DNA from: Actinomycetota bacterium
Lineage (GTDB): Bacteria; Actinomycetota; Actinomycetes; S36-B12
Direction: 5' to 3'
Length of the DNA stretch: 64,000 nt
Assembly (NCBI GenBank): GCA_005798555.1
Contig: SYJA01000024.1
Coordinates: 28,735-92,734 of the forward strand
Shown in pieces: positions 1 through 64,000 of the stretch; position 1 is the stretch's first letter, and each line of letters begins with the position of its first letter. The notes below the pieces were generated by a model, which was not told where the DNA came from, made no database searches, and saw nothing but the letters and a program-made list of their open reading frames with translations. Made by a program: the position numbers and the translations under genes.

Positions 1-188
1 ATTGCCGACGTCGCATCAGGTGCTGACCTCGACTACAACATTGAATGAAAGCGCGACCACGACCAAGACCAGTGGCAACACGCGTCGGGCGGCGTTTGCA
101 CCCACCGCGGCCGCTGCGAAACTCACAACCGCAGGCTATAAACCATGTCCACAAACCACAAAGCCACTTTGCGAATTACCGCCATCGA

Positions 189-677
189 TTAGGGGCGTTG
201 CACGCTATTGGTCACCCCGGCCGCCCCTAGGTGAACCATCAAGACCCGCACCGGCGCGTCGCTCCGATTGGAACCATTTAGCCAAACATTCATGGCATCA
301 ATAAAGGCCGTGCCGGCCGCGAACTCCTTTACTACCCCGGCTTCATACTCGACCGTAAGCGTGCCTTCCAGAATGTATCCGTACAACGGGGTGCGGTATT
401 TGTGCCAGCCGGTTTCCTGACCTGGATCCAGGGCAAGAATCTCGCTCGTGATCTCAGCGGCCTTCTTTTTCGGGTATCGCACCGGTTGATCAAGTACGGT
501 CAAAGCCTGCGCCTCGAGTAAAATATCGGGATCCCCCGCTACCGCGGACGCTGCAGCCACTGCACTTGGGGCCGCGGGAATTGCCGCTTCACCACCTGCC
601 CCGCAACCAGTGATCAAGAGCAGCGCGGCGACTAACCCTGGGGCCAGCCAAACTCCTACTCGCACTTGTGATTTCAT
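189..677 (-). CDS. Putative lipoprotein with cupin-like C-terminal domain
   Basis: 162-aa ORF. N-terminal signal peptide with lipobox LLLITGC. C-terminal cupin-like beta-barrel block (GWHKYRTPLYGYILEGTLTVEYE...VRVLMVHLG). Confidence 0.6.
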   Translation of the reverse strand: MKSQVRVGVWLAPGLVAALLLITGCGAGGEAAIPAAPSAVAAASAVAGDPDILLEAQALTVLDQPVRYPKKKAAEITSEILALDPGQETGWHKYRTPLYGYILEGTLTVEYEAGVVKEFAAGTAFIDAMNVWLNGSNRSDAPVRVLMVHLGAAGVTNSVQRP

Positions 678-748
678 CGGACCTCCAAGAAATCAAACGC
701 TATATCTTAGAAGCCTTAGATAAAGGGGTGTTCAGCATTTCCGACATC

Positions 749-1453
749 ATGAGCTGGCTGAAACCCTCAAGAACCATCCCCGTGACTAGGTGGCGAGCCC
801 CCTCGAGATGGCGCACCAAGCCATCCACCTTCACCATCCTCGTCATCGGCCTTTGGCTCTTTGGCACCGGTGACGGCATGCTGGTGGCTGCCGGTCTAGG
901 GGTGAGCCCGTGGACGGTGCTCGCGCAAGGACTGTCCACGAAATTGCCGATGTCAATTGGGCTTGCCACCTTTCTAGTAAGCGTGCTCGTACTACTGCTG
1001 TGGATTCCATTGCGCGAGCGCCCAGGGCTAGGCACCATCAGCAATGCGATCGTCATCGCACTCGCTTTACAAGTCTCACTTGTTTTCCTGCCGAGGCCTG
1101 AGATATTCGCGCTGCAGTTGGCGGAGGTGCTCATCGGGATCGCCGCGATCGGACTCGGCAGTGGGCTCTACCTGACCACGAACCTCGGACCGGGACCGCG
1201 AGACGGCTGGATGACCGGAATCCACCAGCGCACCGGCTGGCCAGTGCCCGCCGTGCGACTGTCGATTGAGGTCGTTGTCCTTGGCATCGGGTGGTTGCTG
1301 GGCGGTGTAGTTGGGCTTGGCACCGTGCTATTTGCCCTACTCATCGGGCCATCGGTGGGGTACGGCCTGATGATTGTGGGCACGTTTGGCCGCGACCGCA
1401 CGAAACCCGCGGAAAACGTCAGCGGGGATGGGTTTCCAGAGCTTGACGCCTGA
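749..1453 (+). CDS. Integral membrane protein (YczE/YitT-like, about 6 TM)
   Basis: Hydrophobic ORF with GDGMLVAAGLGVSPWTVLAQGLS and TTNLGPGPRDGWM blocks. The ORF-track start at 668 would overlap the divergent gene, so I moved the start to ATG 749. GTG 782 is also possible, so the start is uncertain. Confidence 0.5.
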   Translation: MSWLKPSRTIPVTRWRAPSRWRTKPSTFTILVIGLWLFGTGDGMLVAAGLGVSPWTVLAQGLSTKLPMSIGLATFLVSVLVLLLWIPLRERPGLGTISNAIVIALALQVSLVFLPRPEIFALQLAEVLIGIAAIGLGSGLYLTTNLGPGPRDGWMTGIHQRTGWPVPAVRLSIEVVVLGIGWLLGGVVGLGTVLFALLIGPSVGYGLMIVGTFGRDRTKPAENVSGDGFPELDA

Positions 1454-1517
1454 ACCCCGGTGCACAGCGAAACCGTTATTAAATCCTCATTATTGCGCCA
1501 GAGAGTAAACTCTGCAG

Positions 1518-2597
1518 ATGACTTTGGCCACGCCTGGGAAACCTAAACCCGCAAAGAAGAACCCGTGGCGCAAGATCATCTTCGCTTTAGTGGGTATTGC
1601 GGTGATGGTTTTAGTCTTCGCCTTCCTCTTCCCGCAGTTCGGGGATTACCAGACAGCGCTCACCAAGGTTGCTGCCATGGGGCCGTGGTGGATCGCAGCA
1701 CTCGGTGCCGCCTCGCTGGCCAACATCATCATTTACCCATATACCGGAATAGCCGCGATCCCTAAGTTGTCCTACCGGGCGACGTTCGTGTCGCGCCAAT
1801 CAGGTTTCCTACTCTCTAACGTGGTTCCCGGTGGCGGCGCAGTGGCTGTGGCAACGCAGTACGCGATTTTGGCCAAGTACGGTGTGAACTCGGCTCGTGC
1901 TGCTGCTGCTGTGTCCGCAGACGCGGTATTTACCTACTTATTCACCTTCGGCACGCCGGCCGTCGCTCTGCTCCTGCTGAACATCAATGGCGAATCAGCC
2001 ACCGCATATAACGTGCTGGCGATTATCGGGGTTGTTGTAGTTATTGTCTCCCTGATCTTCGTCATCATCATCCTGCGAAGTGAGGATGGCGCTCGACGCA
2101 TCGGCGCATTCCTAAGCAGGCCAGTTGGCGCAATCTTTATGAAGTTCAAGAAGCCAGCGCCTGACATCACCAGTTCATTGGTCACCTTCCACACCCGGGC
2201 AGCCGAGATGATTGCAACACGCTGGCCGCAGTTGACTATTGCCAACTTCGGTGCGCAATTAGCCCCGATCGGCGTGCTCATTATCGCCCTGGCAGGCCTT
2301 GGTGCCTATCCAGGTGATTTGTCGTTTTTGGAGGTTTTCGCGGCGTTCTCGATTGCGCTACTACTGACCGCGGTTCCACTTACCCCCGGTGGATTGGGTA
2401 CAGTTGATGCCGCGCTCGTCGCACTTCTGATTGGTTTTGGCCTCGATAGCTCGACCGCGATCGCCGCCGATCTGATCTGGCGATTGGCCTGGTTCCTACC
2501 GCAATTACTTGTTGGCCTCGGTGCGCTCGGGATCTATTGGTGGGACCGCCGGCGTCAGCGAGCAGGACACCTACTTGTTGACGAGAGCCTTATCTAG
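1518..2597 (+). CDS. Flippase-like / lysylphosphatidylglycerol-synthase TM-domain family membrane protein (UPF0104-like)
   Basis: 359 aa and polytopic. Basic N-terminus followed by about 8 TM segments. Has the LTPGGLGTVDAALVALL motif typical of this family. Confidence 0.55.
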   Translation: MTLATPGKPKPAKKNPWRKIIFALVGIAVMVLVFAFLFPQFGDYQTALTKVAAMGPWWIAALGAASLANIIIYPYTGIAAIPKLSYRATFVSRQSGFLLSNVVPGGGAVAVATQYAILAKYGVNSARAAAAVSADAVFTYLFTFGTPAVALLLLNINGESATAYNVLAIIGVVVVIVSLIFVIIILRSEDGARRIGAFLSRPVGAIFMKFKKPAPDITSSLVTFHTRAAEMIATRWPQLTIANFGAQLAPIGVLIIALAGLGAYPGDLSFLEVFAAFSIALLLTAVPLTPGGLGTVDAALVALLIGFGLDSSTAIAADLIWRLAWFLPQLLVGLGALGIYWWDRRRQRAGHLLVDESLI

Positions 2598-3984
2598 ATC
2601 CCTGTTTGCTTGTCCGAGCGGTACCACTGTTTGCGGCTTTGCGATGCCCATTGGCGTGCCCGCCTGCGGCACCACCTAAACGCGCGCCTGACGGGCGGTC
2701 AGTAGCGTGTTGACGTGGGCCGCGTTGCCCGCGCGGGCCACCCCGGCCTTGGCGAAAAGTCGGCTTGGCCGGCTTTTCTTTCGGCGGGAACCAAGCGATT
2801 CCCGATGGCTCCTGCGCACCGGTAATTGAAATTAACTGCGCATCACCCGGACGCACCCGAGCCACCGCCGGTTTCACCCCGGCCTTCGAGGTAAGTGCGC
2901 TGATGTGACGCTGCTGGCGCGGTGAGCCCAAAGTCACCACCGTGCCGGATTCACCGGCCCGCGCGGTCCGGCCCGCGCGGTGCAGGTAATCCTTTGGGTC
3001 ATTAGGCGCATCCACATGGACTACCAAACTAATACCGTCGACGTGGATGCCGCGGGCAGCGACATCTGTTGCAACTAGTGCCGGGGTGATGCCGGCGCGG
3101 AAATCGGCGAGGGTGCGCGTCCGCACCGCCTGTGATTTACCACCGTGCAACGCACCAGCAGCAACACCCTGAGACGTCATGTAGTCAGCGAGTCGGTCAA
3201 CGCCCGCTTGGGTGCGGACGAAGAAAATGGTGCGACCAGCACGAGCACCGATTTGCGTGACAACTTCGTTCTTATCAGCCGGGTGCACAAGCAGGACGTG
3301 GTGGTCCATGGTGTCGACTGATGCCTGAGCCGGTGACAGCGAATGCCGAACCGGATCCTTCATATAGCGCTTGATCAACGCATCGACATCGCCGTCAAGT
3401 GTCGCACTGAAAAGTAGTCGTTGGCTGCCCCGACTGGTCAGGTCGAGGATTTCACGAACGATCGGCATGAAACCCATGTCGGCCATTCGATCTGCCTCAT
3501 CGAGTACCGTGAAGGTTACTTTCGAGAGGTCGACTGATCCGCGGTTTACCAAATCGACTAAGCGCCCAGGGGTGGCAACGAGATAATGGACGCCACGATC
3601 AAGAGCCTGAATCTGCTTGATGTACGGCATGCCACCGGCGATCAACCGCCCACGGACCCCGCAGGCATCGGACAGCGGCTGCAGCGCATCGCTGACCTGC
3701 ATGGCGAGTTCACGAGTTGGCACCAAGATCAGGCCAACGGGCTGACGGGGTTCGGCGCGACGGCCACCGAGCTTGGTGAGCATCGCGAGGCCAAAGGCTA
3801 GGGTCTTGCCGGATCCGGTCTGGGCCCGGGCCAGCACATCGCGGCCGGCAACGGCATCAGGAATCGTGGCCGCCTGAATCGGGAATGGCTCCTTGATACC
3901 GGCGCGTTTGAGCACGTCAACCAGAACAGAAGCAATGCCCAAATCGGAAAATTGCACAGCACTCTTAGAAGATTTCGAACTCAT
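2590..3984 (-). CDS. DEAD-box ATP-dependent RNA helicase
   Basis: Ordered motifs: FPIQ (Q motif), AQTGSGKT (Walker A), DEAD, SAT, HRAGRTARAG. Arg/Gly-rich basic C-terminal tail. Start set at ATG 3984 (MSSKSSKSAVQFSDLG) rather than the upstream ORF-track start at 4083. Confidence 0.9.
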   Translation of the reverse strand: MSSKSSKSAVQFSDLGIASVLVDVLKRAGIKEPFPIQAATIPDAVAGRDVLARAQTGSGKTLAFGLAMLTKLGGRRAEPRQPVGLILVPTRELAMQVSDALQPLSDACGVRGRLIAGGMPYIKQIQALDRGVHYLVATPGRLVDLVNRGSVDLSKVTFTVLDEADRMADMGFMPIVREILDLTSRGSQRLLFSATLDGDVDALIKRYMKDPVRHSLSPAQASVDTMDHHVLLVHPADKNEVVTQIGARAGRTIFFVRTQAGVDRLADYMTSQGVAAGALHGGKSQAVRTRTLADFRAGITPALVATDVAARGIHVDGISLVVHVDAPNDPKDYLHRAGRTARAGESGTVVTLGSPRQQRHISALTSKAGVKPAVARVRPGDAQLISITGAQEPSGIAWFPPKEKPAKPTFRQGRGGPRGQRGPRQHATDRPSGARLGGAAGGHANGHRKAANSGTARTSKQGSR

Positions 3985-4122
3985 TAAAAATATCCAATCA
4001 AGACGACAAGCGCGTCTCGATTGTGGTCCGAAATCGACCTCGATGGTGCCAAGACTCGCGTGCAGATGTATTACCGACTTCACAATCTACGCCAGTGCGC
4101 CGAAAACACGAAATCCGCTGAA

Positions 4123-5640
4123 TCAACTGGCGTGTTGCACCTTGGTACCCCCATCAGCCACCGGTACCAGTGCCGGATCAACAACGCACGGCTTGCGGTG
4201 CCAAAACGGTGAGTCCGACACGCGCGAGGCCAGCATGAAGATAATCCCCATCAAGAAGATGAAGGCACCGATTAACAGCGGTGGGCCCACTCCGAACCAG
4301 GATTCACCGGTCGTGGAGTTCGTCGGGTCCGCCATACTCATTCCAGACAACACCAATAGAGCCACCAGCATGATTGAGCCAATGACCGGCCCTACGCCAA
4401 TTAAGAAGAAGGCTCGGCGATTATGCAGCACTTGGCGGCGGTAGTACACGGCGCAAGCAAGTCCGGTGAGCGAGTAGTAAAAGGCAATCAGCATGGAAAG
4501 TGCAGTCACGGAGTCAATTAGCGCATTCGTGCTGATGAGATTAACTCCGACGTACCAAACGATTGCAATCGTCGCAACCCACCAGGTCGACACACTCGGA
4601 GTTTGGGCCGTCGCGGAAATCTTGCCGAAATATTTCGGGATGGCTTGATTGCGGGCCATCGAAAGCGCAGTGCGCGAGGCCGGGATGATCGTGGTCTGAG
4701 TGGACGCCAATGCCGATGTTGCGACCGCTGCTAGGACAATCCACTTCCAACCACCTAAGGCATCACCGGCAACAGTGGCAAAAATCATTTCCTGCTGATC
4801 GGAGTGGGCTGCTAGCAAACTCGGGCCGAGGAATGCCAATACGGCGATGGCCGTCCCGACATAAGTGACAAGTAAAATCCCCGTTGACGCCAACCCGGCA
4901 AGGCCGGGAATTCGCGACGAATCTTTCGTCTCCTCACTTAGGTTGAAAGCTGACTCCCAACCCCAATAAGCAAAAACCCCTAGTAGCAGGGCACCGGTGA
5001 GCGCACCGGAGCCTTGCCCGAAGGGATTGAGCCAGGACCACTCCGGCAACGGAGCACCCGGTGTACCCGAACCGGTGAACGCCCGGATCAGCGCGACGGC
5101 GACCAGAATTAGCAGTCCGCCGATCTGCGCAAGCACCAAGACATTTTGCAGTTTTGAGGTCGCTTCCGTTCCAACTACGCAAATCCAGGTCATGAAGATT
5201 ATGACGACCACCGCGATACCCATTACCAGATATCGATTTTGGGCCATCTCATCCTGACCGAACATCAATAAGGTGAAACGAACTGCGACATCAGCGAGTG
5301 AGCCGACAACTAGCACTCCGGTCACCGCGATGGCCCAGCCACCCAACCACCCCATCCACGGACCCATGGCCCGCGCAACCCACGAGAATGTAGTTCCGCA
5401 GTCCTGATCAACTCTGTTCAAGTAGTTAAATGCTGAGGCAATCAGCAGCATTGGCACGAAGGATGCGATTAGCACGCCGGGTGCATTGACACCGACCAAC
5501 ACGACAATCGGTCCAAGTACTGCAGCAAGTGAATAGGCCGGAGAAGTGGAATTCAAGCCAATCGCCAGTGCATCCACGAAGGTCAGCGAATTGGCCTTGA
5601 GCCTGGGCTGAACCGGGGTAGTTGCAGTTTCGGATGTCAC
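4123..5640 (-). CDS. APC-superfamily amino acid/polyamine permease
   Basis: 505 aa with about 12 TM segments. Composition and length are typical of APC permeases (…NSTSPAYSLAAVLGP…FAYWGWESA…). Confidence 0.8.
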   Translation of the reverse strand: MTSETATTPVQPRLKANSLTFVDALAIGLNSTSPAYSLAAVLGPIVVLVGVNAPGVLIASFVPMLLIASAFNYLNRVDQDCGTTFSWVARAMGPWMGWLGGWAIAVTGVLVVGSLADVAVRFTLLMFGQDEMAQNRYLVMGIAVVVIIFMTWICVVGTEATSKLQNVLVLAQIGGLLILVAVALIRAFTGSGTPGAPLPEWSWLNPFGQGSGALTGALLLGVFAYWGWESAFNLSEETKDSSRIPGLAGLASTGILLVTYVGTAIAVLAFLGPSLLAAHSDQQEMIFATVAGDALGGWKWIVLAAVATSALASTQTTIIPASRTALSMARNQAIPKYFGKISATAQTPSVSTWWVATIAIVWYVGVNLISTNALIDSVTALSMLIAFYYSLTGLACAVYYRRQVLHNRRAFFLIGVGPVIGSIMLVALLVLSGMSMADPTNSTTGESWFGVGPPLLIGAFIFLMGIIFMLASRVSDSPFWHRKPCVVDPALVPVADGGTKVQHAS

Positions 5641-5657
5641 GGTGAAACGCTATCCCC

Positions 5658-6248
5658 ATGACGGGAAGAATATGGCTGATTAGACATGGTGAGACAGCGT
5701 GGAGTCGAGATCTTCGCCATACCGGGCGCACCGACGTGCCGCTCACCGAGATCGGCGAAGACCAAGCTCGAATTGCCGGCCAAGAGTTAGCCGGTGTCAC
5801 CCCCGGTTTGGTGCTCTGCAGCCCACTATCTCGAAGTCGCCAGACCGCCGAGCTTGCCGGCCTGCATCCGGATGAATTCACCGATGACCTCCTCGAGTGG
5901 GATTACGGCTCCTGGGAGGGCCGAACCACCAAGGAAATTCGTGCTGAACAGGGTGATCCGAATTGGGTGGTTTGGCGCCACCAGGTAACCCCGGGCCAGA
6001 CCCCGGGTGAACAACTAACCGATGTGGCCAAGCGAACAGCCCGGGTTATCGATAAATGTCGGCCAATTGTGTCGACAGGTCAGGACTGCGTGCTCGTCGC
6101 GCACGGGCATGTCCTGCGCATCCTGACAGCGACGTGGTTGGGCTTACCACCCATTGATGGCCGGCTCTTCGCACTTGATCCGGCCCGACTATCCGCCCTT
6201 GGGTTCGAGCATGAGCAGCAAGTTATTCGGCAATGGAACGCCGAATAG
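5658..6248 (+). CDS. Histidine phosphatase (phosphoglycerate mutase-like) family protein
   Basis: N-terminal LIRHGETAWS catalytic motif and a second His block, VLVAHGHVLR. 196 aa. Confidence 0.85.
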   Translation: MTGRIWLIRHGETAWSRDLRHTGRTDVPLTEIGEDQARIAGQELAGVTPGLVLCSPLSRSRQTAELAGLHPDEFTDDLLEWDYGSWEGRTTKEIRAEQGDPNWVVWRHQVTPGQTPGEQLTDVAKRTARVIDKCRPIVSTGQDCVLVAHGHVLRILTATWLGLPPIDGRLFALDPARLSALGFEHEQQVIRQWNAE

Positions 6249-6293
6249 CACGCCAGGGACGCACCAACTACCCGCACAAAGTACGCTCACATC

Positions 6294-6485
6294 GTGGATC
6301 CGGTGACCCGTCGGCAATTGCGATTCTCCCTCTTTCTACAGGGCTTCGCCGCCTGCATGATCGGCCTTGCCCTCGCTGTGCGGCTCGTGAATCAAATGCT
6401 CGATCTTTGGACCTTGCTGTTCATCCTCGTGCTAGCGATTGTCATTGCGGCCTTCTTCTTCACCCAGCGTAAGTTGCGGAGCTAA
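6294..6485 (+). CDS. Small two-TM membrane protein (hypothetical)
   Basis: 63-aa ORF with a GTG start and two clear hydrophobic helices. No recognisable family. Confidence 0.3.
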   Translation: MDPVTRRQLRFSLFLQGFAACMIGLALAVRLVNQMLDLWTLLFILVLAIVIAAFFFTQRKLRS

Positions 6486-6490
6486 GTGGT

Positions 6491-6943
6491 ATGGGCGACC
6501 AGATTGGCTTAACGCTGCGCTCAGGACCATGGACTGAAGCCGAAATTCGCGCCTATCTCAACAACATCAGTATTCCGATCAGGCTTGCTACTACCGGAAA
6601 AGCCAACCCGATGGTCCAATCACTTTGGTATTTGTTCGACGACGATGCCCTTTGGTGCTGCACCCAGGCTGACTCCGTGGTGGCCAAACGCCTGCACCAG
6701 AACCCCGGGTGCGGCTTCGAGATAGCTGCCGACCAGCCGCCTTACCGGGGCATTCGGGGCACCGGCATCGCCCATCTCAGTGCCCCTGAGGCCGCCGATC
6801 TGCTGCCGAAACTGTTTGAGCGCTATTCGATCTCAAGTGATTCGCAACTGGCGGCCTGGCTACTTTCACGCGTCGAGCACGAAGTCGCCATCCGAATCGA
6901 CCACCTGACGATCACCTCCTGGGATTATTCCAGCCGCATGTGA
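6491..6943 (+). CDS. Pyridoxamine 5'-phosphate oxidase-like (split-barrel flavin-binding) family protein
   Basis: 150 aa. Pattern IPIRLATTG…PMVQSLWYLFDDDALWCCT…RGIRGTG resembles PNPOx-like split beta-barrel proteins. Confidence 0.5.
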   Translation: MGDQIGLTLRSGPWTEAEIRAYLNNISIPIRLATTGKANPMVQSLWYLFDDDALWCCTQADSVVAKRLHQNPGCGFEIAADQPPYRGIRGTGIAHLSAPEAADLLPKLFERYSISSDSQLAAWLLSRVEHEVAIRIDHLTITSWDYSSRM

Positions 6944-6953
6944 TCACTACGAC

Positions 6954-7724
6954 CTAGGGGCGAGCGCTCAGCCCACCGTCCAACACGAGTAACTGCCCGG
7001 TCATAAACGATGACGCATCACTTGCCAAGAAGATGGCGCCCTCGGCGATCTCACTTGATCGGCCCCAGCGCCCCATCGGCACTTGACTCAACAACCCTTG
7101 CTCAATGGTCTCTTCAGACCTTAAGAAACCCGTGAGGTCGGTCTCGATCCAGCCGGGCACCAAGGCGTTGACCCGCACCCCTTGGGTTGCTACCTCAATC
7201 GCCAAGCTTTGCGTCAGCGAGATCAAGGCGGCCTTCGCAGCCCCATAGTGGGACATCAAAGGCGCACCCCGTAGGCCGGCGACCGAGGCGACATTAATGA
7301 TGGATGCGTTTCCACTCTCAATCAGGGCCGGGAGAGCGGCTTTAATTAGCAGCACGATTGAATCCACATTTAGCGCCATTGTCTTTTGCCAGCCGCTGAA
7401 CTTCATTGATTGCAGGGCTATTGAAAAACTGTTGCCGCCGGCATTGTTGACTAAGACATCAAGACCACCAAGGCCATTTACCGCCTGCTCAACAATGCTG
7501 GACGCAGCCCCATCTTGAGTGACGTCGGCCGCGATCACTACACACTTGCGCCCAAACGCTGACACCTCAGCTTGCAGTGCGAGCAGGGCCTCCGCATTTC
7601 TAGCCGCTACCGCAACATCGGCTCCGGCACGCGCATAACACAGCGCAATATCGCGCCCGATACCTCGCGATGCACCGGTCACGAGGGCGCGCTTACCGGG
7701 CAGACTTCCCGCTGATGAATCCAT
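6954..7724 (-). CDS. SDR-family oxidoreductase (FabG-like)
   Basis: TGASRGIG cofactor motif, NNAG, and catalytic YGAAKAAL (YxxxK). 256 aa. Confidence 0.9.
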   Translation of the reverse strand: MDSSAGSLPGKRALVTGASRGIGRDIALCYARAGADVAVAARNAEALLALQAEVSAFGRKCVVIAADVTQDGAASSIVEQAVNGLGGLDVLVNNAGGNSFSIALQSMKFSGWQKTMALNVDSIVLLIKAALPALIESGNASIINVASVAGLRGAPLMSHYGAAKAALISLTQSLAIEVATQGVRVNALVPGWIETDLTGFLRSEETIEQGLLSQVPMGRWGRSSEIAEGAIFLASDASSFMTGQLLVLDGGLSARP

Positions 7725-7761
7725 TCGACTCCTCCTGCTGATTGTCTGAGCAGTCGAGACT

Positions 7762-7896
7762 CTACCTCGCTGAATTGGTCAGATGGCAATCACAGCGTGC
7801 ACTTGCCGGGAAACTCCCCAGCACCTGCTCGACATGCTCGCCGCAGCCGGTGTAAGTGATCTTCTTGCAGGTTGAACAGGTTGCGGGGCTACACAC
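7762..7896 (-). CDS. Cys-rich micro-protein (44 aa), co-oriented downstream of the CsoR-family gene
   Basis: Not in the ORF track because it is under 60 aa. GTG start at 7896 is preceded by GGAG 7 nt upstream. Translation: VCSPATCSTCKKITYTGCGEHVEQVLGSFPASARCDCHLTNSAR*. It has 6 Cys plus 2 His and lies 51 nt after the regulator stop. Confidence 0.4.
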   Translation of the reverse strand: MCSPATCSTCKKITYTGCGEHVEQVLGSFPASARCDCHLTNSAR

Positions 7897-7947
7897 GGAC
7901 GGGCTCCAGTTCAATAGTTGGGGTCGCTGACATTAATATGACACACA

Positions 7948-8247
7948 TCAGGCCAAGATCAGGAAAAGGCGCTGAAGCTGAGCCGAAACCGCCTCGGCAT
8001 CTGATCGATCCTCTTGAATGCATTCCTTAAGGCTCGAGGAAATCAGCGTAAAAGCAGCGGTATCGATGGCCTTGCCAACCGCCGCGATCTGCGTGACGAC
8101 CTCATCGCAACTGCGGCCGGTCTCAAGCATCTTGATGATGCCGCCAAGTTGGCCCTGGGCCCGCGACAGGCGCTTAATGATCTCCGCAAGGCGCTCTTGA
8201 TCCGATAACACGTGGGCTATTGGCGCTGCTGCCTTCTTGGTAGCCAC
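7948..8247 (-). CDS. CsoR/RcnR/FrmR-family (DUF156) metal- or thiol-sensing transcriptional repressor
   Basis: 99 aa and all-helical. Family core RLSRAQGQLGGIIKMLETGRSCDEV…SSSLKEC, with the two Cys spaced 29 residues apart as in CsoR C36/C65. The His61-equivalent position is Ser. Confidence 0.85.
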   Translation of the reverse strand: MATKKAAAPIAHVLSDQERLAEIIKRLSRAQGQLGGIIKMLETGRSCDEVVTQIAAVGKAIDTAAFTLISSSLKECIQEDRSDAEAVSAQLQRLFLILA

Positions 8248-8286
8248 TCGACCTCCCGGATCCGCGGATTAGCACTGTCTCCTCAA

Positions 8287-8304
8287 GATACCCCATGGGG
8301 TATC
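8287..8304. promoter_or_regulatory. Perfect 18-bp palindrome GATACCCCATGGGGTATC, candidate CsoR-type operator
   Basis: Located 40 bp upstream of the regulator start. G/C-tract inverted repeat of the ATACCCC…GGGGTAT type known for CsoR-family operators. Confidence 0.6.
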
Positions 8305-8315
8305 ACGGGAGCAAT

Positions 8316-9281
8316 TCAACCGGCCGGTTGGTGGGCTAAATACGCCGACTCCAACTCGGCCCGCAGGAAATCACCGAAAACTAGTGGTGGGAAGGCGGGG
8401 GCCTGCCCCGGGGGCACACAACTTGCCAATGGCGCGATCACCGTGCGGACATGTGGGTCAAAGAAAAATGGCACCGAGTACCGCTCCCGGCCGCTGCGGT
8501 TTGTTACGCGGTGCGGAGTCGAGAGCAAGCGCCCATTACTCCACCGGTTGAGCATGTCGCCAACGTTTAGCACAAAGGCACCCGGCATCGGCGTGACATC
8601 AGCCCACCGACCATCGGTGGTCTTGACACTTAACCCGCCCACATCGTCCTGGGCTAGCAAGGTGATCGCCCCGAAATCACGATGCGGCGCTGACCCGTAT
8701 TCGTCGGCCGGGGCGGCCGGCTCCTGGGGCGGATAATGCAGCAACCTGAGCCAGGTGGTTGGTGAGTCAAAGGATTTTGCAAGTTGGCCGTCATCGCCAA
8801 GGCCGGTTGCGATAACCCCGATTAGCGAACGGGCAAACGTGCTCATTGCATCGTGATACTCAAGCATGGCCTGTTGGAACCCGGGCAGGTCGACCGGCCA
8901 CTGGTTGGGTCCGGACAAATACTCCCCCGCGATTACGTCAACATGTGCTGGCCCAAGGTCTCGCATCATCATGAATGATTCACTCTGATTTGGCTTAGTG
9001 ACTTTCTCGAGCGATGAGTTCACGTCAGTCGACGCCTTGAAAGGTATGTATCCGCGGTGCGATGTGTCGAGCTTGATCGCGAGTTTGCGGGCTAAGGGCA
9101 GGTCATGAAATTTGCGGGATTGCTCGAATACGGCCGCCATCAGGTCTGGGGAAACTGGGTGATTGATCACATAGCCGAAGCCGACCTCGCCGTATGCACC
9201 GAGCAGGTCTTGACTGATTTGGTTATCGGCAGCCACCGAGTCACCGAGGCCGCTTAGGTCAATTACCGGGATATCGGGCAT
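8316..9281 (-). CDS. 2-oxoglutarate/Fe(II)-dependent oxygenase (isopenicillin N synthase-like family)
   Basis: HxD…H triad context (SAPHRDFGAITLL … LLSTPHRV) and an RxS motif (RERYSVPFF). 321 aa. Confidence 0.8.
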   Translation of the reverse strand: MPDIPVIDLSGLGDSVAADNQISQDLLGAYGEVGFGYVINHPVSPDLMAAVFEQSRKFHDLPLARKLAIKLDTSHRGYIPFKASTDVNSSLEKVTKPNQSESFMMMRDLGPAHVDVIAGEYLSGPNQWPVDLPGFQQAMLEYHDAMSTFARSLIGVIATGLGDDGQLAKSFDSPTTWLRLLHYPPQEPAAPADEYGSAPHRDFGAITLLAQDDVGGLSVKTTDGRWADVTPMPGAFVLNVGDMLNRWSNGRLLSTPHRVTNRSGRERYSVPFFFDPHVRTVIAPLASCVPPGQAPAFPPLVFGDFLRAELESAYLAHQPAG

Positions 9282-9283
9282 GG

Positions 9284-10426
9284 TCAGGCGCGAAGGCTCG
9301 GCGTGGAGCTGACGGCTGTTAGTTCGCCGGGCAGTGAGACTTCAAGGAGTTGCGCATCCGGGGATACCCCCGTGAGCGCATGCTCTTGATCGGCCGGCAT
9401 CACGAATGAATCCCCAGCTTCCAAGGGTTGATCGGCATGACCGGGCATTACTAATGTCACCGAGCCAGCCATCACGAAAGTGAAGAAGAATTCATTTTCC
9501 ACCAGCGACATCAAGGTGGCGACCCCGGTTGTCGGCCGGATTACCCGCGCGCCAGCGAGCCCGAAGGTGGCGTTCGCGATACCCAGGTCCCGATATTCGA
9601 ACCCCTCATGACGCCACGGCTGCCACGTCGCAAATTCGGCTTGATGCCGCACGAATAATTGGCCATCGAAGATCCGCTCCGGTAATACCTGCGTGGTGGG
9701 CAAGGTGATCGTGTGCTCCGCCAAGGTGTCGTGCTCTGCTGGGCAGCCGATTTCAATGACTTCAAGCCCCGGTGAGCTCTCTAGAACACGGTGACGGATC
9801 TGCGGTGGCTGCAGCACGCAATCCCCGGCGTGCAGAACAAATGGCTCACCTTGATCTTCGTATACGACTTTCACCCAACCGCGATAGCAGAAGATGAGTT
9901 GGAAGCGCACCTGGTGGAAGTGAACGTAATCAGGAACGGGGCCACCATCTGGAATTCTGATGTGCGATGCGATGAACCGACCACCTTGGCGCCCCGGCTC
10001 AAGATCGCGGTATTGCATGCCAGCACGCCCGGTACCCCAGCGGGCATTGCCAAAGACTCTGCTGACAACAAGTGACTGAGCAACCGGCGGCAGCACCATG
10101 CCCGGGGCGGCTTCGACAATGTCGATCAGCGTGCCATTGGGGGCGATAAGTGTCGGGCCAGCATCTAGGACACCCGAGGGCAGCAGGGCCAGATCACGGT
10201 AAGTCAATCGAATGCGACTCGGAGCACATTCACCAGTTATTTCCTGCAACCGCAAGCGCAGCCCGTAGCCGAAAATCACCGCCATTGACGGGCTATCGGC
10301 CGGTGAGATCACCTCAAGTCGAAAACCAAGACTCTTGACGAAAAAAGCCAGGGTCTCATCAAGCCCATTGCACTCAATGACTACTACCCCGGTGGTGGAA
10401 TTCTGAGTATCCGGTGCCATGGTCAA
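9284..10426 (-). CDS. VOC (glyoxalase-like) N-domain plus bicupin protein
   Basis: 380 aa. N-terminal VVVIECNGLDETLAFFVKSLGFRLE is VOC-like. Two cupin barrels follow (…HFHQVRFQLIFCYRGWVKVVYED… and …FFFTFVMAGSVTLVMPG…). Only 2 nt separate it from the 2OG oxygenase. Confidence 0.55.
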   Translation of the reverse strand: MTMAPDTQNSTTGVVVIECNGLDETLAFFVKSLGFRLEVISPADSPSMAVIFGYGLRLRLQEITGECAPSRIRLTYRDLALLPSGVLDAGPTLIAPNGTLIDIVEAAPGMVLPPVAQSLVVSRVFGNARWGTGRAGMQYRDLEPGRQGGRFIASHIRIPDGGPVPDYVHFHQVRFQLIFCYRGWVKVVYEDQGEPFVLHAGDCVLQPPQIRHRVLESSPGLEVIEIGCPAEHDTLAEHTITLPTTQVLPERIFDGQLFVRHQAEFATWQPWRHEGFEYRDLGIANATFGLAGARVIRPTTGVATLMSLVENEFFFTFVMAGSVTLVMPGHADQPLEAGDSFVMPADQEHALTGVSPDAQLLEVSLPGELTAVSSTPSLRA

Positions 10427-10723
10427 ACTTTATGGCCTAAGGAGGCCGAATAGGAACATTAATGTTGACGGCTGCCTCAGGCGCGTTTCGCTATTGCCTT
10501 TTAGCGGTTTCGGTGTTCCCATGGGACCCGCGGCTCATTTTGGGGCCGGCGCTGCAGTGGGAAGGAAAATAAGATGCCTAGTGCGGAAGTCAATGCACCT
10601 GTTAGTTCAGCCGCAACAGATCGGTTGGTTCTTGAGTCTGCCGTACCGACCCCACACCACTCTTGATTTGGGGTCGATTGTTTGAGGTAGTAAGTGGCCT
10701 GCATAAATCACCTGGCTTTCCTG

Positions 10724-10745
10724 TGTCACTGGCCTTGAGGTGACA
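10724..10745. promoter_or_regulatory. Inverted repeat TGTCAC-N10-GTGACA in the chitinase upstream region
   Basis: 6-bp perfect arms, about 190 bp upstream of the GH18 start. TGGCCTGC/TGGCCTTG words are repeated nearby (10694-10701, 10730-10737, 10904-10911). Confidence 0.25.
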
Positions 10746-10932
10746 ACCACCCAGTGCCGAGAAGTGTGGATAACCTCACGTTTTCTACAAGTGTCCGGAA
10801 ATACACAAGGAAATCAACCGTCCGCGGCTCCTGGCTGGGAACTTTCAAGTGGGCTCGTCCGTCCTAATAACGAGTTCCATCCGATAAAAGCCGCAGGCCG
10901 CACACTGGCCTGCCCAAATTAAGGGAGTTCTG

Positions 10933-12711
10933 ATGTCCCCAGTTAAATGCCGAACTGCAACAGCTGTTGTCATCGCGGCAACCACAATTTCTGCGCTGGC
11001 AGTAATCCCTGCCGTGTCGGTGAACGCTGCCACGAATCCGGTGGTGACGAATGGAGTTACCGCGACCACCACGATAAATACCGATTGGAGTTCGGGATAT
11101 TGCGCTGATGTGGCAATTACCACCACCGCAACCACGCCACAAACATGGAGTACTCCTCTGCCAACCGACATCACGATTAATAGCCTGTGGAATGCCAAGA
11201 AATCCATCGACGCCGGCGGCAGTGTCGTAATCAAGGGGGCGGCTTGGAACCCGACGGTTAATGCGGGTACTCCGACATCATTCGGCTACTGCGCCACCCG
11301 AGCTGCCGCGGTAACACCCGCACCGGTTCCTACCGTGACGCCAACGGTGGCACCCACCGCTGCGCCAACCGTTGCACCAACCGTTGCACCAATAACCGGT
11401 ACGCCAGGCAAGACCGTGATCGCACCGTATGTGGATATGGGATTGTGGCCAACGGCGAACCTGGTGAACATGTCCGCGGCTACCGGCGTTCAGGCCGTGA
11501 CCGCCGCATTCGTCGTGCAGGAAGCCGGAAAGGTGTGCTCACCCGCCTGGGGTGGGTATCCCGCTTACACAGTTGGCGGTACCAATGACTTTTACGATGT
11601 CATCGGCGACTTCCAGAGACAAGGTGGCCGGGTGATCCCATCATTTGGTGGAGCTTCCGGATCCGAGCTGGCCAATGCCTGCACGAATGAGGCCAGCCTG
11701 CTGGCTGCCTATAAGAAGGTGGTCGACCGATTCGGCTCTGACCGTATCGACTTCGATATCGAGGGCGCTGATATTGCCAACGCGGTGTCGAACCAGCGGC
11801 GCGCAAAGGTAGTTGCGCAATTGCAAAAGGACTATGCAGCCCAAGGCAAGACTGTTGAGGTCTCCCTAACAGTTCCAGTAATGCCGTACGGCCTCGATAA
11901 CAATGGCCTGCGCACCGTTAAAGAGTTTGCCGCCGCAGGGGTGAATCTTGCGTCAGTAAACGTAATGGCCATGGACTACGGCACCGAGTGGACCGACATG
12001 GGCACGCACGCCATTACCGCGGCCCAGAACACCGCCAGCGCGTTGAAGACGATCCCGGACTACTCGAACCTTTCGAATTCGGCGTTGCTTTCACTTGTTG
12101 GGATCACGCCAATGATCGGGCAAAATGACATCGCCAGCGAGATCTTCACCATCGCTGATACGGCTAAGGTCGCTAAGTTCGTAAAGGACAATGGCGTTGG
12201 CACGCTCGCCTGGTGGGAGATGACACGCGATACGCCGTGCACCTCCACCAGCCAGGGCCTGTACCTCTGCACGAAAATCAATGAACGGCAGTGGGCATTC
12301 GCTAAGGCGTTCATCGCGGGTATGGGTGGGACGGTCCCACCGAATCCGGTACCGACGGCTACGCCAACAGCATCTGCACCCGCAGGTACTGCGGCACTTG
12401 CTATCTCCTTGGCGGTTGGCTCCGATTGGGGTACGGGGCGCACCATGGACCTGGTTATCACCAACACCGGTACTAGATCGGTGTCCACTTGGTCAGTGAC
12501 CATGCCGTGGACAGGTAGCGCCCTTGAGATGTGGAACGCCAAGGGCACCCTTGCCGGCGGCCGGTTGACCGCCACCAACGCCGACTGGAACGGACAGCTG
12601 GCACCCGGTGCATCAGTAACTGTCGGGTTCAATGACGCGGGTACTTTGACCCTGCCCACCACCTGCACTTCCACAGTGGGATCTTGCGTAATCGCGAAGG
12701 GCACTTCGTAG
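10933..12711 (+). CDS. Secreted GH18 chitinase with N- and C-terminal CBM2 carbohydrate-binding modules
   Basis: Signal peptide (…AVSVNA/AT). CBM2-like module (TTINTDWSSGYCADVAIT…FGYCA). Pro/Thr linker. GH18 catalytic core with DRIDFDIEG (DxxDxDxE). Second PT linker and a second CBM2 (…WGTGRTMDLVITNTG…WNGQLAPGASVTVGF…CTSTVGSC). Confidence 0.85.
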   Translation: MSPVKCRTATAVVIAATTISALAVIPAVSVNAATNPVVTNGVTATTTINTDWSSGYCADVAITTTATTPQTWSTPLPTDITINSLWNAKKSIDAGGSVVIKGAAWNPTVNAGTPTSFGYCATRAAAVTPAPVPTVTPTVAPTAAPTVAPTVAPITGTPGKTVIAPYVDMGLWPTANLVNMSAATGVQAVTAAFVVQEAGKVCSPAWGGYPAYTVGGTNDFYDVIGDFQRQGGRVIPSFGGASGSELANACTNEASLLAAYKKVVDRFGSDRIDFDIEGADIANAVSNQRRAKVVAQLQKDYAAQGKTVEVSLTVPVMPYGLDNNGLRTVKEFAAAGVNLASVNVMAMDYGTEWTDMGTHAITAAQNTASALKTIPDYSNLSNSALLSLVGITPMIGQNDIASEIFTIADTAKVAKFVKDNGVGTLAWWEMTRDTPCTSTSQGLYLCTKINERQWAFAKAFIAGMGGTVPPNPVPTATPTASAPAGTAALAISLAVGSDWGTGRTMDLVITNTGTRSVSTWSVTMPWTGSALEMWNAKGTLAGGRLTATNADWNGQLAPGASVTVGFNDAGTLTLPTTCTSTVGSCVIAKGTS

Positions 12712-12741
12712 CAGCAGTGAATACGTACGAGCAACGCAAAG

Positions 12742-12778
12742 CTGAGGGCGGGTCGGGATTCTCCCCGCCCGCCCTCAG
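12742..12778. terminator. Bidirectional stem-loop between convergent genes
   Basis: 11-bp perfect GC-rich stem CTGAGGGCGGG…CCCGCCCTCAG followed by TTATTTG. Sits between the chitinase stop (12711) and the stop of the minus-strand membrane protein gene (12789). Confidence 0.6.
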
Positions 12779-12788
12779 TTATTTGCCG

Positions 12789-13169
12789 TCAGGAGCTGGC
12801 GAAGAACATGCGCGCCTTGCCACCATAAAGCAGGTAGAGAATTATCAGCGCGATGATTATGTCAATTATCCCGTTGACAATAATTTCGCGGCCCGCGAAT
12901 AGGTACGAAATTCCTTTAAGCAGATTTATCACCGTAAAGATCGCCACAATGATCCTTGAGACCCGGTTACCGTCAAAGATACCCTTGGCGACCAATAGGT
13001 AGATGACCCCAATGACAATTGAAACAATGACGCCCCAAATGCCGGCGCCGACCGCATCATTGAGATTGAACAACCCAAGTACCCCAAAGAGCACACCGAG
13101 TAATCCGCTAAGGACGATGATGACCCCAACAAGGGTCACTCCAGCTGGCCGAGATACGCCGTTTGCCAT
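12789..13169 (-). CDS. Small Ile/Gly-rich integral membrane protein (4 TM, hypothetical)
   Basis: 126 aa with four hydrophobic segments. Visibly lower GC than its neighbours. Confidence 0.45.
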   Translation of the reverse strand: MANGVSRPAGVTLVGVIIVLSGLLGVLFGVLGLFNLNDAVGAGIWGVIVSIVIGVIYLLVAKGIFDGNRVSRIIVAIFTVINLLKGISYLFAGREIIVNGIIDIIIALIILYLLYGGKARMFFASS

Positions 13170-13264
13170 GTCTAACCTCTATTCCGTTGTCGAGACTGGG
13201 CCCAAACGTTTCGATCAACCCTTGCACGCCCGCCCCGGCGCACCTAGCTGACGCGCCGCAATCC

Positions 13265-13906
13265 TTAGCCGGTCCGACTAATAACGATGATCTGATCCCC
13301 CGGCCCAAAGGTCACGGACTCATCCTTGGCTGGGTTAAGGCGCAGCCCGGGTGACAGTTTTCCGGCCGCCACCGGCCCATCAACCCCATCAACACACTGG
13401 TAACCAATGGCTATCACGCCCCAATTTCGCGCCTCCGCTACCACCGCCCCGAAGGTGGTGGCTCACCTGGGCACATACCGCTCGGCCGGCAGCTTCTCGC
13501 TGCGCCCGATGATGAGCGTGTGTCCGTGTTCAATGACCGCCGACTGGCCACGCCTTAGTTCTTCGAGCCGCCGTTCGATGGCACTGGAAATCAAACCGAT
13601 GATCGCCGCCCCGATGAAGATGCCGACCAAGGTAATGAGAACACTAAAGACCCGGTATCCGGACCCTTGATCACCGGCGAACGTACCGGCATCGAGATAG
13701 CGGCCCATCGCGAGCCACACCCCTTCGGGGAAGCTGGTCGGCTCATCGCCTGGCCCGAGTCGCAGGAGCCAGGTAACCGTCGAAACCAGCAGCACTAGCA
13801 CGGCGGTCACGGCACCGGGCCAGATCAGGACTACCTAGATGCCGCGCGCCAGGCCATTGTCGAAGCGGTAACGCAGGAGCTGCTTGGGACTAAACCGAGC
13901 GGTCAT
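13265..13906 (-). pseudogene. Relic of a CASTOR/POLLUX-type (RCK-regulated) ion channel
   Basis: A single reading frame gives MTARFSPKQLLRYRFDNGLARGI-TAG(13835-13837)-VVLIWPG…pore-like region…HTLIIGRSEKLPAERYVPR-TGA(13463-13465)-ATTFGAVV…GDQIIVISRTG*. It has two in-frame stops, and the RCK/TrkA-N body between the GHTLIIG start and the TrkA-C-like tail is missing. Confidence 0.6.
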
Positions 13907-13914
13907 GCGCCTCC

Positions 13915-14292
13915 TTAGACATCTGGCGTGGCTGGGTCGGTGATCACCAGAACCCGTAAAGGTATTGAGCCGGTATTCACTAAATTGTGTTCAACCCCCG
14001 GATCCGCAAGCACGGCGTCCCCTGGACCCAACTCCACCGTCACCTTGCCCATCGTGACCTGAGCATTTCCCTCAACAACAAGGTATAACTCGGCCATCGC
14101 CCCATACTCCGGCTCAGATTCGTCATGCGAGTGCGCACCTTCGGTTGCCCCAACTGGCAGTTCCCAGATTTCGAGGTCCATTGACCACGGGTGTGCGCCC
14201 TCGAAATAACGTTGGACTGAAATCTTGCCAACCCCATCGTGCAGTTCCTCGTACGAAAAAACTCCCGCGCCCGCCCTTACGACCCGCACCAC
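13915..14292 (-). CDS. Cupin domain protein
   Basis: 125 aa. Cupin motifs GAHSHDESE…ELYLVVEGNAQV…GDAVLADPGVEHNLVN. Confidence 0.7.
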   Translation of the reverse strand: MVRVVRAGAGVFSYEELHDGVGKISVQRYFEGAHPWSMDLEIWELPVGATEGAHSHDESEPEYGAMAELYLVVEGNAQVTMGKVTVELGPGDAVLADPGVEHNLVNTGSIPLRVLVITDPATPDV

Positions 14293-14318
14293 GATGCCCT
14301 CCCGGGTAAACTGCCCAA

Positions 14319-16274
14319 GTGTTTCCCAACCTGTTTAGCCCCCTTAGTCTAGGTTCGATCACCCTGAAGAACCGAATGTTCTCCTCAGGCCATGACACCG
14401 TGATGGCCGAAAAGGGTCGGGTTGGCGATCGGTTGATCGCTTATCAAAGCGCTCGCGCGGCCGGCGGGGTCGGGCATATCGTGCTTCAGGTCTCCGGGGT
14501 GCATGAGACTGCTGAGTACACGGACAGCGAGTTAATGGCTACCAGCGACGAAGTGATCCCCGGGTACCGCAAAATCGCGGAAGCAATTCATGCCCATGAC
14601 TGCCATGTTTTCGCGCAGCTCTTTCATGGTGGGCGCGAGGTGATGACCACTCCCGACGGGCTCCTAGGAGTTGCTTGGGCGCCATCGGCCATACCCAATG
14701 AGCGATTCCACGTGATGCCTCGGGCCTTGCACATCCCCTTGATCGAGGAAATCGTGCACGGCTTTGGCCTGACCGCGGCGCGAATGGCAACAGCTGGTAT
14801 CGACGGGGTTGAGATAGTGGCCAGTCACGGATACCTGCCTGCGCAATTCATCAACCCCCGTACCAATATTCGTGATGACATTTACGGCGGCTCGTTCGAG
14901 AATCGCATGCGCTTCACGCGCGAGGTACTTGACGCGGTGCGCGCCGCGACCCCCGAGGGTTTCGTCGTCGGCCTTCGTATCAGCCTGGGCGAGCGGGATC
15001 AGGACGGCCTGACGCCGCCTGAGTCAATGCAGGCCTGCCGGTACCTTGCCAATAACGTGGATTACCTCTCGGTGACCGCCGGCAGCAGCGCGACTTATTC
15101 GGGCAGCGTGCACATTGTGCCGCCCATGAACTACCCACCCGGCTATCTCGCGGACCTATCCTCGCAGTTACGCGAGACCGTTGATGTACCAGTCTTCCTT
15201 ACCGGTCGGGTTAATACCCCGGCTGAAGCCGAACGAATCATCTCCGCCGGCAAGGCAGATGCGGTGGCGATGACCCGTGCGCTCATCTGCGATCCACTAC
15301 TGCCCAATAAAGCCCAAGACGGCGAAACCGAAACTATCCGGCTGTGCATTGGCTGTAATCAGGCCTGTATCGGGCACTTCCACCTGGGCGTACCCATCTC
15401 CTGTATTCAATACCCTGAGAGTGGCCGCGAGCGCGAGTTCGGCAGTTTACCGATGACCGCCAACGTGAAACGGGTACTCATTGTCGGTGGCGGACCGGCC
15501 GGCCTGAAAGCCGCCGCAGTTGCGGCCGCACGTGGACATGACGTTGAACTCTGGGAAGCCGCGGCAACCCTTGGTGGTCAGACCCAGTTAGCGCAACTGC
15601 TGCCGGGGCGCGCTGAGTTCGGTGGGATTGTGCCAAATCTTGTCGGCGAGGCAACACGCGCCGGCGCACGAATTTCAACCAATAAAACCGCGGACTACAA
15701 ATTAATTACCGAGTATCAGGCCGATCTTGTGGTGCTCGCAACGGGCGCCTTACCCTATGCCCCGCCCATCGAAACCCTCGATGATGAGGTGAACATCCCG
15801 ATCTTCGATTCCTGGGAAGTGCTGCGTGGGGCCCAATTACCTGCTGGCGCCATTCTCGTCGCTGACTGGCGCGGTGACTGGATCGGCCTCGGGGTCGCCA
15901 CCTTGGTCGCCGAGCGTGGGCACCCGGTAACCCTTTGTGTTCAGGGTTGGACCGCTGGGCACGCGCTGCAGCAATATGTGCGCAAGGAAATGTTGGCTGA
16001 CGCCATCAGGCACCGGGTCAGTATCCGTGACGACCTGCGGATCCGCGGTATCTCCGGTGACACGGTCTACTTGGGCCACACGCTGACCGAAGAGGCCGTG
16101 GAGATATCTGGGGTCTCGGCAATTGTGCTGGCCACCGGCCACCGCGCTAATGACTCGCTCTTCCATGAACTTGCCGAACGCGGAGCAAATGTGCGCCTAA
16201 TTGGCGATGCACTCGCGCCGCGTACAGCCGAGGAGGCCGTATTTGATGGACTTCGGGTCGGCGCGGAGTTTTAG
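14319..16274 (+). CDS. OYE-like FMN / 4Fe-4S / FAD-NAD(P) oxidoreductase (2,4-dienoyl-CoA reductase, DgcA, StcD-type architecture)
   Basis: N-terminal TIM-barrel NADH:flavin oxidoreductase block (LKNRMFSSGH…HGYLPAQF). Cys cluster CIGCNQACIGHF…C. C-terminal VLIVGGGPAGL dinucleotide fold. 651 aa. Confidence 0.85.
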   Translation: MFPNLFSPLSLGSITLKNRMFSSGHDTVMAEKGRVGDRLIAYQSARAAGGVGHIVLQVSGVHETAEYTDSELMATSDEVIPGYRKIAEAIHAHDCHVFAQLFHGGREVMTTPDGLLGVAWAPSAIPNERFHVMPRALHIPLIEEIVHGFGLTAARMATAGIDGVEIVASHGYLPAQFINPRTNIRDDIYGGSFENRMRFTREVLDAVRAATPEGFVVGLRISLGERDQDGLTPPESMQACRYLANNVDYLSVTAGSSATYSGSVHIVPPMNYPPGYLADLSSQLRETVDVPVFLTGRVNTPAEAERIISAGKADAVAMTRALICDPLLPNKAQDGETETIRLCIGCNQACIGHFHLGVPISCIQYPESGREREFGSLPMTANVKRVLIVGGGPAGLKAAAVAAARGHDVELWEAAATLGGQTQLAQLLPGRAEFGGIVPNLVGEATRAGARISTNKTADYKLITEYQADLVVLATGALPYAPPIETLDDEVNIPIFDSWEVLRGAQLPAGAILVADWRGDWIGLGVATLVAERGHPVTLCVQGWTAGHALQQYVRKEMLADAIRHRVSIRDDLRIRGISGDTVYLGHTLTEEAVEISGVSAIVLATGHRANDSLFHELAERGANVRLIGDALAPRTAEEAVFDGLRVGAEF

Positions 16275-17729
16275 CTAGGCGACATTGATGGCGGGCCCAG
16301 GCCCAGCCGACTTAATGAGCCTGGCGCGGTCCTTGCTCCATGATTTGTAAGCGCGGTCGGTGGCCTCGCCAATGATCGATACCATGCGGTCTATTTCCTT
16401 CGCGCCAGAAACCAACGGGGGCGATAGCTGAATAACCGGTTCACCTCGATCGTCCAATCTGCAGAGCAACCCCAATTCGTCCATGTGCCCGGATAGTTCA
16501 TCGCGCAGGAGCCAATTTGCCTCTGCTTCGTCAAACATCTCACGGGTTTCACGATTCTTTACCAACTCGATTGCCCAGAAGAATCCGGCACCGCGGATAT
16601 CGCCAACGAGTGGGTTGGCGCGCAACTCCTGCAGCCTATTTTCAAAATACCCTTCGAGGGTGCGCACATTCTCGAACACCTGCTCACGGTCGTAAATATC
16701 CATGACCTTTAGCGCGATGGCAGTCGAAAGCGGGTGCCCACTGAAGGTTAGTCCGTGCATGTAGGTCACCGCTCCGGTCACAAAAGGCTCGGCAACCCGG
16801 TCATTCATGAGGACGCCACCTAATGGTGCATGGCCCGCCGTCGCCCCTTTGGCAAAAGTAATAAGGTCGGGCCGAGCGGCAAATCGCATCGAGCCAAACC
16901 ACTCACCGACCCGGCCAAAAGCGCTGATGGTTTCGTCGGCCACCAATAAAATCCCGTACCGATCGCATAACTCGCGCAGCCCGGACCAGTAGCCCGCCGG
17001 TGGCGTGAACGCCCCGCCGGAATTCTGCACCGGCTCGGCGATCAGCATCGCGATCTCGTCAGCACCTTCACGAATAATCGTCAGGTGAATTTCATCCAGC
17101 AACGACTTGGTGAAGGCGGCTTCATTCGCACCATCCGGGTGGCGATAAGCATTGGTGTTGCTGACGAAAGATACCGGGATCGGCAACGGCAGGAATGGCT
17201 CCCGACAGTTATCGAGTCCGGTGAGGCTGAGTGCGCCGAGTGAGGTCCCGTGATACGCCAGGTCGCGGGCAATTGCCTTTCGTCGCTGCGGTTGGCCATT
17301 GGCAATGTGCCATTGACGAACCAGTTTCCACGCGGCTTCAACTGCTTCGCCGCCACCGCTGGTGAGAAATAGCCTGGTCATGCCCAGCGGCTCGGCTGCG
17401 CGCGTTAACCGCTCCGCGAGATGTACTGCGGCCGGGTGGGTCAGCGACCAGTTCGGCGAATACACCATTTCCGAAAGTTGCTGCTGGGCTACAGCGCCCA
17501 CCTCAGCCCCGCAGGAGTGGCCGAGGTTAGTGCAGAAGAGGCCGGAGAGCCCATCTAGGTATCGGCGTCCAAAGGAGTCGATGACTTCGCAGCCGTCGCC
17601 GCGAACCATAACCCGGATCGGCCGGTCATCGAAGTCACTTAAATCAGTGAAATTCAAGAGCAGGTGCGCCCGCGCTGCATCTTGGTCCGCGCTAGCGCCC
17701 CGGCGCCGCTTGGTAAGCATTTCCCACAC
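16275..17729 (-). CDS. Class III (omega-type) PLP-dependent aminotransferase
   Basis: 484 aa. Aspartate aminotransferase fold type I, class III pattern (…LTSGGGEAVEAAWK…LVADETISAFGRVGEWF…FAKGATAGHAPLGG). The start is either GTG 17729 or ATG 17720. Confidence 0.9.
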   Translation of the reverse strand: MWEMLTKRRRGASADQDAARAHLLLNFTDLSDFDDRPIRVMVRGDGCEVIDSFGRRYLDGLSGLFCTNLGHSCGAEVGAVAQQQLSEMVYSPNWSLTHPAAVHLAERLTRAAEPLGMTRLFLTSGGGEAVEAAWKLVRQWHIANGQPQRRKAIARDLAYHGTSLGALSLTGLDNCREPFLPLPIPVSFVSNTNAYRHPDGANEAAFTKSLLDEIHLTIIREGADEIAMLIAEPVQNSGGAFTPPAGYWSGLRELCDRYGILLVADETISAFGRVGEWFGSMRFAARPDLITFAKGATAGHAPLGGVLMNDRVAEPFVTGAVTYMHGLTFSGHPLSTAIALKVMDIYDREQVFENVRTLEGYFENRLQELRANPLVGDIRGAGFFWAIELVKNRETREMFDEAEANWLLRDELSGHMDELGLLCRLDDRGEPVIQLSPPLVSGAKEIDRMVSIIGEATDRAYKSWSKDRARLIKSAGPGPAINVA

Positions 17730-17737
17730 CCTTTTGT

Positions 17738-17755
17738 CCTGAACGGTCGTTCAGG
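17738..17755. promoter_or_regulatory. Perfect palindrome CCTGAACGGTCGTTCAGG, candidate TetR operator upstream of the aminotransferase
   Basis: 8-bp arms with a 2-bp spacer, 9-18 bp upstream of the aminotransferase start. A related half-palindrome CTGAACATTCAG lies at 17779-17790. It matches the site at 18517-18534 in 14 of 18 positions. Confidence 0.55.
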
Positions 17756-17810
17756 ATGCTGACAGCATAACATCCTGACTGAACATTCAGCAAGTACCTC
17801 GGGGGCGCGT

Positions 17811-18461
17811 CTATTTTTTCCGTCGACCCCCAGCGGGCCCGGTTTTTTCACCGGCTGGGGAGATCCCAAGCTCCAGTACCGCCGATTGCCACCACAGTTC
17901 AGTGAATTTGCCGGTCGTCATACCCGGCTCGGCCAGGGCCAGCTGGATCGCGAGGCCATCCATCAAGGCGGCCAACCGAAGGACCGAAGCTTTCGGATCG
18001 CTGGCGGCAAAAACCCCGGCGGCCAGTCCTTCGTCAACCACCTGGCGCAAGGCGCCCCGCCACCGGTTATCCAAGGACTCCCTAGCGGCGCGGGCACCAT
18101 CATCGCGGATGGCCCGCACCCACAGTTCCAGCCAGAGCCGCCAATCACCTACGGCCGGGCCATATCCGGCGCCGAGTTCAGCGATATGGCGAAGGCGCGG
18201 TACCGGGCCAACCACCTCACTTAGGTTGCGCTCCAATTCCTCATAGAACTCGTCCTCGAGCAAGGTCAAACTCGCCGCAAGTGCGCCGGCCAGCGAACCG
18301 AAATGATAGAGAACCAGGCCCTGCGAGGTACCGGCCGCCTCCGCAATGTCGGTGACCCTCGTCCCCGCGAACCCACGTTCGCGCACGACGGCGATGGTGG
18401 CGCGCAGGATCCGTCCGCGCCGCTCCTCAGGCGCTTTCGCGGCCAACGTCGCTGCAGCCAT
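17811..18461 (-). CDS. TetR-family transcriptional regulator
   Basis: N-terminal HTH ILRATIAVVRERGFAGTRVTDIAEAAGTSQGLVLYHF. 216 aa. Divergent from the acyl-CoA dehydrogenase operon. Confidence 0.9.
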   Translation of the reverse strand: MAAATLAAKAPEERRGRILRATIAVVRERGFAGTRVTDIAEAAGTSQGLVLYHFGSLAGALAASLTLLEDEFYEELERNLSEVVGPVPRLRHIAELGAGYGPAVGDWRLWLELWVRAIRDDGARAARESLDNRWRGALRQVVDEGLAAGVFAASDPKASVLRLAALMDGLAIQLALAEPGMTTGKFTELWWQSAVLELGISPAGEKTGPAGGRRKK

Positions 18462-18516
18462 CTAACTCCTTGTCGATACTTAGCTCCACCGAGCAGAAAT
18501 CTAACCCATGCGGGTT

Positions 18517-18534
18517 ATTGAACGGTTATTCAGG
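18517..18534. promoter_or_regulatory. ATTGAACGGTTATTCAGG, second copy of the TGAACGG-N-TTCAGG operator motif in the divergent TetR/ACAD promoter region
   Basis: Lies in the 119-bp divergent intergenic region, nested inside a larger inverted repeat CTAACC…GGTTAG (18501-18538). Confidence 0.5.
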
Positions 18535-18580
18535 TTAGGCTGGCGACCATACTGCGACGAAGTCTAGGAGAGTCAAGAAG

Positions 18581-19765
18581 ATGGCTACGGCCCCAGACCC
18601 GAGTAACCCCATGCACCTTGCTGAGTTAAGTGCGCGCGCGGCGATATTCGTCGACGAGGTGCTGATTCCGCACGAAGTTACGGCTGAGCTGGCTGGCGGC
18701 CCGTTGCCCGCAGCAACGCAGCGTCAAATAGCGCAGCGGGCGCTCGAGCATGGTTTACATGGTGGGCTGCACTTGCAGGAGCATGGTGGCAATAGCTGGA
18801 CGACTACCGAGTGGTTTCTCGTGGAAGAGCAACTTGGTCACTCGACTAATGGGGTCTCTTGGTATATCCCGAATGCATACAACGTCTGGAAAGCCGGCAC
18901 GCCCGAGCAAATCGAACGCTGGCTTAAGCCGGCACTTCGAGGTGAACTGCACGACGCCTATGCGGTAACCGAGGCTGATGCTGGCAGTGACCCTTCGGGA
19001 ATTACCACAACCGCCATCAGGTCTGGTGCCGGCAGGTGGTTACTAAATGGCGAAAAGTGGTTCGTAACGTTTGGGTCCGTCGCCAAGGTCATAGTGGTGA
19101 TGGCGCTGGCAGATGATGGCGGTCAGTTGTTGCCTACCCTGTTCGCAGTTCCGGCCGACGCACCCGGTGTTGAGATGATTGCTGACGTTCCTTTCACCCA
19201 CAACTACCCCCATGGCCACCCCACCATGCGATTCACCGACGTTGAACTCACCGACGCCGACATCCTCGGCGGTCTCGGTAATGGTGAGAACCTGCAGCGG
19301 CTTTGGTTCACCGAGGAAAGACTCGGGATTGCCGCGCGCTGCATTGGTGCGATGCAGCGACTAATCGAGGAGTCAGTTGACTGGGCTGCAAACCGCGAAC
19401 AAGGCGGTGCCAGGCTCATCGATCATCAAGGGGTTAGCTTTCCGCTGGCCGACAGCGCAGCAGATGCGGCCGCCGGGCGCCTGCTCGGCTTGGAAGTAGC
19501 CCGGTTGGCTGATGCCGGTGCTGACCCCAAACTGGTGCACGGCAAAGCGTCACTGGCGAAACTCTTTTGCTCGGAAGCGGCCGGCCGGTGCGCCGACCGC
19601 GTGGTGCAGATCTTCGGCGGTCGCGGGTACATGCGCACCACGGCGGCCGAGAGATTCTGGCGCGAACTTAGAGTCGATCGAATCTGGGAGGGTACCTCTG
19701 AGATCCAGCGCCTCGTGGTCGCCCGCTCACTTGAGCGTCGTGGCGTTAAGTCAATGCTCACCTGA
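18581..19765 (+). CDS. Acyl-CoA dehydrogenase family flavoprotein
   Basis: 394 aa. ACAD fold blocks (AYAVTEADAGSDPSG…, …FGGRGYMR…IWEGTSEIQRLVVAR). Confidence 0.9.
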   Translation: MATAPDPSNPMHLAELSARAAIFVDEVLIPHEVTAELAGGPLPAATQRQIAQRALEHGLHGGLHLQEHGGNSWTTTEWFLVEEQLGHSTNGVSWYIPNAYNVWKAGTPEQIERWLKPALRGELHDAYAVTEADAGSDPSGITTTAIRSGAGRWLLNGEKWFVTFGSVAKVIVVMALADDGGQLLPTLFAVPADAPGVEMIADVPFTHNYPHGHPTMRFTDVELTDADILGGLGNGENLQRLWFTEERLGIAARCIGAMQRLIEESVDWAANREQGGARLIDHQGVSFPLADSAADAAAGRLLGLEVARLADAGADPKLVHGKASLAKLFCSEAAGRCADRVVQIFGGRGYMRTTAAERFWRELRVDRIWEGTSEIQRLVVARSLERRGVKSMLT

Positions 19766-19782
19766 TCGGATCTACCTCCAAT

Positions 19783-21801
19783 ATGGATATCTCACGGCTC
19801 ATTAACCCGTGCTCTATTGCCGTGGTTGGAGCGACCGATCGCCCCGGATCCTATGCGCACACCACCTTGCTTAACCTGATTCGAAATGGATATGCAGGAA
19901 CCGTTGTCGGTGTGCACCCAACTCGGCAAGAGGTACTCGGTTTTCGCTGCATACCTAGCCTTGCGGACCTAAGTGCGCCGGCAGCCGCGGTCGTGATCGC
20001 GACCCCGGCCGAATCGGTGCCGGGGTACCTCTTGCAGGCGCGCGAGCTGGGCTGCGGCGGCGCTGTGGTTTTTGCCGCCGGCTTCGCCGAAATCGGCAAT
20101 GACCTAGCCCAAGCAGATCTGATCTCGGCGGCCGGTGGCCTGCCGGTCATCGGTCCCAACGGCAACGGCCTGATATCCGTGCCAGCCAGAGCAGCGATGT
20201 GGGGGGATGCCGCCCAGCTACCAACCGAGGCAGGACCAATTGCCCTGATAACGCAGAGCGGCAATATCGGTGTCGTCCTGCTCGCCCATCGGCAAGGTCT
20301 CGGCCTGCACTCGATCTTCTCCGTTGGTAACTCCGCGGTGGTGGACACCGCGATGTTGATCGAGTCACTTGCCACCACCGATGGTGTCCGGGTCATCGGT
20401 GCCTACCTTGAAAGTGATGGCGAGGGGGCCAGGCTCGCCCGGGCACTTGCCAAGTGCGTACAAAACGATATTCGAGTGGTATTTCTAAAGGCCGGACGCA
20501 GCGAGCGCGGATTAATGGCCGGGGCGGCACACACGGCAGCGGTTGCCGGTGATCAAAGAGTTTTCGAGGCACTTATTGAAGAGGCCGGCGCAGTTCTTGT
20601 TCGAGAGCCGGTTGAACTGATCGAGACGGCACGCGCCCTAGCGATTGGTCGACGTGATGCACGCGGCGCGGCGGTTGTCACCTGCTCAGGCGGCGACGCC
20701 ACCCTCGCGGCGGACCTCGCCGATGACGCCGGGGCGATACTTGCCGACTTTGGCGCCCCGACGCTGGCGGCACTTGCCACCCTACTGCCCGAAACCGCGA
20801 CCGCGACCAATCCCCTCGACCACACTAATTTGGTCTGGGCCGACACCGAGGCCGTCACCGCAATCTGTGAAACTGTGGCCCTTGACCCGGGGGTTGGCCA
20901 TCTGATCTATGTGCAGGACCTACCGCCTGGGCTGCCCGCCGGCCCACGTGCCGAATGGGATGCCACCCGGGCCGGCGGGATTGCCGGCGGCGTGCGGGCA
21001 CAGCTTTCGACGATGCTGGCCAGTTCGATGCCCGGGCAGGAGCCGGATGATGCGGTCGGTGGGCTGGTCTCGGCGATGAAAGCGGTAGCCGCCCTCCAAC
21101 TGCCCGCACCAGATCCTGCGCGGCTACTGCGAATTTCCGAGTGCGCCAACCGGGCACCGGCCAAGGTGGGCAATCAGTACCTCGCCGAGCACTCGGCAAA
21201 GGAGCTACTCAGCGCCGCCGGGATCGCAGTTCCGAAAGCCAAAGTTGTTAGGGGTTCTGCGGCAGCAGCAGCGGCCGCCGTCGAAATTGGTTTCCCGGTT
21301 GCCGTGAAGCTGAGCGCACCCGGGCTCCTCCACAAAAGCGACATCGGCGCTCTGGCCCTTGGCTTGACCGACCCGGCGGCCGTTCACCAGGCGAGCGAAA
21401 AGATGCTGCAAATTGCGGCCCTCCCCGACGATCCCGAATTGTTAGTTGAGGCCATGGTCGACCCCGGTATCGAAATCTTCGTTGCCGCCCATCGCCTCGG
21501 CATCGTGCCCTGTGTTGTCGTTGGGCTAGGTGGGCTCTGGGCCGAGATTATGAATGACGTCGCGGTTATCCCGTTACCCACCGATAGCAATCGGATAGTT
21601 CGCGAAATTGGCCGACTTCGTGGTGCCGTACTGCTCACCGGCGGTCGCGGTCAACAGGGCCCTGCAATCCACGACTTGGCCCAACTCGTGGTCAAAACCG
21701 GAAATCTATTAATGGATGAGCACTGGGCGATGATCGAACTCAATCCCGTCATAGTTACTAACTCAACCGCAATAGCGGTCGATGCCGTTTTTTGCACCTA
21801 G
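19783..21801 (+). CDS. ADP-forming acyl-CoA synthetase (fused CoA-binding, ligase-CoA and ATP-grasp domains; acetate--CoA ligase family)
   Basis: N-terminal CoA-binding block SIAVVGATDRPGSY. Succinyl-CoA-synthetase-like middle domain. C-terminal ATP-grasp (…FPVAVKLSAPGLLHKSDIGALALGL…). 672 aa. Confidence 0.85.
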   Translation: MDISRLINPCSIAVVGATDRPGSYAHTTLLNLIRNGYAGTVVGVHPTRQEVLGFRCIPSLADLSAPAAAVVIATPAESVPGYLLQARELGCGGAVVFAAGFAEIGNDLAQADLISAAGGLPVIGPNGNGLISVPARAAMWGDAAQLPTEAGPIALITQSGNIGVVLLAHRQGLGLHSIFSVGNSAVVDTAMLIESLATTDGVRVIGAYLESDGEGARLARALAKCVQNDIRVVFLKAGRSERGLMAGAAHTAAVAGDQRVFEALIEEAGAVLVREPVELIETARALAIGRRDARGAAVVTCSGGDATLAADLADDAGAILADFGAPTLAALATLLPETATATNPLDHTNLVWADTEAVTAICETVALDPGVGHLIYVQDLPPGLPAGPRAEWDATRAGGIAGGVRAQLSTMLASSMPGQEPDDAVGGLVSAMKAVAALQLPAPDPARLLRISECANRAPAKVGNQYLAEHSAKELLSAAGIAVPKAKVVRGSAAAAAAAVEIGFPVAVKLSAPGLLHKSDIGALALGLTDPAAVHQASEKMLQIAALPDDPELLVEAMVDPGIEIFVAAHRLGIVPCVVVGLGGLWAEIMNDVAVIPLPTDSNRIVREIGRLRGAVLLTGGRGQQGPAIHDLAQLVVKTGNLLMDEHWAMIELNPVIVTNSTAIAVDAVFCT

Positions 21802-23083
21802 TAACCCGGCCCGCCAACTGGACGGTAATTCCCACATTGCCTATGCTTTCAGGGTGAACAATCCAAAAACGTCTGCTCCATTAGACCCGGCTGCCTTAGC
21901 TCAGTCACTAGCGCCATTTGGCGAAAGCCGAATGCTCCCGCCGGAGGCCTACACCTCCCCGGAGGTTTTCGCCTGGGAGAGCGCCAACTTTTTTTCCGGC
22001 TGGCACTGCATTGGACGCAGTGCAGACATTGCCGCCGCTGGCATGCAACGAGCTGACAAAGTAGGTGATACCACCGTGCTGCTTGTTCGCGGCGAGGATC
22101 TGGTCCTGCGTGCGTTTGCCAATGTCTGCCGCCACCGCGGCCACGAGATTCTTCCGTGCGGTGGGTCCACTACGGCTCGGGCAATAACTTGCCCGTACCA
22201 CTCATGGTCCTATCGGCTGGACGGGGATCTTTTCAGCGCAGCCGGCTACCAAGGTGAGTCGAATTTCGATGTTTCCGAATTTCCGCTCAGGGCACTTTGC
22301 GTGCAGGAGTGGCACGGGTGGATCTTCCTCGATCCATCAGGGTCCGCCGGCCCCCTAGGGATGCACCTTGCGGGATTAGAGGAGCGCATCGGCCAATATC
22401 AACCCGAACGACTAGTTGTGATGGCCTCCCACGAGTACGTAATCGAGGCCAACTGGAAGATCATCAATGAGAACTATCAGGAGTGCTACCACTGCACTTC
22501 TATTCATCCCGAACTCTGCCAGGTCAGCCCACCCGAAAGCGGTGAGAATTGGGCTTCGACCCTTGGTTCGTGGGTTGGGGGATGGCAAGACCTCCGTGAT
22601 CACGCTATGACGATGTCACTCGACGGTCACAGCGATGGAGTCCCGATACCGAACCTGTCACCGAGCGAACTTCGGCGCATTGACTACATCGGAGTTTTCC
22701 CGAACCTGCTGGTCAGCCTGCACCCGGATTACCTAATGACGCACCGCGCAATTCCTCTCTCGCCCAATCGCACTTGGGTCGAATGCTCCTGGGCTTTCCC
22801 CCCGGAGGCAATTGCTTCACCAACATTTGATCCCGCCTACGCGGTTGACTTCTGGGATATCACCAACCGCGAGGACTGGACCGCCTGCGAATCCGTCCAG
22901 CGCGGGCTGGAGTCTGGGTTTGCCAAAGCCGGGCCGCTATCACCCGCCGAGGACGCCATCTATCAATTTGTCACGATGGTTGCCCGCGGCTACCTCGGAC
23001 AACCGCTATCGCCCCTGAGTACCTCGGCACCCATTAACGCGGCCAATTCAGACGCTGCGCAAAGTCGGAAAGTGGAACATTGA
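21782..23083 (+). CDS. Rieske [2Fe-2S] non-heme-iron oxygenase, alpha-subunit type
   Basis: Rieske motif CRHRGHEI…CPYHSWSY. Catalytic-domain block NENYQECYHCTSIHPELC. ATG 21782 overlaps the upstream gene by 20 nt, and GTG 21854 is an alternative start. Confidence 0.85.
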   Translation: MPFFAPSNPARQLDGNSHIAYAFRVNNPKTSAPLDPAALAQSLAPFGESRMLPPEAYTSPEVFAWESANFFSGWHCIGRSADIAAAGMQRADKVGDTTVLLVRGEDLVLRAFANVCRHRGHEILPCGGSTTARAITCPYHSWSYRLDGDLFSAAGYQGESNFDVSEFPLRALCVQEWHGWIFLDPSGSAGPLGMHLAGLEERIGQYQPERLVVMASHEYVIEANWKIINENYQECYHCTSIHPELCQVSPPESGENWASTLGSWVGGWQDLRDHAMTMSLDGHSDGVPIPNLSPSELRRIDYIGVFPNLLVSLHPDYLMTHRAIPLSPNRTWVECSWAFPPEAIASPTFDPAYAVDFWDITNREDWTACESVQRGLESGFAKAGPLSPAEDAIYQFVTMVARGYLGQPLSPLSTSAPINAANSDAAQSRKVEH

Positions 23084-23424
23084 TAACTGCCCCGTTCATC
23101 CAAGCAGCGAATGAAGTCGCAGACCTTGAGGACTGGGGGCCGCTAGCCGAAGCCACCGGTGCCCCAATGCAAACCTCCGGGCACACGATGTGGTCTGATG
23201 AAAATAACTGTGAAGCCGGGATCTGGGAGTGCACCGCAGGCCCGTCCTACTGGAGTTTGGAACAAAACGAATTTGTGCACATTTTGTCCGGCAGCATGAC
23301 GGTGACCCCTGATGAAGGCGAAAGGTTCTTCGCAGGTCCCGGCTTCACCTTCTTGGTACCCGTCGGCTGGAAGGGCACCTGGGAGATCCACGAGACCATC
23401 CGAAAGTTGTATGTCCTGTTCTAA
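23080..23424 (+). CDS. Small cupin protein (DUF861/EutQ-like)
   Basis: 114 aa. The TTG start overlaps the Rieske stop (cATTGA). Cupin strand pattern …EFVHILSGSMTVTPDEGE…GFTFLVPVGWKGTWEI. Confidence 0.65.
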   Translation: MITAPFIQAANEVADLEDWGPLAEATGAPMQTSGHTMWSDENNCEAGIWECTAGPSYWSLEQNEFVHILSGSMTVTPDEGERFFAGPGFTFLVPVGWKGTWEIHETIRKLYVLF

Positions 23425-23460
23425 TTATCTGATAGCAGTTGTCAGCCTGCCGCACAGTTC

Positions 23461-23478
23461 AGACCCTTGGCAGGGTCT
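23461..23478. terminator. Short stem-loop AGACCCT-TGGC-AGGGTCT between convergent operons
   Basis: 7-bp perfect stem with a 4-nt loop, located in the 64-bp convergent gap 23425-23488. Confidence 0.35.
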
Positions 23479-23488
23479 AAGCGGTCGG

Positions 23489-25075
23489 TTAGCGCAGATC
23501 CGTAAGCACCTGTTGACTGGCTAACCGGCCCGGTGCGCCGATCACGCAGCCACCCGGGTGGGTGCCGGAACCACACTGGTAGTAACCGCGAATTGGCGTG
23601 CGGTAGTCGCTGTAGCCGGGTGCCGGCCGGAAGAAGTACATCTGATGCGGGAAAAACTCGCCCGCGTAGATATTGCCCTCCGACAGGCCCGTCTTGGCTT
23701 CGATAATGTCGGGAGAGACGATTTCGCGCTGCAACACCAGATCGTTGAAGTTGGGGAAGAAACTTTGGATTGTTGCCTGTACCCGATCGGCCATGCTCTC
23801 CCGCTCCGCCTGCCAAGTGCTGCCCTTGAGCTCATAGGGGGTGTACATCACGTAGCAAGACATCACATGCTTGCCGGGAGGTGCCATATCAGGATCTATT
23901 AGAGATTGAATGCACGCATCCATGTATGGGCGTTCGGAGTACCAGCCATACTTCGCTGCGTCGTAGGCACGCTCCATGTATTCGACGGTCGGCGCCATGT
24001 TGATGAACCCGTGATACTGATCAGTGCGGCCACTGAGCGTGGGGTACTCCGGCAGTCCATCCAGGGCGAAGTTCACTTTTGATGAGACTCCTTGGAAGCG
24101 GAATCGCTTTATAGTTTCCACCAGATCAGCGGGTAGCTCGCGCGGATCGGCGATCTCCAGGAAGGTGCGCCGCGGATCCAGGGAACTCACAACGATCGGT
24201 GCCCGAAATTCAGTGCCGTCGCGCAGGGCAACGCCCTTCACCTCGCCCTTATCGGTAATGAGTTGATCAACGTGCGAGTCCAGCCTAATCTCCGCTCCGT
24301 ACGCCGTAGCTGCTCGGGCCAGCACCTGCGTGAAGCCGCCATTGCCGCCCTTGTGGAAGGACCAGGATCCGCCGAGACCGTCGTGCTCGCCCATTGACAG
24401 ATACAGCCAGTTCATGCCGCTGCCCGGTGACATTGGGCCCAATTTGATTCCCACACAAGCCGCCGAGCAGATCGTGGCCTTGATGATGTCGGACTCAAGG
24501 TAGTCATCGCAGAAGTCCGCGATGCTTCCGGTCAACAGGCGCACCGCGTCGTGGATGACTTTCTTGTCACCGGTGCCTAGATGCTTGAGCAGCCACGCCA
24601 TCCTTTCGACGTCGGCCGGATCATCGCTGAACAGGTTAGGCGGAATCGAGTCAAACAGAGGCCGGATGAACTGGCGCACGCGTGCGGTGTCATGCTCAAA
24701 GCGCTCCATGCCATCAACATCGGCTTTTGAGTGTCGCGCTATTTCCCGGCGATTCAGTCCGGAATCAGGTCCAAGCAAGAAATAATCGCCGTTTTCCATC
24801 GGGGCTAAATGTGAGCGCATCAACAGGGGCATGAATCCATAACGCACTAGATCGAGTTCCTGAATAATCTCGGGGCGCAATAGGCTGAGGGCATAGGAGA
24901 AAGTCGTGAACGAGAAGCCAGGCCGCAGTTCCTCGGTGATCGCGGCACCACCCACTAAGTGTCGCTGTTCAAGGACCAAAACCTTTTTGCCGGCCTTGGC
25001 AAGGTAGGCCGCATTGGTCAGGCCATTGTGGCCGCCGCCGATGACGATAGCGTCATAGTTAAAGGTGTCCGACAT
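23489..25075 (-). CDS. NAD(P)/FAD-dependent oxidoreductase of the phytoene-desaturase (CrtI-like) family
   Basis: N-terminal YDAIVIGGGHNGL…VLVLEQRHLVGGA dinucleotide fold. C-terminal …YYQCGSGTHPGGCVIGAPG. Start set at ATG 25075 (MSDTFNYD), 1 nt after the stop of the upstream GcvT-like gene. Confidence 0.8.
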   Translation of the reverse strand: MSDTFNYDAIVIGGGHNGLTNAAYLAKAGKKVLVLEQRHLVGGAAITEELRPGFSFTTFSYALSLLRPEIIQELDLVRYGFMPLLMRSHLAPMENGDYFLLGPDSGLNRREIARHSKADVDGMERFEHDTARVRQFIRPLFDSIPPNLFSDDPADVERMAWLLKHLGTGDKKVIHDAVRLLTGSIADFCDDYLESDIIKATICSAACVGIKLGPMSPGSGMNWLYLSMGEHDGLGGSWSFHKGGNGGFTQVLARAATAYGAEIRLDSHVDQLITDKGEVKGVALRDGTEFRAPIVVSSLDPRRTFLEIADPRELPADLVETIKRFRFQGVSSKVNFALDGLPEYPTLSGRTDQYHGFINMAPTVEYMERAYDAAKYGWYSERPYMDACIQSLIDPDMAPPGKHVMSCYVMYTPYELKGSTWQAERESMADRVQATIQSFFPNFNDLVLQREIVSPDIIEAKTGLSEGNIYAGEFFPHQMYFFRPAPGYSDYRTPIRGYYQCGSGTHPGGCVIGAPGRLASQQVLTDLR

Positions 25076-25076
25076 G

Positions 25077-26276
25077 TCAGGCGGTCTTCCTCTCGGGGTT
25101 GTAAAAAGGCATGGTGGTGACGGTGGCACGTACGTTTATGTACTCGTGGTTCACGGTTTGCTCAAGGTAGATGTCGGTGCCCGGTTCGGCGTACTTTGGC
25201 TTGACGCGAGCAATGCCGATATGGCGCTGGAGCACAGGTGAATACATGAAACTGGTGGCATAGCCAATACGTTGGTCGTCAGCGCTGTAGAGCATGGACT
25301 CCCACGCCACGGGTAGTTCATCGGGGACCGCAAGGTGGCCACGTGAATCGAAGAGCTCGTAGAAGTCACTCCAGGCCACGGTGATGCCGACCGTGCGCCA
25401 TCGGGAGGAGCCATCGACCCGTTCACGCAATATCGCCTCGCGGCCAATGAACGGTCGACTGTCATCCTCAATGCCTTTGAGGAGCCAGCCGAGGCCTAAC
25501 TCATCGGGTGTGAAGCGATCCTCTGCGGTCCAGGCGTAACGACTGGAGTTGAATTCCACGCCAATGAGCGGCAAGCCCGCCTCAATGCGGGTCATACCAA
25601 GTGCTTCATCGCCGTATGGGCGAATTCCATGCGGCTGCCCGGCCTCAAGAATGGCATCAAGGACTCGCAGTGCATCAGCGGCGGGAATCATCACCTCATA
25701 GCCGAGATCACCACTGAACCCGGTGCGGCTAATTATCACCGGGGTGTTGGCAATTTTCGTTTCAGTAAATCCGAAGTAACGAAGGCCCAAGATATCTGCA
25801 GTTAGAAGTTCGAGGATGTCACGCGACCGTGGCCCTTGGAGTGCCAGTGACGCGTAATCCTCAGTCGCATCGACGATCTCGACGTCGTACAGGCTACTTA
25901 AATTGCTCAAGAAGCCGAAGTTGGGCTCCGCAGCCGTGAGCATGAATTCATCGGCCGAGAAACGAAATAGCACGCCGTCTTCCATGACGAACCCTGCATC
26001 ATCGCACCAGATCGTGTACTGAGCGCGCCCAGGTTTTAGGGTGCGGACATCGCGCGCAAAAACAAAGGAGCACAAAAGCTCAGCATCGCGTCCACGAATC
26101 CAGTATTTGTGAAGCGGCGACGTGTCGAAGAAGCCAGCAGCATTGCGAACGCCAAAGTACTCATGCTTACTCGATAGGTCATATCGAATGGCCGACAGGT
26201 AGCCGGACCAATTGCCCCACATCTGGCATTGGCTCAACTCCGCCAAGCGCGGGTGGAAGGGTGTCGTGCGGATCAT
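25077..26276 (-). CDS. Aminomethyltransferase (GcvT/DmdA-like, folate-binding) family protein
   Basis: 399 aa. GcvT-family blocks (…HEYFGVRNAAGFFDTSPLHKYWIRGRDA…, …ISRTGFSGDLGYEV…). Confidence 0.85.
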   Translation of the reverse strand: MIRTTPFHPRLAELSQCQMWGNWSGYLSAIRYDLSSKHEYFGVRNAAGFFDTSPLHKYWIRGRDAELLCSFVFARDVRTLKPGRAQYTIWCDDAGFVMEDGVLFRFSADEFMLTAAEPNFGFLSNLSSLYDVEIVDATEDYASLALQGPRSRDILELLTADILGLRYFGFTETKIANTPVIISRTGFSGDLGYEVMIPAADALRVLDAILEAGQPHGIRPYGDEALGMTRIEAGLPLIGVEFNSSRYAWTAEDRFTPDELGLGWLLKGIEDDSRPFIGREAILRERVDGSSRWRTVGITVAWSDFYELFDSRGHLAVPDELPVAWESMLYSADDQRIGYATSFMYSPVLQRHIGIARVKPKYAEPGTDIYLEQTVNHEYINVRATVTTMPFYNPERKTA

Positions 26277-26352
26277 CGCTCTCCTTTACTTAGCCGATGG
26301 CTCACCCTAGGGGCTTATTGGACATTTGCGCAATAGCCTCTATCGTATCCGC

Positions 26353-26988
26353 ATGGCCCGGATGACCCCTGATGACCGGCGTGAGGCAATCATCGCCGCC
26401 ACCTTGGCGGTTATGCAGCGCCAGGGCATTGCCGCAACCACTGTCCGCGATGTGGCGGCGGAACTTGGCGCCTCCAGCGGCCTAATCCACCACTACATGG
26501 CCTCGATGGACGAGCTCATCGCCGAAGCCTTCGGGCGGGCGGCCGGTGCTGACCTGCTGGCGACCCGTGCCTTAGTCGAGCAAGGCCAAGATCCACTGGA
26601 ACAATTACGCTTCTTCTTCGACTCCTATACCCGCGCTGACGGGGATTCTGGGATGCAGCTGTGGCTCGATGCGTGGGCCGAAGCCGCTCGACGCCCCGAG
26701 CTTAGGCAAATCTCGCAACTACTAAACCAAGAATGGCAACAACTCATCTGCGGCATCATTGATGGGGGTGTGCGCGCCGGCGTAATGAACTGCGCCGATC
26801 CAGCGGCCGCTGCCTGGCGCATCCTGTCGCTACTGGATGGGCTTCACTTACAGGAGGTGGCGCATGGTGACAGCGTCACCGGGCACCAAGTTACCAAATG
26901 GTCACGCCACGGTGCCGAGATTGAACTTGGCTTGGACCCCGGCACCCTGACTAACTCCTCACAAGGCAATCGTCTAGCGCGGGCCTAG
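26353..26988 (+). CDS. TetR-family regulator (BetI-like context)
   Basis: HTH IIAATLAVMQRQGIAATTVRDVAAELGASSGLIHHY. Divergent from the GcvT-like operon. Start set at ATG 26353 (MARMTPDD). Confidence 0.85.
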   Translation: MARMTPDDRREAIIAATLAVMQRQGIAATTVRDVAAELGASSGLIHHYMASMDELIAEAFGRAAGADLLATRALVEQGQDPLEQLRFFFDSYTRADGDSGMQLWLDAWAEAARRPELRQISQLLNQEWQQLICGIIDGGVRAGVMNCADPAAAAWRILSLLDGLHLQEVAHGDSVTGHQVTKWSRHGAEIELGLDPGTLTNSSQGNRLARA

Positions 26989-26996
26989 TCCACGCA

Positions 26997-27902
26997 CTAG
27001 GTATTCGATGCCGCATAGATACTGGCGATTGCAGCATCAAGAGCCGAGTTGAACTCCGCATCGGTCTGCTGCGCCGACAGACCTTCGGTCAGAGCCCGCG
27101 AGAAACTAGCGGTCATACCGTGATTGCGAGCCAAGCGCGCATTAGCATCAGCACGCGAGTAGCCGCCAGAAAGTGCAACCACGCGGAGAACCCGTGGGTG
27201 CTCGATTAAGTCAAGGTAGAAGTCGTCCCGCTCCGGCAACGTGAGCTTTAGCATGATGTGCTGATCTGCACTTAAGTGATCAAGTGCGGCCATAATTGCT
27301 GGCTTCAATAGGGCTTCCGCGGCCGCCTTCTGCGCACTATTGATGTCCACCTCGGGCTCAATGATCGGGACCAGACCAGCGCCAAGAATCTGGCGGCCAA
27401 CCTCGAACTGCTGGCCCACGACCGCATCGACACCGGTCGGATTTGCTAACTTGATAACCGAACGCATCTTGGTGCCAAATATGCCGTGGGAGTTCGCCCG
27501 CGCCAACAAGTCAGCCAGGTCGGGCATTGGCTTCATCAGCTGAGCGCCATCGACCTCATCTGCCAGACCCTTATCGACTTTCAGGAAAGGCACGATGTGC
27601 TTTTGATTCCACAGATACTCCGCGGTGCCAATGCCATCAATCTGACGATCCATCGTCATCTCAAATAAAATTGCACCGAGGATGCGATCACCGGTGAAAG
27701 CCGGGCTAGTGATGATCCGAGCGCGCATCTGATGAATCAGGTCGAACATCTCGCCTTCACCCGAATATGCGCTCTCTGCAACGCCGTAGAGCATCAAGGC
27801 CTTTGCGGTACTGCCGCCGCTTTGATCGAGTGCCGCGATGAAGCCATCGGCGTTCTTCATCTTGTCGAACTGTTCGATGTTCGCGCTGCCCATGCTGTTC
27901 AC
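26997..27902 (-). CDS. Class I fructose-bisphosphate aldolase
   Basis: 301 aa. [16 protein letters not shown] and PFLKVDKG (Schiff-base Lys region) blocks are typical of bacterial class I FBA. Confidence 0.8.
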
Positions 27903-28063
27903 GATGCATCCCCTCGTCGCAGGTGGTCACCCTCAATTTAGTGCCGGGCCCCTATTCCATTCTGGTGCATGGACTTTTGTGATGCATCGGCCGGTGGCCG
28001 GTGACCGCCTTGCCATTTAGGCGCTTTTCACTTAACCTTCGACCCGATCCTAGGGGAGATTTC

Positions 28064-29083
28064 ATGTGCACGAATTTCAAGGTACCAACCGCCGAGGACG
28101 GCTCGGTCGTAGTGGGCCGCAGCCTCGATTTCCCGCATTTCATGAGTTTTTCCCTATGTGCCACCCCGCGTGATCTCCCCCGGGTGGCCCTCGGCCCGGC
28201 CGGGGTCCCCACCAAGACATGGACCACGCGTCACGGAGTAGTCGGACTTGCGGTGACTGGCATGGATGCCGCGATCATGGACGGCATGAACACCGCCGGC
28301 CTATCCGCCCACCTGCTTTACATGGTCGGTGGCTTTTTCTATGCGCCGGCGGCCCGCGGCGACGGCACCGATGTCAGCCAACTCGAACTGGCCTCCTACC
28401 TGCTATCGACTTGTGCGACCATCGACGAGGTGCGCAAGGCGGTGGCCGAAATCAACATCTGGGGCTGGGATGCCGGCCTGCCTTTCACCCCGCCTGTCCA
28501 CGTGCTCGTGCACGACCGGGATGACTCTGCGGCCATCGAGTTTCGGCCCGACGGGGTCGTGGTTGTCGACAACCCAACTAGTGTCGGAACCAACTCCCCT
28601 TACCTCGAGTGGCACCTGCTGAACTTGAATCACCACACCGGCTTCTCGGCCGAAAACCGCCCGGGGCAACGCGTTCGCACGGGTGACGGTTTGAACATCA
28701 GGAGTCTGGGAGTTGGGTCCGGGCTCCACGGCCTGCCGGGCGACTACACCGGTGCCTCCCGCTTCGTGCGTGCTATCGCCCTTACTACCTTGGCCGAGAC
28801 GCCAACGGACGGCCGCGACGCGGAAATGCTAACCCTGCACGTGCTCAACACCTTCGACGTGCCGCCGGGCATTATCAAAGAGCCTGGGCCTGACCACTCA
28901 ATCGTAAACGAGCTCACCTACGCCGACACGATCGCCAATCTGACTGATCTGCGCTACGCCTATCGCGCCCTCGATGACCCGGAGGTGTATGTGGTAGATC
29001 TAAAAGAGACGGACTTCACCGGTGACAAATCAAGGTTTCGCGCACTCGCGGAACGCGGTGAGTTCACGACCATCAGCCTTTAA
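28064..29083 (+). CDS. Linear amide C-N hydrolase (choloylglycine hydrolase / penicillin V acylase Ntn family)
   Basis: Start set at ATG 28064, preceded by AGGGGAG. The resulting N-terminus MCTNFKV gives the Cys2 Ntn nucleophile. About 340 aa with no signal peptide. Confidence 0.85.
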   Translation: MCTNFKVPTAEDGSVVVGRSLDFPHFMSFSLCATPRDLPRVALGPAGVPTKTWTTRHGVVGLAVTGMDAAIMDGMNTAGLSAHLLYMVGGFFYAPAARGDGTDVSQLELASYLLSTCATIDEVRKAVAEINIWGWDAGLPFTPPVHVLVHDRDDSAAIEFRPDGVVVVDNPTSVGTNSPYLEWHLLNLNHHTGFSAENRPGQRVRTGDGLNIRSLGVGSGLHGLPGDYTGASRFVRAIALTTLAETPTDGRDAEMLTLHVLNTFDVPPGIIKEPGPDHSIVNELTYADTIANLTDLRYAYRALDDPEVYVVDLKETDFTGDKSRFRALAERGEFTTISL

Positions 29084-29089
29084 GGTGCA

Positions 29090-30484
29090 GTGCGAGTGCC
29101 CTCCCCGCTTAGTCGAAGAAGTTTTCTAGGTGCCACCACATTAGTTGCAACCGGGATCGCTACCGGCAACAAATCCGCAATCGCAAGTCTATCCCGGGCA
29201 AGGCTGCCGGACCCGGCCGCATCACTGGTCACGAGGTGGGACACCGATCGATGGTCACGGGGGGCTTACTCGGCGCTGCCCGTTGGTGCAACCGCAGGCA
29301 TTAGGCAGACTCTCGCGCGCGCCATCATTGGCAACCGACTCGTCTTTGCCGGTGAGTACACCGACCCCGAATACCCCGCAACAGTTCAGGGGGCTCTTCG
29401 ATCAGGCCAGCGCGCCGCGCGCGCTTTAATAGCCAACGGTTTCGGGCCCAAGGTCGTAGTTATCGGCGCCGGGATGGCCGGGGTGTCAGCAGCCCACGAT
29501 CTCGCCATCAGTGGCGCCCAGGTGGTGGTGGTTGAGGCCAGGGATCGAATCGGTGGGCGAGTCCAGACGAATACGTCCTGGGGATTGCCCGTCGAAATGG
29601 GTGCCGCTTGGGTGCACGCATTGAAAGCCAACCCGCTAGTGCCCCTTGCGCAGCAAGCCCGGCTTAAATTGATTCCTAGTGACTACGAGAATGAAAGTTT
29701 CCGTGACACCAAGACCGGTCGACCATCACCAAGTGCTAGGCGTGCTTCGATTCTACTGGGTCGCCTCCTGAGCCAACTCGAGAATTCATGGCCGAACCCC
29801 AGCACTTCAGTTGCCTCTTGGTTGCAGCAGCATGGACTGCCAGCCAATCGGTTTTCAACTTGGGCCGTTGAGACCGGCATCGTGCAGGAGTACGGCCTCA
29901 ATGCATCGAGATTGGGTGCCCGGGCCCCCACCGAAGGCGGTGATTACCTAGGTGGTGACGCATTTGTGGCCGGGGGCTACCAGCACATACCTCAATTGCT
30001 GGCCGCCGACCTCGAAATCCAACTTAATTCGCCAGTTGTGAATGTCGACGTATCCCAGGCCAGAAATGCATATGTCACGGTCGAATCCGGCGAAGTATTA
30101 ACCGCAGATGCGGTGGTGGTTGCCGTGCCGGTTACGCTGTTGCAAGCCCAAGCCCCAGGCATCGCTGGCTTGCCGGCAGACATCCAGAGTGCCCTTGGCA
30201 AAATTGCCACCGGAGACCTCGAAAAAGTGATCCTGCGCTATGACGAACAGTGGTGGGGCGCGGAGCGGGTGCTCGGGATAGTCGGCGGCGGGGTGCCTGG
30301 GCAATCAATTCAAACGACGCTGAATTCGGCACTACGCTGGACGGAGTTCTTCGACGTAACTGATGTCGTCGGTGCCCCGGCACTAGTCGGTTTCTCCGGT
30401 GGCAGCGCAGCGCGCACTCGTCCGAAATCGGACTCCGCGTGCGTAGCCGAAGCCATGGCGATGCTGCAGGCAGCGTTTCACTAG
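29090..30484 (+). CDS. Tat-signal flavin-containing amine oxidase with apparently circularly permuted domain order
   Basis: Twin-arginine signal LSRRSFLGATTLVATG. Next comes a block normally found at the C-terminus of amine oxidases (LVTRWDTDRWSRGAYS…RLVFAGEYT…VQGALRSGQRAA). The normal N-terminus follows (VVVIGAGMAGVSAAHDL…VVVVEARDRIGGRV … GAAWVH). The ORF ends at …AMAMLQAAFH*. Confidence 0.8.
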   Translation: MRVPSPLSRRSFLGATTLVATGIATGNKSAIASLSRARLPDPAASLVTRWDTDRWSRGAYSALPVGATAGIRQTLARAIIGNRLVFAGEYTDPEYPATVQGALRSGQRAARALIANGFGPKVVVIGAGMAGVSAAHDLAISGAQVVVVEARDRIGGRVQTNTSWGLPVEMGAAWVHALKANPLVPLAQQARLKLIPSDYENESFRDTKTGRPSPSARRASILLGRLLSQLENSWPNPSTSVASWLQQHGLPANRFSTWAVETGIVQEYGLNASRLGARAPTEGGDYLGGDAFVAGGYQHIPQLLAADLEIQLNSPVVNVDVSQARNAYVTVESGEVLTADAVVVAVPVTLLQAQAPGIAGLPADIQSALGKIATGDLEKVILRYDEQWWGAERVLGIVGGGVPGQSIQTTLNSALRWTEFFDVTDVVGAPALVGFSGGSAARTRPKSDSACVAEAMAMLQAAFH

Positions 30485-30501
30485 GTGGGGTTACCCGTTA
30501 A

Positions 30502-32022
30502 CTACTTCATGTCCGCAACTCTGATCAGGCCCTTAAGAACTCCGACATAACCAACACCATCTGGCGCTAGGTACAACGAGGCGTAGGAGTTGTTGAACCC
30601 GCTACCCGTACCCGCTAGCTTGCTGTAAACCACCTCACCGGTGCGGTAATCCAGTGCCGTCCAGTACCATCGATCAATCTTGCCTGGCCCTTTCGGCTTG
30701 GTGTAGGTGTAGATCAAGCCGGTCGCGGCCGAGAACTTGGGAACCACGCTAGGAGCACTTACCTCAGAATTTGTCCAGACCTTCTTGCAGGTGCCATCAG
30801 CCTGCACATCAACCCTCGCAAAGCCAGGGGTTGTGGTCTTACCCCCGGTGACAGATTTGACGCTCAAGTTCCCGTAATTGTTCTCGACAATTAGCGAACT
30901 ACCGATTGAGATAAGTGAATTCTCGGTAATGCTCGCATTCTTGTCGAAAACGGGCGCTGAGCAGACTTCACGAGCTGCGGCATTAACTGCCGTGTTATAC
31001 ACGACTACGTTCATTGGATTGGCGTTGTCTGTAATTGCTACCCGACCACCGGACATCACCGTCGGACTGGTGCCGGAACCTGCACTCTTTGCACCAGGCT
31101 TTTGCACGCCATCATTTTCATATACGATGCGCCAACTTGATGTTGGCAAGCCAGCAACCGCATCGAAGCGATACATCGCAATGTTACTAACGATGTAGAC
31201 GCCCCCAGTCTCATCCATCGAGAACGACTGCGTAATTCCCTCACCTGAAAGTCTTATGGTCTGGCTCTTTCCGGTTTGCGGGTTCAGGGCACCGACCAGT
31301 CCCTGGGTTGTGACGAACCAGATATTGCCATTGAAGTCTGGCAATGCAGACAAAATCGAATCTCCACTGGCCGCGAAGGTAGGTTGACCTGCAGTGATCG
31401 ATGTCGCAAGATCGATATCGCTAACTGGCTTAAATGAATACTTCGAGCCAGTACGTGCCAATTCGAAGGTGATGATGTGCCGGTCGGCCGTCGCCACGAC
31501 GGCCCGGTCCTGATTGTCGAGATAGAAGTAACCCCCCGACAATTCGGTGTAGTCCCGATTCGACAAAGCGCCACCCGGGGTGGGGCGATTGGTTAGGTTG
31601 TATCGAGTTAAGACCTTCAACGAATCTGGATCCATGAGAGTCAAGTAGGCAGGAGTCTGCGGAGTCAAGCAAATTGCAACTAGCTGGCCTGCTGCATTGA
31701 AAGTGATACTTGCGCACTCACCACCTGCAACCTGTGAAGTGACCTTGGTGTTCTTACCCAACGGTCCGGCCCACTGATACGAGTCCGACATGTAGGTGTC
31801 GTTATGGATATTCGACTTACCCACCGGTGCCAGGTACGGGTTAGTCGGGACCACCGGCATCGAGACCTGGTTTGCCTTCGCCGCGCTGCCAATGAACTTG
31901 GTGGCGCTGCTATACCCGGGGCCGTCAGGAATTGGCTTGGCGTATGCCCAGCCACCTGAGGTTGCGGCGAGCACCGCAGCAACTAGGACGACAGCAACTC
32001 TGGCACGAACAACTCTTTTCAT
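30502..32022 (-). CDS. Secreted protein of unknown function (repetitive beta-rich, possibly propeller-like)
   Basis: 506 aa. Clear Sec signal (MKRVVRARVAVVLVAAVLAATSGGWAYA/KP). Gly/Ser/Thr/Asn-rich beta-strand-like periodicity. No motif I can name. Confidence 0.5.
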   Translation of the reverse strand: MKRVVRARVAVVLVAAVLAATSGGWAYAKPIPDGPGYSSATKFIGSAAKANQVSMPVVPTNPYLAPVGKSNIHNDTYMSDSYQWAGPLGKNTKVTSQVAGGECASITFNAAGQLVAICLTPQTPAYLTLMDPDSLKVLTRYNLTNRPTPGGALSNRDYTELSGGYFYLDNQDRAVVATADRHIITFELARTGSKYSFKPVSDIDLATSITAGQPTFAASGDSILSALPDFNGNIWFVTTQGLVGALNPQTGKSQTIRLSGEGITQSFSMDETGGVYIVSNIAMYRFDAVAGLPTSSWRIVYENDGVQKPGAKSAGSGTSPTVMSGGRVAITDNANPMNVVVYNTAVNAAAREVCSAPVFDKNASITENSLISIGSSLIVENNYGNLSVKSVTGGKTTTPGFARVDVQADGTCKKVWTNSEVSAPSVVPKFSAATGLIYTYTKPKGPGKIDRWYWTALDYRTGEVVYSKLAGTGSGFNNSYASLYLAPDGVGYVGVLKGLIRVADMK

Positions 32023-32070
32023 TCTACTTGCTTACACTATTTTTGATCGAAGTCAAATCGGAGCGGCAGA

Positions 32071-32256
32071 TTGAACTTTCACATGAGCAGCCCCACCCGA
32101 TATCTCGTCGCCTTCGCTATCACCGGTGCGCTGGTCTGCGCCACCGCGATCCCCGCCTCTGCCCTTGTCTCTGCGGCGGCCGGTGTTATCACTGCGAGTT
32201 GGGGAAAGGGATCACCTGACTTCACCGACCCTCTGGTGCCGCCCCTTGCTTACTAG
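32071..32256 (+). CDS. Signal-peptide-bearing 61-aa ORF, probably the 5' part of a split secreted protein
   Basis: TTG start with GGAG 7 nt upstream. Signal peptide YLVAFAITGALVCATAIPASA. Stops at TAG 32254-32256. Confidence 0.3.
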   Translation: MNFHMSSPTRYLVAFAITGALVCATAIPASALVSAAAGVITASWGKGSPDFTDPLVPPLAY

Positions 32257-32258
32257 TT

Positions 32259-32624
32259 ATGAATTCCCCGACCGGGGGCGGGCTCGACGCGGCCACCGCT
32301 ACATTCACCATTCCCACCATCCCACTCGGCCAAACTGCCAAGTTCGCACGTGTCTGGAATAAGACTCCGCAGACGGTCACCGAAGGCAAGACGTATGTGA
32401 TGGGTGCCCCGAAACTCAAGACCAATAAAGGCAAGTTGGTGACTTTTAAGATCGCTACTGGATCTAATCTGTGCACGGTTGTCAAAGATTCGAGTAAGGG
32501 CTGGCTGCTGAGAGTCGGCAAGAAGACGGGTGAGTGCAGTGTCACTGCCACGTCAGCCGCAGTTCCACCTAACTTCGCCGCACTCAATACCGCCTCATAT
32601 TGGACGGTAGTGAGGCCCTCTTAA
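32259..32624 (+). CDS. 121-aa beta-rich domain with two Cys, probably the 3' part of the same split secreted protein
   Basis: No signal peptide and no SD before ATG 32259. Ig-like strand pattern with a Cys pair (…NLCTVVKD…TGECSVTATS…). Its frame is shifted relative to the 32071 ORF. Confidence 0.35.
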   Translation: MNSPTGGGLDAATATFTIPTIPLGQTAKFARVWNKTPQTVTEGKTYVMGAPKLKTNKGKLVTFKIATGSNLCTVVKDSSKGWLLRVGKKTGECSVTATSAAVPPNFAALNTASYWTVVRPS

Positions 32625-32650
32625 TGCACCCCTGCAATTAGACTTGAGCA

Positions 32651-33478
32651 GTGATCGAGCATCCAACCGCTAGTGCACGGCAATTACAGGATGTTGTCGC
32701 GGCTGGATTCTCCCGCGGTGTGATACCAAGTCTGGCCCATTATCGAACCCCTGAGCAAAGCGCCGCATGGCGTGCGGTCGCCACCTCATTTTTTGACCGA
32801 GCTCCCGGTCGCAGCGCTTTCGATGACGTCTACACCGAAATCGCCGCGAACTGCCCGGGAACTCCAGTGCACGTAATCGCACTCGGCTGCGGTGATGGCT
32901 CCAAGGAGGAAGCCCTTGTCCGCAATTTGCGCCTGGCCGGTCTCGACGTGGCGGTCACTCTTGCGGATATCTCGCCCTCATTACTTGAGTTAGCCGGTGC
33001 ACGTCAAGAGGCGATAGAACATGTACTAGTCCTTACTTCGATCGCCTGCGATATCACCACGGTCGGCGGCTCACTCGCCGATCTAATCGAGTACCTGCCC
33101 GGGCGGCGAGTTATCACCATGTTCGGTGTGCTGCCTGGGCTGACCACGATGTCTGCCTTCGAGTCCGTGGCATCGCTGATGCGCGACGGTGATCTTTTTG
33201 CCTTCAGTGGCAATATGTTGCCCGATGGGGCGGGTGAGATCGAGCGCCTGTGTAATTTCTACGCGACCGGATCTGCGCATGACTGGATGGCCTTGGTGTT
33301 CAGCGGTGCCGGGATTGACACTGAATCCTTGAGTTGGTCAGTTGCGCCGGCCTACGCCTCAGAAATTTTCGCCGTTGCCACCGTAAGCGTAAAAGCCGAA
33401 GTGCTGCGAGATTGCGTGGCAAATGTCGGCGATTTTGCACTCCAACTCGAGGCTGGCCAGATCATCGACACCTTTTAG
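32651..33478 (+). CDS. Putative SAM-dependent methyltransferase with EgtD-like (Methyltransf_33-type) layout
   Basis: 275 aa. VHVIALGCGDGSKEEALV (SAM-binding glycine loop followed by Lys, as in EgtD). Also …ADISPSLLE…, …RRVITMFGVLPGL…, …GDLFAFSGN…. The assignment is tentative. Confidence 0.4.
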   Translation: MIEHPTASARQLQDVVAAGFSRGVIPSLAHYRTPEQSAAWRAVATSFFDRAPGRSAFDDVYTEIAANCPGTPVHVIALGCGDGSKEEALVRNLRLAGLDVAVTLADISPSLLELAGARQEAIEHVLVLTSIACDITTVGGSLADLIEYLPGRRVITMFGVLPGLTTMSAFESVASLMRDGDLFAFSGNMLPDGAGEIERLCNFYATGSAHDWMALVFSGAGIDTESLSWSVAPAYASEIFAVATVSVKAEVLRDCVANVGDFALQLEAGQIIDTF

Positions 33479-33596
33479 ATCACACAGGCACTCGTCGGAG
33501 TCACTAACTGATCTCACCGAAAGCCTGGGCTTGAACTTGATCTGCCTGCGGCTGTCCGACAGTGGCGAGGAAGGCGTGGTGCTTGCCCGCAAATGA

Positions 33597-34474
33597 TTAT
33601 GGCAGCGCCTGGATCGTTCTAAGGACCGCGCGAACCTTCGGCACCTCATGAGTGCGATAAAGATTCGTACGCCCGAGGGCCGCGAGGACCGCAAAGAAGG
33701 TTTCGATATCGCGATATTGCTCCTCGAAATACTCATACCCGGCAAGCAGAGCCTTGCAAACCGGGTAGCCCAATCCACGGAGTCTAAAGCTTGTGAGCAG
33801 CGTCAGTACTTGATGCTCCAACCGCTCCTGCCCACCACGTGGTGAGCTCACTAATGGATCAATGAAGACTCTGGTCACCCCGGCGGTTTCGGCTGCTTCA
33901 ATCCGGGTGGCGAAATGCTCGAGCATGCGTTCGGTGAAATCGATCCCGTTACTGAAATCCCTAACCTCGCGAATATTGGTGCCCTGCACGTAGCACATGA
34001 TTATCGTTGCATCGTAGGCAGCGGCCAGTTGGAATATCTCGGACTCATGCTCTCGGCCCGTCAGGTTGAGCACATTGGCGCCAGCTGACAGGCAGGCCTT
34101 GACTACCGTGGGGGAATAGGTCTCGGCCAAACAAGAATTCCTTCAGCGCGCAGCCCTTCGATCACCGGCACCAGCACGGCTATCTGTGCGGCCGCGTTAA
34201 CTGTCGCCGTCTCGGCCATCGTCGCTTCCGCCCCCAGATCAACGATGTCGGCTCCCTCGGCGGCTAGCTTGCGACCTCGGGCAACCGCTGACTTTGTTGT
34301 CAACGAGATACTTTCTCGATACCAAGAGTCATGCGAGAGGTTGATGACACCCATAATTGCCGGCTCCGCATCAAAATCAAATGCCCGGCCGCCGATCTCG
34401 AACGCGGCGATCGGCGCATGGATCTCAGCGCCAAACTTCTGCTCGATCTCTGCCAAGGACGAAAGTGAAAGCAT
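33597..34474 (-). pseudogene. Pterin-binding (dihydropteroate synthase-like) protein, frameshifted
   Basis: The N-part (34103-34474) reads MGVINLSHDSWY…GADIVDLGAE…EGILV and runs out of frame. The C-part (33597-34130) reads AETYSPTVVKACLSAGANVLNLTG…RVFIDP… in the -1 frame. The switch occurs at the GTTTGG site near 34127-34134. Confidence 0.7.
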
Positions 34475-34509
34475 ATTGGAATCCTAGGAACTCTTACGGG
34501 TCAGCGCAA

Positions 34510-35348
34510 TCAAGCCAAGGTAACAAGTGCAACACCAGCCAGAATTACCAGAATCGCCATGTATTGAACCGGCTTCAGCACCTGCTTGAGAATCACCGCC
34601 GCCAGGATTGTCGTAATGACAGGGGCCAGTGACGCGAGCACGGAATCAAGTGAGACCATGCCGATCGTCGTGGAGAACGAATACGACCAAGTTGATGCTG
34701 CGTCCAAGAAGCCAATGGCAAGGAGCACCAGCATGATGCGCTTCGAGACCCCACCCAATGAACGGGTGAATATCGCGGCAACCGCCAATGGAATGACAAT
34801 CGTGGCCTCCATAACGACCGAGGTTTCAAGCACACTACCCGCACTCCCTAAGTCAAGGGTGACGAAGATCAACCCATACGAAACGCTTCCAACGGCGGCA
34901 AGGACAAATGGCCTTGCCCCGTTCGGCTGCCGCGCAACTCAGGTGCGCTAACAAGGATGACTCCTCCGATACAGGCCGCGATACCAAGTAGTTGACCCCG
35001 GTTTGGGTAGATCCCTTGCACCACGTCAAAGGCAATCGGTACCAGGACCGATAGCGAGGTAATGCCCGAGATGACCCCCATTCGCCCTTTGGACAATGCT
35101 GTGAAAAAAGCAATGTTGCCGATCAGTGCACACACCCCGCTGACCGCGCCCCACCCGACTTCCGGTCCTGACAGGGACCATGAGTGCTGCCCGGTGAGGA
35201 CCAAGGCGTAAATCAAGCCGGCGAACAGTGCGCCGAAACCGGTGACCGCGTATACCGATAACCGGCGTGTGGTAAAACCGCCAAGAAAGCTCGCAGAGCC
35301 ACCCGTCAGGCTAGACAGTAACGCGAAGAGGCTGGCCCACGGCTTTAC
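34510..35348 (-). pseudogene. DMT/EamA-family transporter, frameshifted in the inter-domain linker and lacking a canonical start
   Basis: EamA repeat 1 (…WASLFALLSSLTGGSASFLGG…IAACIGGVILVSAPE) and repeat 2 (…RPFVLAAVGSVSYGLIFVTLD…VILAGVALVTLA) lie in different frames, with the switch between about 34870 and 34940. The first in-frame canonical start is a TTG that falls inside TM2. Confidence 0.6.
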
Positions 35349-35497
35349 GATATCGCCCTTCCTCGGCCGACGAGGTGCTTTCCGCCACTCACCGCACTGT
35401 CGCAGGCGTACCCGTAGGGCTCGCTAGGATACGAAGACGTGATGCCGCGCCCTGACTACGTTTCCCGCGGGCTTGGCACAACTTGTGGAGGAAACTG

Positions 35498-36583
35498 ATG
35501 TCCGAGATTGTTCGCGGGGTTATCGCCAAGGCAAAAGGTGCGCCTGTCTTGATCGAAGACATTGTGATTCCCGATCCAGGGCCAGGCGAGGTAAAGGTGA
35601 AAATCGCCGCATGCGGGGTATGCCACACCGACTTGCACTACCGTGAAGGCGCAATCAACGATCAATTCCCCTACTTACTCGGGCATGAGGCCGCCGGCTT
35701 TGTTGATGAAGTTGGCGGGGGCGTTTTTGAGGTTCAGCCCGGTGATTACGTCATCTTGAACTGGCGCGCAGTGTGTGGCGATTGTCGAGCTTGCCGGCGC
35801 GGCCGGCCGTGGTACTGCTTCAACACCCACAACGCCGACGCCAAAATGACGCTTGTTGATGGCACCGAATTGAGCCCCGCGCTTGGTATCGGAGCATTTG
35901 CCGACAAGACGCTAGTCGCGGCCGGCCAATGCACCAAAGTGGACCGCAGAGCCCCGGCCCAGGTTGCGGGGCTCCTCGGCTGCGGTGTGATGGCTGGGCT
36001 CGGCGCTGCAATTAACACGGGTAACGTCAGCCGCGGCGACACCGTCGCGGTGATCGGCTGCGGTGGAGTAGGCGACGCCGCCATCGCCGGGGCCAGATTG
36101 GCGGGGGCCCGAACGATCATTGCCGTCGACATAGATGATCGCAAGCTCGAACTAGCCCGGGAATTCGGGGCAACTCACACCGTCAATTCTCGCAACCGTG
36201 ACGCCGTCGAAGGTATCCAGGAATTCACTAGCGGCTTCGGTGCAGATGTCGTGATCGACGCGGTAGGGCGCCCCGAGACCTACGAGGCTGCCTTTTACGG
36301 TAGAGACCTCGCCGGCACCGTCGTTCTTGTTGGTGTTCCTGATCCGACGATGAGGCTGGATCTCCCGCTCATTGATGTCTTCGGGCGTGGCGGTTCACTC
36401 AAGTCGAGTTGGTACGGCGACTGCCTCCCATCGCGGGACTTCCCGATGTTGATTGATCTTTATCTCCAAGGCAGACTGCCTTTGGACCGATTTGTCTCTG
36501 AGGAAATTGCCCTCGATCAAGTTGAGGCGGCTTTCGAGAAGATGCACCGCGGTGAAGTGCTCCGTTCAGTAGTCGTACTCTGA
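35498..36583 (+). CDS. Class III Zn-dependent alcohol dehydrogenase, S-(hydroxymethyl)mycothiol/formaldehyde dehydrogenase-like
   Basis: GGAGGA SD before ATG 35498. [15 protein letters not shown] and [10 protein letters not shown] (structural Zn) motifs, plus GCGGVG NAD fold. Confidence 0.85.
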
Positions 36584-37209
36584 TGTCTCCACGTGTTGAT
36601 GTGCTTGTCACGAGCGGCACATTCTCGCTCGATGGTGGTACCTGGGAAGTGGATAACAATGTCTACCTGATCGGCGACGACTACGAGGTATTGGTTATTG
36701 ACCCTGCTCATGATCACCAAGTGATTCTTGAGGCGATCGGTGACCGTGAGGTCGCTGGGATCATCTGCACGCACGGCCACGATGATCACATTGGCCAAGC
36801 CGTCGCTATCGCAGAGCTGACGGGGGCATCGATCCGGTTACACCCGGGCGACCTGATGCTGTGGGAGGTGGTCCACCCAGGAGTCGTACCCACCGAACTA
36901 AGTGACGGCGACATCATCAAGGTTGCTGGGATTTCAGTGAAAGTGCTTCATACTCCGGGCCATTCCCCAGGCGGAGTCTGCCTGCACATCCCAGAAATCG
37001 ATGTTCTGATTTCCGGTGACACCCTCTTCCAGGGCGGACCTGGCGCGACCGGAAGATCATTTAGTGACTTCCCCACGATCCTTGACTCAATACGCGAGAA
37101 GATTCTGACCCTTCCGAGCGGCACCAAAGTGCTCCCTGGGCACGGTGGTGAAACTACTGTCGGAGATGAGTCGGCCGATTATCAGGATTGGGTCGACCGA
37201 GGTCACTGA
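36583..37209 (+). CDS. MBL-fold metallo-hydrolase
   Basis: TGATG overlap with the upstream ADH. HxHxDH motif (CTHGHDDHIG) and a later HTPGHSPG. 208 aa. Confidence 0.85.
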   Translation: MSPRVDVLVTSGTFSLDGGTWEVDNNVYLIGDDYEVLVIDPAHDHQVILEAIGDREVAGIICTHGHDDHIGQAVAIAELTGASIRLHPGDLMLWEVVHPGVVPTELSDGDIIKVAGISVKVLHTPGHSPGGVCLHIPEIDVLISGDTLFQGGPGATGRSFSDFPTILDSIREKILTLPSGTKVLPGHGGETTVGDESADYQDWVDRGH

Positions 37210-37312
37210 CCGCGAAATCTTGAACTAGGGCGTGCCAGACCTGGCATCGGCGGGCAACTGCCGTGCCCGGCCTGCAGTTCCACTGGTCGGCGCATTGGGG
37301 TAGTCTTCCGGT

Positions 37313-37504
37313 ATGGCCCTATACACCTGCCCAAAGTGCAATATGTCCGTCAACACCACCTGTGGTGCATGCAGCGCTGACTTAGCCGATGCGACGCTCA
37401 CCAAAGACGACGGCTCAACCGTTGCGATTTCACAGTGCCCAAATGGGCACGGGAAAATCAAGTCTCCCCTTTGCTGCGGCGCTGATATGAGTTGCTCGGT
37501 TTAG
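37313..37504 (+). CDS. Cys-rich small protein (zinc-ribbon-like N-terminus, CC-containing C-terminus)
   Basis: 63 aa: YTCPKCNMSVNTTCGAC…CPNGHGKIKSPLCCGADMSC. It has 9 Cys plus 2 His and no family I can name. Confidence 0.45.
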   Translation: MALYTCPKCNMSVNTTCGACSADLADATLTKDDGSTVAISQCPNGHGKIKSPLCCGADMSCSV

Positions 37505-37719
37505 TTTTCAGGCTCAGCCAAGCGCCCCTCTAGGTGCTGCTCCATTGCCGATTATTCGGTGCAATTGGGTCAAGTCATGCCCCTGCCGGTCCAATATGCA
37601 GTAGATATAGGGTACGTGCCGCCAAAAAGGAGTAGGCCATCTCTATCCTGCAGGAAGTAGCCGTTGGCGAGCCCGACCCAATAGGCGGGCGGCAGGTCAA
37701 TGGCTCGACTCTCAAACTC

Positions 37720-38673
37720 GTGGGCAGTAAGGTACTGCGCGCTTTCATCACCCTCGCCTTCGTTGTCATTTTTAATTTCTTCCTCTTTCGCATGCTGCCC
37801 GGTGACCCGATCGGCCTCTACGCGCGTGGGCGCAACCAGGACCCGGAGCAACTAGTTGAGTTGCGCAGGGCGCTGAATAAACCCCTGCTGGAGCAGTTCC
37901 TCACCTATCTCCGCAACCCGTTCGATTCAACAATCGACTCGACTCGCTTTTCCAGACCGGTCTGGGAGATGATCGGCGAGCGAGTTTGGCCCACCCTCTT
38001 GCTCCTCGGTACCGCCATCTTGTTGGCGTCACTCATCGGCATCTGGATCGGCATCCGTGCCGGCTGGAAGCCTGGTGGCAGGTTTGATCGCATGTCGACG
38101 AGCACCACGTTGATCCTCTACTCCATGCCGGAGTTTTGGCTCGGCATGATGCTGCTTATCGTCTTCTCGGTTGGTGCTTTTGGTATCCCCGGGATGTTTC
38201 CGGTTGGCGGGATTGCCAGCCCCGGAGTCGACACCTCTAGCCCGGTGGGCTGGCTGAACGTGCTGCGGCATCTGGTGCTGCCCTGCACGACCCTGGTGCT
38301 TATCTATCTGGCCGACTACGCCTTGGTCATGCGCGCCTCCCTGATTGACGAACGCAGGCAGGAGTACTTGACCCTCGCTCGCGCTAAGGGCCTGCGCGAC
38401 ACCTCGGTACGCAAGCGTCATGCAGTGCCAAATGCCTTACTGCCGACCGTCACCTTGATTTTCTTGTCATTAGGTTTCGTAGTGACCGGCGCGATCACCG
38501 TGGAGACCGTTTTCTCCTGGCCGGGACTAGGTCTACTCACCTATGAGGCACTGCGCGGGCCGGATATTCCACTCTTGCAAGCGATCTTCTTGATGTTCTC
38601 CATCGCCGTTATCGTCGCTAACCTCATCGCGGAACTGCTCTATGTGGTATTCGATCCGCGGGTTCGCTCATGA
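37720..38673 (+). CDS. ABC transporter permease (Opp/Dpp B-type)
   Basis: GTG start. N-terminus …FLFRMLPGDP. EAA-loop region ARAKGLRDTSVRKRHAVPNALLP. 317 aa. Confidence 0.9.
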   Translation: MGSKVLRAFITLAFVVIFNFFLFRMLPGDPIGLYARGRNQDPEQLVELRRALNKPLLEQFLTYLRNPFDSTIDSTRFSRPVWEMIGERVWPTLLLLGTAILLASLIGIWIGIRAGWKPGGRFDRMSTSTTLILYSMPEFWLGMMLLIVFSVGAFGIPGMFPVGGIASPGVDTSSPVGWLNVLRHLVLPCTTLVLIYLADYALVMRASLIDERRQEYLTLARAKGLRDTSVRKRHAVPNALLPTVTLIFLSLGFVVTGAITVETVFSWPGLGLLTYEALRGPDIPLLQAIFLMFSIAVIVANLIAELLYVVFDPRVRS

Positions 38674-39545
38674 GTATTTCTACCCAGCGCCGGCGTCTGG
38701 CAGTGGCCCGATTCGCAAATTCATTTCGCAAGGATCGAAGTGGAATGACCGGCGTGGTGATCCTCGCAGTTTTTATCGCCACCGCGATCTTGGCACCGAT
38801 TCTCATCCCGGATGCGGCCCTTGACGTCACCAAGGCCGACGGCGGCAGGTTCGAAGGACCGTCCCTCGGCTACCCACTCGGCACCGATGAATCCGGGCGT
38901 TCCGTCTTGCTGCTGCTTGCCTGGGGCACCCGCATCTCGCTCACTGTCGGCATCGCCGCCACCATTATTTCGATGGTGCTTGGCACCGCATTCGGCATCG
39001 CCGCCGGTCACTTTCGCGGCGCCGGCAGTCATGCTCTGGTCGGCGTGACCGACTGGTTCCTCGTCATTCCCTTCCTTCCCCTGGCGATTGTGCTAGCGAC
39101 CGTATTGGGGCCGAGCACCACCAATCTCATCATCGTCATCGGCATCACCTCCTGGGCCGGCACGGCACGACTTATCCGGGCGCAAACCCTCTCCATCGAA
39201 GGGCGTCCGTACCTGGAACGGTCCAAAGCGCTGGGTGCCGGAAACTGGTACCAGATGTCGCGCCACGTATTGCCCAATGTCTTTCCGTTGGTGCTCGCCA
39301 ACACGACATTGACGGTTGCCATCGTCATCTTGTCCGAGACCACGCTGTCATTCCTTGGGCTCGGCGATCCCCAAGCACCATCTTGGGGGGCCTTGCTTGA
39401 CCGGGCATTCTCATCAGGTGCGGTGAGCCGCGGCGCTTGGTGGTACGTGCTGCCACCAGGTATCTGCGTTGTCCTGGTCGTCCTCGCGTTCACCCTCGTC
39501 GGCCGCGCGATGGAGCGCATCGTGGACCCCCGGCGGGCCTCATGA
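38670..39545 (+). CDS. ABC transporter permease (Opp/Dpp C-type)
   Basis: 4-nt overlap with the upstream permease. PLGTDESGRSVL and ERSKALGAGNWYQMSRHVLPN blocks. 291 aa. Confidence 0.9.
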   Translation: MSISTQRRRLAVARFANSFRKDRSGMTGVVILAVFIATAILAPILIPDAALDVTKADGGRFEGPSLGYPLGTDESGRSVLLLLAWGTRISLTVGIAATIISMVLGTAFGIAAGHFRGAGSHALVGVTDWFLVIPFLPLAIVLATVLGPSTTNLIIVIGITSWAGTARLIRAQTLSIEGRPYLERSKALGAGNWYQMSRHVLPNVFPLVLANTTLTVAIVILSETTLSFLGLGDPQAPSWGALLDRAFSSGAVSRGAWWYVLPPGICVVLVVLAFTLVGRAMERIVDPRRAS

Positions 39546-40519
39546 CACTACTGCAGTTCCGCGACCTCAGCGTTGACTACACCTCAAATGACGGCATCGT
39601 GCCTGCTGTTCGCGGTGTGACACTGGGTGTCGAAGCTGGTGAAATTCTAGGTATCGCCGGTGAGTCCGGGTGCGGCAAGACCACCTTGGCATCCACCGTG
39701 CTGCGCTTACTGCCCGATAGCGCGCAAGTGCGCGGCGAAGTCCTCCTTGATGATATCGATATCTTGACGATGAAGTGGGGCCCGCTACGTGCGGTGCGCT
39801 GGTCGCAGGCAGCCATCGTTTTTCAGGGCGCCTTGCACGCACTTAATCCGGTTCAGCGAATTGGTGATCAGATCGCGGAGCCGATTCGGCTACATCAGAG
39901 CGTGGCCGAAAAGCAGATCAATACCAGAGTGGATGAACTACTGACTCAAGTCGGTCTGCCTGCATCCCGGGCAAAGTCATACCCGCACCAGCTTTCCGGC
40001 GGGCAGCGTCAGCGGGTAATGATTGCGATGGCGTGAGCATGCAAACCCGCCCTGATCATCGCCGATGAGCCCACTACTGCACTTGATGTGATGGTGCAGG
40101 CCCAGGTACTTGAACTACTGACCGGACTCGTACGCGATCTCGGTACCGGGCCAGCTGGTGGCATGGGCATGATTCTCATCAGTCACGACCTTGGGGTGCT
40201 CGGCACTACCTGCGACCGCATTGCTGTTATGTACGCCGGGCAGGTCATCGAGTCTGGCCCGGCACTTGAGATCTTCGACAATCCAAAGCACCCTTACACC
40301 CGCGCACTTGCTGCCGCATTCCCGCGGGTCGGTGACCCGGCGGCTAGATACGCGCCCACCGGGCTGCCCGGTGATCCGCCCTACCCCGGTTACCTGCCTA
40401 ACGGCTGCGCATTTCACCCACGCTGCCCCATCGCCGCCCCGGCCTGCAGCCAGGGCTCCCCGGCCCTCGTCGAGGTGGCACCGCGCCGGATGGCCGCTTG
40501 TTTCGAGGTCGACAGATGA
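39542..40519 (+). pseudogene. Opp/Dpp D-type ABC ATPase interrupted by an in-frame TGA
   Basis: ATGA-coupled start (MTLLQFRDLSV). Walker A GESGCGKT and [14 protein letters not shown], then TGA at 40034-40036, then the same frame continues [18 protein letters not shown] (Walker B) … GCAFHPRCP. Confidence 0.85.
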
Positions 40520-41433
40520 TCATCTCGGCGCAGGATTTATCGGTTTGCTTCGGTGGCCGGGTGTGGGCAGTCGACGGAGTTGATCTTGACATACCCGCCG
40601 GTGAGATAGTCGCACTTGTCGGTGAGTCCGGCTGCGGTAAGACCACTCTCGCGCGCACGCTGCTCGGCTTGGAAAGACCGACTTCGGGAACGGTGTCCTT
40701 CGAAGGGAAACCACTAGCGTATTCGACAAAAGCGCTGAAGCAGTACCGGTCACAAGTGCAGTTGATCTTGCAAGATCCCCTCGGTGCGCTAAATCCAAGG
40801 CACACCGTCTACGACGCGGTGGCAGAAGGTTTGCGGGTGCAGAGCATACCCGGAGACGAAACTGCTCTAGTTGCAGATGCCCTCTCGCGCGCCGGTCTCA
40901 GACCACCGGAACGCTTCTTCATGCGCTTCCCGCATGAGCTATCGGGGGGCCAACGGCAGCGCGTGGTAATTGCTGGTGCGCTGGTACTAAATCCACGTGT
41001 ACTGATCGCTGATGAGCCAGTCTCCAGCCTCGATGCCTCGGTGCGCGGTGAGATTCTCAGTCTCTTGCTCTCACTTCGTGAGGAGTTGGGGCTGACGGTG
41101 CTAGTAGTAACCCATGACCTAGGCCTCGCATGGAATATCGCCGACCGGGTTGCGGTGATGTATCTCGGGCGCATCGTCGAAACCGGCCCGACAGCAGAGC
41201 TACTCACCGATCCGCAACACCCCTACACGAGGGCGCTGCTCTCGGTCGTACCGGATATTTCTCGGACCGAGCCGATCGTGCTGGTAGGCGAGGCACCGGA
41301 TCCAGCTCGCATCCCGGGCGGTTGCCGGTTCCATCCGCGCTGCCCTGAGATCCTGGAGCAGTGCGCTAACACTCCCCTGCCTATCCTCACCCCGTCCAGA
41401 GGTCACGTTGCCGCATGTCTGCGTGCCCAATAA
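40516..41433 (+). CDS. Opp/Dpp F-type ABC ATPase
   Basis: ATGA-coupled start at 40516. [29 protein letters not shown], and a C-terminal GCRFHPRCP oligopeptide-type extension. Confidence 0.9.
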   Translation: [305 protein letters not shown]

Positions 41434-41494
41434 TTGACTGATAGCGTCCCACCTCGTAGCCAATTCTGAGCGTGTCACTCCCGAAGGGAAAGCA

Positions 41495-43885
41495 GTGCAG
41501 TCATTTCGCGTCGTAGTCATTGGCGGGGGAATAACCGGCACCAGCGTGCTCTACCACTTAGCTCTTAAGGGCTGGACCGATATCGCACTCATCGAACGCA
41601 CCGAACTCACCGCGGGATCCAGTTGGCATGCGGCTGGCGGGTTTCACGCCATCAATAACGACACCGTCGTCGCCGCGCTGCAAAGTTACACCATTTCCAT
41701 GTACCCAAAAGTGGCCGAGGAGAGCGGCGTCGACATCGGTCTGAAACTATCCGGCGGCATTGAACTCGCCAGCACCCCAGAACGAATGCGCTGGCTCAAG
41801 GCCGAGGTCGCTTGGCATGAAATGATGGGGCACGAGGGCGTGCGCCTGATGGACGTTGACGAAATCGTTGACCTCGTACCAATTGTCAACCCAGAGGGTT
41901 TGACCGGCGGGCTATTTGATCCTGACGAGGGCAACCTCGACCCAAATGGCGCGGTCTATGCCTATGCCGGTGCCGCTCGTAAACGCGGCGCCACGATCAT
42001 CACCCATAACCGCGTGCTCGGCATGAAGCGCACCCGCGCCGGGTGGGAACTCGAAACCGAGCAGGGCCCGATCCTGACCGAACATGTGGTGAACGCCGCC
42101 GGCATGTGGGGGCGCAAGGTTGGCAACATGGTTGGCATCAACCACCCGGTCACCCCGATCCTGCATCACTACCTGGTCACCGAAGACGTACCGGAGATCA
42201 TGGCTATCGATTGGGCGATGCCGGCTGTCACGGATCTTGAAGGCTGGACTTACCTGCAACGTGAACAAAATGGCGCGGTACTTGGTGTCTACGAATCAAA
42301 TCCCGCGCACTGGCATCCCGAAGGTGCTCCGTGGGATTACGGCGCAAAATTGCTGCCGCCAGATATCGACCGGATTGCCACCGAGTTGGAGATCGGGTTC
42401 GCACGCTTCCCGGCCCTTGCCAGCGCGGGCATCAAGCGCTGGGTTCATGGCGCATTCGCCATTACCCCGGACGGCAACCCCCTTGTTGGTCCGGTGCGCG
42501 GTCTGCCCGGGTATTGGGCGGCCGCAGGTGTCATGGCCGGGTATTCGCAAGGCGCCGCGGTCGGTCTAGCGATCGCGAACTGGATCGTCGACGGTGACCC
42601 TGGCGATGATGTCTATGCCATGGATGTGGCCAGGTTCGGTGATTGGGCCGCATCGGACGACTACCTACTGGCCACCACTTACCAGTTTTATGCTCGACGA
42701 TTCTTGACCACCTACCCGCATGAGCAACTACCGGCCGGACGACCGCTGCACACCACACCGGCGTATGCGGACCTCAAGGCCGCAGGTGCCCAGTTCGGCG
42801 CCACCTGGGGCCTGGAGGTGCCCCAATTCTTCGGACCTTTGGACTTCGAGCATATGCCGTCACTGCAGCGGGACAATGCCTTCCCGCATATCGCACGCGA
42901 GGTGGCGGCTGTTCGAAATGACGTTGGCGCATATGAAACCGGCGTCTACTCCCGCTACCAGATCAGTGGTCCCGGTGCCGCCGCGTGGCTCGACAACCTG
43001 CTTGCCGGGCGCATTCCCGCAGTCGGTCGCATGGGGCTCACGCCGATGCTGCATCCAAAAGGCACCCTCATGGGCGACCTATCAGTTACCCGCCTGGCGG
43101 AGGATCGCTTCTGGGTTATCGGCTCCTACTACCTCCAAGAATGGCACCAGCGCTGGTTCACCGAGAACCTCGTCGATGACGTGACGATCGAGAACCTCTC
43201 CGATGCCTGGCTCGGTTTCGCGGTTTCTGGGCCCCGGTCACGTGATGTGGTAGCACATTTGACCGGCCAAGATATGTCGACTTTCAGGTTCATGGACGCT
43301 CGACTGATCGATGACATGCTCAGCGACGGCATGCTCATTGCGCGAATGTCACTTGCCGGCGAACTCGGCTATGAATTGACAGTTCCTGCAGACAAGCAGG
43401 CTGAACTTTGGCGCCGGCTCGCTGGGCTCGGTGTCACCCCCATTGGCGACAGAGCAATCGATAGTTTGCGCATTGAAAAGGGCTTCGGTATCTGGTCCGC
43501 CGAATTCACCCAGGCATATACCCCCGGGGAGACCGGCCTAGATCGTTTCATCGACTGGGACAAGGGCGACTTCATCGGACGCGAGGCCGCGCTGGCGGAA
43601 CGGGCTCGCGGTGCCGCAAGGCAGTTGGTGACACTGGATCTCGGTGCTACCGAGTCTGATGCGGTGGGCGACGAACCGGTCTGGTTGGGTGCGCGAGTCG
43701 TCGGTATCGTCACGTCTGGCTCCTACGGCCACCATGTCGGCAGCAGCCTGGCCCTCGCCTTGGTCGACACTGAGGTTGTCGAAAGCGGTGCGAAGGTCGA
43801 GGTCTCGGTAATCGGTGAACGCCAACTCGCCCGGATCCTCACCGAACCCGCCTACGACCCCAGCGGCTCGAGGATGCGCGGCTAG
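41495..43885 (+). CDS. Dimethylglycine/sarcosine dehydrogenase-like enzyme (DAO-type FAD domain fused to GcvT folate domain)
   Basis: VVVIGGGITGTS dinucleotide fold. SSWHAAGG (covalent-FAD His context). C-terminal aminomethyltransferase domain (…RMSLAGELGYELTV…LRIEKGF…). 796 aa. Confidence 0.85.
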   Translation: MQSFRVVVIGGGITGTSVLYHLALKGWTDIALIERTELTAGSSWHAAGGFHAINNDTVVAALQSYTISMYPKVAEESGVDIGLKLSGGIELASTPERMRWLKAEVAWHEMMGHEGVRLMDVDEIVDLVPIVNPEGLTGGLFDPDEGNLDPNGAVYAYAGAARKRGATIITHNRVLGMKRTRAGWELETEQGPILTEHVVNAAGMWGRKVGNMVGINHPVTPILHHYLVTEDVPEIMAIDWAMPAVTDLEGWTYLQREQNGAVLGVYESNPAHWHPEGAPWDYGAKLLPPDIDRIATELEIGFARFPALASAGIKRWVHGAFAITPDGNPLVGPVRGLPGYWAAAGVMAGYSQGAAVGLAIANWIVDGDPGDDVYAMDVARFGDWAASDDYLLATTYQFYARRFLTTYPHEQLPAGRPLHTTPAYADLKAAGAQFGATWGLEVPQFFGPLDFEHMPSLQRDNAFPHIAREVAAVRNDVGAYETGVYSRYQISGPGAAAWLDNLLAGRIPAVGRMGLTPMLHPKGTLMGDLSVTRLAEDRFWVIGSYYLQEWHQRWFTENLVDDVTIENLSDAWLGFAVSGPRSRDVVAHLTGQDMSTFRFMDARLIDDMLSDGMLIARMSLAGELGYELTVPADKQAELWRRLAGLGVTPIGDRAIDSLRIEKGFGIWSAEFTQAYTPGETGLDRFIDWDKGDFIGREAALAERARGAARQLVTLDLGATESDAVGDEPVWLGARVVGIVTSGSYGHHVGSSLALALVDTEVVESGAKVEVSVIGERQLARILTEPAYDPSGSRMRG

Positions 43886-44703
43886 AAGTAGCCACGGACT
43901 AAGTCCCTCATAAAGGGATTCATGATGTCTTGGGTATGGCCGTAGATCGAGCAGTGGCCCATGCCCTCAAAGAGGTGGAATGTTGCTCCGGGCGCGAGTG
44001 CCGCAACTTCTTCGCCGTCTTGGGGCACCGCCTGCACGTCCTGGTCAAATGCAATTACGTGCATGGGCACCATGCAGGTCTTCAGCTGCTCGCGCTGGTC
44101 GAAGAGCACGCACGGCTCCCATTGCGCAATCAGTGAATCCTCCGCGGTGTCAGTCTCGTAGTACTCGAGGAGTTCATCGCGCAGCTTCGGCCAAAGCACC
44201 GGGTCGCCCAGAACGCGGGCCGGGTAGTACATCGCGGCGTAATGGATGACCGCCATCATGCCGTCAAGGCGGTTACCCGCACGACGCCATTCGATTTCCG
44301 CCATCTGGTAATCCCAGGTCCAGCCCCGGCTCACCGCACCGGTGCCCATCGTGATCACGCACGCGATTAGGTCAGGTCGATCTATCGCCACCTGCTGCAC
44401 GATGCCGCCCCCGAACGACAACCCGATGATTGCCACCGGCGGGGTGCAGACCTCCTCGATCAGGTCGACCACATCTTGCGAAAAGTCAGCAACCGTCCAC
44501 GGCAGCGGTTGCTCTGAGGTGGTCTGGCCGACCCCGCGGCAATCGAAGGTGGTGTTGCGGAACTCACCCTCGAAATACGGCACCTGGTAGGCATCCCAGG
44601 ACCCGATGGTGCCGCCGGCACCCGAAACCCAAACGATGTCAGGTCCGTCGCCAACCTGCTTGTAGTGAATGCGTGCGGAGCGGCCCTCGACGAACTGCCC
44701 CAT
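43882..44703 (-). CDS. Alpha/beta-fold hydrolase
   Basis: 273 aa. Nucleophile elbow GLSFGG and a C-terminal His (GMGHCS). Confidence 0.8.
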   Translation of the reverse strand: MGQFVEGRSARIHYKQVGDGPDIVWVSGAGGTIGSWDAYQVPYFEGEFRNTTFDCRGVGQTTSEQPLPWTVADFSQDVVDLIEEVCTPPVAIIGLSFGGGIVQQVAIDRPDLIACVITMGTGAVSRGWTWDYQMAEIEWRRAGNRLDGMMAVIHYAAMYYPARVLGDPVLWPKLRDELLEYYETDTAEDSLIAQWEPCVLFDQREQLKTCMVPMHVIAFDQDVQAVPQDGEEVAALAPGATFHLFEGMGHCSIYGHTQDIMNPFMRDLVRGYF

Positions 44704-44706
44704 CGG

Positions 44707-46659
44707 CTACTCGCGGTCTTCGCTGGTCGCAGACCGCCGCATCCGCAGCAACAGCACCACGACGATGACTATCGCCAGGGCGGCAACCAGTCCAATGATC
44801 AGACCGGTGCTGTTGCCACCGGATGCGGCCGCTGGTTGCGCTGCGGAGTCGGTGCCACCCGCAGACGGACTCGGCGCGGCGCTAGCCCCCGGCTCAGTAC
44901 TTGGGGCGGCTGATTCCGCGGCACTGGCAGCTAAAACCGGCTCCACGGCAAAGTGCGACCACGTGCCCCACTGATAGATCAAGGTACCGGTGTCCTTTGG
45001 TTGCTGCACCCATCCGGTGAACCGATCATTGCGATATGCCTCAAGGCCATTGGCGTAGTAGGTGATCATGTAGACCGCATCGTCGTACAGCATTTGCTCC
45101 ATGCGCTTGACGATCTCCTGGCGCGCAGCGAAGTCGGTCTCCTGCGCCTGTTGATCAAAGAGCTTGTCGTACTCCGGATTGCAGTAGAAGGAGTCAGACA
45201 AGTTGGCATAGATCGTGCCATCTTCCTCGTAGGATCGATTACCGCAGGTGAATGTGGAGAGCATGTAATTAGGGTCGGGCTCAACACCCCAGCCCCACTC
45301 GAACATGTCGAAGTTACCTTGGCCGACTATCTCGTAGAGTGCATCCTCACTCACACCCTTGAGCTTTACCTCGACACCAATATCCTTGAAGTAGGCCTGC
45401 ACGAACTCCGCTGACTTCTGCGAACTGGAGTCATCGGACTCGGTGCGATAAAGCAGGCGGAAGCTCAACCTGTTGCCGTCGGCGTCAGCGCGGACACCGT
45501 CATCGCCCAACGGGAACCCGGCCGCGTCAAGTAGCTGCCCGGCTTTGGCCGGGTCGTACCCGAATGGGTTCACCGGGTCTAGATGCCACTGCGGGTAGAG
45601 CGGCGGGATAACCGTGGTACCCGGTTGACCTTGGCCATCCAAGACCCTGTCGACGATCGCCTGCCTGTCGATCGCCCAGCTCAAAGCCTGGCGAATCGCC
45701 TTGTTCTTCAGCAGCGGATTGCCATCGCCAATCGGGGTGCCATCGGCAAGTGCCGCACCGCTGTTGAAGGCGACCTCACTGTAACTTGCCGGGGTTGAGG
45801 AAACCGTGGTGATTTCGGGGATCCCTTGCAGGGATTCATAGACGCCGAGATCCAAACCATGCGCTAGGTCGATCTCCCCGGACTTAAGGGCTTGCCCAAG
45901 TGCATCCGGGTTGTTGAAGACTTTGTAAATAATCTCATCGACCGGCCGCTTACCGGCGTACCAGTTTGGATTCGCCTGGAATCTGGTGAATTGACCGGGC
46001 CGGTGCTCCACCATGACATAAGGACCCGAACCCACCGTGGGTGACTGGGGGGTGCCGATATTGGTGTACTTGCGCACCTCCTTGCCGTCTATCGACTCCC
46101 AGATGTGCTTGGGGAGGATGAATACGAAGAGATGGTCCATCACCGGATTCGGCTTGGATATTTCGATTCGTACTGTTAGCTCATCAACCGCTTCGGCGCC
46201 CACCATGCTGGTGACATACGAGCCGAAATTGGTCTTCTCATACTTGCCGTTGATAATCCGGTTGAAGGTGTAGGCCACATCTTCTGCGGTTATCGGCACG
46301 CCATCACTCCACTTCATCCCGGGGCGTAGCTTGTAGGTCCAGGACTTCTTGTCGGCCGACTCCTCCCATGATTCGGCAAGCCCCGGGACGATCGAGAAAT
46401 CATCGGCCGCGTATTGCGTCAACGTCGGGTATTGCAGGGTGAAAGTCTCATACGCGAGCGATGACAGCCCGGTGAAGGGGTTCGCCGAGTCGATATCCTC
46501 GCCAATCCCGATTGTTAATACCACCGGCTCGTCGGCCGCGGCAATCGGCGAGACTGCTAGCGGTAAACCAACTAGGACAGCCAGAAAACCGGCGGTGATA
46601 ATGCGGATGCGCGACACCTGCACTCCTAATGGGTTGAACTGGGGTTGGCTAAGACTCAA
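44707..46659 (-). CDS. ABC transporter substrate-binding protein, family 5 (peptide/nickel/opine type) with C-terminal transmembrane anchor
   Basis: Sec signal (…SPIAAA/DEP) and an SBP_bac_5-like body. An Ala/Ser/Pro linker and a hydrophobic helix LIIGLVAALAIVIVVVLLL follow, then RMRRS. Confidence 0.85.
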   Translation of the reverse strand: MSLSQPQFNPLGVQVSRIRIITAGFLAVLVGLPLAVSPIAAADEPVVLTIGIGEDIDSANPFTGLSSLAYETFTLQYPTLTQYAADDFSIVPGLAESWEESADKKSWTYKLRPGMKWSDGVPITAEDVAYTFNRIINGKYEKTNFGSYVTSMVGAEAVDELTVRIEISKPNPVMDHLFVFILPKHIWESIDGKEVRKYTNIGTPQSPTVGSGPYVMVEHRPGQFTRFQANPNWYAGKRPVDEIIYKVFNNPDALGQALKSGEIDLAHGLDLGVYESLQGIPEITTVSSTPASYSEVAFNSGAALADGTPIGDGNPLLKNKAIRQALSWAIDRQAIVDRVLDGQGQPGTTVIPPLYPQWHLDPVNPFGYDPAKAGQLLDAAGFPLGDDGVRADADGNRLSFRLLYRTESDDSSSQKSAEFVQAYFKDIGVEVKLKGVSEDALYEIVGQGNFDMFEWGWGVEPDPNYMLSTFTCGNRSYEEDGTIYANLSDSFYCNPEYDKLFDQQAQETDFAARQEIVKRMEQMLYDDAVYMITYYANGLEAYRNDRFTGWVQQPKDTGTLIYQWGTWSHFAVEPVLAASAAESAAPSTEPGASAAPSPSAGGTDSAAQPAAASGGNSTGLIIGLVAALAIVIVVVLLLRMRRSATSEDRE

Positions 46660-46684
46660 GTTGGCTGGCTACTTCCCTTTTCTA

Positions 46685-47743
46685 TCAGTCCTTGAGCCGA
46701 GCCCGCAACCAACTTCTGATATCCAGTGAGTTGTCTTCCATTGGCCCATACCAACCGCCTCGGAAATAACGTGATGACATCCCGCGCTGGACCGCTTCGC
46801 AGATGCTCCAGTCCTGAAGATTGACTAGATCCCACAGATCCCCGGCATCGGCAGGGTTAAAGGTCGACCTCGCTGCCTCAATGGGTGCAAAGAGTAGTTC
46901 GCAAACGACGCGGGTGCTATTTGCCGAAAGCGGTACGAGTACATAGGAGGCCGCATGCTCGGCCGACAGACTCAGCATTAGGTTCGGGTAGATCAATTCG
47001 CCCTTGTGCCTTACCCGCTCATGCTCATCAAGATCTGGGAATGGAGCGCGATCGGTCGTGCCACTCATCGTGAAAGTCCAAGCGCCCTCGCGGTGCGGGA
47101 CTCCGTCCACCCACGGGATGTCAATCCCCCCACCGCCAAAGGCGGGCACCAGCCGGCAGAGCTCAGGATGTACCGGGCCGCAGTGGTAGCACTCGTTGTA
47201 ATTCTCGGCGATTACTTTCCAATTGGCCTGGACGTCATAGGTGAAGCGCAATCCAACGACGAGTTCGGCCAGCGGATAACGCTTTACCCGCTCGGGGACT
47301 GCGCCGAGTTGCACCAGCAGCGGCTCGCTTGGGGCTTCGGCCAGCCAAAGCCAACCGCCCCATTGCGCAGCCGCCAGCGCCGTCAATGCAAACTCTGCCG
47401 GGTTGACGTCTTCGGTATGCGGTGCGTGCAGGAGTGATCCATCTAAGGCATATGTCCAAGAGTGGTACGGGCACCGGAGTGCCTTCATTTCGCAGGGCGT
47501 ACTGTCAATCGGCAAGATCTGCGAACCGCGATGGCGGCACACGTTGGCGTGTGCGTGCAAGGTGCCGTCATTGGTGACAATGATGGACTCACCGTAGTAA
47601 TCAATCACTGCCGCGCGCCCAGCCTGGGTGAGGCCGAGTTCATCAAGGCGCCCGATACAGGTCCACTGACCGCGCAGCATGTCGCGCTCGCGCAAAAAGG
47701 TCTCCGGGTCCACGTAGTACTCACGCGACAGGGCGGCTTCCAT
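46685..47743 (-). CDS. Rieske [2Fe-2S] non-heme-iron oxygenase, alpha-subunit type (paralog of 21782-23083)
   Basis: CRHRGSQI…CPYHSWTY Rieske motif and an AENYNECYHCGPVHPELC block. 352 aa. Confidence 0.85.
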   Translation of the reverse strand: MEAALSREYYVDPETFLRERDMLRGQWTCIGRLDELGLTQAGRAAVIDYYGESIIVTNDGTLHAHANVCRHRGSQILPIDSTPCEMKALRCPYHSWTYALDGSLLHAPHTEDVNPAEFALTALAAAQWGGWLWLAEAPSEPLLVQLGAVPERVKRYPLAELVVGLRFTYDVQANWKVIAENYNECYHCGPVHPELCRLVPAFGGGGIDIPWVDGVPHREGAWTFTMSGTTDRAPFPDLDEHERVRHKGELIYPNLMLSLSAEHAASYVLVPLSANSTRVVCELLFAPIEAARSTFNPADAGDLWDLVNLQDWSICEAVQRGMSSRYFRGGWYGPMEDNSLDIRSWLRARLKD

Positions 47744-47759
47744 GGGCCAAGTATGCCCG

Positions 47760-49601
47760 CTAGGCCCGCGGAAAGGACCGCTGCCACCGGGGTTCTGCTA
47801 CCAGCTCGGATCCATCGTGCACGGTGATAGCCACCGTGACCTCGTAGGTATCCCCAGTCGTCACAATGTCCAGCACGGATCGGACGGTCGCTGCCACCTC
47901 CGAAAAGCGAAGGCTGAACTCCACATCCGAATGGGCCCGCTGCTCGAAGGTGCGGGTGTCAACACTGACCCACCCGTCATAACGTTCACTTGCCGAACCA
48001 AATGGGGTTTCGTAATCCGATCGGGAGCCCACCACGCACCGCGTTCGGTGGCTCACGACATCTTGCTCGATGCGCCAGGTGACACCCTCACTATCCTCAC
48101 TTGACGAGGGGGCGCCCGGCCGGAATTCAGGTACCGGAAGGCTCGGGTCGCAGTGATAGATCGGCAGGGTGATAGTGGCCGCGCGCAGGGTTAGGGTCCC
48201 GGGGCCAGCCGGCGCAACCACATTGGGCCAATCGGCTCCGGCCACACTCACCCGAAGGGTGCGACCGGCCTGCCACTGCCACGCCGTCGCCTCAAGTTCC
48301 ACATCTACTACCCCGCTTGGGCCAACCAGGAGGGTGCCGCGGGTTACCAGGGTCGAGGTGCCATCGGGTGCCACATCACACAGGCGCACGGCAATGATCG
48401 GATGCGGGCAGGTGGCGGTGACATCGGCACGCAGGTGTGCGTTACCGGCGATCTCTAGTGGCGCGGTAATCGGGATATCCCAGGTAAGTGACGCAGCGTC
48501 ATCGAAGCGCTGATCATCGGGCTGGCCATAAGGCAGGTGGCCCGCGCAGGAAATCCAGGCGGCGATGCCGATATCCGGGCGGACCACATAAGTTGGCTGG
48601 TCGGACAACGCGATTGCGAGTTCACTTGAGCGAGCAGATGGCCAAGTATCAGAGCGCCACTGCCCCGGCACCGTATCGAGAACCGGATCAGGGGCGTGCG
48701 AAAAACGGCAGAACCAAGTATGCGGTAGCTGCCAGGTAGTCGAGCCTTCGCGCAAGTGCTCGTCGAAGAACGCCGCGATCTCGATGATGTGATCGATCCG
48801 CGGGCCCGGAGCACTCGAGGTGGGCGCAGCATGCGCCCACGGGCCAGCCAGCAGTCGGGTCGGTGCACCGATGGCAGCGACAGTACGAAAGGATGTATTG
48901 CGGTAGCCGTCAGCCCAGCCCGCGATGATCATCGTTGGAATGTCAATGCGGTCATAATCCGGGCGGACCGAACCGTGTCGCCAATAAGCATCATCAACTG
49001 GGTGCGAGAGCCACGTGAAAAGCCACGGTTCATTTGATTCAATCCGGCGCACCCACTCCTCGCGCCAGGACTCGCCCCAGACCTCGGGCACCGGTGGCAG
49101 CAGATTCATCGGAGCCATGTAGTGGCAGTAGTCGACAATGTCTAGCCACTTGCGCGCACCGCCCATCTGGTGCACATCGTCGGTGAATCGATCATCGGTT
49201 GCGTAGATAGGCACGATGGCCTTCAGGTGCGCCGGCCGTTCGCAAGCCAACTGGAAGGAATTGAAGCCACCGTAGGAAGTGCCGAACATCCCGATATTGC
49301 CGGTGCACCAGGGCTGGTTGGCCAACCAGGTGATGACCTCGGCTAGATCGCTTTGCTCCACGATCGGGTATTCATCAGTAGCAAACCCGCCGCTACTGCC
49401 AGTGCCCCTTACGTCGACACGCGCCACGGCATACCCAAATTCCCTGGCGAAGCGCTCGTACTCAGGGCGCCAGCCTGAGGTCATGTCATCCTTGCGATAT
49501 GGCAGAGCTTCAAGAATACAAGGTGCCGGCTGTTTCGCAGGTAAGAAAAGAGTGACCGATAGACAAACACCATCACGCATAGTGACGTAATCGCGAATCA
49601 A
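47760..49601 (-). CDS. CocE/NonD-family (X-Pro dipeptidyl-peptidase S15-like) hydrolase
   Basis: 613 aa. MRDGVCLSVTLFLP… N-terminus, GTSYGG nucleophile elbow, and a C-terminal beta-sandwich. TTG start with AGGAGA 6 nt upstream. Confidence 0.85.
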   Translation of the reverse strand: MIRDYVTMRDGVCLSVTLFLPAKQPAPCILEALPYRKDDMTSGWRPEYERFAREFGYAVARVDVRGTGSSGGFATDEYPIVEQSDLAEVITWLANQPWCTGNIGMFGTSYGGFNSFQLACERPAHLKAIVPIYATDDRFTDDVHQMGGARKWLDIVDYCHYMAPMNLLPPVPEVWGESWREEWVRRIESNEPWLFTWLSHPVDDAYWRHGSVRPDYDRIDIPTMIIAGWADGYRNTSFRTVAAIGAPTRLLAGPWAHAAPTSSAPGPRIDHIIEIAAFFDEHLREGSTTWQLPHTWFCRFSHAPDPVLDTVPGQWRSDTWPSARSSELAIALSDQPTYVVRPDIGIAAWISCAGHLPYGQPDDQRFDDAASLTWDIPITAPLEIAGNAHLRADVTATCPHPIIAVRLCDVAPDGTSTLVTRGTLLVGPSGVVDVELEATAWQWQAGRTLRVSVAGADWPNVVAPAGPGTLTLRAATITLPIYHCDPSLPVPEFRPGAPSSSEDSEGVTWRIEQDVVSHRTRCVVGSRSDYETPFGSASERYDGWVSVDTRTFEQRAHSDVEFSLRFSEVAATVRSVLDIVTTGDTYEVTVAITVHDGSELVAEPRWQRSFPRA

Positions 49602-49643
49602 GGCCCATCTCCTAAGTACGTTGCGAGTTCACAAACAGTTCAT

Positions 49644-49946
49644 CTAACTCAATGGCCGCAGGATAATTCTGTTTGACATAACCCTCCCATCCACGGACTT
49701 GAAGTAGATATACATCTTGCGGGGAGTCTTTCGGCGCCAGGTGAAATTGCCCGAGGAGTCAACAATGACTAACAAGGAGCCCTCGAGGTACTCGGTTTGC
49801 CCCGGGAACCTCACCCACGGCTTGACAATGGAACCTTCGGTAAATCCGACAGTGGAGCCCTTAACTAGCAGCCCTTCCCCTACTCGCTCACCCTCGATTA
49901 CGATAGTGCCCTTACCACTGTATCTGCGGGTACCGATGTAATCTGC
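49644..49946 (-). other. 100-codon open frame with no start codon, a likely out-of-frame C-terminal domain of the upstream secreted hydrolase
   Basis: Translation: ADYIGTRRYSGKGTIVIEGERVGEGLLVKGSTVGFTEGSIVKPWVRFPGQTEYLEGSLLVIVDSSGNFTWRRKTPRKMYIYFKSVDGRVMSNRIILRPLS*. It opens 35 nt before the 827-aa ORF stops, and the first canonical start is far inside it. Confidence 0.5.
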
Positions 49947-52395
49947 TTACCGCCGCCGTAGCCTTTAAGCCCGCTTGTCCAGTATCTGGAATTGCGACGA
50001 TGGCACCGGCGCCGACACCAACCACGGTTACGTTGACGACCAATTGGCCGGCCGAGTTGGTACGGCCATTCGTGATGGTATTGCCACCGACGAAGCGCGC
50101 GGTGCCGGTCGCCGAGACCCGAACTTCTTGATCGAAGATCGGCTTATCGTTGGCATCGAGCACGGTGATTGTCAGTGGGCTAGTTGCATCAGCGCCCAAG
50201 AGCAAAGCATTGGGTGTAATCGTTATTTTCGCGGGCACACTCGCCGCTGCAGTCGGTGGGCCAGATATGCGAACCGGACTGTAGCTAAGTGGTGCAGTCC
50301 CCGACAGGATGCCGGCGCAGTCAGCACCCCTCAAGGTTTGGCAGATCGAACCTAGTGCACCGAAGTATCCGGATCCTGAGGTCAAGGCTTTGGGGCTGCT
50401 GATGTCGCCGTACCAAACCAGGGAGAAGTTGTCGGCACCCCTTGAGAACTGGCACACAACCAGTTCGGTTTGCGGTGAAGCGCATTTCTGCAGTTGCGCA
50501 CCGATGAGCCAATCGTAGGTGGCACGCCAAGCCTGCTGTTCCTCAACGGCGCTCGGGGTTAGCTGAATGCCGAATACGCCGTCGGCCCTCTTGGTCCATG
50601 CGTACCAGAACGTTGACCCAAAGCCATATCGCACCGAATCAATGTAGGTTCGCGAAATGAGGGCCATTGACTTGTCACCCCAAAGATCGACCTTGCCTTC
50701 ACCGAGGCCAGCCAGACCGTAGTTCACTTCTGAGTCAAAGACCGTGGTGAATGGTGCTCCCGCCAGTGCCAGCATCGTGCGGAACTGACCAATACCCTTG
50801 ATGCGATCATCAGCCCCACCCGAGGCGGTCGGGTACGAGTGCACTGAATAGGCATCGGCTGGCCAATTTCGCTTCTTTAATTCAGCTAGATACTCCGGGA
50901 AGAAAGTCCCGAAGGACCCGGTCGCTCGCGAGGTGGTGTTGGCTGCTACCACGAGTGCACTCGGGTTGCACTTACGTATCTCCTCGAAGGCGGCAAGGGT
51001 GAGATCGGCCATCTGTGCCGGGGTACCGCCATAGAACGTGGGTAGATTCGCCTCGTTCCATACTTCATAAGCGGTGATCGAAGGCCCGTACCTGCACGAG
51101 ACTTCGCGCACGTAACTGCGCCAGTCAGCGATGTTCGTCGGGTTGTCGGTGACACCCCCGCTGCCGGCCCAGGCCGGGGTACCGCCAAGCACCATCATCA
51201 CTTTGGCGTTCAATACCTGCGCCGTCTCGATCTGCTTTTGAAGTTTGCGCCAGACGAAAGTGCCCTTGGTGGGCTCAAGATCTCGCCACTTGGTTTCGGT
51301 ATCCCACAGGCGCACATAGCCAACGGGCACACTCGGGATGGTGGCCGGATCGGTTGGCCCTTCGGTGCCGCTGGCAACATCGCTGAACCAATCGGCTGGT
51401 GCGTGGATACCGAATAAATCACGACCCACGGCCGGACTAGTTGGCGCGCTGTATGAAGTTAGGATCATTGGGCTGGCCACTGCAACTTCAGATGCAATTT
51501 GCGGAACAGCGACCACGTCATATTGGGCTGCTTCATTCGGGACGGAGTAGCTATTCGAACAGATTGCCTGCACCGGTGATGGCTCGCTCGCGCAGGACGA
51601 AATCGTGACTTGAAAGTTAGCGAATACCGCTGGCGACAAACTCAGCCCCCACGATTTGGCATTCAATAAGGTGGCAACCGTCCACGACTCGAAGAAGGTC
51701 GGGTACTTGCGCTTCAGGGCCGCAAGTTCGACGGTGTTCAGGTCAGGGTTTGCAACAACCTGATTGATTTTCCTATTCGCGATCAAGCCGAGGCGCGACA
51801 ACAATTGAATGTATGAGATCATCCGACGGAAGTGGTCTTGTGTTGCACCAATTGTGGCGGGCTTCGATCTCGCCTTCTTGCTTGTTCCGACGGTGACCAC
51901 CGAGGTCGTGTATGCCGCGCGCTGAGCCGGCGTCCAAAGGTAGGCGCCCTGCCCGTACACATAAAGGTCGGGCAGTATCTTCCCGAGTTTGACCTTAGCC
52001 GCTTGATTGGTGGTACTCGCCCCGAAATCAAGTGACCATGTACCGCCGCTGAGTTTGCACCCAGCCCCGACCCGCGGCTTCTTCGTGGCAAGTTTGATGA
52101 GCATCTGGTTGCGCAGGGTGCACCCGCGCTTGTCCTTGGTCTTGGCGGTCAAGGACGGAAACAGCCCCGGCTTGAAGCCGACACGTAGTGGTGAAACCGC
52201 GGGAATCGTCGCCAAGATCGCGGCCGGGGTGCCGGTGGCCGCCGTCGTAGCGCTGGCCACCGCGCGCGTTGTTGAACCTGGTGCGCCAGCGGGGGGGGCA
52301 GCGGGCGCCATCGGCTGCGCTGCGGCCTGGGCTGCCGGGGCCAGCGGAGCCGTGAGACAAAGCCCCAGCACTAAGACGACCAGTTGTTTGCGCAT
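49912..52395 (-). CDS. Large secreted multidomain glycoside hydrolase (clan GH-A TIM barrel) with Ig-like domain
   Basis: Signal peptide followed by an Ala/Pro tract. Cys-containing N-domain. TIM-barrel block …LWDTETKWRDLEPTKGTFVW…YEVWNEAN (NE acid/base). C-terminal Big-like domain (ITITPNALLLGADATSPLTITVLDANDKPI…). It is probably 3'-truncated by a frameshift. Confidence 0.65.
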   Translation of the reverse strand: MRKQLVVLVLGLCLTAPLAPAAQAAAQPMAPAAPPAGAPGSTTRAVASATTAATGTPAAILATIPAVSPLRVGFKPGLFPSLTAKTKDKRGCTLRNQMLIKLATKKPRVGAGCKLSGGTWSLDFGASTTNQAAKVKLGKILPDLYVYGQGAYLWTPAQRAAYTTSVVTVGTSKKARSKPATIGATQDHFRRMISYIQLLSRLGLIANRKINQVVANPDLNTVELAALKRKYPTFFESWTVATLLNAKSWGLSLSPAVFANFQVTISSCASEPSPVQAICSNSYSVPNEAAQYDVVAVPQIASEVAVASPMILTSYSAPTSPAVGRDLFGIHAPADWFSDVASGTEGPTDPATIPSVPVGYVRLWDTETKWRDLEPTKGTFVWRKLQKQIETAQVLNAKVMMVLGGTPAWAGSGGVTDNPTNIADWRSYVREVSCRYGPSITAYEVWNEANLPTFYGGTPAQMADLTLAAFEEIRKCNPSALVVAANTTSRATGSFGTFFPEYLAELKKRNWPADAYSVHSYPTASGGADDRIKGIGQFRTMLALAGAPFTTVFDSEVNYGLAGLGEGKVDLWGDKSMALISRTYIDSVRYGFGSTFWYAWTKRADGVFGIQLTPSAVEEQQAWRATYDWLIGAQLQKCASPQTELVVCQFSRGADNFSLVWYGDISSPKALTSGSGYFGALGSICQTLRGADCAGILSGTAPLSYSPVRISGPPTAAASVPAKITITPNALLLGADATSPLTITVLDANDKPIFDQEVRVSATGTARFVGGNTITNGRTNSAGQLVVNVTVVGVGAGAIVAIPDTGQAGLKATAAVSRLHRYPQIQW

Positions 52396-52446
52396 ACCCG
52401 CACCCTAACCTACCCAATGTCGGCCAAGCGGCTTCGGGTCAAAAAT

Positions 52447-52888
52447 ATGGAAACCAGCGAATCGGTGGTGAGCTACCTTTCCTTTATGGCGGCCGCACCG
52501 AGTGGCGATGGGTTCTCATTTTGGCATGGCATATCAATGCGGACGGCAACCAGAGTGTGGGCCTACATCGGACTCAACAGTTGGCGGACCCGCCGGTCAG
52601 ATAGTCGTCATGCACCGAGAGCTTGTCGAGCGATGCCGGTGGTTCAGCCAGCAGCGGTTCTTGCATGCCCTGAACTTCTGCATGATCTTGCCGGGCCCCG
52701 AGGCCCAGCAACTGGCCACCTATCTGGGCTGGCTGATGCACGGCACTCGTAGCGGGGTTATCGCCGGCTCACTTTTTGTCATCCCTAGCTTTTTCGCGAT
52801 GCTCTTCCTCGCCGCCGCCTACGCAATCTTCGACGACATTGCCAGGGCAGAGGGCTCATTGTTCGGCCTACAGGCTGCTGCTACCTGA
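52447..52888 (+). pseudogene. chrA: Chromate transporter remnant (frameshifted and 3'-truncated)
   Basis: …RVWAYIGLNS in one frame, then GGPAGQIVVMHRELVERCRWFSQQRFLHALNFCMILPGPEAQQLATYLGWLMHGTRSG… in another, with the switch near 52576-52587. Only about 150 of the roughly 400 expected codons remain. Confidence 0.7.
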
Positions 52889-53458
52889 GCGAGCCGCACA
52901 CCTTGGGAAAATACCGCCTGAATGTGCGATGTATCGGAAGTATTGCGGCTCGACGCAAAGCGAGAGGCGCCATAAGGGTTTTCGCTGACCTTGCGAACAT
53001 GGTCATTGGGATATCCGAGCGGCATGATCAAAGTTCCCCAATGAAAGAAATGATTATTAATTGCAAGGATGGTGGACTCGAGGCCACCATGCTGGGTCGA
53101 TACGCTGGTAAAAGGCGTCGCAACTTAATTGGCTAAGGCTCCTTGCGCCCACAGCCCCCCGGTGGTGTCCAAGAAGGCTTTGAGCCGGCTTGCTGGTCCG
53201 CCAAATCTGGTGGGTGAGCCTAGGGCGATGCCATCTGCCCACTCCAGATCGGTCAAGCTCGCAAATTCATCGGAGGCGGTATCAACAAATTTCTGCCAAG
53301 CCGCATTACTCGTGATTGCGTCCGCAGGTGCAGGCTCGTGGACACGCAATACCTTGGTTTCGACACCTAGGCTCTCCGCACCTTCCGAAAGGTTATGTGC
53401 AAGGCTTGCGACGTTCCCGGTAGCGGAATAATAGCTTATCGCGATACTTGGCCTTCAA
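52819..53458 (-). pseudogene. wrbA: NAD(P)H:quinone oxidoreductase (flavodoxin-like WrbA) with in-frame TAA and a disturbed 5' end
   Basis: ISYYSATGNVASLAHNLSEGAE…[43 protein letters not shown](53125-53127)-VATPFTSVSTQHGGLESTILAINNHFFHWGTLIMPLGYP…NPYGAS, all in one frame. The N-terminus needs a 1-nt correction near 53446 to reach TTG 53458. Confidence 0.75.
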
Positions 53459-53737
53459 GCCAAGCATGTTTCCCTTCAGTGTTTGGGCAGGGCTTTCGCC
53501 GTATTTTGCTCGATAAAGTTGAGCAGTTCGATTAAGATGCGTAAATCCGACTCTGTAGGTGAGGGTGGCAACCATGCACTGATCCGCGACGGTCAGTGAC
53601 TCACTGGGTTCAGTCGCTGCCAGATCTTCGGTCGCCAAGATCAAAGCGTTGAGGAGGCTGTCTTGCATGACGTCCAAGAACTTATGAGCTACTTGAATTG
53701 GTTTTTTCGGGGGCATGGTTGATGCATATTCCCCCAC
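53393..53737 (-). CDS. Short ORF carrying only the second AraC-type HTH, possibly a regulator fragment
   Basis: 114 aa. …SLTVADQCMVATLTYRVGFTHLNRTAQLYRAKYGESPAQ resembles the C-terminal HTH of AraC/XylS regulators. There is no ligand domain, and its 3' end overlaps the wrbA 5' region. Confidence 0.3.
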   Translation of the reverse strand: MGEYASTMPPKKPIQVAHKFLDVMQDSLLNALILATEDLAATEPSESLTVADQCMVATLTYRVGFTHLNRTAQLYRAKYGESPAQTLKGNMLGLKAKYRDKLLFRYRERRKPCT

Positions 53738-54345
53738 AAACTGCGGCAGGTGTGCATTAGATACTGCGTACCGCTTTTGGAAACATTGCCGTAGTTAGTT
53801 GTTGATTTGACGCCGTCACCCCACACCTTTTACGTTGCCTTTGCAAGTTTTCTGGGTCGCTTGCAATTACGAATGCATCTTTCAATGGGTCAGGATGCAT
53901 GACAGTGTTATTGGTGAATGAAAGCAAGAAGCCTCAAGTTAGGTATGACGGTTTGGCGTGATAGTCGTGGCTGACCCCACAGGTCCTAATGGAATCGTGG
54001 CGATCACCCGATCACCTGTTGGCGGCGCCTCAACGATGACGTCACCGCCGTATCGGACGAATACGAAACGCGAGGAAGGCATCTTGATCATTGCAACCTT
54101 GCCCCTTAACGAGGCTTCCTTGGTCAGGACCACGTGGGGAGTTGTTCGTTCGGCTACTTCGTCACAGAGGACTTGAGTACTGGTGCTTGTCAAGTAAAAA
54201 TTCGGAGGCGTTGGTTGAGCGGGTGATTTCGTACTGCCGGATAACACCACCGAAGACCTCCCCGCCGCACCCTGAGGATTTTGACGACACACTAGGCACT
54301 GGCAGCGAAGAAGGGCTTCAATTTAGCGGTTTTGCCGCAATCGCC

Positions 54346-55446
54346 TTACCTCGGCAGTCGAACACCCTTGGCTTCGAGTCGCGGGATTACCTCTTCGGCA
54401 AAATACGGCAATTCCCCGGCGTAATCGAAGAAGGACAGTGTCATCCCGCCAAATCCGGCTTTCGAGAACCTCTCGATCTCATCAGCCACCTGGTCAGGGG
54501 AGCCAATGATTGGGCAGGACCCATGTCCGCCAGCAAATCGCTCCCGGAACATGGACAACATCTCCGGGGTGAATGACTGAGCATGCATGCCTTGAAGGGT
54601 CATCAGGTTGTCTACCGCACCCCAGTCCGCGTTTTCCTCCGCGTAGTAGTGCAGGAAATCCTTGGCCTCTTCTTCCGTAGGGCGTACGACGCAATATCCA
54701 AGGGTGAACACTCCCGCATCACGGTGGTATTCGTCTTTGGCCTGCGTGGTCACAGTTTTCACGACTTCAGCGCCATCGTCCGGCCCACCAACAATTGTGA
54801 AAACGAAATTGGCATTGCGGGCGGCAAACTCCCGACCCTGCGCGGATGATCCGGCATTGAGAATCGGAATCATTCCGTCAAAGGGCTTGGGCAAGCCTTC
54901 AACATGTTCCAACTGGAAGAACTTGCCGTCCCAGTCGAAGATGCCCTCGGTCGTCCAAATCTTCTCGACGATGTCAAACCACTCCTGCGCGTAGGCGTAT
55001 CGATCATCGTGATCCTGCGGTAGTTCTATTCCAAACGTGTCATACTCGGGTTTATTCCAACCCGCCACGACATTTAGGCCCGCTCGACCCTTGCCCACTT
55101 GGTCAACTGTCGCCATTTGCTTTGCGACAACGATTGGGTGGTTGTAGGCGGTGTGAATCGTTGCAAAAACTGATAGCCGCTTGGTGTTGGCAAGAATGCT
55201 GGCGGCCCAAACCGTTGGGTCCAACACCGAGCCGTGAAAGTTAGTCTCACCGCCGTAGCCGATCCAGCGGGCGATCGGCAGCAGGAAATCAATCCCGACT
55301 TCGTCGGCAATCTTGGCTAACCGCAGATTGTCATCCCAACTCGCGCTCCAGCGATCAGGAGCCTTCGAGACGGCCATACCCCCGGAACAGTTGGCCGAGA
55401 AGAGGCCTAACTTGAAATCTTTACCGTCAAGCAGTGGCTTAACCAT
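54346..55446 (-). CDS. LLM-class (luciferase-like, RutA/SfnG-like) flavin-dependent monooxygenase
   Basis: Start set at ATG 55446, preceded by AGGAGAA. KLGLFSANCSGG…, …GRAGLNVVAGWNKPEYDTFG…. About 366 aa. Confidence 0.85.
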   Translation of the reverse strand: MVKPLLDGKDFKLGLFSANCSGGMAVSKAPDRWSASWDDNLRLAKIADEVGIDFLLPIARWIGYGGETNFHGSVLDPTVWAASILANTKRLSVFATIHTAYNHPIVVAKQMATVDQVGKGRAGLNVVAGWNKPEYDTFGIELPQDHDDRYAYAQEWFDIVEKIWTTEGIFDWDGKFFQLEHVEGLPKPFDGMIPILNAGSSAQGREFAARNANFVFTIVGGPDDGAEVVKTVTTQAKDEYHRDAGVFTLGYCVVRPTEEEAKDFLHYYAEENADWGAVDNLMTLQGMHAQSFTPEMLSMFRERFAGGHGSCPIIGSPDQVADEIERFSKAGFGGMTLSFFDYAGELPYFAEEVIPRLEAKGVRLPR

Positions 55447-55722
55447 GGCGTTCTCCTGATCTGGTTGGTGCGCTGAGCCTAGTTTTAAATTGGACCTCAA
55501 GGGCCCGCCGGCCTATCCAAATAGCGCCGTGACTGATCCAGTTTGCGTCCAGCCGGCATTTTTCCGGAAAATTGTGAATTTCACCCACAAAAGCACTGGG
55601 ATTAGGTAACACTATGAACACATTTTATAGCGCTTTATTAACGCACGGCAGAATTCCGGCATAGTTGGAACTTGCTCGTTAGCACCTGACAGTGAATTTC
55701 CCTTGGAATCAAAGGAGAGCAA

Positions 55723-57012
55723 ATGAAGAGAACTAAGACCGCTGGCATCCTGGCGGTAGCGGCAAGCCTGAGCCTCGTGCTCGCGGGCTGCGCCTCCACC
55801 TCAACCTCTTCGGAGGCACCCGCCGCAACCGAGGCGGCGGCGCCGGCCGAAGCGGCGCCGGCCGAAGCTGCCCCATCTGAAGCGGCCCCAGCCGCGGCGG
55901 CTGAGTGCACCGAACCAATCATCATCGGTTCGGCAATGGCACAGACCGGCTTCATGTCACCATTTGATGTGCCCGCTTTGGACACCGCACGTATTGCTAT
56001 AGACAAGGCTAATGCTGAAGGTGGCGTGCTCGGCTGCCAGTTGGAACTCGTCGCAGTTGATGGCGAAACCAACCCTGATAAGGGCGCGCAAATCGCTACC
56101 GACCTGATTTCCCAAGGCGCAAAGATGCTCTTGGTTACCTGCGACTATGACATAAATGCCAAAGCCTCACAGGTTGCTCAGGATGCAGGTGTCCTCGTTA
56201 TTGCCCCATGCGTGGGTGACACGATCATGGGACCTGATGCTGGTTTGACCCTCGGGTTCTCCCTTGGTTCGGCTGTTCCTGGCGAAGCAGCAATCATGGC
56301 CGAATATGCATTCGAGAAATTCGGTCCCAACGCTGCCCTGTTCAAGGACATGTCAATCAAGTACACCCAAAATCAGTGCAAGGTGTTCGAAGAGCGTTGG
56401 ACCCAACTCGGTGGCAAGGTCGTTGCCGCCCCTGAGTTCAGCCAAACACCAGAAGGCACACTTGCATCTCCGGTCACCGCACAGGTGAAGGAAATCAAGG
56501 ATTCCAAGCCAGACGTTGTTGCCTTGTGCTCGTACCCAGGCGGTGGCGCTGAAGCCGCTGCTGCACTACGCGCCGGCGGCGTCGAAACGCCTGTCATCTC
56601 GGGCTTCGGCATGGATGGTGCGTTCTGGCTCGGAGCGGTTCCGGATCTCTCGGAGTTCTACTTCGTCACCTACGCATCTGTCTTCGGCGATGACCCCAAC
56701 CCCAAGGTCGCTGCACTACTCGCTGCCTACAAGGAGCTCACGGGCAGTGATGCAGCAACCAGCGGCTTGGTCACCGGCGCATCAAGCATCGAGGCCTTCA
56801 AGCTCGCTGCCGAGCAGGCTGGTTCCACCGATGGGGCCGCCCTGGCTGCTGCGTTGGAGGCATTTAACGCAGTTGATCTGACAGCTGGACCGACTAGCTT
56901 CTCGCCCGAGTTGCACGTAAACGTGACTCGTCCGATGGCGGTCATGGAAGTACAAAAGGGTAAGCACGCGTTTATCGAGTATCGGGCCGCAGAACAGCCC
57001 ATCCTCAACTAG
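55723..57012 (+). CDS. Liv-type (Peripla_BP_6) ABC substrate-binding lipoprotein
   Basis: Lipobox SLVLAGCAS. A (P/S)AEAA-repeat linker is followed by a type I periplasmic-binding fold. 429 aa. Confidence 0.9.
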   Translation: MKRTKTAGILAVAASLSLVLAGCASTSTSSEAPAATEAAAPAEAAPAEAAPSEAAPAAAAECTEPIIIGSAMAQTGFMSPFDVPALDTARIAIDKANAEGGVLGCQLELVAVDGETNPDKGAQIATDLISQGAKMLLVTCDYDINAKASQVAQDAGVLVIAPCVGDTIMGPDAGLTLGFSLGSAVPGEAAIMAEYAFEKFGPNAALFKDMSIKYTQNQCKVFEERWTQLGGKVVAAPEFSQTPEGTLASPVTAQVKEIKDSKPDVVALCSYPGGGAEAAAALRAGGVETPVISGFGMDGAFWLGAVPDLSEFYFVTYASVFGDDPNPKVAALLAAYKELTGSDAATSGLVTGASSIEAFKLAAEQAGSTDGAALAAALEAFNAVDLTAGPTSFSPELHVNVTRPMAVMEVQKGKHAFIEYRAAEQPILN

Positions 57013-57020
57013 TCGGTAAC

Positions 57021-57061
57021 GGCAGGCTGTGGAGATATCACTTCTATCTCCACAGCCTGCC
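57021..57061 (+). terminator. Perfect 17-bp stem / 7-nt loop hairpin just after the binding-protein gene (intra-operon attenuator or stabiliser)
   Basis: GGCAGGCTGTGGAGATA-TCACTTC-TATCTCCACAGCCTGCC, 9 nt after the stop codon. There is no clear U tract downstream. Confidence 0.5.
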
Positions 57062-57126
57062 GCTTATCTAGGTAAAGTCCTTTCTGTGATCACCACCCAG
57101 AACACTCGCACTTTCAGGAGATAGCC

Positions 57127-57873
57127 GTGACACAGATGCTTGAGGCTGTGTCGATTGTGAAGTCCTTCGGCGCGATCCGGGTCCTTGAAGATGTCACGGT
57201 AACCGTGCGCAAAGGTGAAATCGTTGGCCTCCTTGGCCCCAATGGCGCTGGCAAAACCACCCTGCTCAACATCATGGCCGGCTATGAAACCCAAAACTCT
57301 GGGACGGTTTCAATTGATGGAGGATGCATTGACAGTTTGCCACCGGAAGCCAGGACCAAGGCCGGTCTGGCTCGAACCTTTCAGTCGGGAAGGTTATTCC
57401 CCGAGCTCTCGGTAACTGAAAACGTGGTGCTTGGTGCCATCGGAGCTGGCGCGTCGATCAAAGTCGCAAATCGGCGGGCCCTCGATGCACTTGAAATGCT
57501 CGGACTCACAGCGGTAATGATGCAGCCGGCTACCGGTCTGTCCCACGGACTATCACGCCTAGTCGGACTCGCCCGAGCGCTCACGGCCAACCCCGAGTAC
57601 CTCATCATGGACGAACCCGCCGCTGGCCTGAATAACCACGAGACCCCAGCCCTGCTTGCGGCACTTGAAAGTATCCAGCGTGAGTCTGGCTGCGGCATGC
57701 TGCTAATCGAACACAATGTCGGCCTGGTAGCAGATGCCTGCTCAAGAGTATTTGTCCTAGCTTCTGGTGAGCTACTTTTCGAAGGTCCGCCCGAGGACGC
57801 TTTGGCCGACGAGGCCGTGCTATCTGCCTACTTGGGTGATGCCACCATGGGATTACCTGGCGGCATCGCATGA
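57127..57873 (+). CDS. Branched-chain-amino-acid-type ABC ATPase (LivG-like)
   Basis: GTG start with a GGAGA SD. GPNGAGKTT, LSHGLSRLVGLARAL, and Walker B YLIMDEPAAGL. Confidence 0.9.
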   Translation: MTQMLEAVSIVKSFGAIRVLEDVTVTVRKGEIVGLLGPNGAGKTTLLNIMAGYETQNSGTVSIDGGCIDSLPPEARTKAGLARTFQSGRLFPELSVTENVVLGAIGAGASIKVANRRALDALEMLGLTAVMMQPATGLSHGLSRLVGLARALTANPEYLIMDEPAAGLNNHETPALLAALESIQRESGCGMLLIEHNVGLVADACSRVFVLASGELLFEGPPEDALADEAVLSAYLGDATMGLPGGIA

Positions 57874-58595
57874 GTCTTCTTAGCGTTCGCGGTCTCCAAG
57901 CCGGATACGGAAAAGTTCAAGTCCTGTTCAATGGGCATATCGAGGTCGAACCCGGTGAACTCGTGGGCATCGTTGGTCCAAATGGGGCCGGTAAGTCCAC
58001 ATTCTTGGGTGCGTTGGCCGGATCGGTAAGACCATCAAGCGGATCTATTGAATTTCAAGGTACTTCCATTCGAGGAAGGAAACCCGAGGACATCGTGCGT
58101 CTGGGCCTCGCCCTTGTCCCGGAGGGTAGAGCGATCTTCACCGACCTGACCGTAACCGAGAACCTGCGCTTGGGGCTAACCGGTCGGCGGGATAAATCCG
58201 GGTCCGCGAAGGCGATCGCGGAAGTCACCGAGTTATTTCCCGTTCTCGCCAGCCACCGGGGCCACCAGGCCGGGTTACTCAGCGGCGGGCAGCAGCAGCA
58301 GCTTGCCATCGCCCGGGCACTTGTCTCCGAGCCTAAACTTCTGATGTTGGACGAACCGAGCCTGGGCCTGTCCCCGACGGTAATCCAAGATGTCTTTGGG
58401 GTGCTGAACAAGATCCAAGAACTTGGAACCGCAATTATCGTTGTTGAGCAACGTGCACACCTAATCATGAGCGTTGCGTCTCGCACGCTGGTGATGCGTG
58501 AGGGTCACGTGCGGGCAACCCTTACTCGAGAGGACGCCCGGGACGAGACAAAGTTGGCAGCCGCGTACTTTGGCACCGGCGAGGACCGCGAATGA
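57870..58595 (+). CDS. Branched-chain-amino-acid-type ABC ATPase (LivF-like)
   Basis: 4-nt overlap with the upstream gene. GPNGAGKST, LSGGQQQQLAIARAL, LLMLDEPSLGL. Confidence 0.9.
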   Translation: MSLLSVRGLQAGYGKVQVLFNGHIEVEPGELVGIVGPNGAGKSTFLGALAGSVRPSSGSIEFQGTSIRGRKPEDIVRLGLALVPEGRAIFTDLTVTENLRLGLTGRRDKSGSAKAIAEVTELFPVLASHRGHQAGLLSGGQQQQLAIARALVSEPKLLMLDEPSLGLSPTVIQDVFGVLNKIQELGTAIIVVEQRAHLIMSVASRTLVMREGHVRATLTREDARDETKLAAAYFGTGEDRE

Positions 58596-59464
58596 TTCAG
58601 ACCATTCTCGACGCACTCAGCTATGGCGGCCTGTACGGGTTGGCCGCACTTGGCATTGGCTTGGTGTTCGGGGTTATGCGCCTGGTGAACTTTGCCCACG
58701 GTGAGCTCATCGCAATCGGTGCCTACCTGATGATCATCACCATTGATCTCGGACTGCCACTCAGCATCATCATTGCCGTTGCAGGAACCGCAGCGCTCGC
58801 ACTCCTAATGGAGTTAAGTGTTTTCAAGAGACTCCGGTTGGCCGGACCATCAGTGCTACTGATCGCATCATTCGGCGTGAGTATCTTCCTCCAGAGGTCC
58901 TACGAAATTATCTTCGGCGCACTCCCGATATCGGGCCAGATCGCCCCGTGGATGTCAGGGGTAATTGAATTTGGCGATACTACGATCACGCGCGGCAGCA
59001 TCCTCACGATAATTCTCGCATTAGCTCTGTTAGCGGGCATGCGCTTCTTGGTCGAAAACACGACATTGGGATTACAGATCCGCGCCGCATCGAGTGATTT
59101 TCAGACAGCTCGGCTTTTAGGTGTTCGGTCGAACTACGTTATTGGTACCGCATTTGTTTTCAGTGGGGTTTTGGCAGCAGCGGTCGCATTCGTGTTGGTC
59201 ACCCAACGAGGCTCAGTTGACCCGCTCTTCGGGGTGAACATCACGATCTTGGCTTTGGTCGGGACGGTGATTGGCGGCCTCGGTAGTTTGCAGGGGGCGG
59301 CTCTAGGTGGGTTTGCTGTCGGCGCGACGATCAGTTTATTGAATTCATTCTTGGGTAACTATCGGGTTTATTCCTATACCTGGCTTTTTATTCTGGTAAT
59401 CATCGTGCTGCTCATCAGGCCCAGTGGGCTGATTTCCAATAAGGCATTCAAGGAGCGTGCCTGA
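58592..59464 (+). CDS. Branched-chain-amino-acid-type ABC permease (LivH-like)
   Basis: 4-nt overlap with the upstream gene. 290 aa and polytopic. N-terminus …YGGLYGLAALGIGLVFGVMRLVNFAHGE. Confidence 0.9.
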   Translation: MIQTILDALSYGGLYGLAALGIGLVFGVMRLVNFAHGELIAIGAYLMIITIDLGLPLSIIIAVAGTAALALLMELSVFKRLRLAGPSVLLIASFGVSIFLQRSYEIIFGALPISGQIAPWMSGVIEFGDTTITRGSILTIILALALLAGMRFLVENTTLGLQIRAASSDFQTARLLGVRSNYVIGTAFVFSGVLAAAVAFVLVTQRGSVDPLFGVNITILALVGTVIGGLGSLQGAALGGFAVGATISLLNSFLGNYRVYSYTWLFILVIIVLLIRPSGLISNKAFKERA

Positions 59465-60570
59465 TGTCCAATGGCCTATTACCTTCACGGCAACTAATTG
59501 GAGTCACCCGCTTCCATTGGCAGCAACTCTTAGGCCCGATAGTCGTGGTCATCGCAGTGTCGTACCTAACCAGCGGGGTTTCGGCATCTTTTAGCTATCT
59601 CACCGAGGGCGCCTTGGCATTACTGGTGATGGTGCTGAGTCTGCAGGTTTTCATCGGCAACAGTGGGGTGCTGTCATTTGGGCAAGCTGCGTTTGCCATG
59701 GTTGGTGGGTTCGCTTCAGGACTCCTCACCGCACCGGTAAAAATCAAAGAGAACGTTCTGGACGGACTCTGGGAGCCACTGAAAGCCGTGAACATGGGGA
59801 TCTGGCCAAGCCTGGTGATCGCCGTCTTAGTCGGCGCCCTCTTTGCCTTCGTCACCGGATTGCTCTTGATGCGTCTGAGCGGGCTCGCGGCCGGGATCGC
59901 CACATTTGCTCTCCTAATGGTTGCAGATAACGTCTTTTTCAACTGGAAACTGATCGGCCCTGGACCACAGGTGATGCCGCAAGTTCCAAAGTTCGCATTC
60001 GTTGACGAATCCATCGTGTTGACGGTGATCGTGATTATCGTCGTCTACTTTTTCGGGATTTCCCGGCGTGGTCGACTCCTAAGAGCTACTCGAGAAGATG
60101 CTCTAGCCGCACGTGCACTCGGGGCAAGTGTGTGGCACCTTCGGGTGCTGTTCTTCACCGTGTCAGGCGGCATCGCAGCGCTTAGCGGCGCAATGTATGC
60201 ACACCATGCCGGTGCCGTGACCGCCCGCGACTTTTATCTCGGCTTCACGTTCACGACCCTCGCAATGCTTATCATCGGCGGCGCATCAAGCCTGTGGGGT
60301 GCCGTAGTCGGGACCATTTTAGTTACCGCGATTGGTCAGGTGCTTTTAGTGCTCGAAGGCGGGGTCACCTTTGGCTCCGTTGAAGTCACCTTGCCGAACG
60401 GGGCTAGGGGTTTGGTAATTGCCGCCGCTCTTGTTGTTATTCTGATTTGGCGGCCCAAAGGCGTCACCGGCGGAAAGGAATTCAATTTGCCGTTCCTAAA
60501 TCGCAAATCAGCCGCCGCCCACGATTCGCACGTCCAACGCACGGACGCCAACATGAACATCAAGCCCTAA
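59464..60570 (+). CDS. Branched-chain-amino-acid-type ABC permease (LivM-like)
   Basis: 1-nt overlap (TGATG). 368 aa and polytopic, with …GNSGVLSFGQAAFAMVGGF…. Confidence 0.9.
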   Translation: MSNGLLPSRQLIGVTRFHWQQLLGPIVVVIAVSYLTSGVSASFSYLTEGALALLVMVLSLQVFIGNSGVLSFGQAAFAMVGGFASGLLTAPVKIKENVLDGLWEPLKAVNMGIWPSLVIAVLVGALFAFVTGLLLMRLSGLAAGIATFALLMVADNVFFNWKLIGPGPQVMPQVPKFAFVDESIVLTVIVIIVVYFFGISRRGRLLRATREDALAARALGASVWHLRVLFFTVSGGIAALSGAMYAHHAGAVTARDFYLGFTFTTLAMLIIGGASSLWGAVVGTILVTAIGQVLLVLEGGVTFGSVEVTLPNGARGLVIAAALVVILIWRPKGVTGGKEFNLPFLNRKSAAAHDSHVQRTDANMNIKP

Positions 60571-60595
60571 CACCTAAATTGGAAGGATTACCGCT

Positions 60596-61366
60596 ATGAC
60601 TGATCTCAACTCATTGGGCACCGCTATCGCGACGGGTTCCGTCGAGGTGATTGACTTAACTTCACCATTGCATTCCGGTACGCCAGTTCTCGCCTTGCCG
60701 GCGGACTTCGGCCAGACTGCAATCTTCCAGCTCGAGGAGATAAGTCGATACGACGATCGCGGACCTGCGTGGTACTGGAACAATATCCACACCGGTGAGC
60801 ACACCGGAACCCATCTTGATGCGCCAATTCACTGGGTAACAGGCCAGGACAAAGATGACGTGAGCCAGGTCCCACCGCAGCGCCTCATCGGGCCCGCGGT
60901 CGTCATTGATAAAACCGCTGAGGTTGCAGCGAACCCGGACTACTGCCTAACCCTGGCTGACGTTAAGGCCTGGGAGGCCGAGAACGGCGATATCCCTGCG
61001 CATTCATGGGTGCTTTTTCGCACCGGTTGGTCAAAGTTCGGTGATGATCCCGTTGCGTTTGCCAACGCGGACGAAAATGGACCGCATACCCCGGGGGTGG
61101 CACCCGAAGCTGCTAAGTATCTTTCCGAAACTCAAATCCTTGGCTGGGGAGTCGAAACTGTTGGCACCGACGCTGGTGGTGCGATGGGTTTTGACCCACC
61201 CTTCCCCTGCCACAACATGTTCATGGGTGCCAACAAGTGCGGTGTCACGCAATTGCGCAACCTAGACAAGTTGCCGATCAAGGGCGCAGTAGTCGTAGTT
61301 GCACCGCTGCCCATCGTCAAGGGCTCGGGAAGTCCGTGCCGGGTCCTTGCGCTGGTGCAGGAGTAG
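60596..61366 (+). CDS. Cyclase-family protein (kynurenine formamidase-like metal hydrolase)
   Basis: HTGEHTGTHLDAPIHW motif. 256 aa. It is the last gene of the Liv-type operon. Confidence 0.8.
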   Translation: MTDLNSLGTAIATGSVEVIDLTSPLHSGTPVLALPADFGQTAIFQLEEISRYDDRGPAWYWNNIHTGEHTGTHLDAPIHWVTGQDKDDVSQVPPQRLIGPAVVIDKTAEVAANPDYCLTLADVKAWEAENGDIPAHSWVLFRTGWSKFGDDPVAFANADENGPHTPGVAPEAAKYLSETQILGWGVETVGTDAGGAMGFDPPFPCHNMFMGANKCGVTQLRNLDKLPIKGAVVVVAPLPIVKGSGSPCRVLALVQE

Positions 61367-61409
61367 GGGTTTTTGCCACCGCCTGTTGCGTGCGACCGGG
61401 GAGCGCTGA

Positions 61410-63002
61410 TTACTTGTTTCGCTCGAGTGCACGGGTCAGCGCTCTGCCGGACTCATCTGCTAGTGCTGCACTTCGAAGTTCCTTGATTATCGAAGCCGGG
61501 TCACTAGCCTTAATTGCTATTGGCAGGTAGTCCATTATTGCTTCGAAATTGCGCATACCATTGGCATGGGTATCTCCGTACCCCTTGATCAGTTGTTGGC
61601 ACAAACACACCTGGTAGGCCAATTCGGGGTTCGTCACGGCCAGGTCAGCTACCCGTCCCAGCCAGTGGTCGATGCGACTTTGCTCGATCCCAAAGCGAAG
61701 TGATCGGCGGCGCAGTGGCCTAAGCCTTGCCAGCACATACAAGACGGTGAATCCCCAGACCGAGGACGTTTGAATCTTTATCCCTTTATGGGTGATCTTG
61801 AAAACCAGCCACTGGAAGAGTTTCGAGCCCAGGAGCAATCGCCCAAGTTTCGTCGGCAGGGTGTCGGTTATCTCTTCAATCTGCGGATGAAGGAACTCAC
61901 GGACTTGAACCATTTCAACTTCCGTGGCCCGAGATTCCGCTCGAACCCTGTCAAAACGTACTTTGCGAGTCTTATGGAAGGCCACGCGGATGGTGTCCTC
62001 GTACGTCATCCAAAGCGCCGTGTAACGGGCGGCCTCAACGGTCAACTTGAAGTCTTGCGTTGAATCGACAATCGCGATTCGTGCCACCCGGTCGAGCAAC
62101 TGCTCGGCGTACTCCCCGTCTTGATATTCCGCGGTTCGCTTAATACCCTCAACCAGCACGTAGCGCGCTTGCTCCGGAAACGCAGATCTGATTCGCAGCG
62201 CACAATCGGTCAGTTTCGGACCAACAAGTGAACTCGGATCCTTGATGGCGCGCTCTACTTTCACAGGGTCCGGGCCGGGGTCTTCGGTTTCCGGAGGCCG
62301 TGCCCCAATGGTTACTTCAACCACCGGTCGCTCCGCCGCCAACGCAGCCTTGAACCCGGCGTCAAAGGCGGCCAAGCTGGCCTCAATGCCCTTCCCCCCG
62401 GCTCGAATGACCTCCTCGCATTGTTCACGAGAAAACGGCATTACCCGAGCTGCCGCAATGGCTCCAAACAAGCAGGCACTGATCACACTGCCGTTGTCCA
62501 GGGCCAATTTATTGAAGTCAGCCCGGATGAACCGCTTAGCAGACAGCTTCGCTGCGTCGATGAGCCCCTGTGACTCAATGCGGCCGTCACCCATAGCGGT
62601 GCGCTCCGGCATTGAATAAACCCGGTTGGTCGAAGCAATCAACGTCGTGCGATCAGGTGTGCAAAAACCTCTTTGGATCGCTCTGCCCGACTCCATTAGC
62701 TCAGAGGCCACGGCGATATCGACTTCACCAGGTGTCGGCATCGTGCTGAGAATTGGCTCTGGCTGGTTTGGATCATCGCTAATCTTGCGCAGTATTTCTA
62801 CGTAATAAACCGTTGTGCCCGTGCGTTGTGCGACCCCGGCCACCGAAGTGTTCTGGGCGAAATAACCATTGCGCTCGGCCACCGCGACAACCCAGTCGGC
62901 GAGTACTCCACCACCCTCCCCGCCCATTGCCAAGATCGCCATCGTGATTGGCCGGGTAACCCCTGGCACTGGCGTACTGGCCTTGAGGTCAACACTTGTC
63001 AT
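61410..63002 (-). CDS. iorB: Indolepyruvate:ferredoxin oxidoreductase beta-subunit family protein (long form)
   Basis: N-terminal POR-gamma-like domain (ILAMGGEGGGVLADW…) plus a long C-terminal helical extension. 4-nt overlap with the upstream alpha-subunit gene. Confidence 0.75.
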   Translation of the reverse strand: MTSVDLKASTPVPGVTRPITMAILAMGGEGGGVLADWVVAVAERNGYFAQNTSVAGVAQRTGTTVYYVEILRKISDDPNQPEPILSTMPTPGEVDIAVASELMESGRAIQRGFCTPDRTTLIASTNRVYSMPERTAMGDGRIESQGLIDAAKLSAKRFIRADFNKLALDNGSVISACLFGAIAAARVMPFSREQCEEVIRAGGKGIEASLAAFDAGFKAALAAERPVVEVTIGARPPETEDPGPDPVKVERAIKDPSSLVGPKLTDCALRIRSAFPEQARYVLVEGIKRTAEYQDGEYAEQLLDRVARIAIVDSTQDFKLTVEAARYTALWMTYEDTIRVAFHKTRKVRFDRVRAESRATEVEMVQVREFLHPQIEEITDTLPTKLGRLLLGSKLFQWLVFKITHKGIKIQTSSVWGFTVLYVLARLRPLRRRSLRFGIEQSRIDHWLGRVADLAVTNPELAYQVCLCQQLIKGYGDTHANGMRNFEAIMDYLPIAIKASDPASIIKELRSAALADESGRALTRALERNK

Positions 63003-64000
63003 ACTGCATCAATTCCAAGTCGCTGCTTTTCAATACCCTTTTGCAACCAGCCGATGTAACGGTGACGGACCCAGAGTTTGGACTTGTCCCACCAACTTGG
63101 ATTGTAGATCACTTCGGTGCGGTAGAAGGACGGGCAGAGGGCGGCCGCGTGCGCGTTCTCACCACAGAGGCCACAGCCCACACAGGTTTCCAGCACCACC
63201 GCGATTGGGTCCTGGCGAAGCGGATCCGGGTTCGGGCCGATGGTTAGCGACGGACACCCCGAGATTCGAATACAGGAATGATCACCGGTGCAGGTTTCCG
63301 GATCCACCCCATACAGTTCGCGAACTACTCGTTTGCCGTCCTTTATCTTCTTCGCGCGAGCTGGTTTCTCGCGGCGTTCACGATTCAGGGTGCACTCACT
63401 TTGGGCGACAATTACTTTGGGCCCTTTTTCTTGCGTCGTTAAGGCTTCCTTGAAGAGGTCACGCATTTCGGCCACTTTGAAAGTGTCGGTCATCGTGCGC
63501 GCCCACTTGACGCCAATGCCGCGCACTGCCCGTTCGATGGGGTGATTGGTCGAACGACTTGGGGTCTCGGCCCGAGATGACAGCAAATCCTGGCCCCCGG
63601 TGGCCGCGCTGTAGGCGTTATCCACCACGACAAGGAGTTGATCGTTTTCATTGAAGACAGCATTACCAACTCCGCTGGTGAGGCCGTTATGCCAAAACCC
63701 GCCATCGCCCATAAACGCAATAGTTCGCTTGTCGGCATCTTTTGCATTGAATGCGGATCCGCTGGCGGAGCCCAGGCCGTAGCCCATGGTGGTAGCACCG
63801 ACATTAAATGGTGCGTTGATGGAGAACAGGTGACAGCCAATATCGGCACTTACGATGTGCGGACCAAGTTCGCGCTCGGCCAGTTTTAGTGCCGCAAAAA
63901 TTGGTCGCTCGGGGCAGCCGGTGCAAAAGCCCGGCGGCCGGCCCTGGACAAGTTCAGGTGAGATTCGCGGCGCAAATGGGCTTCGTGGGTCGCTGTCCTC
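62999..64000 (-). CDS. iorA: Indolepyruvate:ferredoxin oxidoreductase alpha subunit (TPP-binding, 2x[4Fe-4S]); 5' end lies beyond the window
   Basis: The frame is open to the window edge (…FCTGCPERPIFAALK…DIGCHLFS…). TPP motif FMGDGGFWHNGL. Ferredoxin-type Cys clusters CTGDHSCIRISGCP and CVGCGLCGENAHAAALCP. Confidence 0.8.
   Translation of the reverse strand, partial: EDSDPRSPFAPRISPELVQGRPPGFCTGCPERPIFAALKLAERELGPHIVSADIGCHLFSINAPFNVGATTMGYGLGSASGSAFNAKDADKRTIAFMGDGGFWHNGLTSGVGNAVFNENDQLLVVVDNAYSAATGGQDLLSSRAETPSRSTNHPIERAVRGIGVKWARTMTDTFKVAEMRDLFKEALTTQEKGPKVIVAQSECTLNRERREKPARAKKIKDGKRVVRELYGVDPETCTGDHSCIRISGCPSLTIGPNPDPLRQDPIAVVLETCVGCGLCGENAHAAALCPSFYRTEVIYNPSWWDKSKLWVRHRYIGWLQKGIEKQRLGIDAV

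Follow-up and report, generated by a model that had tools for sequence, protein, structure and literature searches.

A locus in which a GcvT-like protein is encoded directly ahead of an FAD flavoprotein raises the question of what the two products may do together. The window, that is, the whole stretch of DNA analysed (64,000 nt), carries both genes on the minus strand: a GcvT-like (aminomethyltransferase-family) gene (25077..26276; 399 aa, ATG start), proposed to encode a tetrahydrofolate (THF)-binding C1-acceptor subunit, and a PYROXD2-like FAD flavoprotein gene (23489..25075; 528 aa), proposed to encode the amine-oxidising catalytic subunit. The original prediction had suggested a two-component demethylase, and this reading is supported by the results below, from which we infer that the pair acts as a demethylase, uses THF and forms a complex. 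Judged from sequence, we consider it fairly probable that the pair is a two-component, folate-linked oxidative N-demethylase, and its conservation points to an undescribed N-methyl-amine demethylase.

The junction between the two genes was as predicted: on the minus strand, the TGA stop of the GcvT-like gene (25079-25077) is followed by one base and then by the flavoprotein ATG (25075-25073), a TGA-c-ATG arrangement (25073..25079) whose 1-nt spacer is consistent with translational coupling. A putative Shine-Dalgarno-like GAGGAAG for the flavoprotein gene (25086..25092, minus strand, 11-17 nt 5' of the ATG) was read within the 3' end of the GcvT-like gene, which has a Shine-Dalgarno sequence of its own, AAGGAG, 4 nt 5' of its ATG (26281..26286, minus strand). 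The GTG at 25129 is not the flavoprotein start, because independent gene calls in sister contigs pick the same ATG at 25075 and the alignments of homologues begin at residue 1-6. The flavoprotein and the folate domain are not one polypeptide in the window, where two ORFs are separated by TGAc, and no natural fusion of GcvT and flavoprotein was found among the 150 best family representatives.

Lack of conservation of the pair as neighbours elsewhere had been set beforehand as the refuting test, and the reading withstood it. A GcvT orthologue was found to adjoin the flavoprotein gene in 101 of 163 non-redundant related loci, including all those of the window's subclade (n = 22/22). Sorted by flavoprotein identity to the window protein, all loci at 60% or above (n = 16/16) and all those at 50-60% (n = 6/6) had this neighbour. 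At least ten bacterial phyla were represented, the pair being present in Chloroflexota, Actinomycetota, Acidobacteriota, Gemmatimonadota, Planctomycetota, Myxococcota, Gamma- and Alphaproteobacteria, Bacteroidota, Bdellovibrionota and Dormibacterota. The GcvT gene occurs in three arrangements, co-directional upstream, divergent upstream (divergent orientation in 34 loci) or downstream of a second flavoprotein paralogue; most relatives have two tandem flavoprotein paralogues in the module, and the single-flavoprotein form of the window is a reduced variant of it. Of the 42 co-directional pairs, 36 had stop-start distances between -13 and +13 nt; five related loci show the TGAnATG junction and 17 show an ATGA overlap. 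The flanking genes otherwise vary from locus to locus. The reverse test gave the same picture, the flavoprotein gene lying immediately downstream of all GcvT homologues looked up (n = 5/5). In a third collection, of plasmids, the seven best GcvT matches fell in the same seven records as the seven best flavoprotein matches. Two of these records, those of Shinella zoogloeoides and Parasedimentitalea marina, were inspected, and each has the genes in a single operon. Identities to the window proteins were correlated between each flavoprotein and its GcvT partner (Pearson r = 0.93, n = 101), a sign of co-inheritance. Since the same pairing and junction type recurs in about 100 independent loci, the pair is not a chance juxtaposition; chance adjacency was refuted by the 101 conserved loci across at least ten phyla.

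The association has a clear limit. In a neighbour-joining tree, a simple distance method without bootstrap support, the window flavoprotein falls in a GcvT-linked clade I (127 leaves) and not with the eukaryotic PYROXD2 proteins, which fall in a sister clade II (48 leaves), and none of the loci of the PYROXD2-proper clade has a GcvT neighbour (n = 0/40). The GcvT link thus ends at the clade boundary, and extrapolation to the whole PYROXD2 family is therefore weaker. Within clade I, two loci with full flanks (L037 and L062) had no GcvT gene within 8 kb, and in two others, also with full flanks (L036 and L075), it lies about 6.7 kb away. No paper describing the pair was found in the literature, nor were biochemical data for any member of the flavoprotein clade in the searchable literature.

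Folate and betaine functions recur in the surroundings of the pair, a context in keeping with the transfer of C1 units from methylated amines. The BetI-like TetR gene that had been predicted to be divergent from the pair lies at 26326..26988 on the plus strand (Pfam TetR_N, 6.8e-12; BetI-type TetR_C_6, 3.2e-18); its product scores below the BetI equivalog cut-offs and is the probable repressor of the pair. In 6 of the 22 loci of the window's subclade its orthologues (53-67% identity) adjoin the pair, most of them in divergent orientation, and the operons of Shinella and Parasedimentitalea likewise have a divergent TetR gene. Convergent with the pair is a plus-strand operon assigned by Pfam, with genes for an acyl-CoA dehydrogenase (18581-19765), an ADP-forming acyl-CoA ligase (19783-21801), a Rieske non-haem-iron oxygenase of the betaine-demethylase type (21782..23083; Rieske, Ring_hydroxyl_A) and, last, a small Cupin_3 protein (23080..23424; 6.1e-19). 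The best NCBIfam match of the Rieske protein was GbcA, below its cut-off, and its nearest solved structures were 4QUP ('monooxygenase; demethylase'), 3VCA and the carnitine monooxygenase CntA, 6Y8J (E 1e-38 to 1e-40); homologues of it were found near the flavoprotein in 38 of the 163 related loci, and the acyl-CoA dehydrogenase and ligase families recur near the pair in three (L007, L069 and L088). Pfam and NCBIfam also assigned an OYE + Pyr_redox_2 flavoenzyme gene (14319-16274, plus strand), a class-III aminotransferase gene (16275-17729, minus strand) and a second BetI-type TetR gene (17811-18461, minus strand). The flavA-flavB-GcvT operon of S. zoogloeoides is flanked by genes for an OYE-type NADH:flavin oxidoreductase and an aminotransferase, and that of P. 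marina by genes for an aminotransferase and a large FAD-dependent oxidoreductase. Thirteen loci carry the formyl-THF deformylase gene purU, bona fide by TIGR00655 (372 bits, cut-off 286), directly 3' of the flavoprotein genes. The recurrent neighbours encode Stc2/CntA/GbcA-like Rieske oxygenases, amino-acid permeases, class-III aminotransferases, aldehyde dehydrogenases and BetI-type TetR regulators.

Both domains of the GcvT/aminomethyltransferase superfamily (PF01571 and PF08669) were detected above gathering score in the GcvT-like protein (GCV_T, 1.9e-56, 191.6 bits, cut-off 25.6; GCV_T_C, 1.4e-12, 47.8 bits, cut-off 25.9), and the scores for the glycine-cleavage T-protein models fell short (TIGR00528, 138 bits vs 235.85; NF001567, 183 bits vs 300). 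Its best NCBIfam and PDB matches were to the C-terminal domain of the TMAO demethylase Tdm (220 bits; 9q5a, E 1e-45), its closest characterised relative; the Tdm model was covered only at positions 385-759 (220 bits vs a cut-off of 1100). Tdm is a fused metalloenzyme (DUF1989 + GcvT domain) without a flavoprotein, whereas the GcvT-like protein lacks the N-terminal DUF1989 metal domain. In the plasmid collection, Tdm domains ranked next among the GcvT matches, behind the true partner proteins. The match to SoxA was confined to the SoxA C-terminal domain (179 bits vs a cut-off of 1164). The catalytic Asp and the folate-site Glu of the E. coli protein (D97 and E195) correspond to D100 and E194, and their equivalents are invariant in the partner proteins (n = 96/96).

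We propose that the two genes would form a self-contained, co-translated module for oxidative N-methyl removal with delivery of the C1 unit to folate. The substrate would be a methylated amine, tertiary or secondary, with an N-methyl amino acid or omega-amino acid as the probable candidate. The PYROXD2-like FAD protein would oxidise its N-methyl C-H to an iminium or carbinolamine, with O2, or a quinone/ETF, as the presumed electron acceptor. The GcvT-like protein, in complex with the flavoprotein, would bind THF and take the C1 unit as 5,10-methylene-THF with no free formaldehyde let out, by analogy with the folate domain of dimethylglycine oxidase, SoxA of sarcosine oxidase and DmmD. In the probable order of steps, the Rieske oxygenase encoded nearby would first demethylate a quaternary (betaine-type) amine, the module would act next, and the class-III aminotransferase would finally remove the primary amine that results; the divergent TetR would probably keep the pair repressed until substrate is present.

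Dimethylglycine oxidase/dehydrogenase (DMGO/DMGDH) and sarcosine dehydrogenase combine a DAO-type flavoprotein and a GcvT-type folate domain in a single fused chain (e.g. PDB 1PJ5, 4PAA), and the window encodes such a fused DMGDH-like enzyme, as had been stated, at 41495-43885 (DAO + FAO_M + GCV_T + GCV_T_C). The pair resembles these enzymes in the flavin-dependent N-methyl oxidation proposed for it, in the GcvT-fold module that would transfer the C1 unit to THF and in a betaine and methylamine catabolism gene context. It differs from DMGDH/DMGO in that its modules are separate polypeptides with the folate module encoded first, in the two tandem flavoprotein paralogues of most of its relatives, and in that its flavoprotein is PYROXD2-like, of the amine-oxidase/CrtI superfamily, the DAO profile covering residues 8-44 only (the Rossmann turn). 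The suggestion of an unfused, re-partnered DMGDH analogue stands as regards the separate folate module and the non-DAO partner, but an unfused module is not new as such, its precedents being SoxA of heterotetrameric sarcosine oxidase and DmmD. In SoxABDG, and in the N-methylglutamate dehydrogenase MgdABCD, the flavoprotein and a GcvT-like folate-binding component are likewise separate and encoded in one operon, often with purU linked; however, SoxB is DAO-type and SoxA has extra NAD/FMN-binding parts, while the pair has no full-length SoxA and neither soxD nor soxG was found among its neighbours. LSD1/KDM1A, a flavoprotein with the amine-oxidase fold, demethylates N-methyl-lysine and reportedly binds THF as formaldehyde acceptor; unlike in the pair, the folate is bound by LSD1 itself with no GcvT partner, and the substrate is the histone tail. 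DmmD, of the dimethylamine monooxygenase DmmDABC, is thought to join released formaldehyde to H4F (PMC5520151). It is a stand-alone GcvT-domain protein encoded beside a demethylating enzyme, the role proposed for the pair's flavoprotein, but its partner is the DmmABC monooxygenase and not a PYROXD2-like flavoprotein.

A rather unlikely alternative is that the two proteins act in the same pathway with no complex, the GcvT-like protein working on its own as a THF-dependent methyltransferase like DmdA, LigM or DesA, which would transfer the methyl group of an S-, O- or N-methyl compound straight to THF and so give 5-methyl-THF, and the flavoprotein oxidising the demethylated product, or readying the substrate, in a separate step. 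Stand-alone demethylases do exist in the GcvT family, weak NCBIfam matches to DmdA (107 bits), DesA (72 bits) and LigM (68 bits) were obtained, operon linkage alone fits consecutive steps as well as subunits, and the genes of the 34 divergent loci are not co-translated. However, Tdm, GcvT (183 bits) and SoxA match far better than these three families, the catalytic Asp of aminomethyl type is invariant, the PurU neighbour suits oxidation of methylene-THF to formyl-THF and not 5-methyl-THF chemistry, and the extreme fidelity of the pairing, with predominant 4-nt overlaps, is typical of subunits.

It is also unlikely that the GcvT-like protein has lost its folate chemistry and serves as a structural, substrate-delivery or regulatory subunit of an enzyme that frees formaldehyde. 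THF-contact residues of E. coli GcvT are replaced in it (R223 by L226, Y101 by F104 and N113 by A116), and the loss of the R223 and N113 contacts counts against the proposed folate role. Leu occupies the R223 position in 90 of the 96 partner proteins, as in Tdm, which also shares the Y101-to-Phe change; the R223 and Y101 substitutions led the authors of the Tdm study to doubt THF binding there, and Tdm catalysis needs no THF, its GcvT domain being termed possibly vestigial (PMC12560246). Against this, formaldehyde release by Tdm itself drops when THF is added (PMC12560246), D97 and E195 are kept throughout, and PurU is genetically linked. Moreover, the fused DMGDH-like protein of the window has Ile at the R223 position, so the Arg may be dispensable outside true T-proteins.

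The identity of the flavoprotein bears on a third alternative. The motifs that had been pointed out, GGGHNGL (residues 13-19) and GTHPGGCVIGAPG near the C-terminus, are both present, and the protein is a member of the PYROXD2 family: residues 3-527 aligned with oyster PYROXD2 (XP_011443058 cluster; 367 bits, E 1e-104) with an identity of 39% by phmmer and 37% by BLASTP. PYROXD2 is the mitochondrial orphan flavoprotein of humans and animals, and this is a comparison between two uncharacterised proteins, with full-length homology and the GGGHNGL and HPGGG motifs in common, although the two fall in sister clades of the tree and no GcvT neighbour was seen for bacterial proteins of the PYROXD2 clade. 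The Pfam Amino_oxidase domain covers the flavoprotein end to end. The best Foldseek match of its AF2 model (pLDDT 79.6) was the gamma-carotenoid desaturase 4REP (E 2e-23, TM 0.74/0.80), followed by CrtI 4DGK (TM 0.55/0.69) and, about as close as CrtI, by flavin amine oxidases (TM about 0.55-0.62 / 0.65-0.70), among them NicA2, 6-hydroxynicotine oxidase, MAO and putrescine oxidase, so that the fold cannot separate CrtI from amine oxidases.

The designation 'CrtI-type' accordingly holds at the level of superfamily and fold only. It appears very improbable that the protein works as a carotenoid or isoprenoid desaturase or ketolase of CrtI/CrtO type and that its adjacency to GcvT is meaningless. 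CrtO was its best NCBIfam match, 4REP its best fold match, a similar C-terminal HPGG-type motif is shared with CrtI/CrtO/CrtD, and its relatives are publicly annotated as 'phytoene dehydrogenase-like'; but the carotenoid models were far under their cut-offs (CrtO ketolase NF045689, 280.5 bits vs 1000; crtI_fam TIGR02734, 86.5 bits vs 238.1), identity was 17%, and neither the annotated ORFs of the window nor the recurrent neighbours in related loci include a carotenoid (crt) gene. In addition, by a rough estimate a GcvT-family immediate neighbour is expected for a given gene at well under 1%, as against the 101 loci in which the adjacency is kept.

A glycine-cleavage-like (T-protein with H-protein) or YgfZ/Iba57-type Fe-S-maintenance role with the flavoprotein as redox partner, for which family membership and the historical name of PYROXD2, 'pyridine nucleotide-disulfide oxidoreductase domain', could be cited, is scarcely credible, given that neither gcvH nor gcvP was found among the window's annotated ORFs or the recurrent neighbours of related loci, that the GcvT equivalog scores fell short and no YgfZ model was among the matches, and that the sole Cys-x3-Cys of the flavoprotein (ICSAAC) is not kept in the consensus of close homologues.

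Hints of the chemistry also come from the family at large, for no member of which a catalytic activity has been described (PMC8777681). A missense variant of human PYROXD2 explains about 50% of the variance of plasma N6-methyllysine (PMC8109053), and as an mQTL the locus is very strong for N6-methyl-, N6,N6-dimethyl- and N6,N6,N6-trimethyllysine and equally for N-methylpipecolate and for TMA and DMA (PMC8109053, PMC8777681). Fusions of PYROXD2 with the formaldehyde-activating GFA domain were detected in at least 21 protist protein clusters; together with the N6-methyllysine variant, they hint at formaldehyde-forming N-demethylation in the family, and the pair offers a testable idea of function for the human orphan enzyme.

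The GcvT-like gene (26276 to 25077, 399 aa) and the FAD flavoprotein gene (25075 to 23489, 528 aa) both lie on the minus strand and begin with ATG. The TGA stop of the first (25079-25077) and the ATG of the second (25075-25073) are separated by one base, and the coordinates and TGA-c-ATG junction of the original prediction proved correct on reading the sequence. A Shine-Dalgarno motif was present for each gene on the same strand: AAGGAG (26281-26286), 4 nt ahead of the GcvT-like ATG, and GAGGAAG (25092-25086), within the 3' end of the GcvT-like gene. The starts were identical in the gene calls of five near-identical metagenome contigs, and contig k141_241848 of ENA assembly ERZ27257035 matched the window. 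Other features that had been proposed were also recovered, namely the GGGHNGL and C-terminal GTHPGGCVIGAPG motifs of the flavoprotein, the divergent plus-strand TetR gene (26326-26988, with a BetI-type C-terminal domain by Pfam) and, in the same window, the canonical DAO-FAO_M-GCV_T-GCV_T_C fusion (41495-43885). A promoter and terminator scan of 23300-26500 returned sites no more numerous than in shuffled sequence. The convergent flavoprotein and cupin genes are 64 nt apart, and a short hairpin within this gap (AGACCC-TTGGCA-GGGTCT, 23461-23478) is a possible bidirectional terminator; it was missed by the scan because it has no T-run. The GC content of the window was uniform (56-61%), with no foreign-island signature.

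The distribution of the pair was determined in two scans, each represented by its best 80 loci: one genome per GTDB species, with the family alignment as query (43-68% identity), and the JGI metagenomes, queried with an alignment headed by P0323, which is nearest to eukaryotic PYROXD2 among the bacterial representatives. The presence of GcvT was scored by tblastn with the window GcvT protein, and same-strain copies were removed. The pair was present in 101 loci in total. All the loci with flavoprotein identities of at least 60% (n = 16) or 50-60% (n = 6) were evaluable and had an adjoining, co-directional upstream GcvT gene. At 45-50% identity GcvT adjoined in 48 loci (14 co-directional, 34 divergent), with 10 evaluable loci lacking it and 10 not evaluable; at 40-45% the counts were 31 (13 co-directional, 10 divergent, 8 downstream), 15 and 9, respectively. 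Below 40% none of the 13 evaluable loci had an adjoining GcvT, and five were not evaluable. The pair was found in Chloroflexota, Actinomycetota, Acidobacteriota, Gemmatimonadota, Planctomycetota, Myxococcota, Gammaproteobacteria, Bacteroidota, Bdellovibrionota and Dormibacterota, as well as in Alphaproteobacteria from plasmid records.

A neighbour-joining tree of 252 sequences, which is distance-based and carries no bootstrap support, split the family into a GcvT-linked clade I that includes the window flavoprotein (127 leaves) and a sister clade II, PYROXD2 proper, that includes all the eukaryotic PYROXD2 sequences (48 leaves). Within clade I the pair was present in 22/22 loci of the window's subclade, 8/9 of a gammaproteobacterial subclade and 73/95 of a large subclade, where the loci without a visible GcvT were mostly on short contigs; in clade II it was present in 0/40. 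The pair is among the most constant features of clade I, and the adjacency on which the original prediction had staked itself proved to be conserved elsewhere. Orthology of the window flavoprotein with PYROXD2 was considered and dropped for a sister-clade relation, on the basis of the P0323-seeded scan and the tree. No widely conserved neighbour gene was detected in the clade II loci scanned; a Rieske gene was near a few of them, and in an NC10 bacterium an amino-acid permease and a methyltransferase were encoded divergently from the flavoprotein.

The identities of the flavoproteins and of their GcvT partners to the window proteins were correlated (r = 0.93, n = 101). In a reverse look-up, the flavoprotein lay immediately downstream of 5/5 GcvT homologues (60-65% identity), in surroundings otherwise unrelated. 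Among annotated plasmids, the seven best GcvT and the seven best flavoprotein matches shared the same seven records, and the next-best GcvT matches were Tdm domains (Tdm is the TMAO demethylase, composed of a DUF1989 and a GcvT domain). The stop-start spacing was -13 to +13 nt in 36 of the 42 co-directional pairs, with 17 ATGA overlaps and five TGAnATG junctions, as in the window. No natural GcvT-flavoprotein fusion was detected when the 150 best representatives at 50% identity were examined. In a rival reading, the GcvT-like product would be a methyltransferase working on its own and the flavoprotein an oxidase of a separate step; given the conserved adjacency and the tight spacing, we regard this reading as unlikely.

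The GcvT-like protein matched both GcvT Pfam domains. Its best matches were to the C-terminal folate-type domain of Tdm (NCBIfam, 220 bits; PDB 9Q5A, E 1e-45), followed in the NCBIfam and PDB searches by bacterial T-proteins and SoxA, with DmdA, DesA and LigM far weaker. Residues were compared with E. coli GcvT, using a sequence checked to be the same as that of PDB 3A8I. Both the catalytic Asp (D97) and E195 were kept in the window protein and in 96/96 partner proteins of related loci; the R223 position was Leu in the window protein and in 90/96 partners, and the window protein also had Phe for Y101 and Ala for N113. The Arg was absent as well from the window's fused DMGDH-like protein, and since members of the DMGDH family use THF, THF binding by the GcvT-like protein is considered likely. 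The same R223 and Y101 replacements occur in Tdm, where they were read as a sign of weakened THF binding, and the release of formaldehyde by Tdm nevertheless falls on THF addition (PMC12560246). A second rival, in which the GcvT-like protein is a folate-dead structural subunit, meets these replacements on one side and the kept D97 and E195 on the other, and is judged quite improbable.

The flavoprotein matched the Pfam Amino_oxidase profile end to end, plus several Rossmann-turn profiles, and failed all the carotenoid models (crtI_fam, 86.5 bits vs 238; CrtO, 280 vs 1000); its closest solved relative by sequence was CrtI, at only E 4e-14. When 1.84 billion representative proteins were scanned in full, 1,949 clusters were found at E < 1e-30. 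The full-length relatives listed were 32-44% identical, its own cluster aside, and several had a presequence of 40-70 residues. One of the latter, P0266, representative of the cluster containing oyster PYROXD2 (XP_011443058), aligned over residues 3-527 (E 1e-104; 39% identity by phmmer, 37% by BLASTP). The best fold match of the AlphaFold2 model (pLDDT 79.6, pTM 0.80) was the gamma-carotenoid desaturase 4REP (TM 0.74/0.80), followed by CrtI 4DGK (TM 0.55/0.69) and then by many flavin amine oxidases and dehydrogenases (TM 0.55-0.62 / 0.65-0.70), including NicA2, 6-hydroxynicotine oxidase, MAO, putrescine oxidase and pseudooxynicotine amine oxidase; CrtI and these enzymes were all 14-18% identical. 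The failed carotenoid cut-offs, the PYROXD2 homology and the fold matches together indicate a PYROXD2-like member of the amine-oxidase/CrtI superfamily; the CrtI-like partner first proposed is therefore retained at the superfamily level and withdrawn at the level of the CrtI family. A carotenoid enzyme adjacent to GcvT by chance, despite the desaturase fold match, was rejected on the conservation of the pair and the failed family cut-offs, and is very improbable. The GcvT-like protein, T-protein relatives notwithstanding, scored below the curated thresholds that define the genuine T-protein of glycine cleavage, and a role in glycine cleavage or Fe-S maintenance is scarcely credible.

In 87 loci (e.g. 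related loci L029:9600-11165, L064:5178-6746 and L181:10601-12157) the first flavoprotein was directly followed by a second, more divergent PYROXD2-like paralogue, with 26-40% identity to the window protein. The usual module therefore consists of GcvT and two tandem flavoproteins, flavA and flavB, arranged as GcvT<->flavA-flavB, GcvT-flavA-flavB or flavA-flavB-GcvT, the last with overlapping genes in Steroidobacteraceae, Shinella zoogloeoides and Parasedimentitalea marina. Having a single flavoprotein, the window's subclade represents a reduced two-gene version, which either lost the second flavoprotein or never had one. The neighbours, clustered from non-overlapping longest ORFs, varied by lineage, and the pair alone was constant. 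Recurrent among them were an amino-acid permease (20 loci), a Rieske oxygenase homologous to that of the window (38/163 loci), aldehyde dehydrogenase, ADP-forming CoA ligase, acyl-CoA dehydrogenase, class-III aminotransferase and BetI-type TetR genes; PurU, the formyl-THF deformylase (TIGR00655, 372 bits vs 286), directly followed flavB in 13 loci. The window Rieske protein (21782-23083) had GbcA as its closest NCBIfam match, and its nearest structures were 4QUP ('monooxygenase; demethylase'), 3VCA and the carnitine monooxygenase CntA, a group that acts on quaternary ammonium compounds. The operons of Shinella and Parasedimentitalea, with TetR, aminotransferase, Rieske or SRPBCC oxygenase and ABC transporter genes, plus an OYE-type NADH:flavin oxidoreductase (Shinella) or a large FAD-dependent oxidoreductase (Parasedimentitalea), closely resemble window 14319-26988. 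Cultured carriers of the operon include Shinella zoogloeoides ATCC 19623, Ensifer adhaerens and Parasedimentitalea marina W43. In a Nocardioides MAG (GCA_047602075.1; L006:6109-7632), an FMO-like flavin monooxygenase and an amino-acid-type ABC transporter are encoded just upstream of TetR-GcvT-flavoprotein, recalling the Tmm/Tdm logic of trimethylamine oxidation.

The two-component folate-linked demethylase originally predicted, corrected for the identity of the flavoprotein, is supported by these comparisons, and we consider it fairly probable that the pair is a folate-linked oxidative N-demethylase. The flavoprotein would act on a secondary or tertiary amine, oxidizing an N-methyl group to give an iminium and passing electrons to a presumed acceptor, and the GcvT-like subunit, presumably in complex with it, would hold THF and convert the C1 unit to 5,10-methylene-THF; in some lineages this unit would be oxidized further by PurU and other folate enzymes. 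In the window, the Rieske oxygenase would start the pathway by converting a quaternary to a tertiary amine, the pair would strip the next methyl groups, and an aminotransferase would turn the primary amine into a carbonyl compound, with CoA-dependent steps for the carbon skeleton. Where two paralogues occur, the flavoproteins may take successive methyl groups or heterodimerize.

The pair is outside all the comparable systems. Dimethylglycine oxidase/dehydrogenase and sarcosine dehydrogenase work similarly, but the window flavoprotein is not DAO-type and its modules are unfused; heterotetrameric sarcosine oxidase also works similarly, whereas the pair has no soxD or soxG genes. Tdm has a DUF1989 domain that the pair lacks, CrtI and CrtO exclude its flavoprotein by their curated thresholds, and PYROXD2 is homologous to the flavoprotein, which nonetheless falls in the sister clade. 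The proposed working is like that of DmmD/DmmABC, in which a stand-alone GcvT-domain protein is thought to join released formaldehyde to H4F (PMC5520151). The two proteins are currently annotated in general terms ('NAD(P)/FAD-dependent oxidoreductase', 'aminomethyltransferase family protein'), the RefSeq gene names are likewise generic, and a search of full texts available without subscription retrieved neither a description of the bacterial pair nor an enzymatic activity for PYROXD2. To our knowledge, folate-coupled oxidative demethylation occurs solely with DAO-type flavoproteins (DMGDH, SARDH, DMGO, SoxAB, MgdC-type) or non-flavin partners (Tdm, DmmABC). If the proposal is right, a second flavoprotein lineage was recruited to it; the module occurs widely in bacteria of soil and marine habitats, and its characterization would supply a missing step in methylated-amine and betaine turnover.

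A broader and more tentative reading, possible though not favored, is that the PYROXD2 family as a whole, with the human mitochondrial protein among its members, consists of formaldehyde-forming N-methyl-amine demethylases, since three independent lines agree: bacterial clade I, protist fusions and human genetics. In clade I the flavoprotein is genetically tied to a folate C1-acceptor, sometimes also to PurU. In genomes and transcriptomes of protists, an N-terminal GFA domain (PF04828, glutathione-dependent formaldehyde-activating enzyme) is recurrently fused to PYROXD2; within the top 120 matches, at least 21 different clusters at 90% identity have it (representatives P0267, P0448-P0457, P0460, P0462, P0464, P0465, P0467, P0471, P0479, P0483, P0485 and P0545; from Logan, JGI, EukProt, MMETSP and NCBI). 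The domain was confirmed by hmmscan in P0267 (3.6e-16) and P0449 (1.1e-13), and fell short of 1e-6 in P0483, the one from a named species, Perkinsus olseni. GFA was the sole recurrent fusion partner found for the flavoprotein family, and we know of no firmly established function for the GFA domain itself.

A human PYROXD2 missense variant explains ~50% of plasma N6-methyllysine variance, 48% of that of N6,N6-dimethyllysine and 21% of that of N-methylpipecolate (PMC8109053). The locus, also linked to trimethyllysine, TMA and DMA, is among the strongest known metabolite QTLs (PMC8109053, PMC8777681); PYROXD2 function is described as unknown, and biallelic variants have been described in a severe mitochondrial disorder of infancy (PMC8777681). 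The mQTL evidence is correlative, and clade II bacteria have no GcvT link (0/40). On the broad reading, one candidate activity for human PYROXD2 would be the long-orphaned epsilon-alkyllysinase / N6-methyl-lysine oxidase, for which the literature search returned historical mentions only. If the broad reading is true, formaldehyde would be handled lineage by lineage, by a GcvT-type folate subunit with or without PurU in bacterial clade I and by a fused glutathione-type GFA domain in alveolate protists. The window pair would then be a genomic clue to the control by PYROXD2 of about half of the variance in plasma N6-methyl- and N6,N6-dimethyllysine, and to its influence on N-methylpipecolate, TMA and DMA. 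The bacterial context and the protist GFA fusion offer a testable hypothesis of formaldehyde-releasing N-demethylation for human PYROXD2.

Taken as a whole, the window resembles a catabolic island for methylated amines, peptides and betaines. A linear amide hydrolase of the choloylglycine-hydrolase family (28001-29083, plus strand) is followed after 6 nt by a flavin amine oxidase (29090-30484; PF01593, 5e-62), and the two may form another coupled pair, in which an amine is freed from an amide and then oxidized. Between these genes and the TetR gene lies a class I fructose-bisphosphate aldolase (26997-27902, minus strand; NCBIfam equivalog passed, 482 bits vs 392), an odd site for a glycolytic enzyme. 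Besides the fused DAO-GcvT enzyme, a second catabolic block (37720-49601) encodes Opp/Dpp-type ABC transporter components, an alpha/beta hydrolase, an SBP_bac_5 binding protein, another GbcA-like Rieske oxygenase (46685-47743) and an S15 X-Pro dipeptidyl peptidase (47760-49601). The OYE + Pyr_redox_2 flavoenzyme at 14319-16274 (plus strand), similar to a gene flanking flavA-flavB-GcvT in Shinella, scored highest in NCBIfam against 'mycofactocin system FadH/OYE family oxidoreductase 2' (581 bits vs a cut-off of 793); among its PDB neighbours are 2,4-dienoyl-CoA reductase, histamine dehydrogenase and trimethylamine dehydrogenase. A Pterin_bind / DHPS-like fragment (33597-34130, minus strand; Pfam 3e-10) missed the DHPS equivalog and might have a part in C1 metabolism as a methyltransferase-type protein that binds pterin or folate; it was called at 292 aa on a sister contig, so its listed start is probably too short. 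Five long ORFs had no Pfam match at the thresholds used: 30502-32022 (minus, 506 aa), 49912-52395 (minus, 827 aa), 32651-33478 (plus, 275 aa), 668-1453 (plus, 261 aa) and 6491-6943 (plus, 150 aa); the first of these had no NCBIfam match either, and was called as a gene on sister contigs. A GH18 chitinase-like protein with a C-terminal CBM2 domain (10933-12711, plus strand) is unrelated to the pair.
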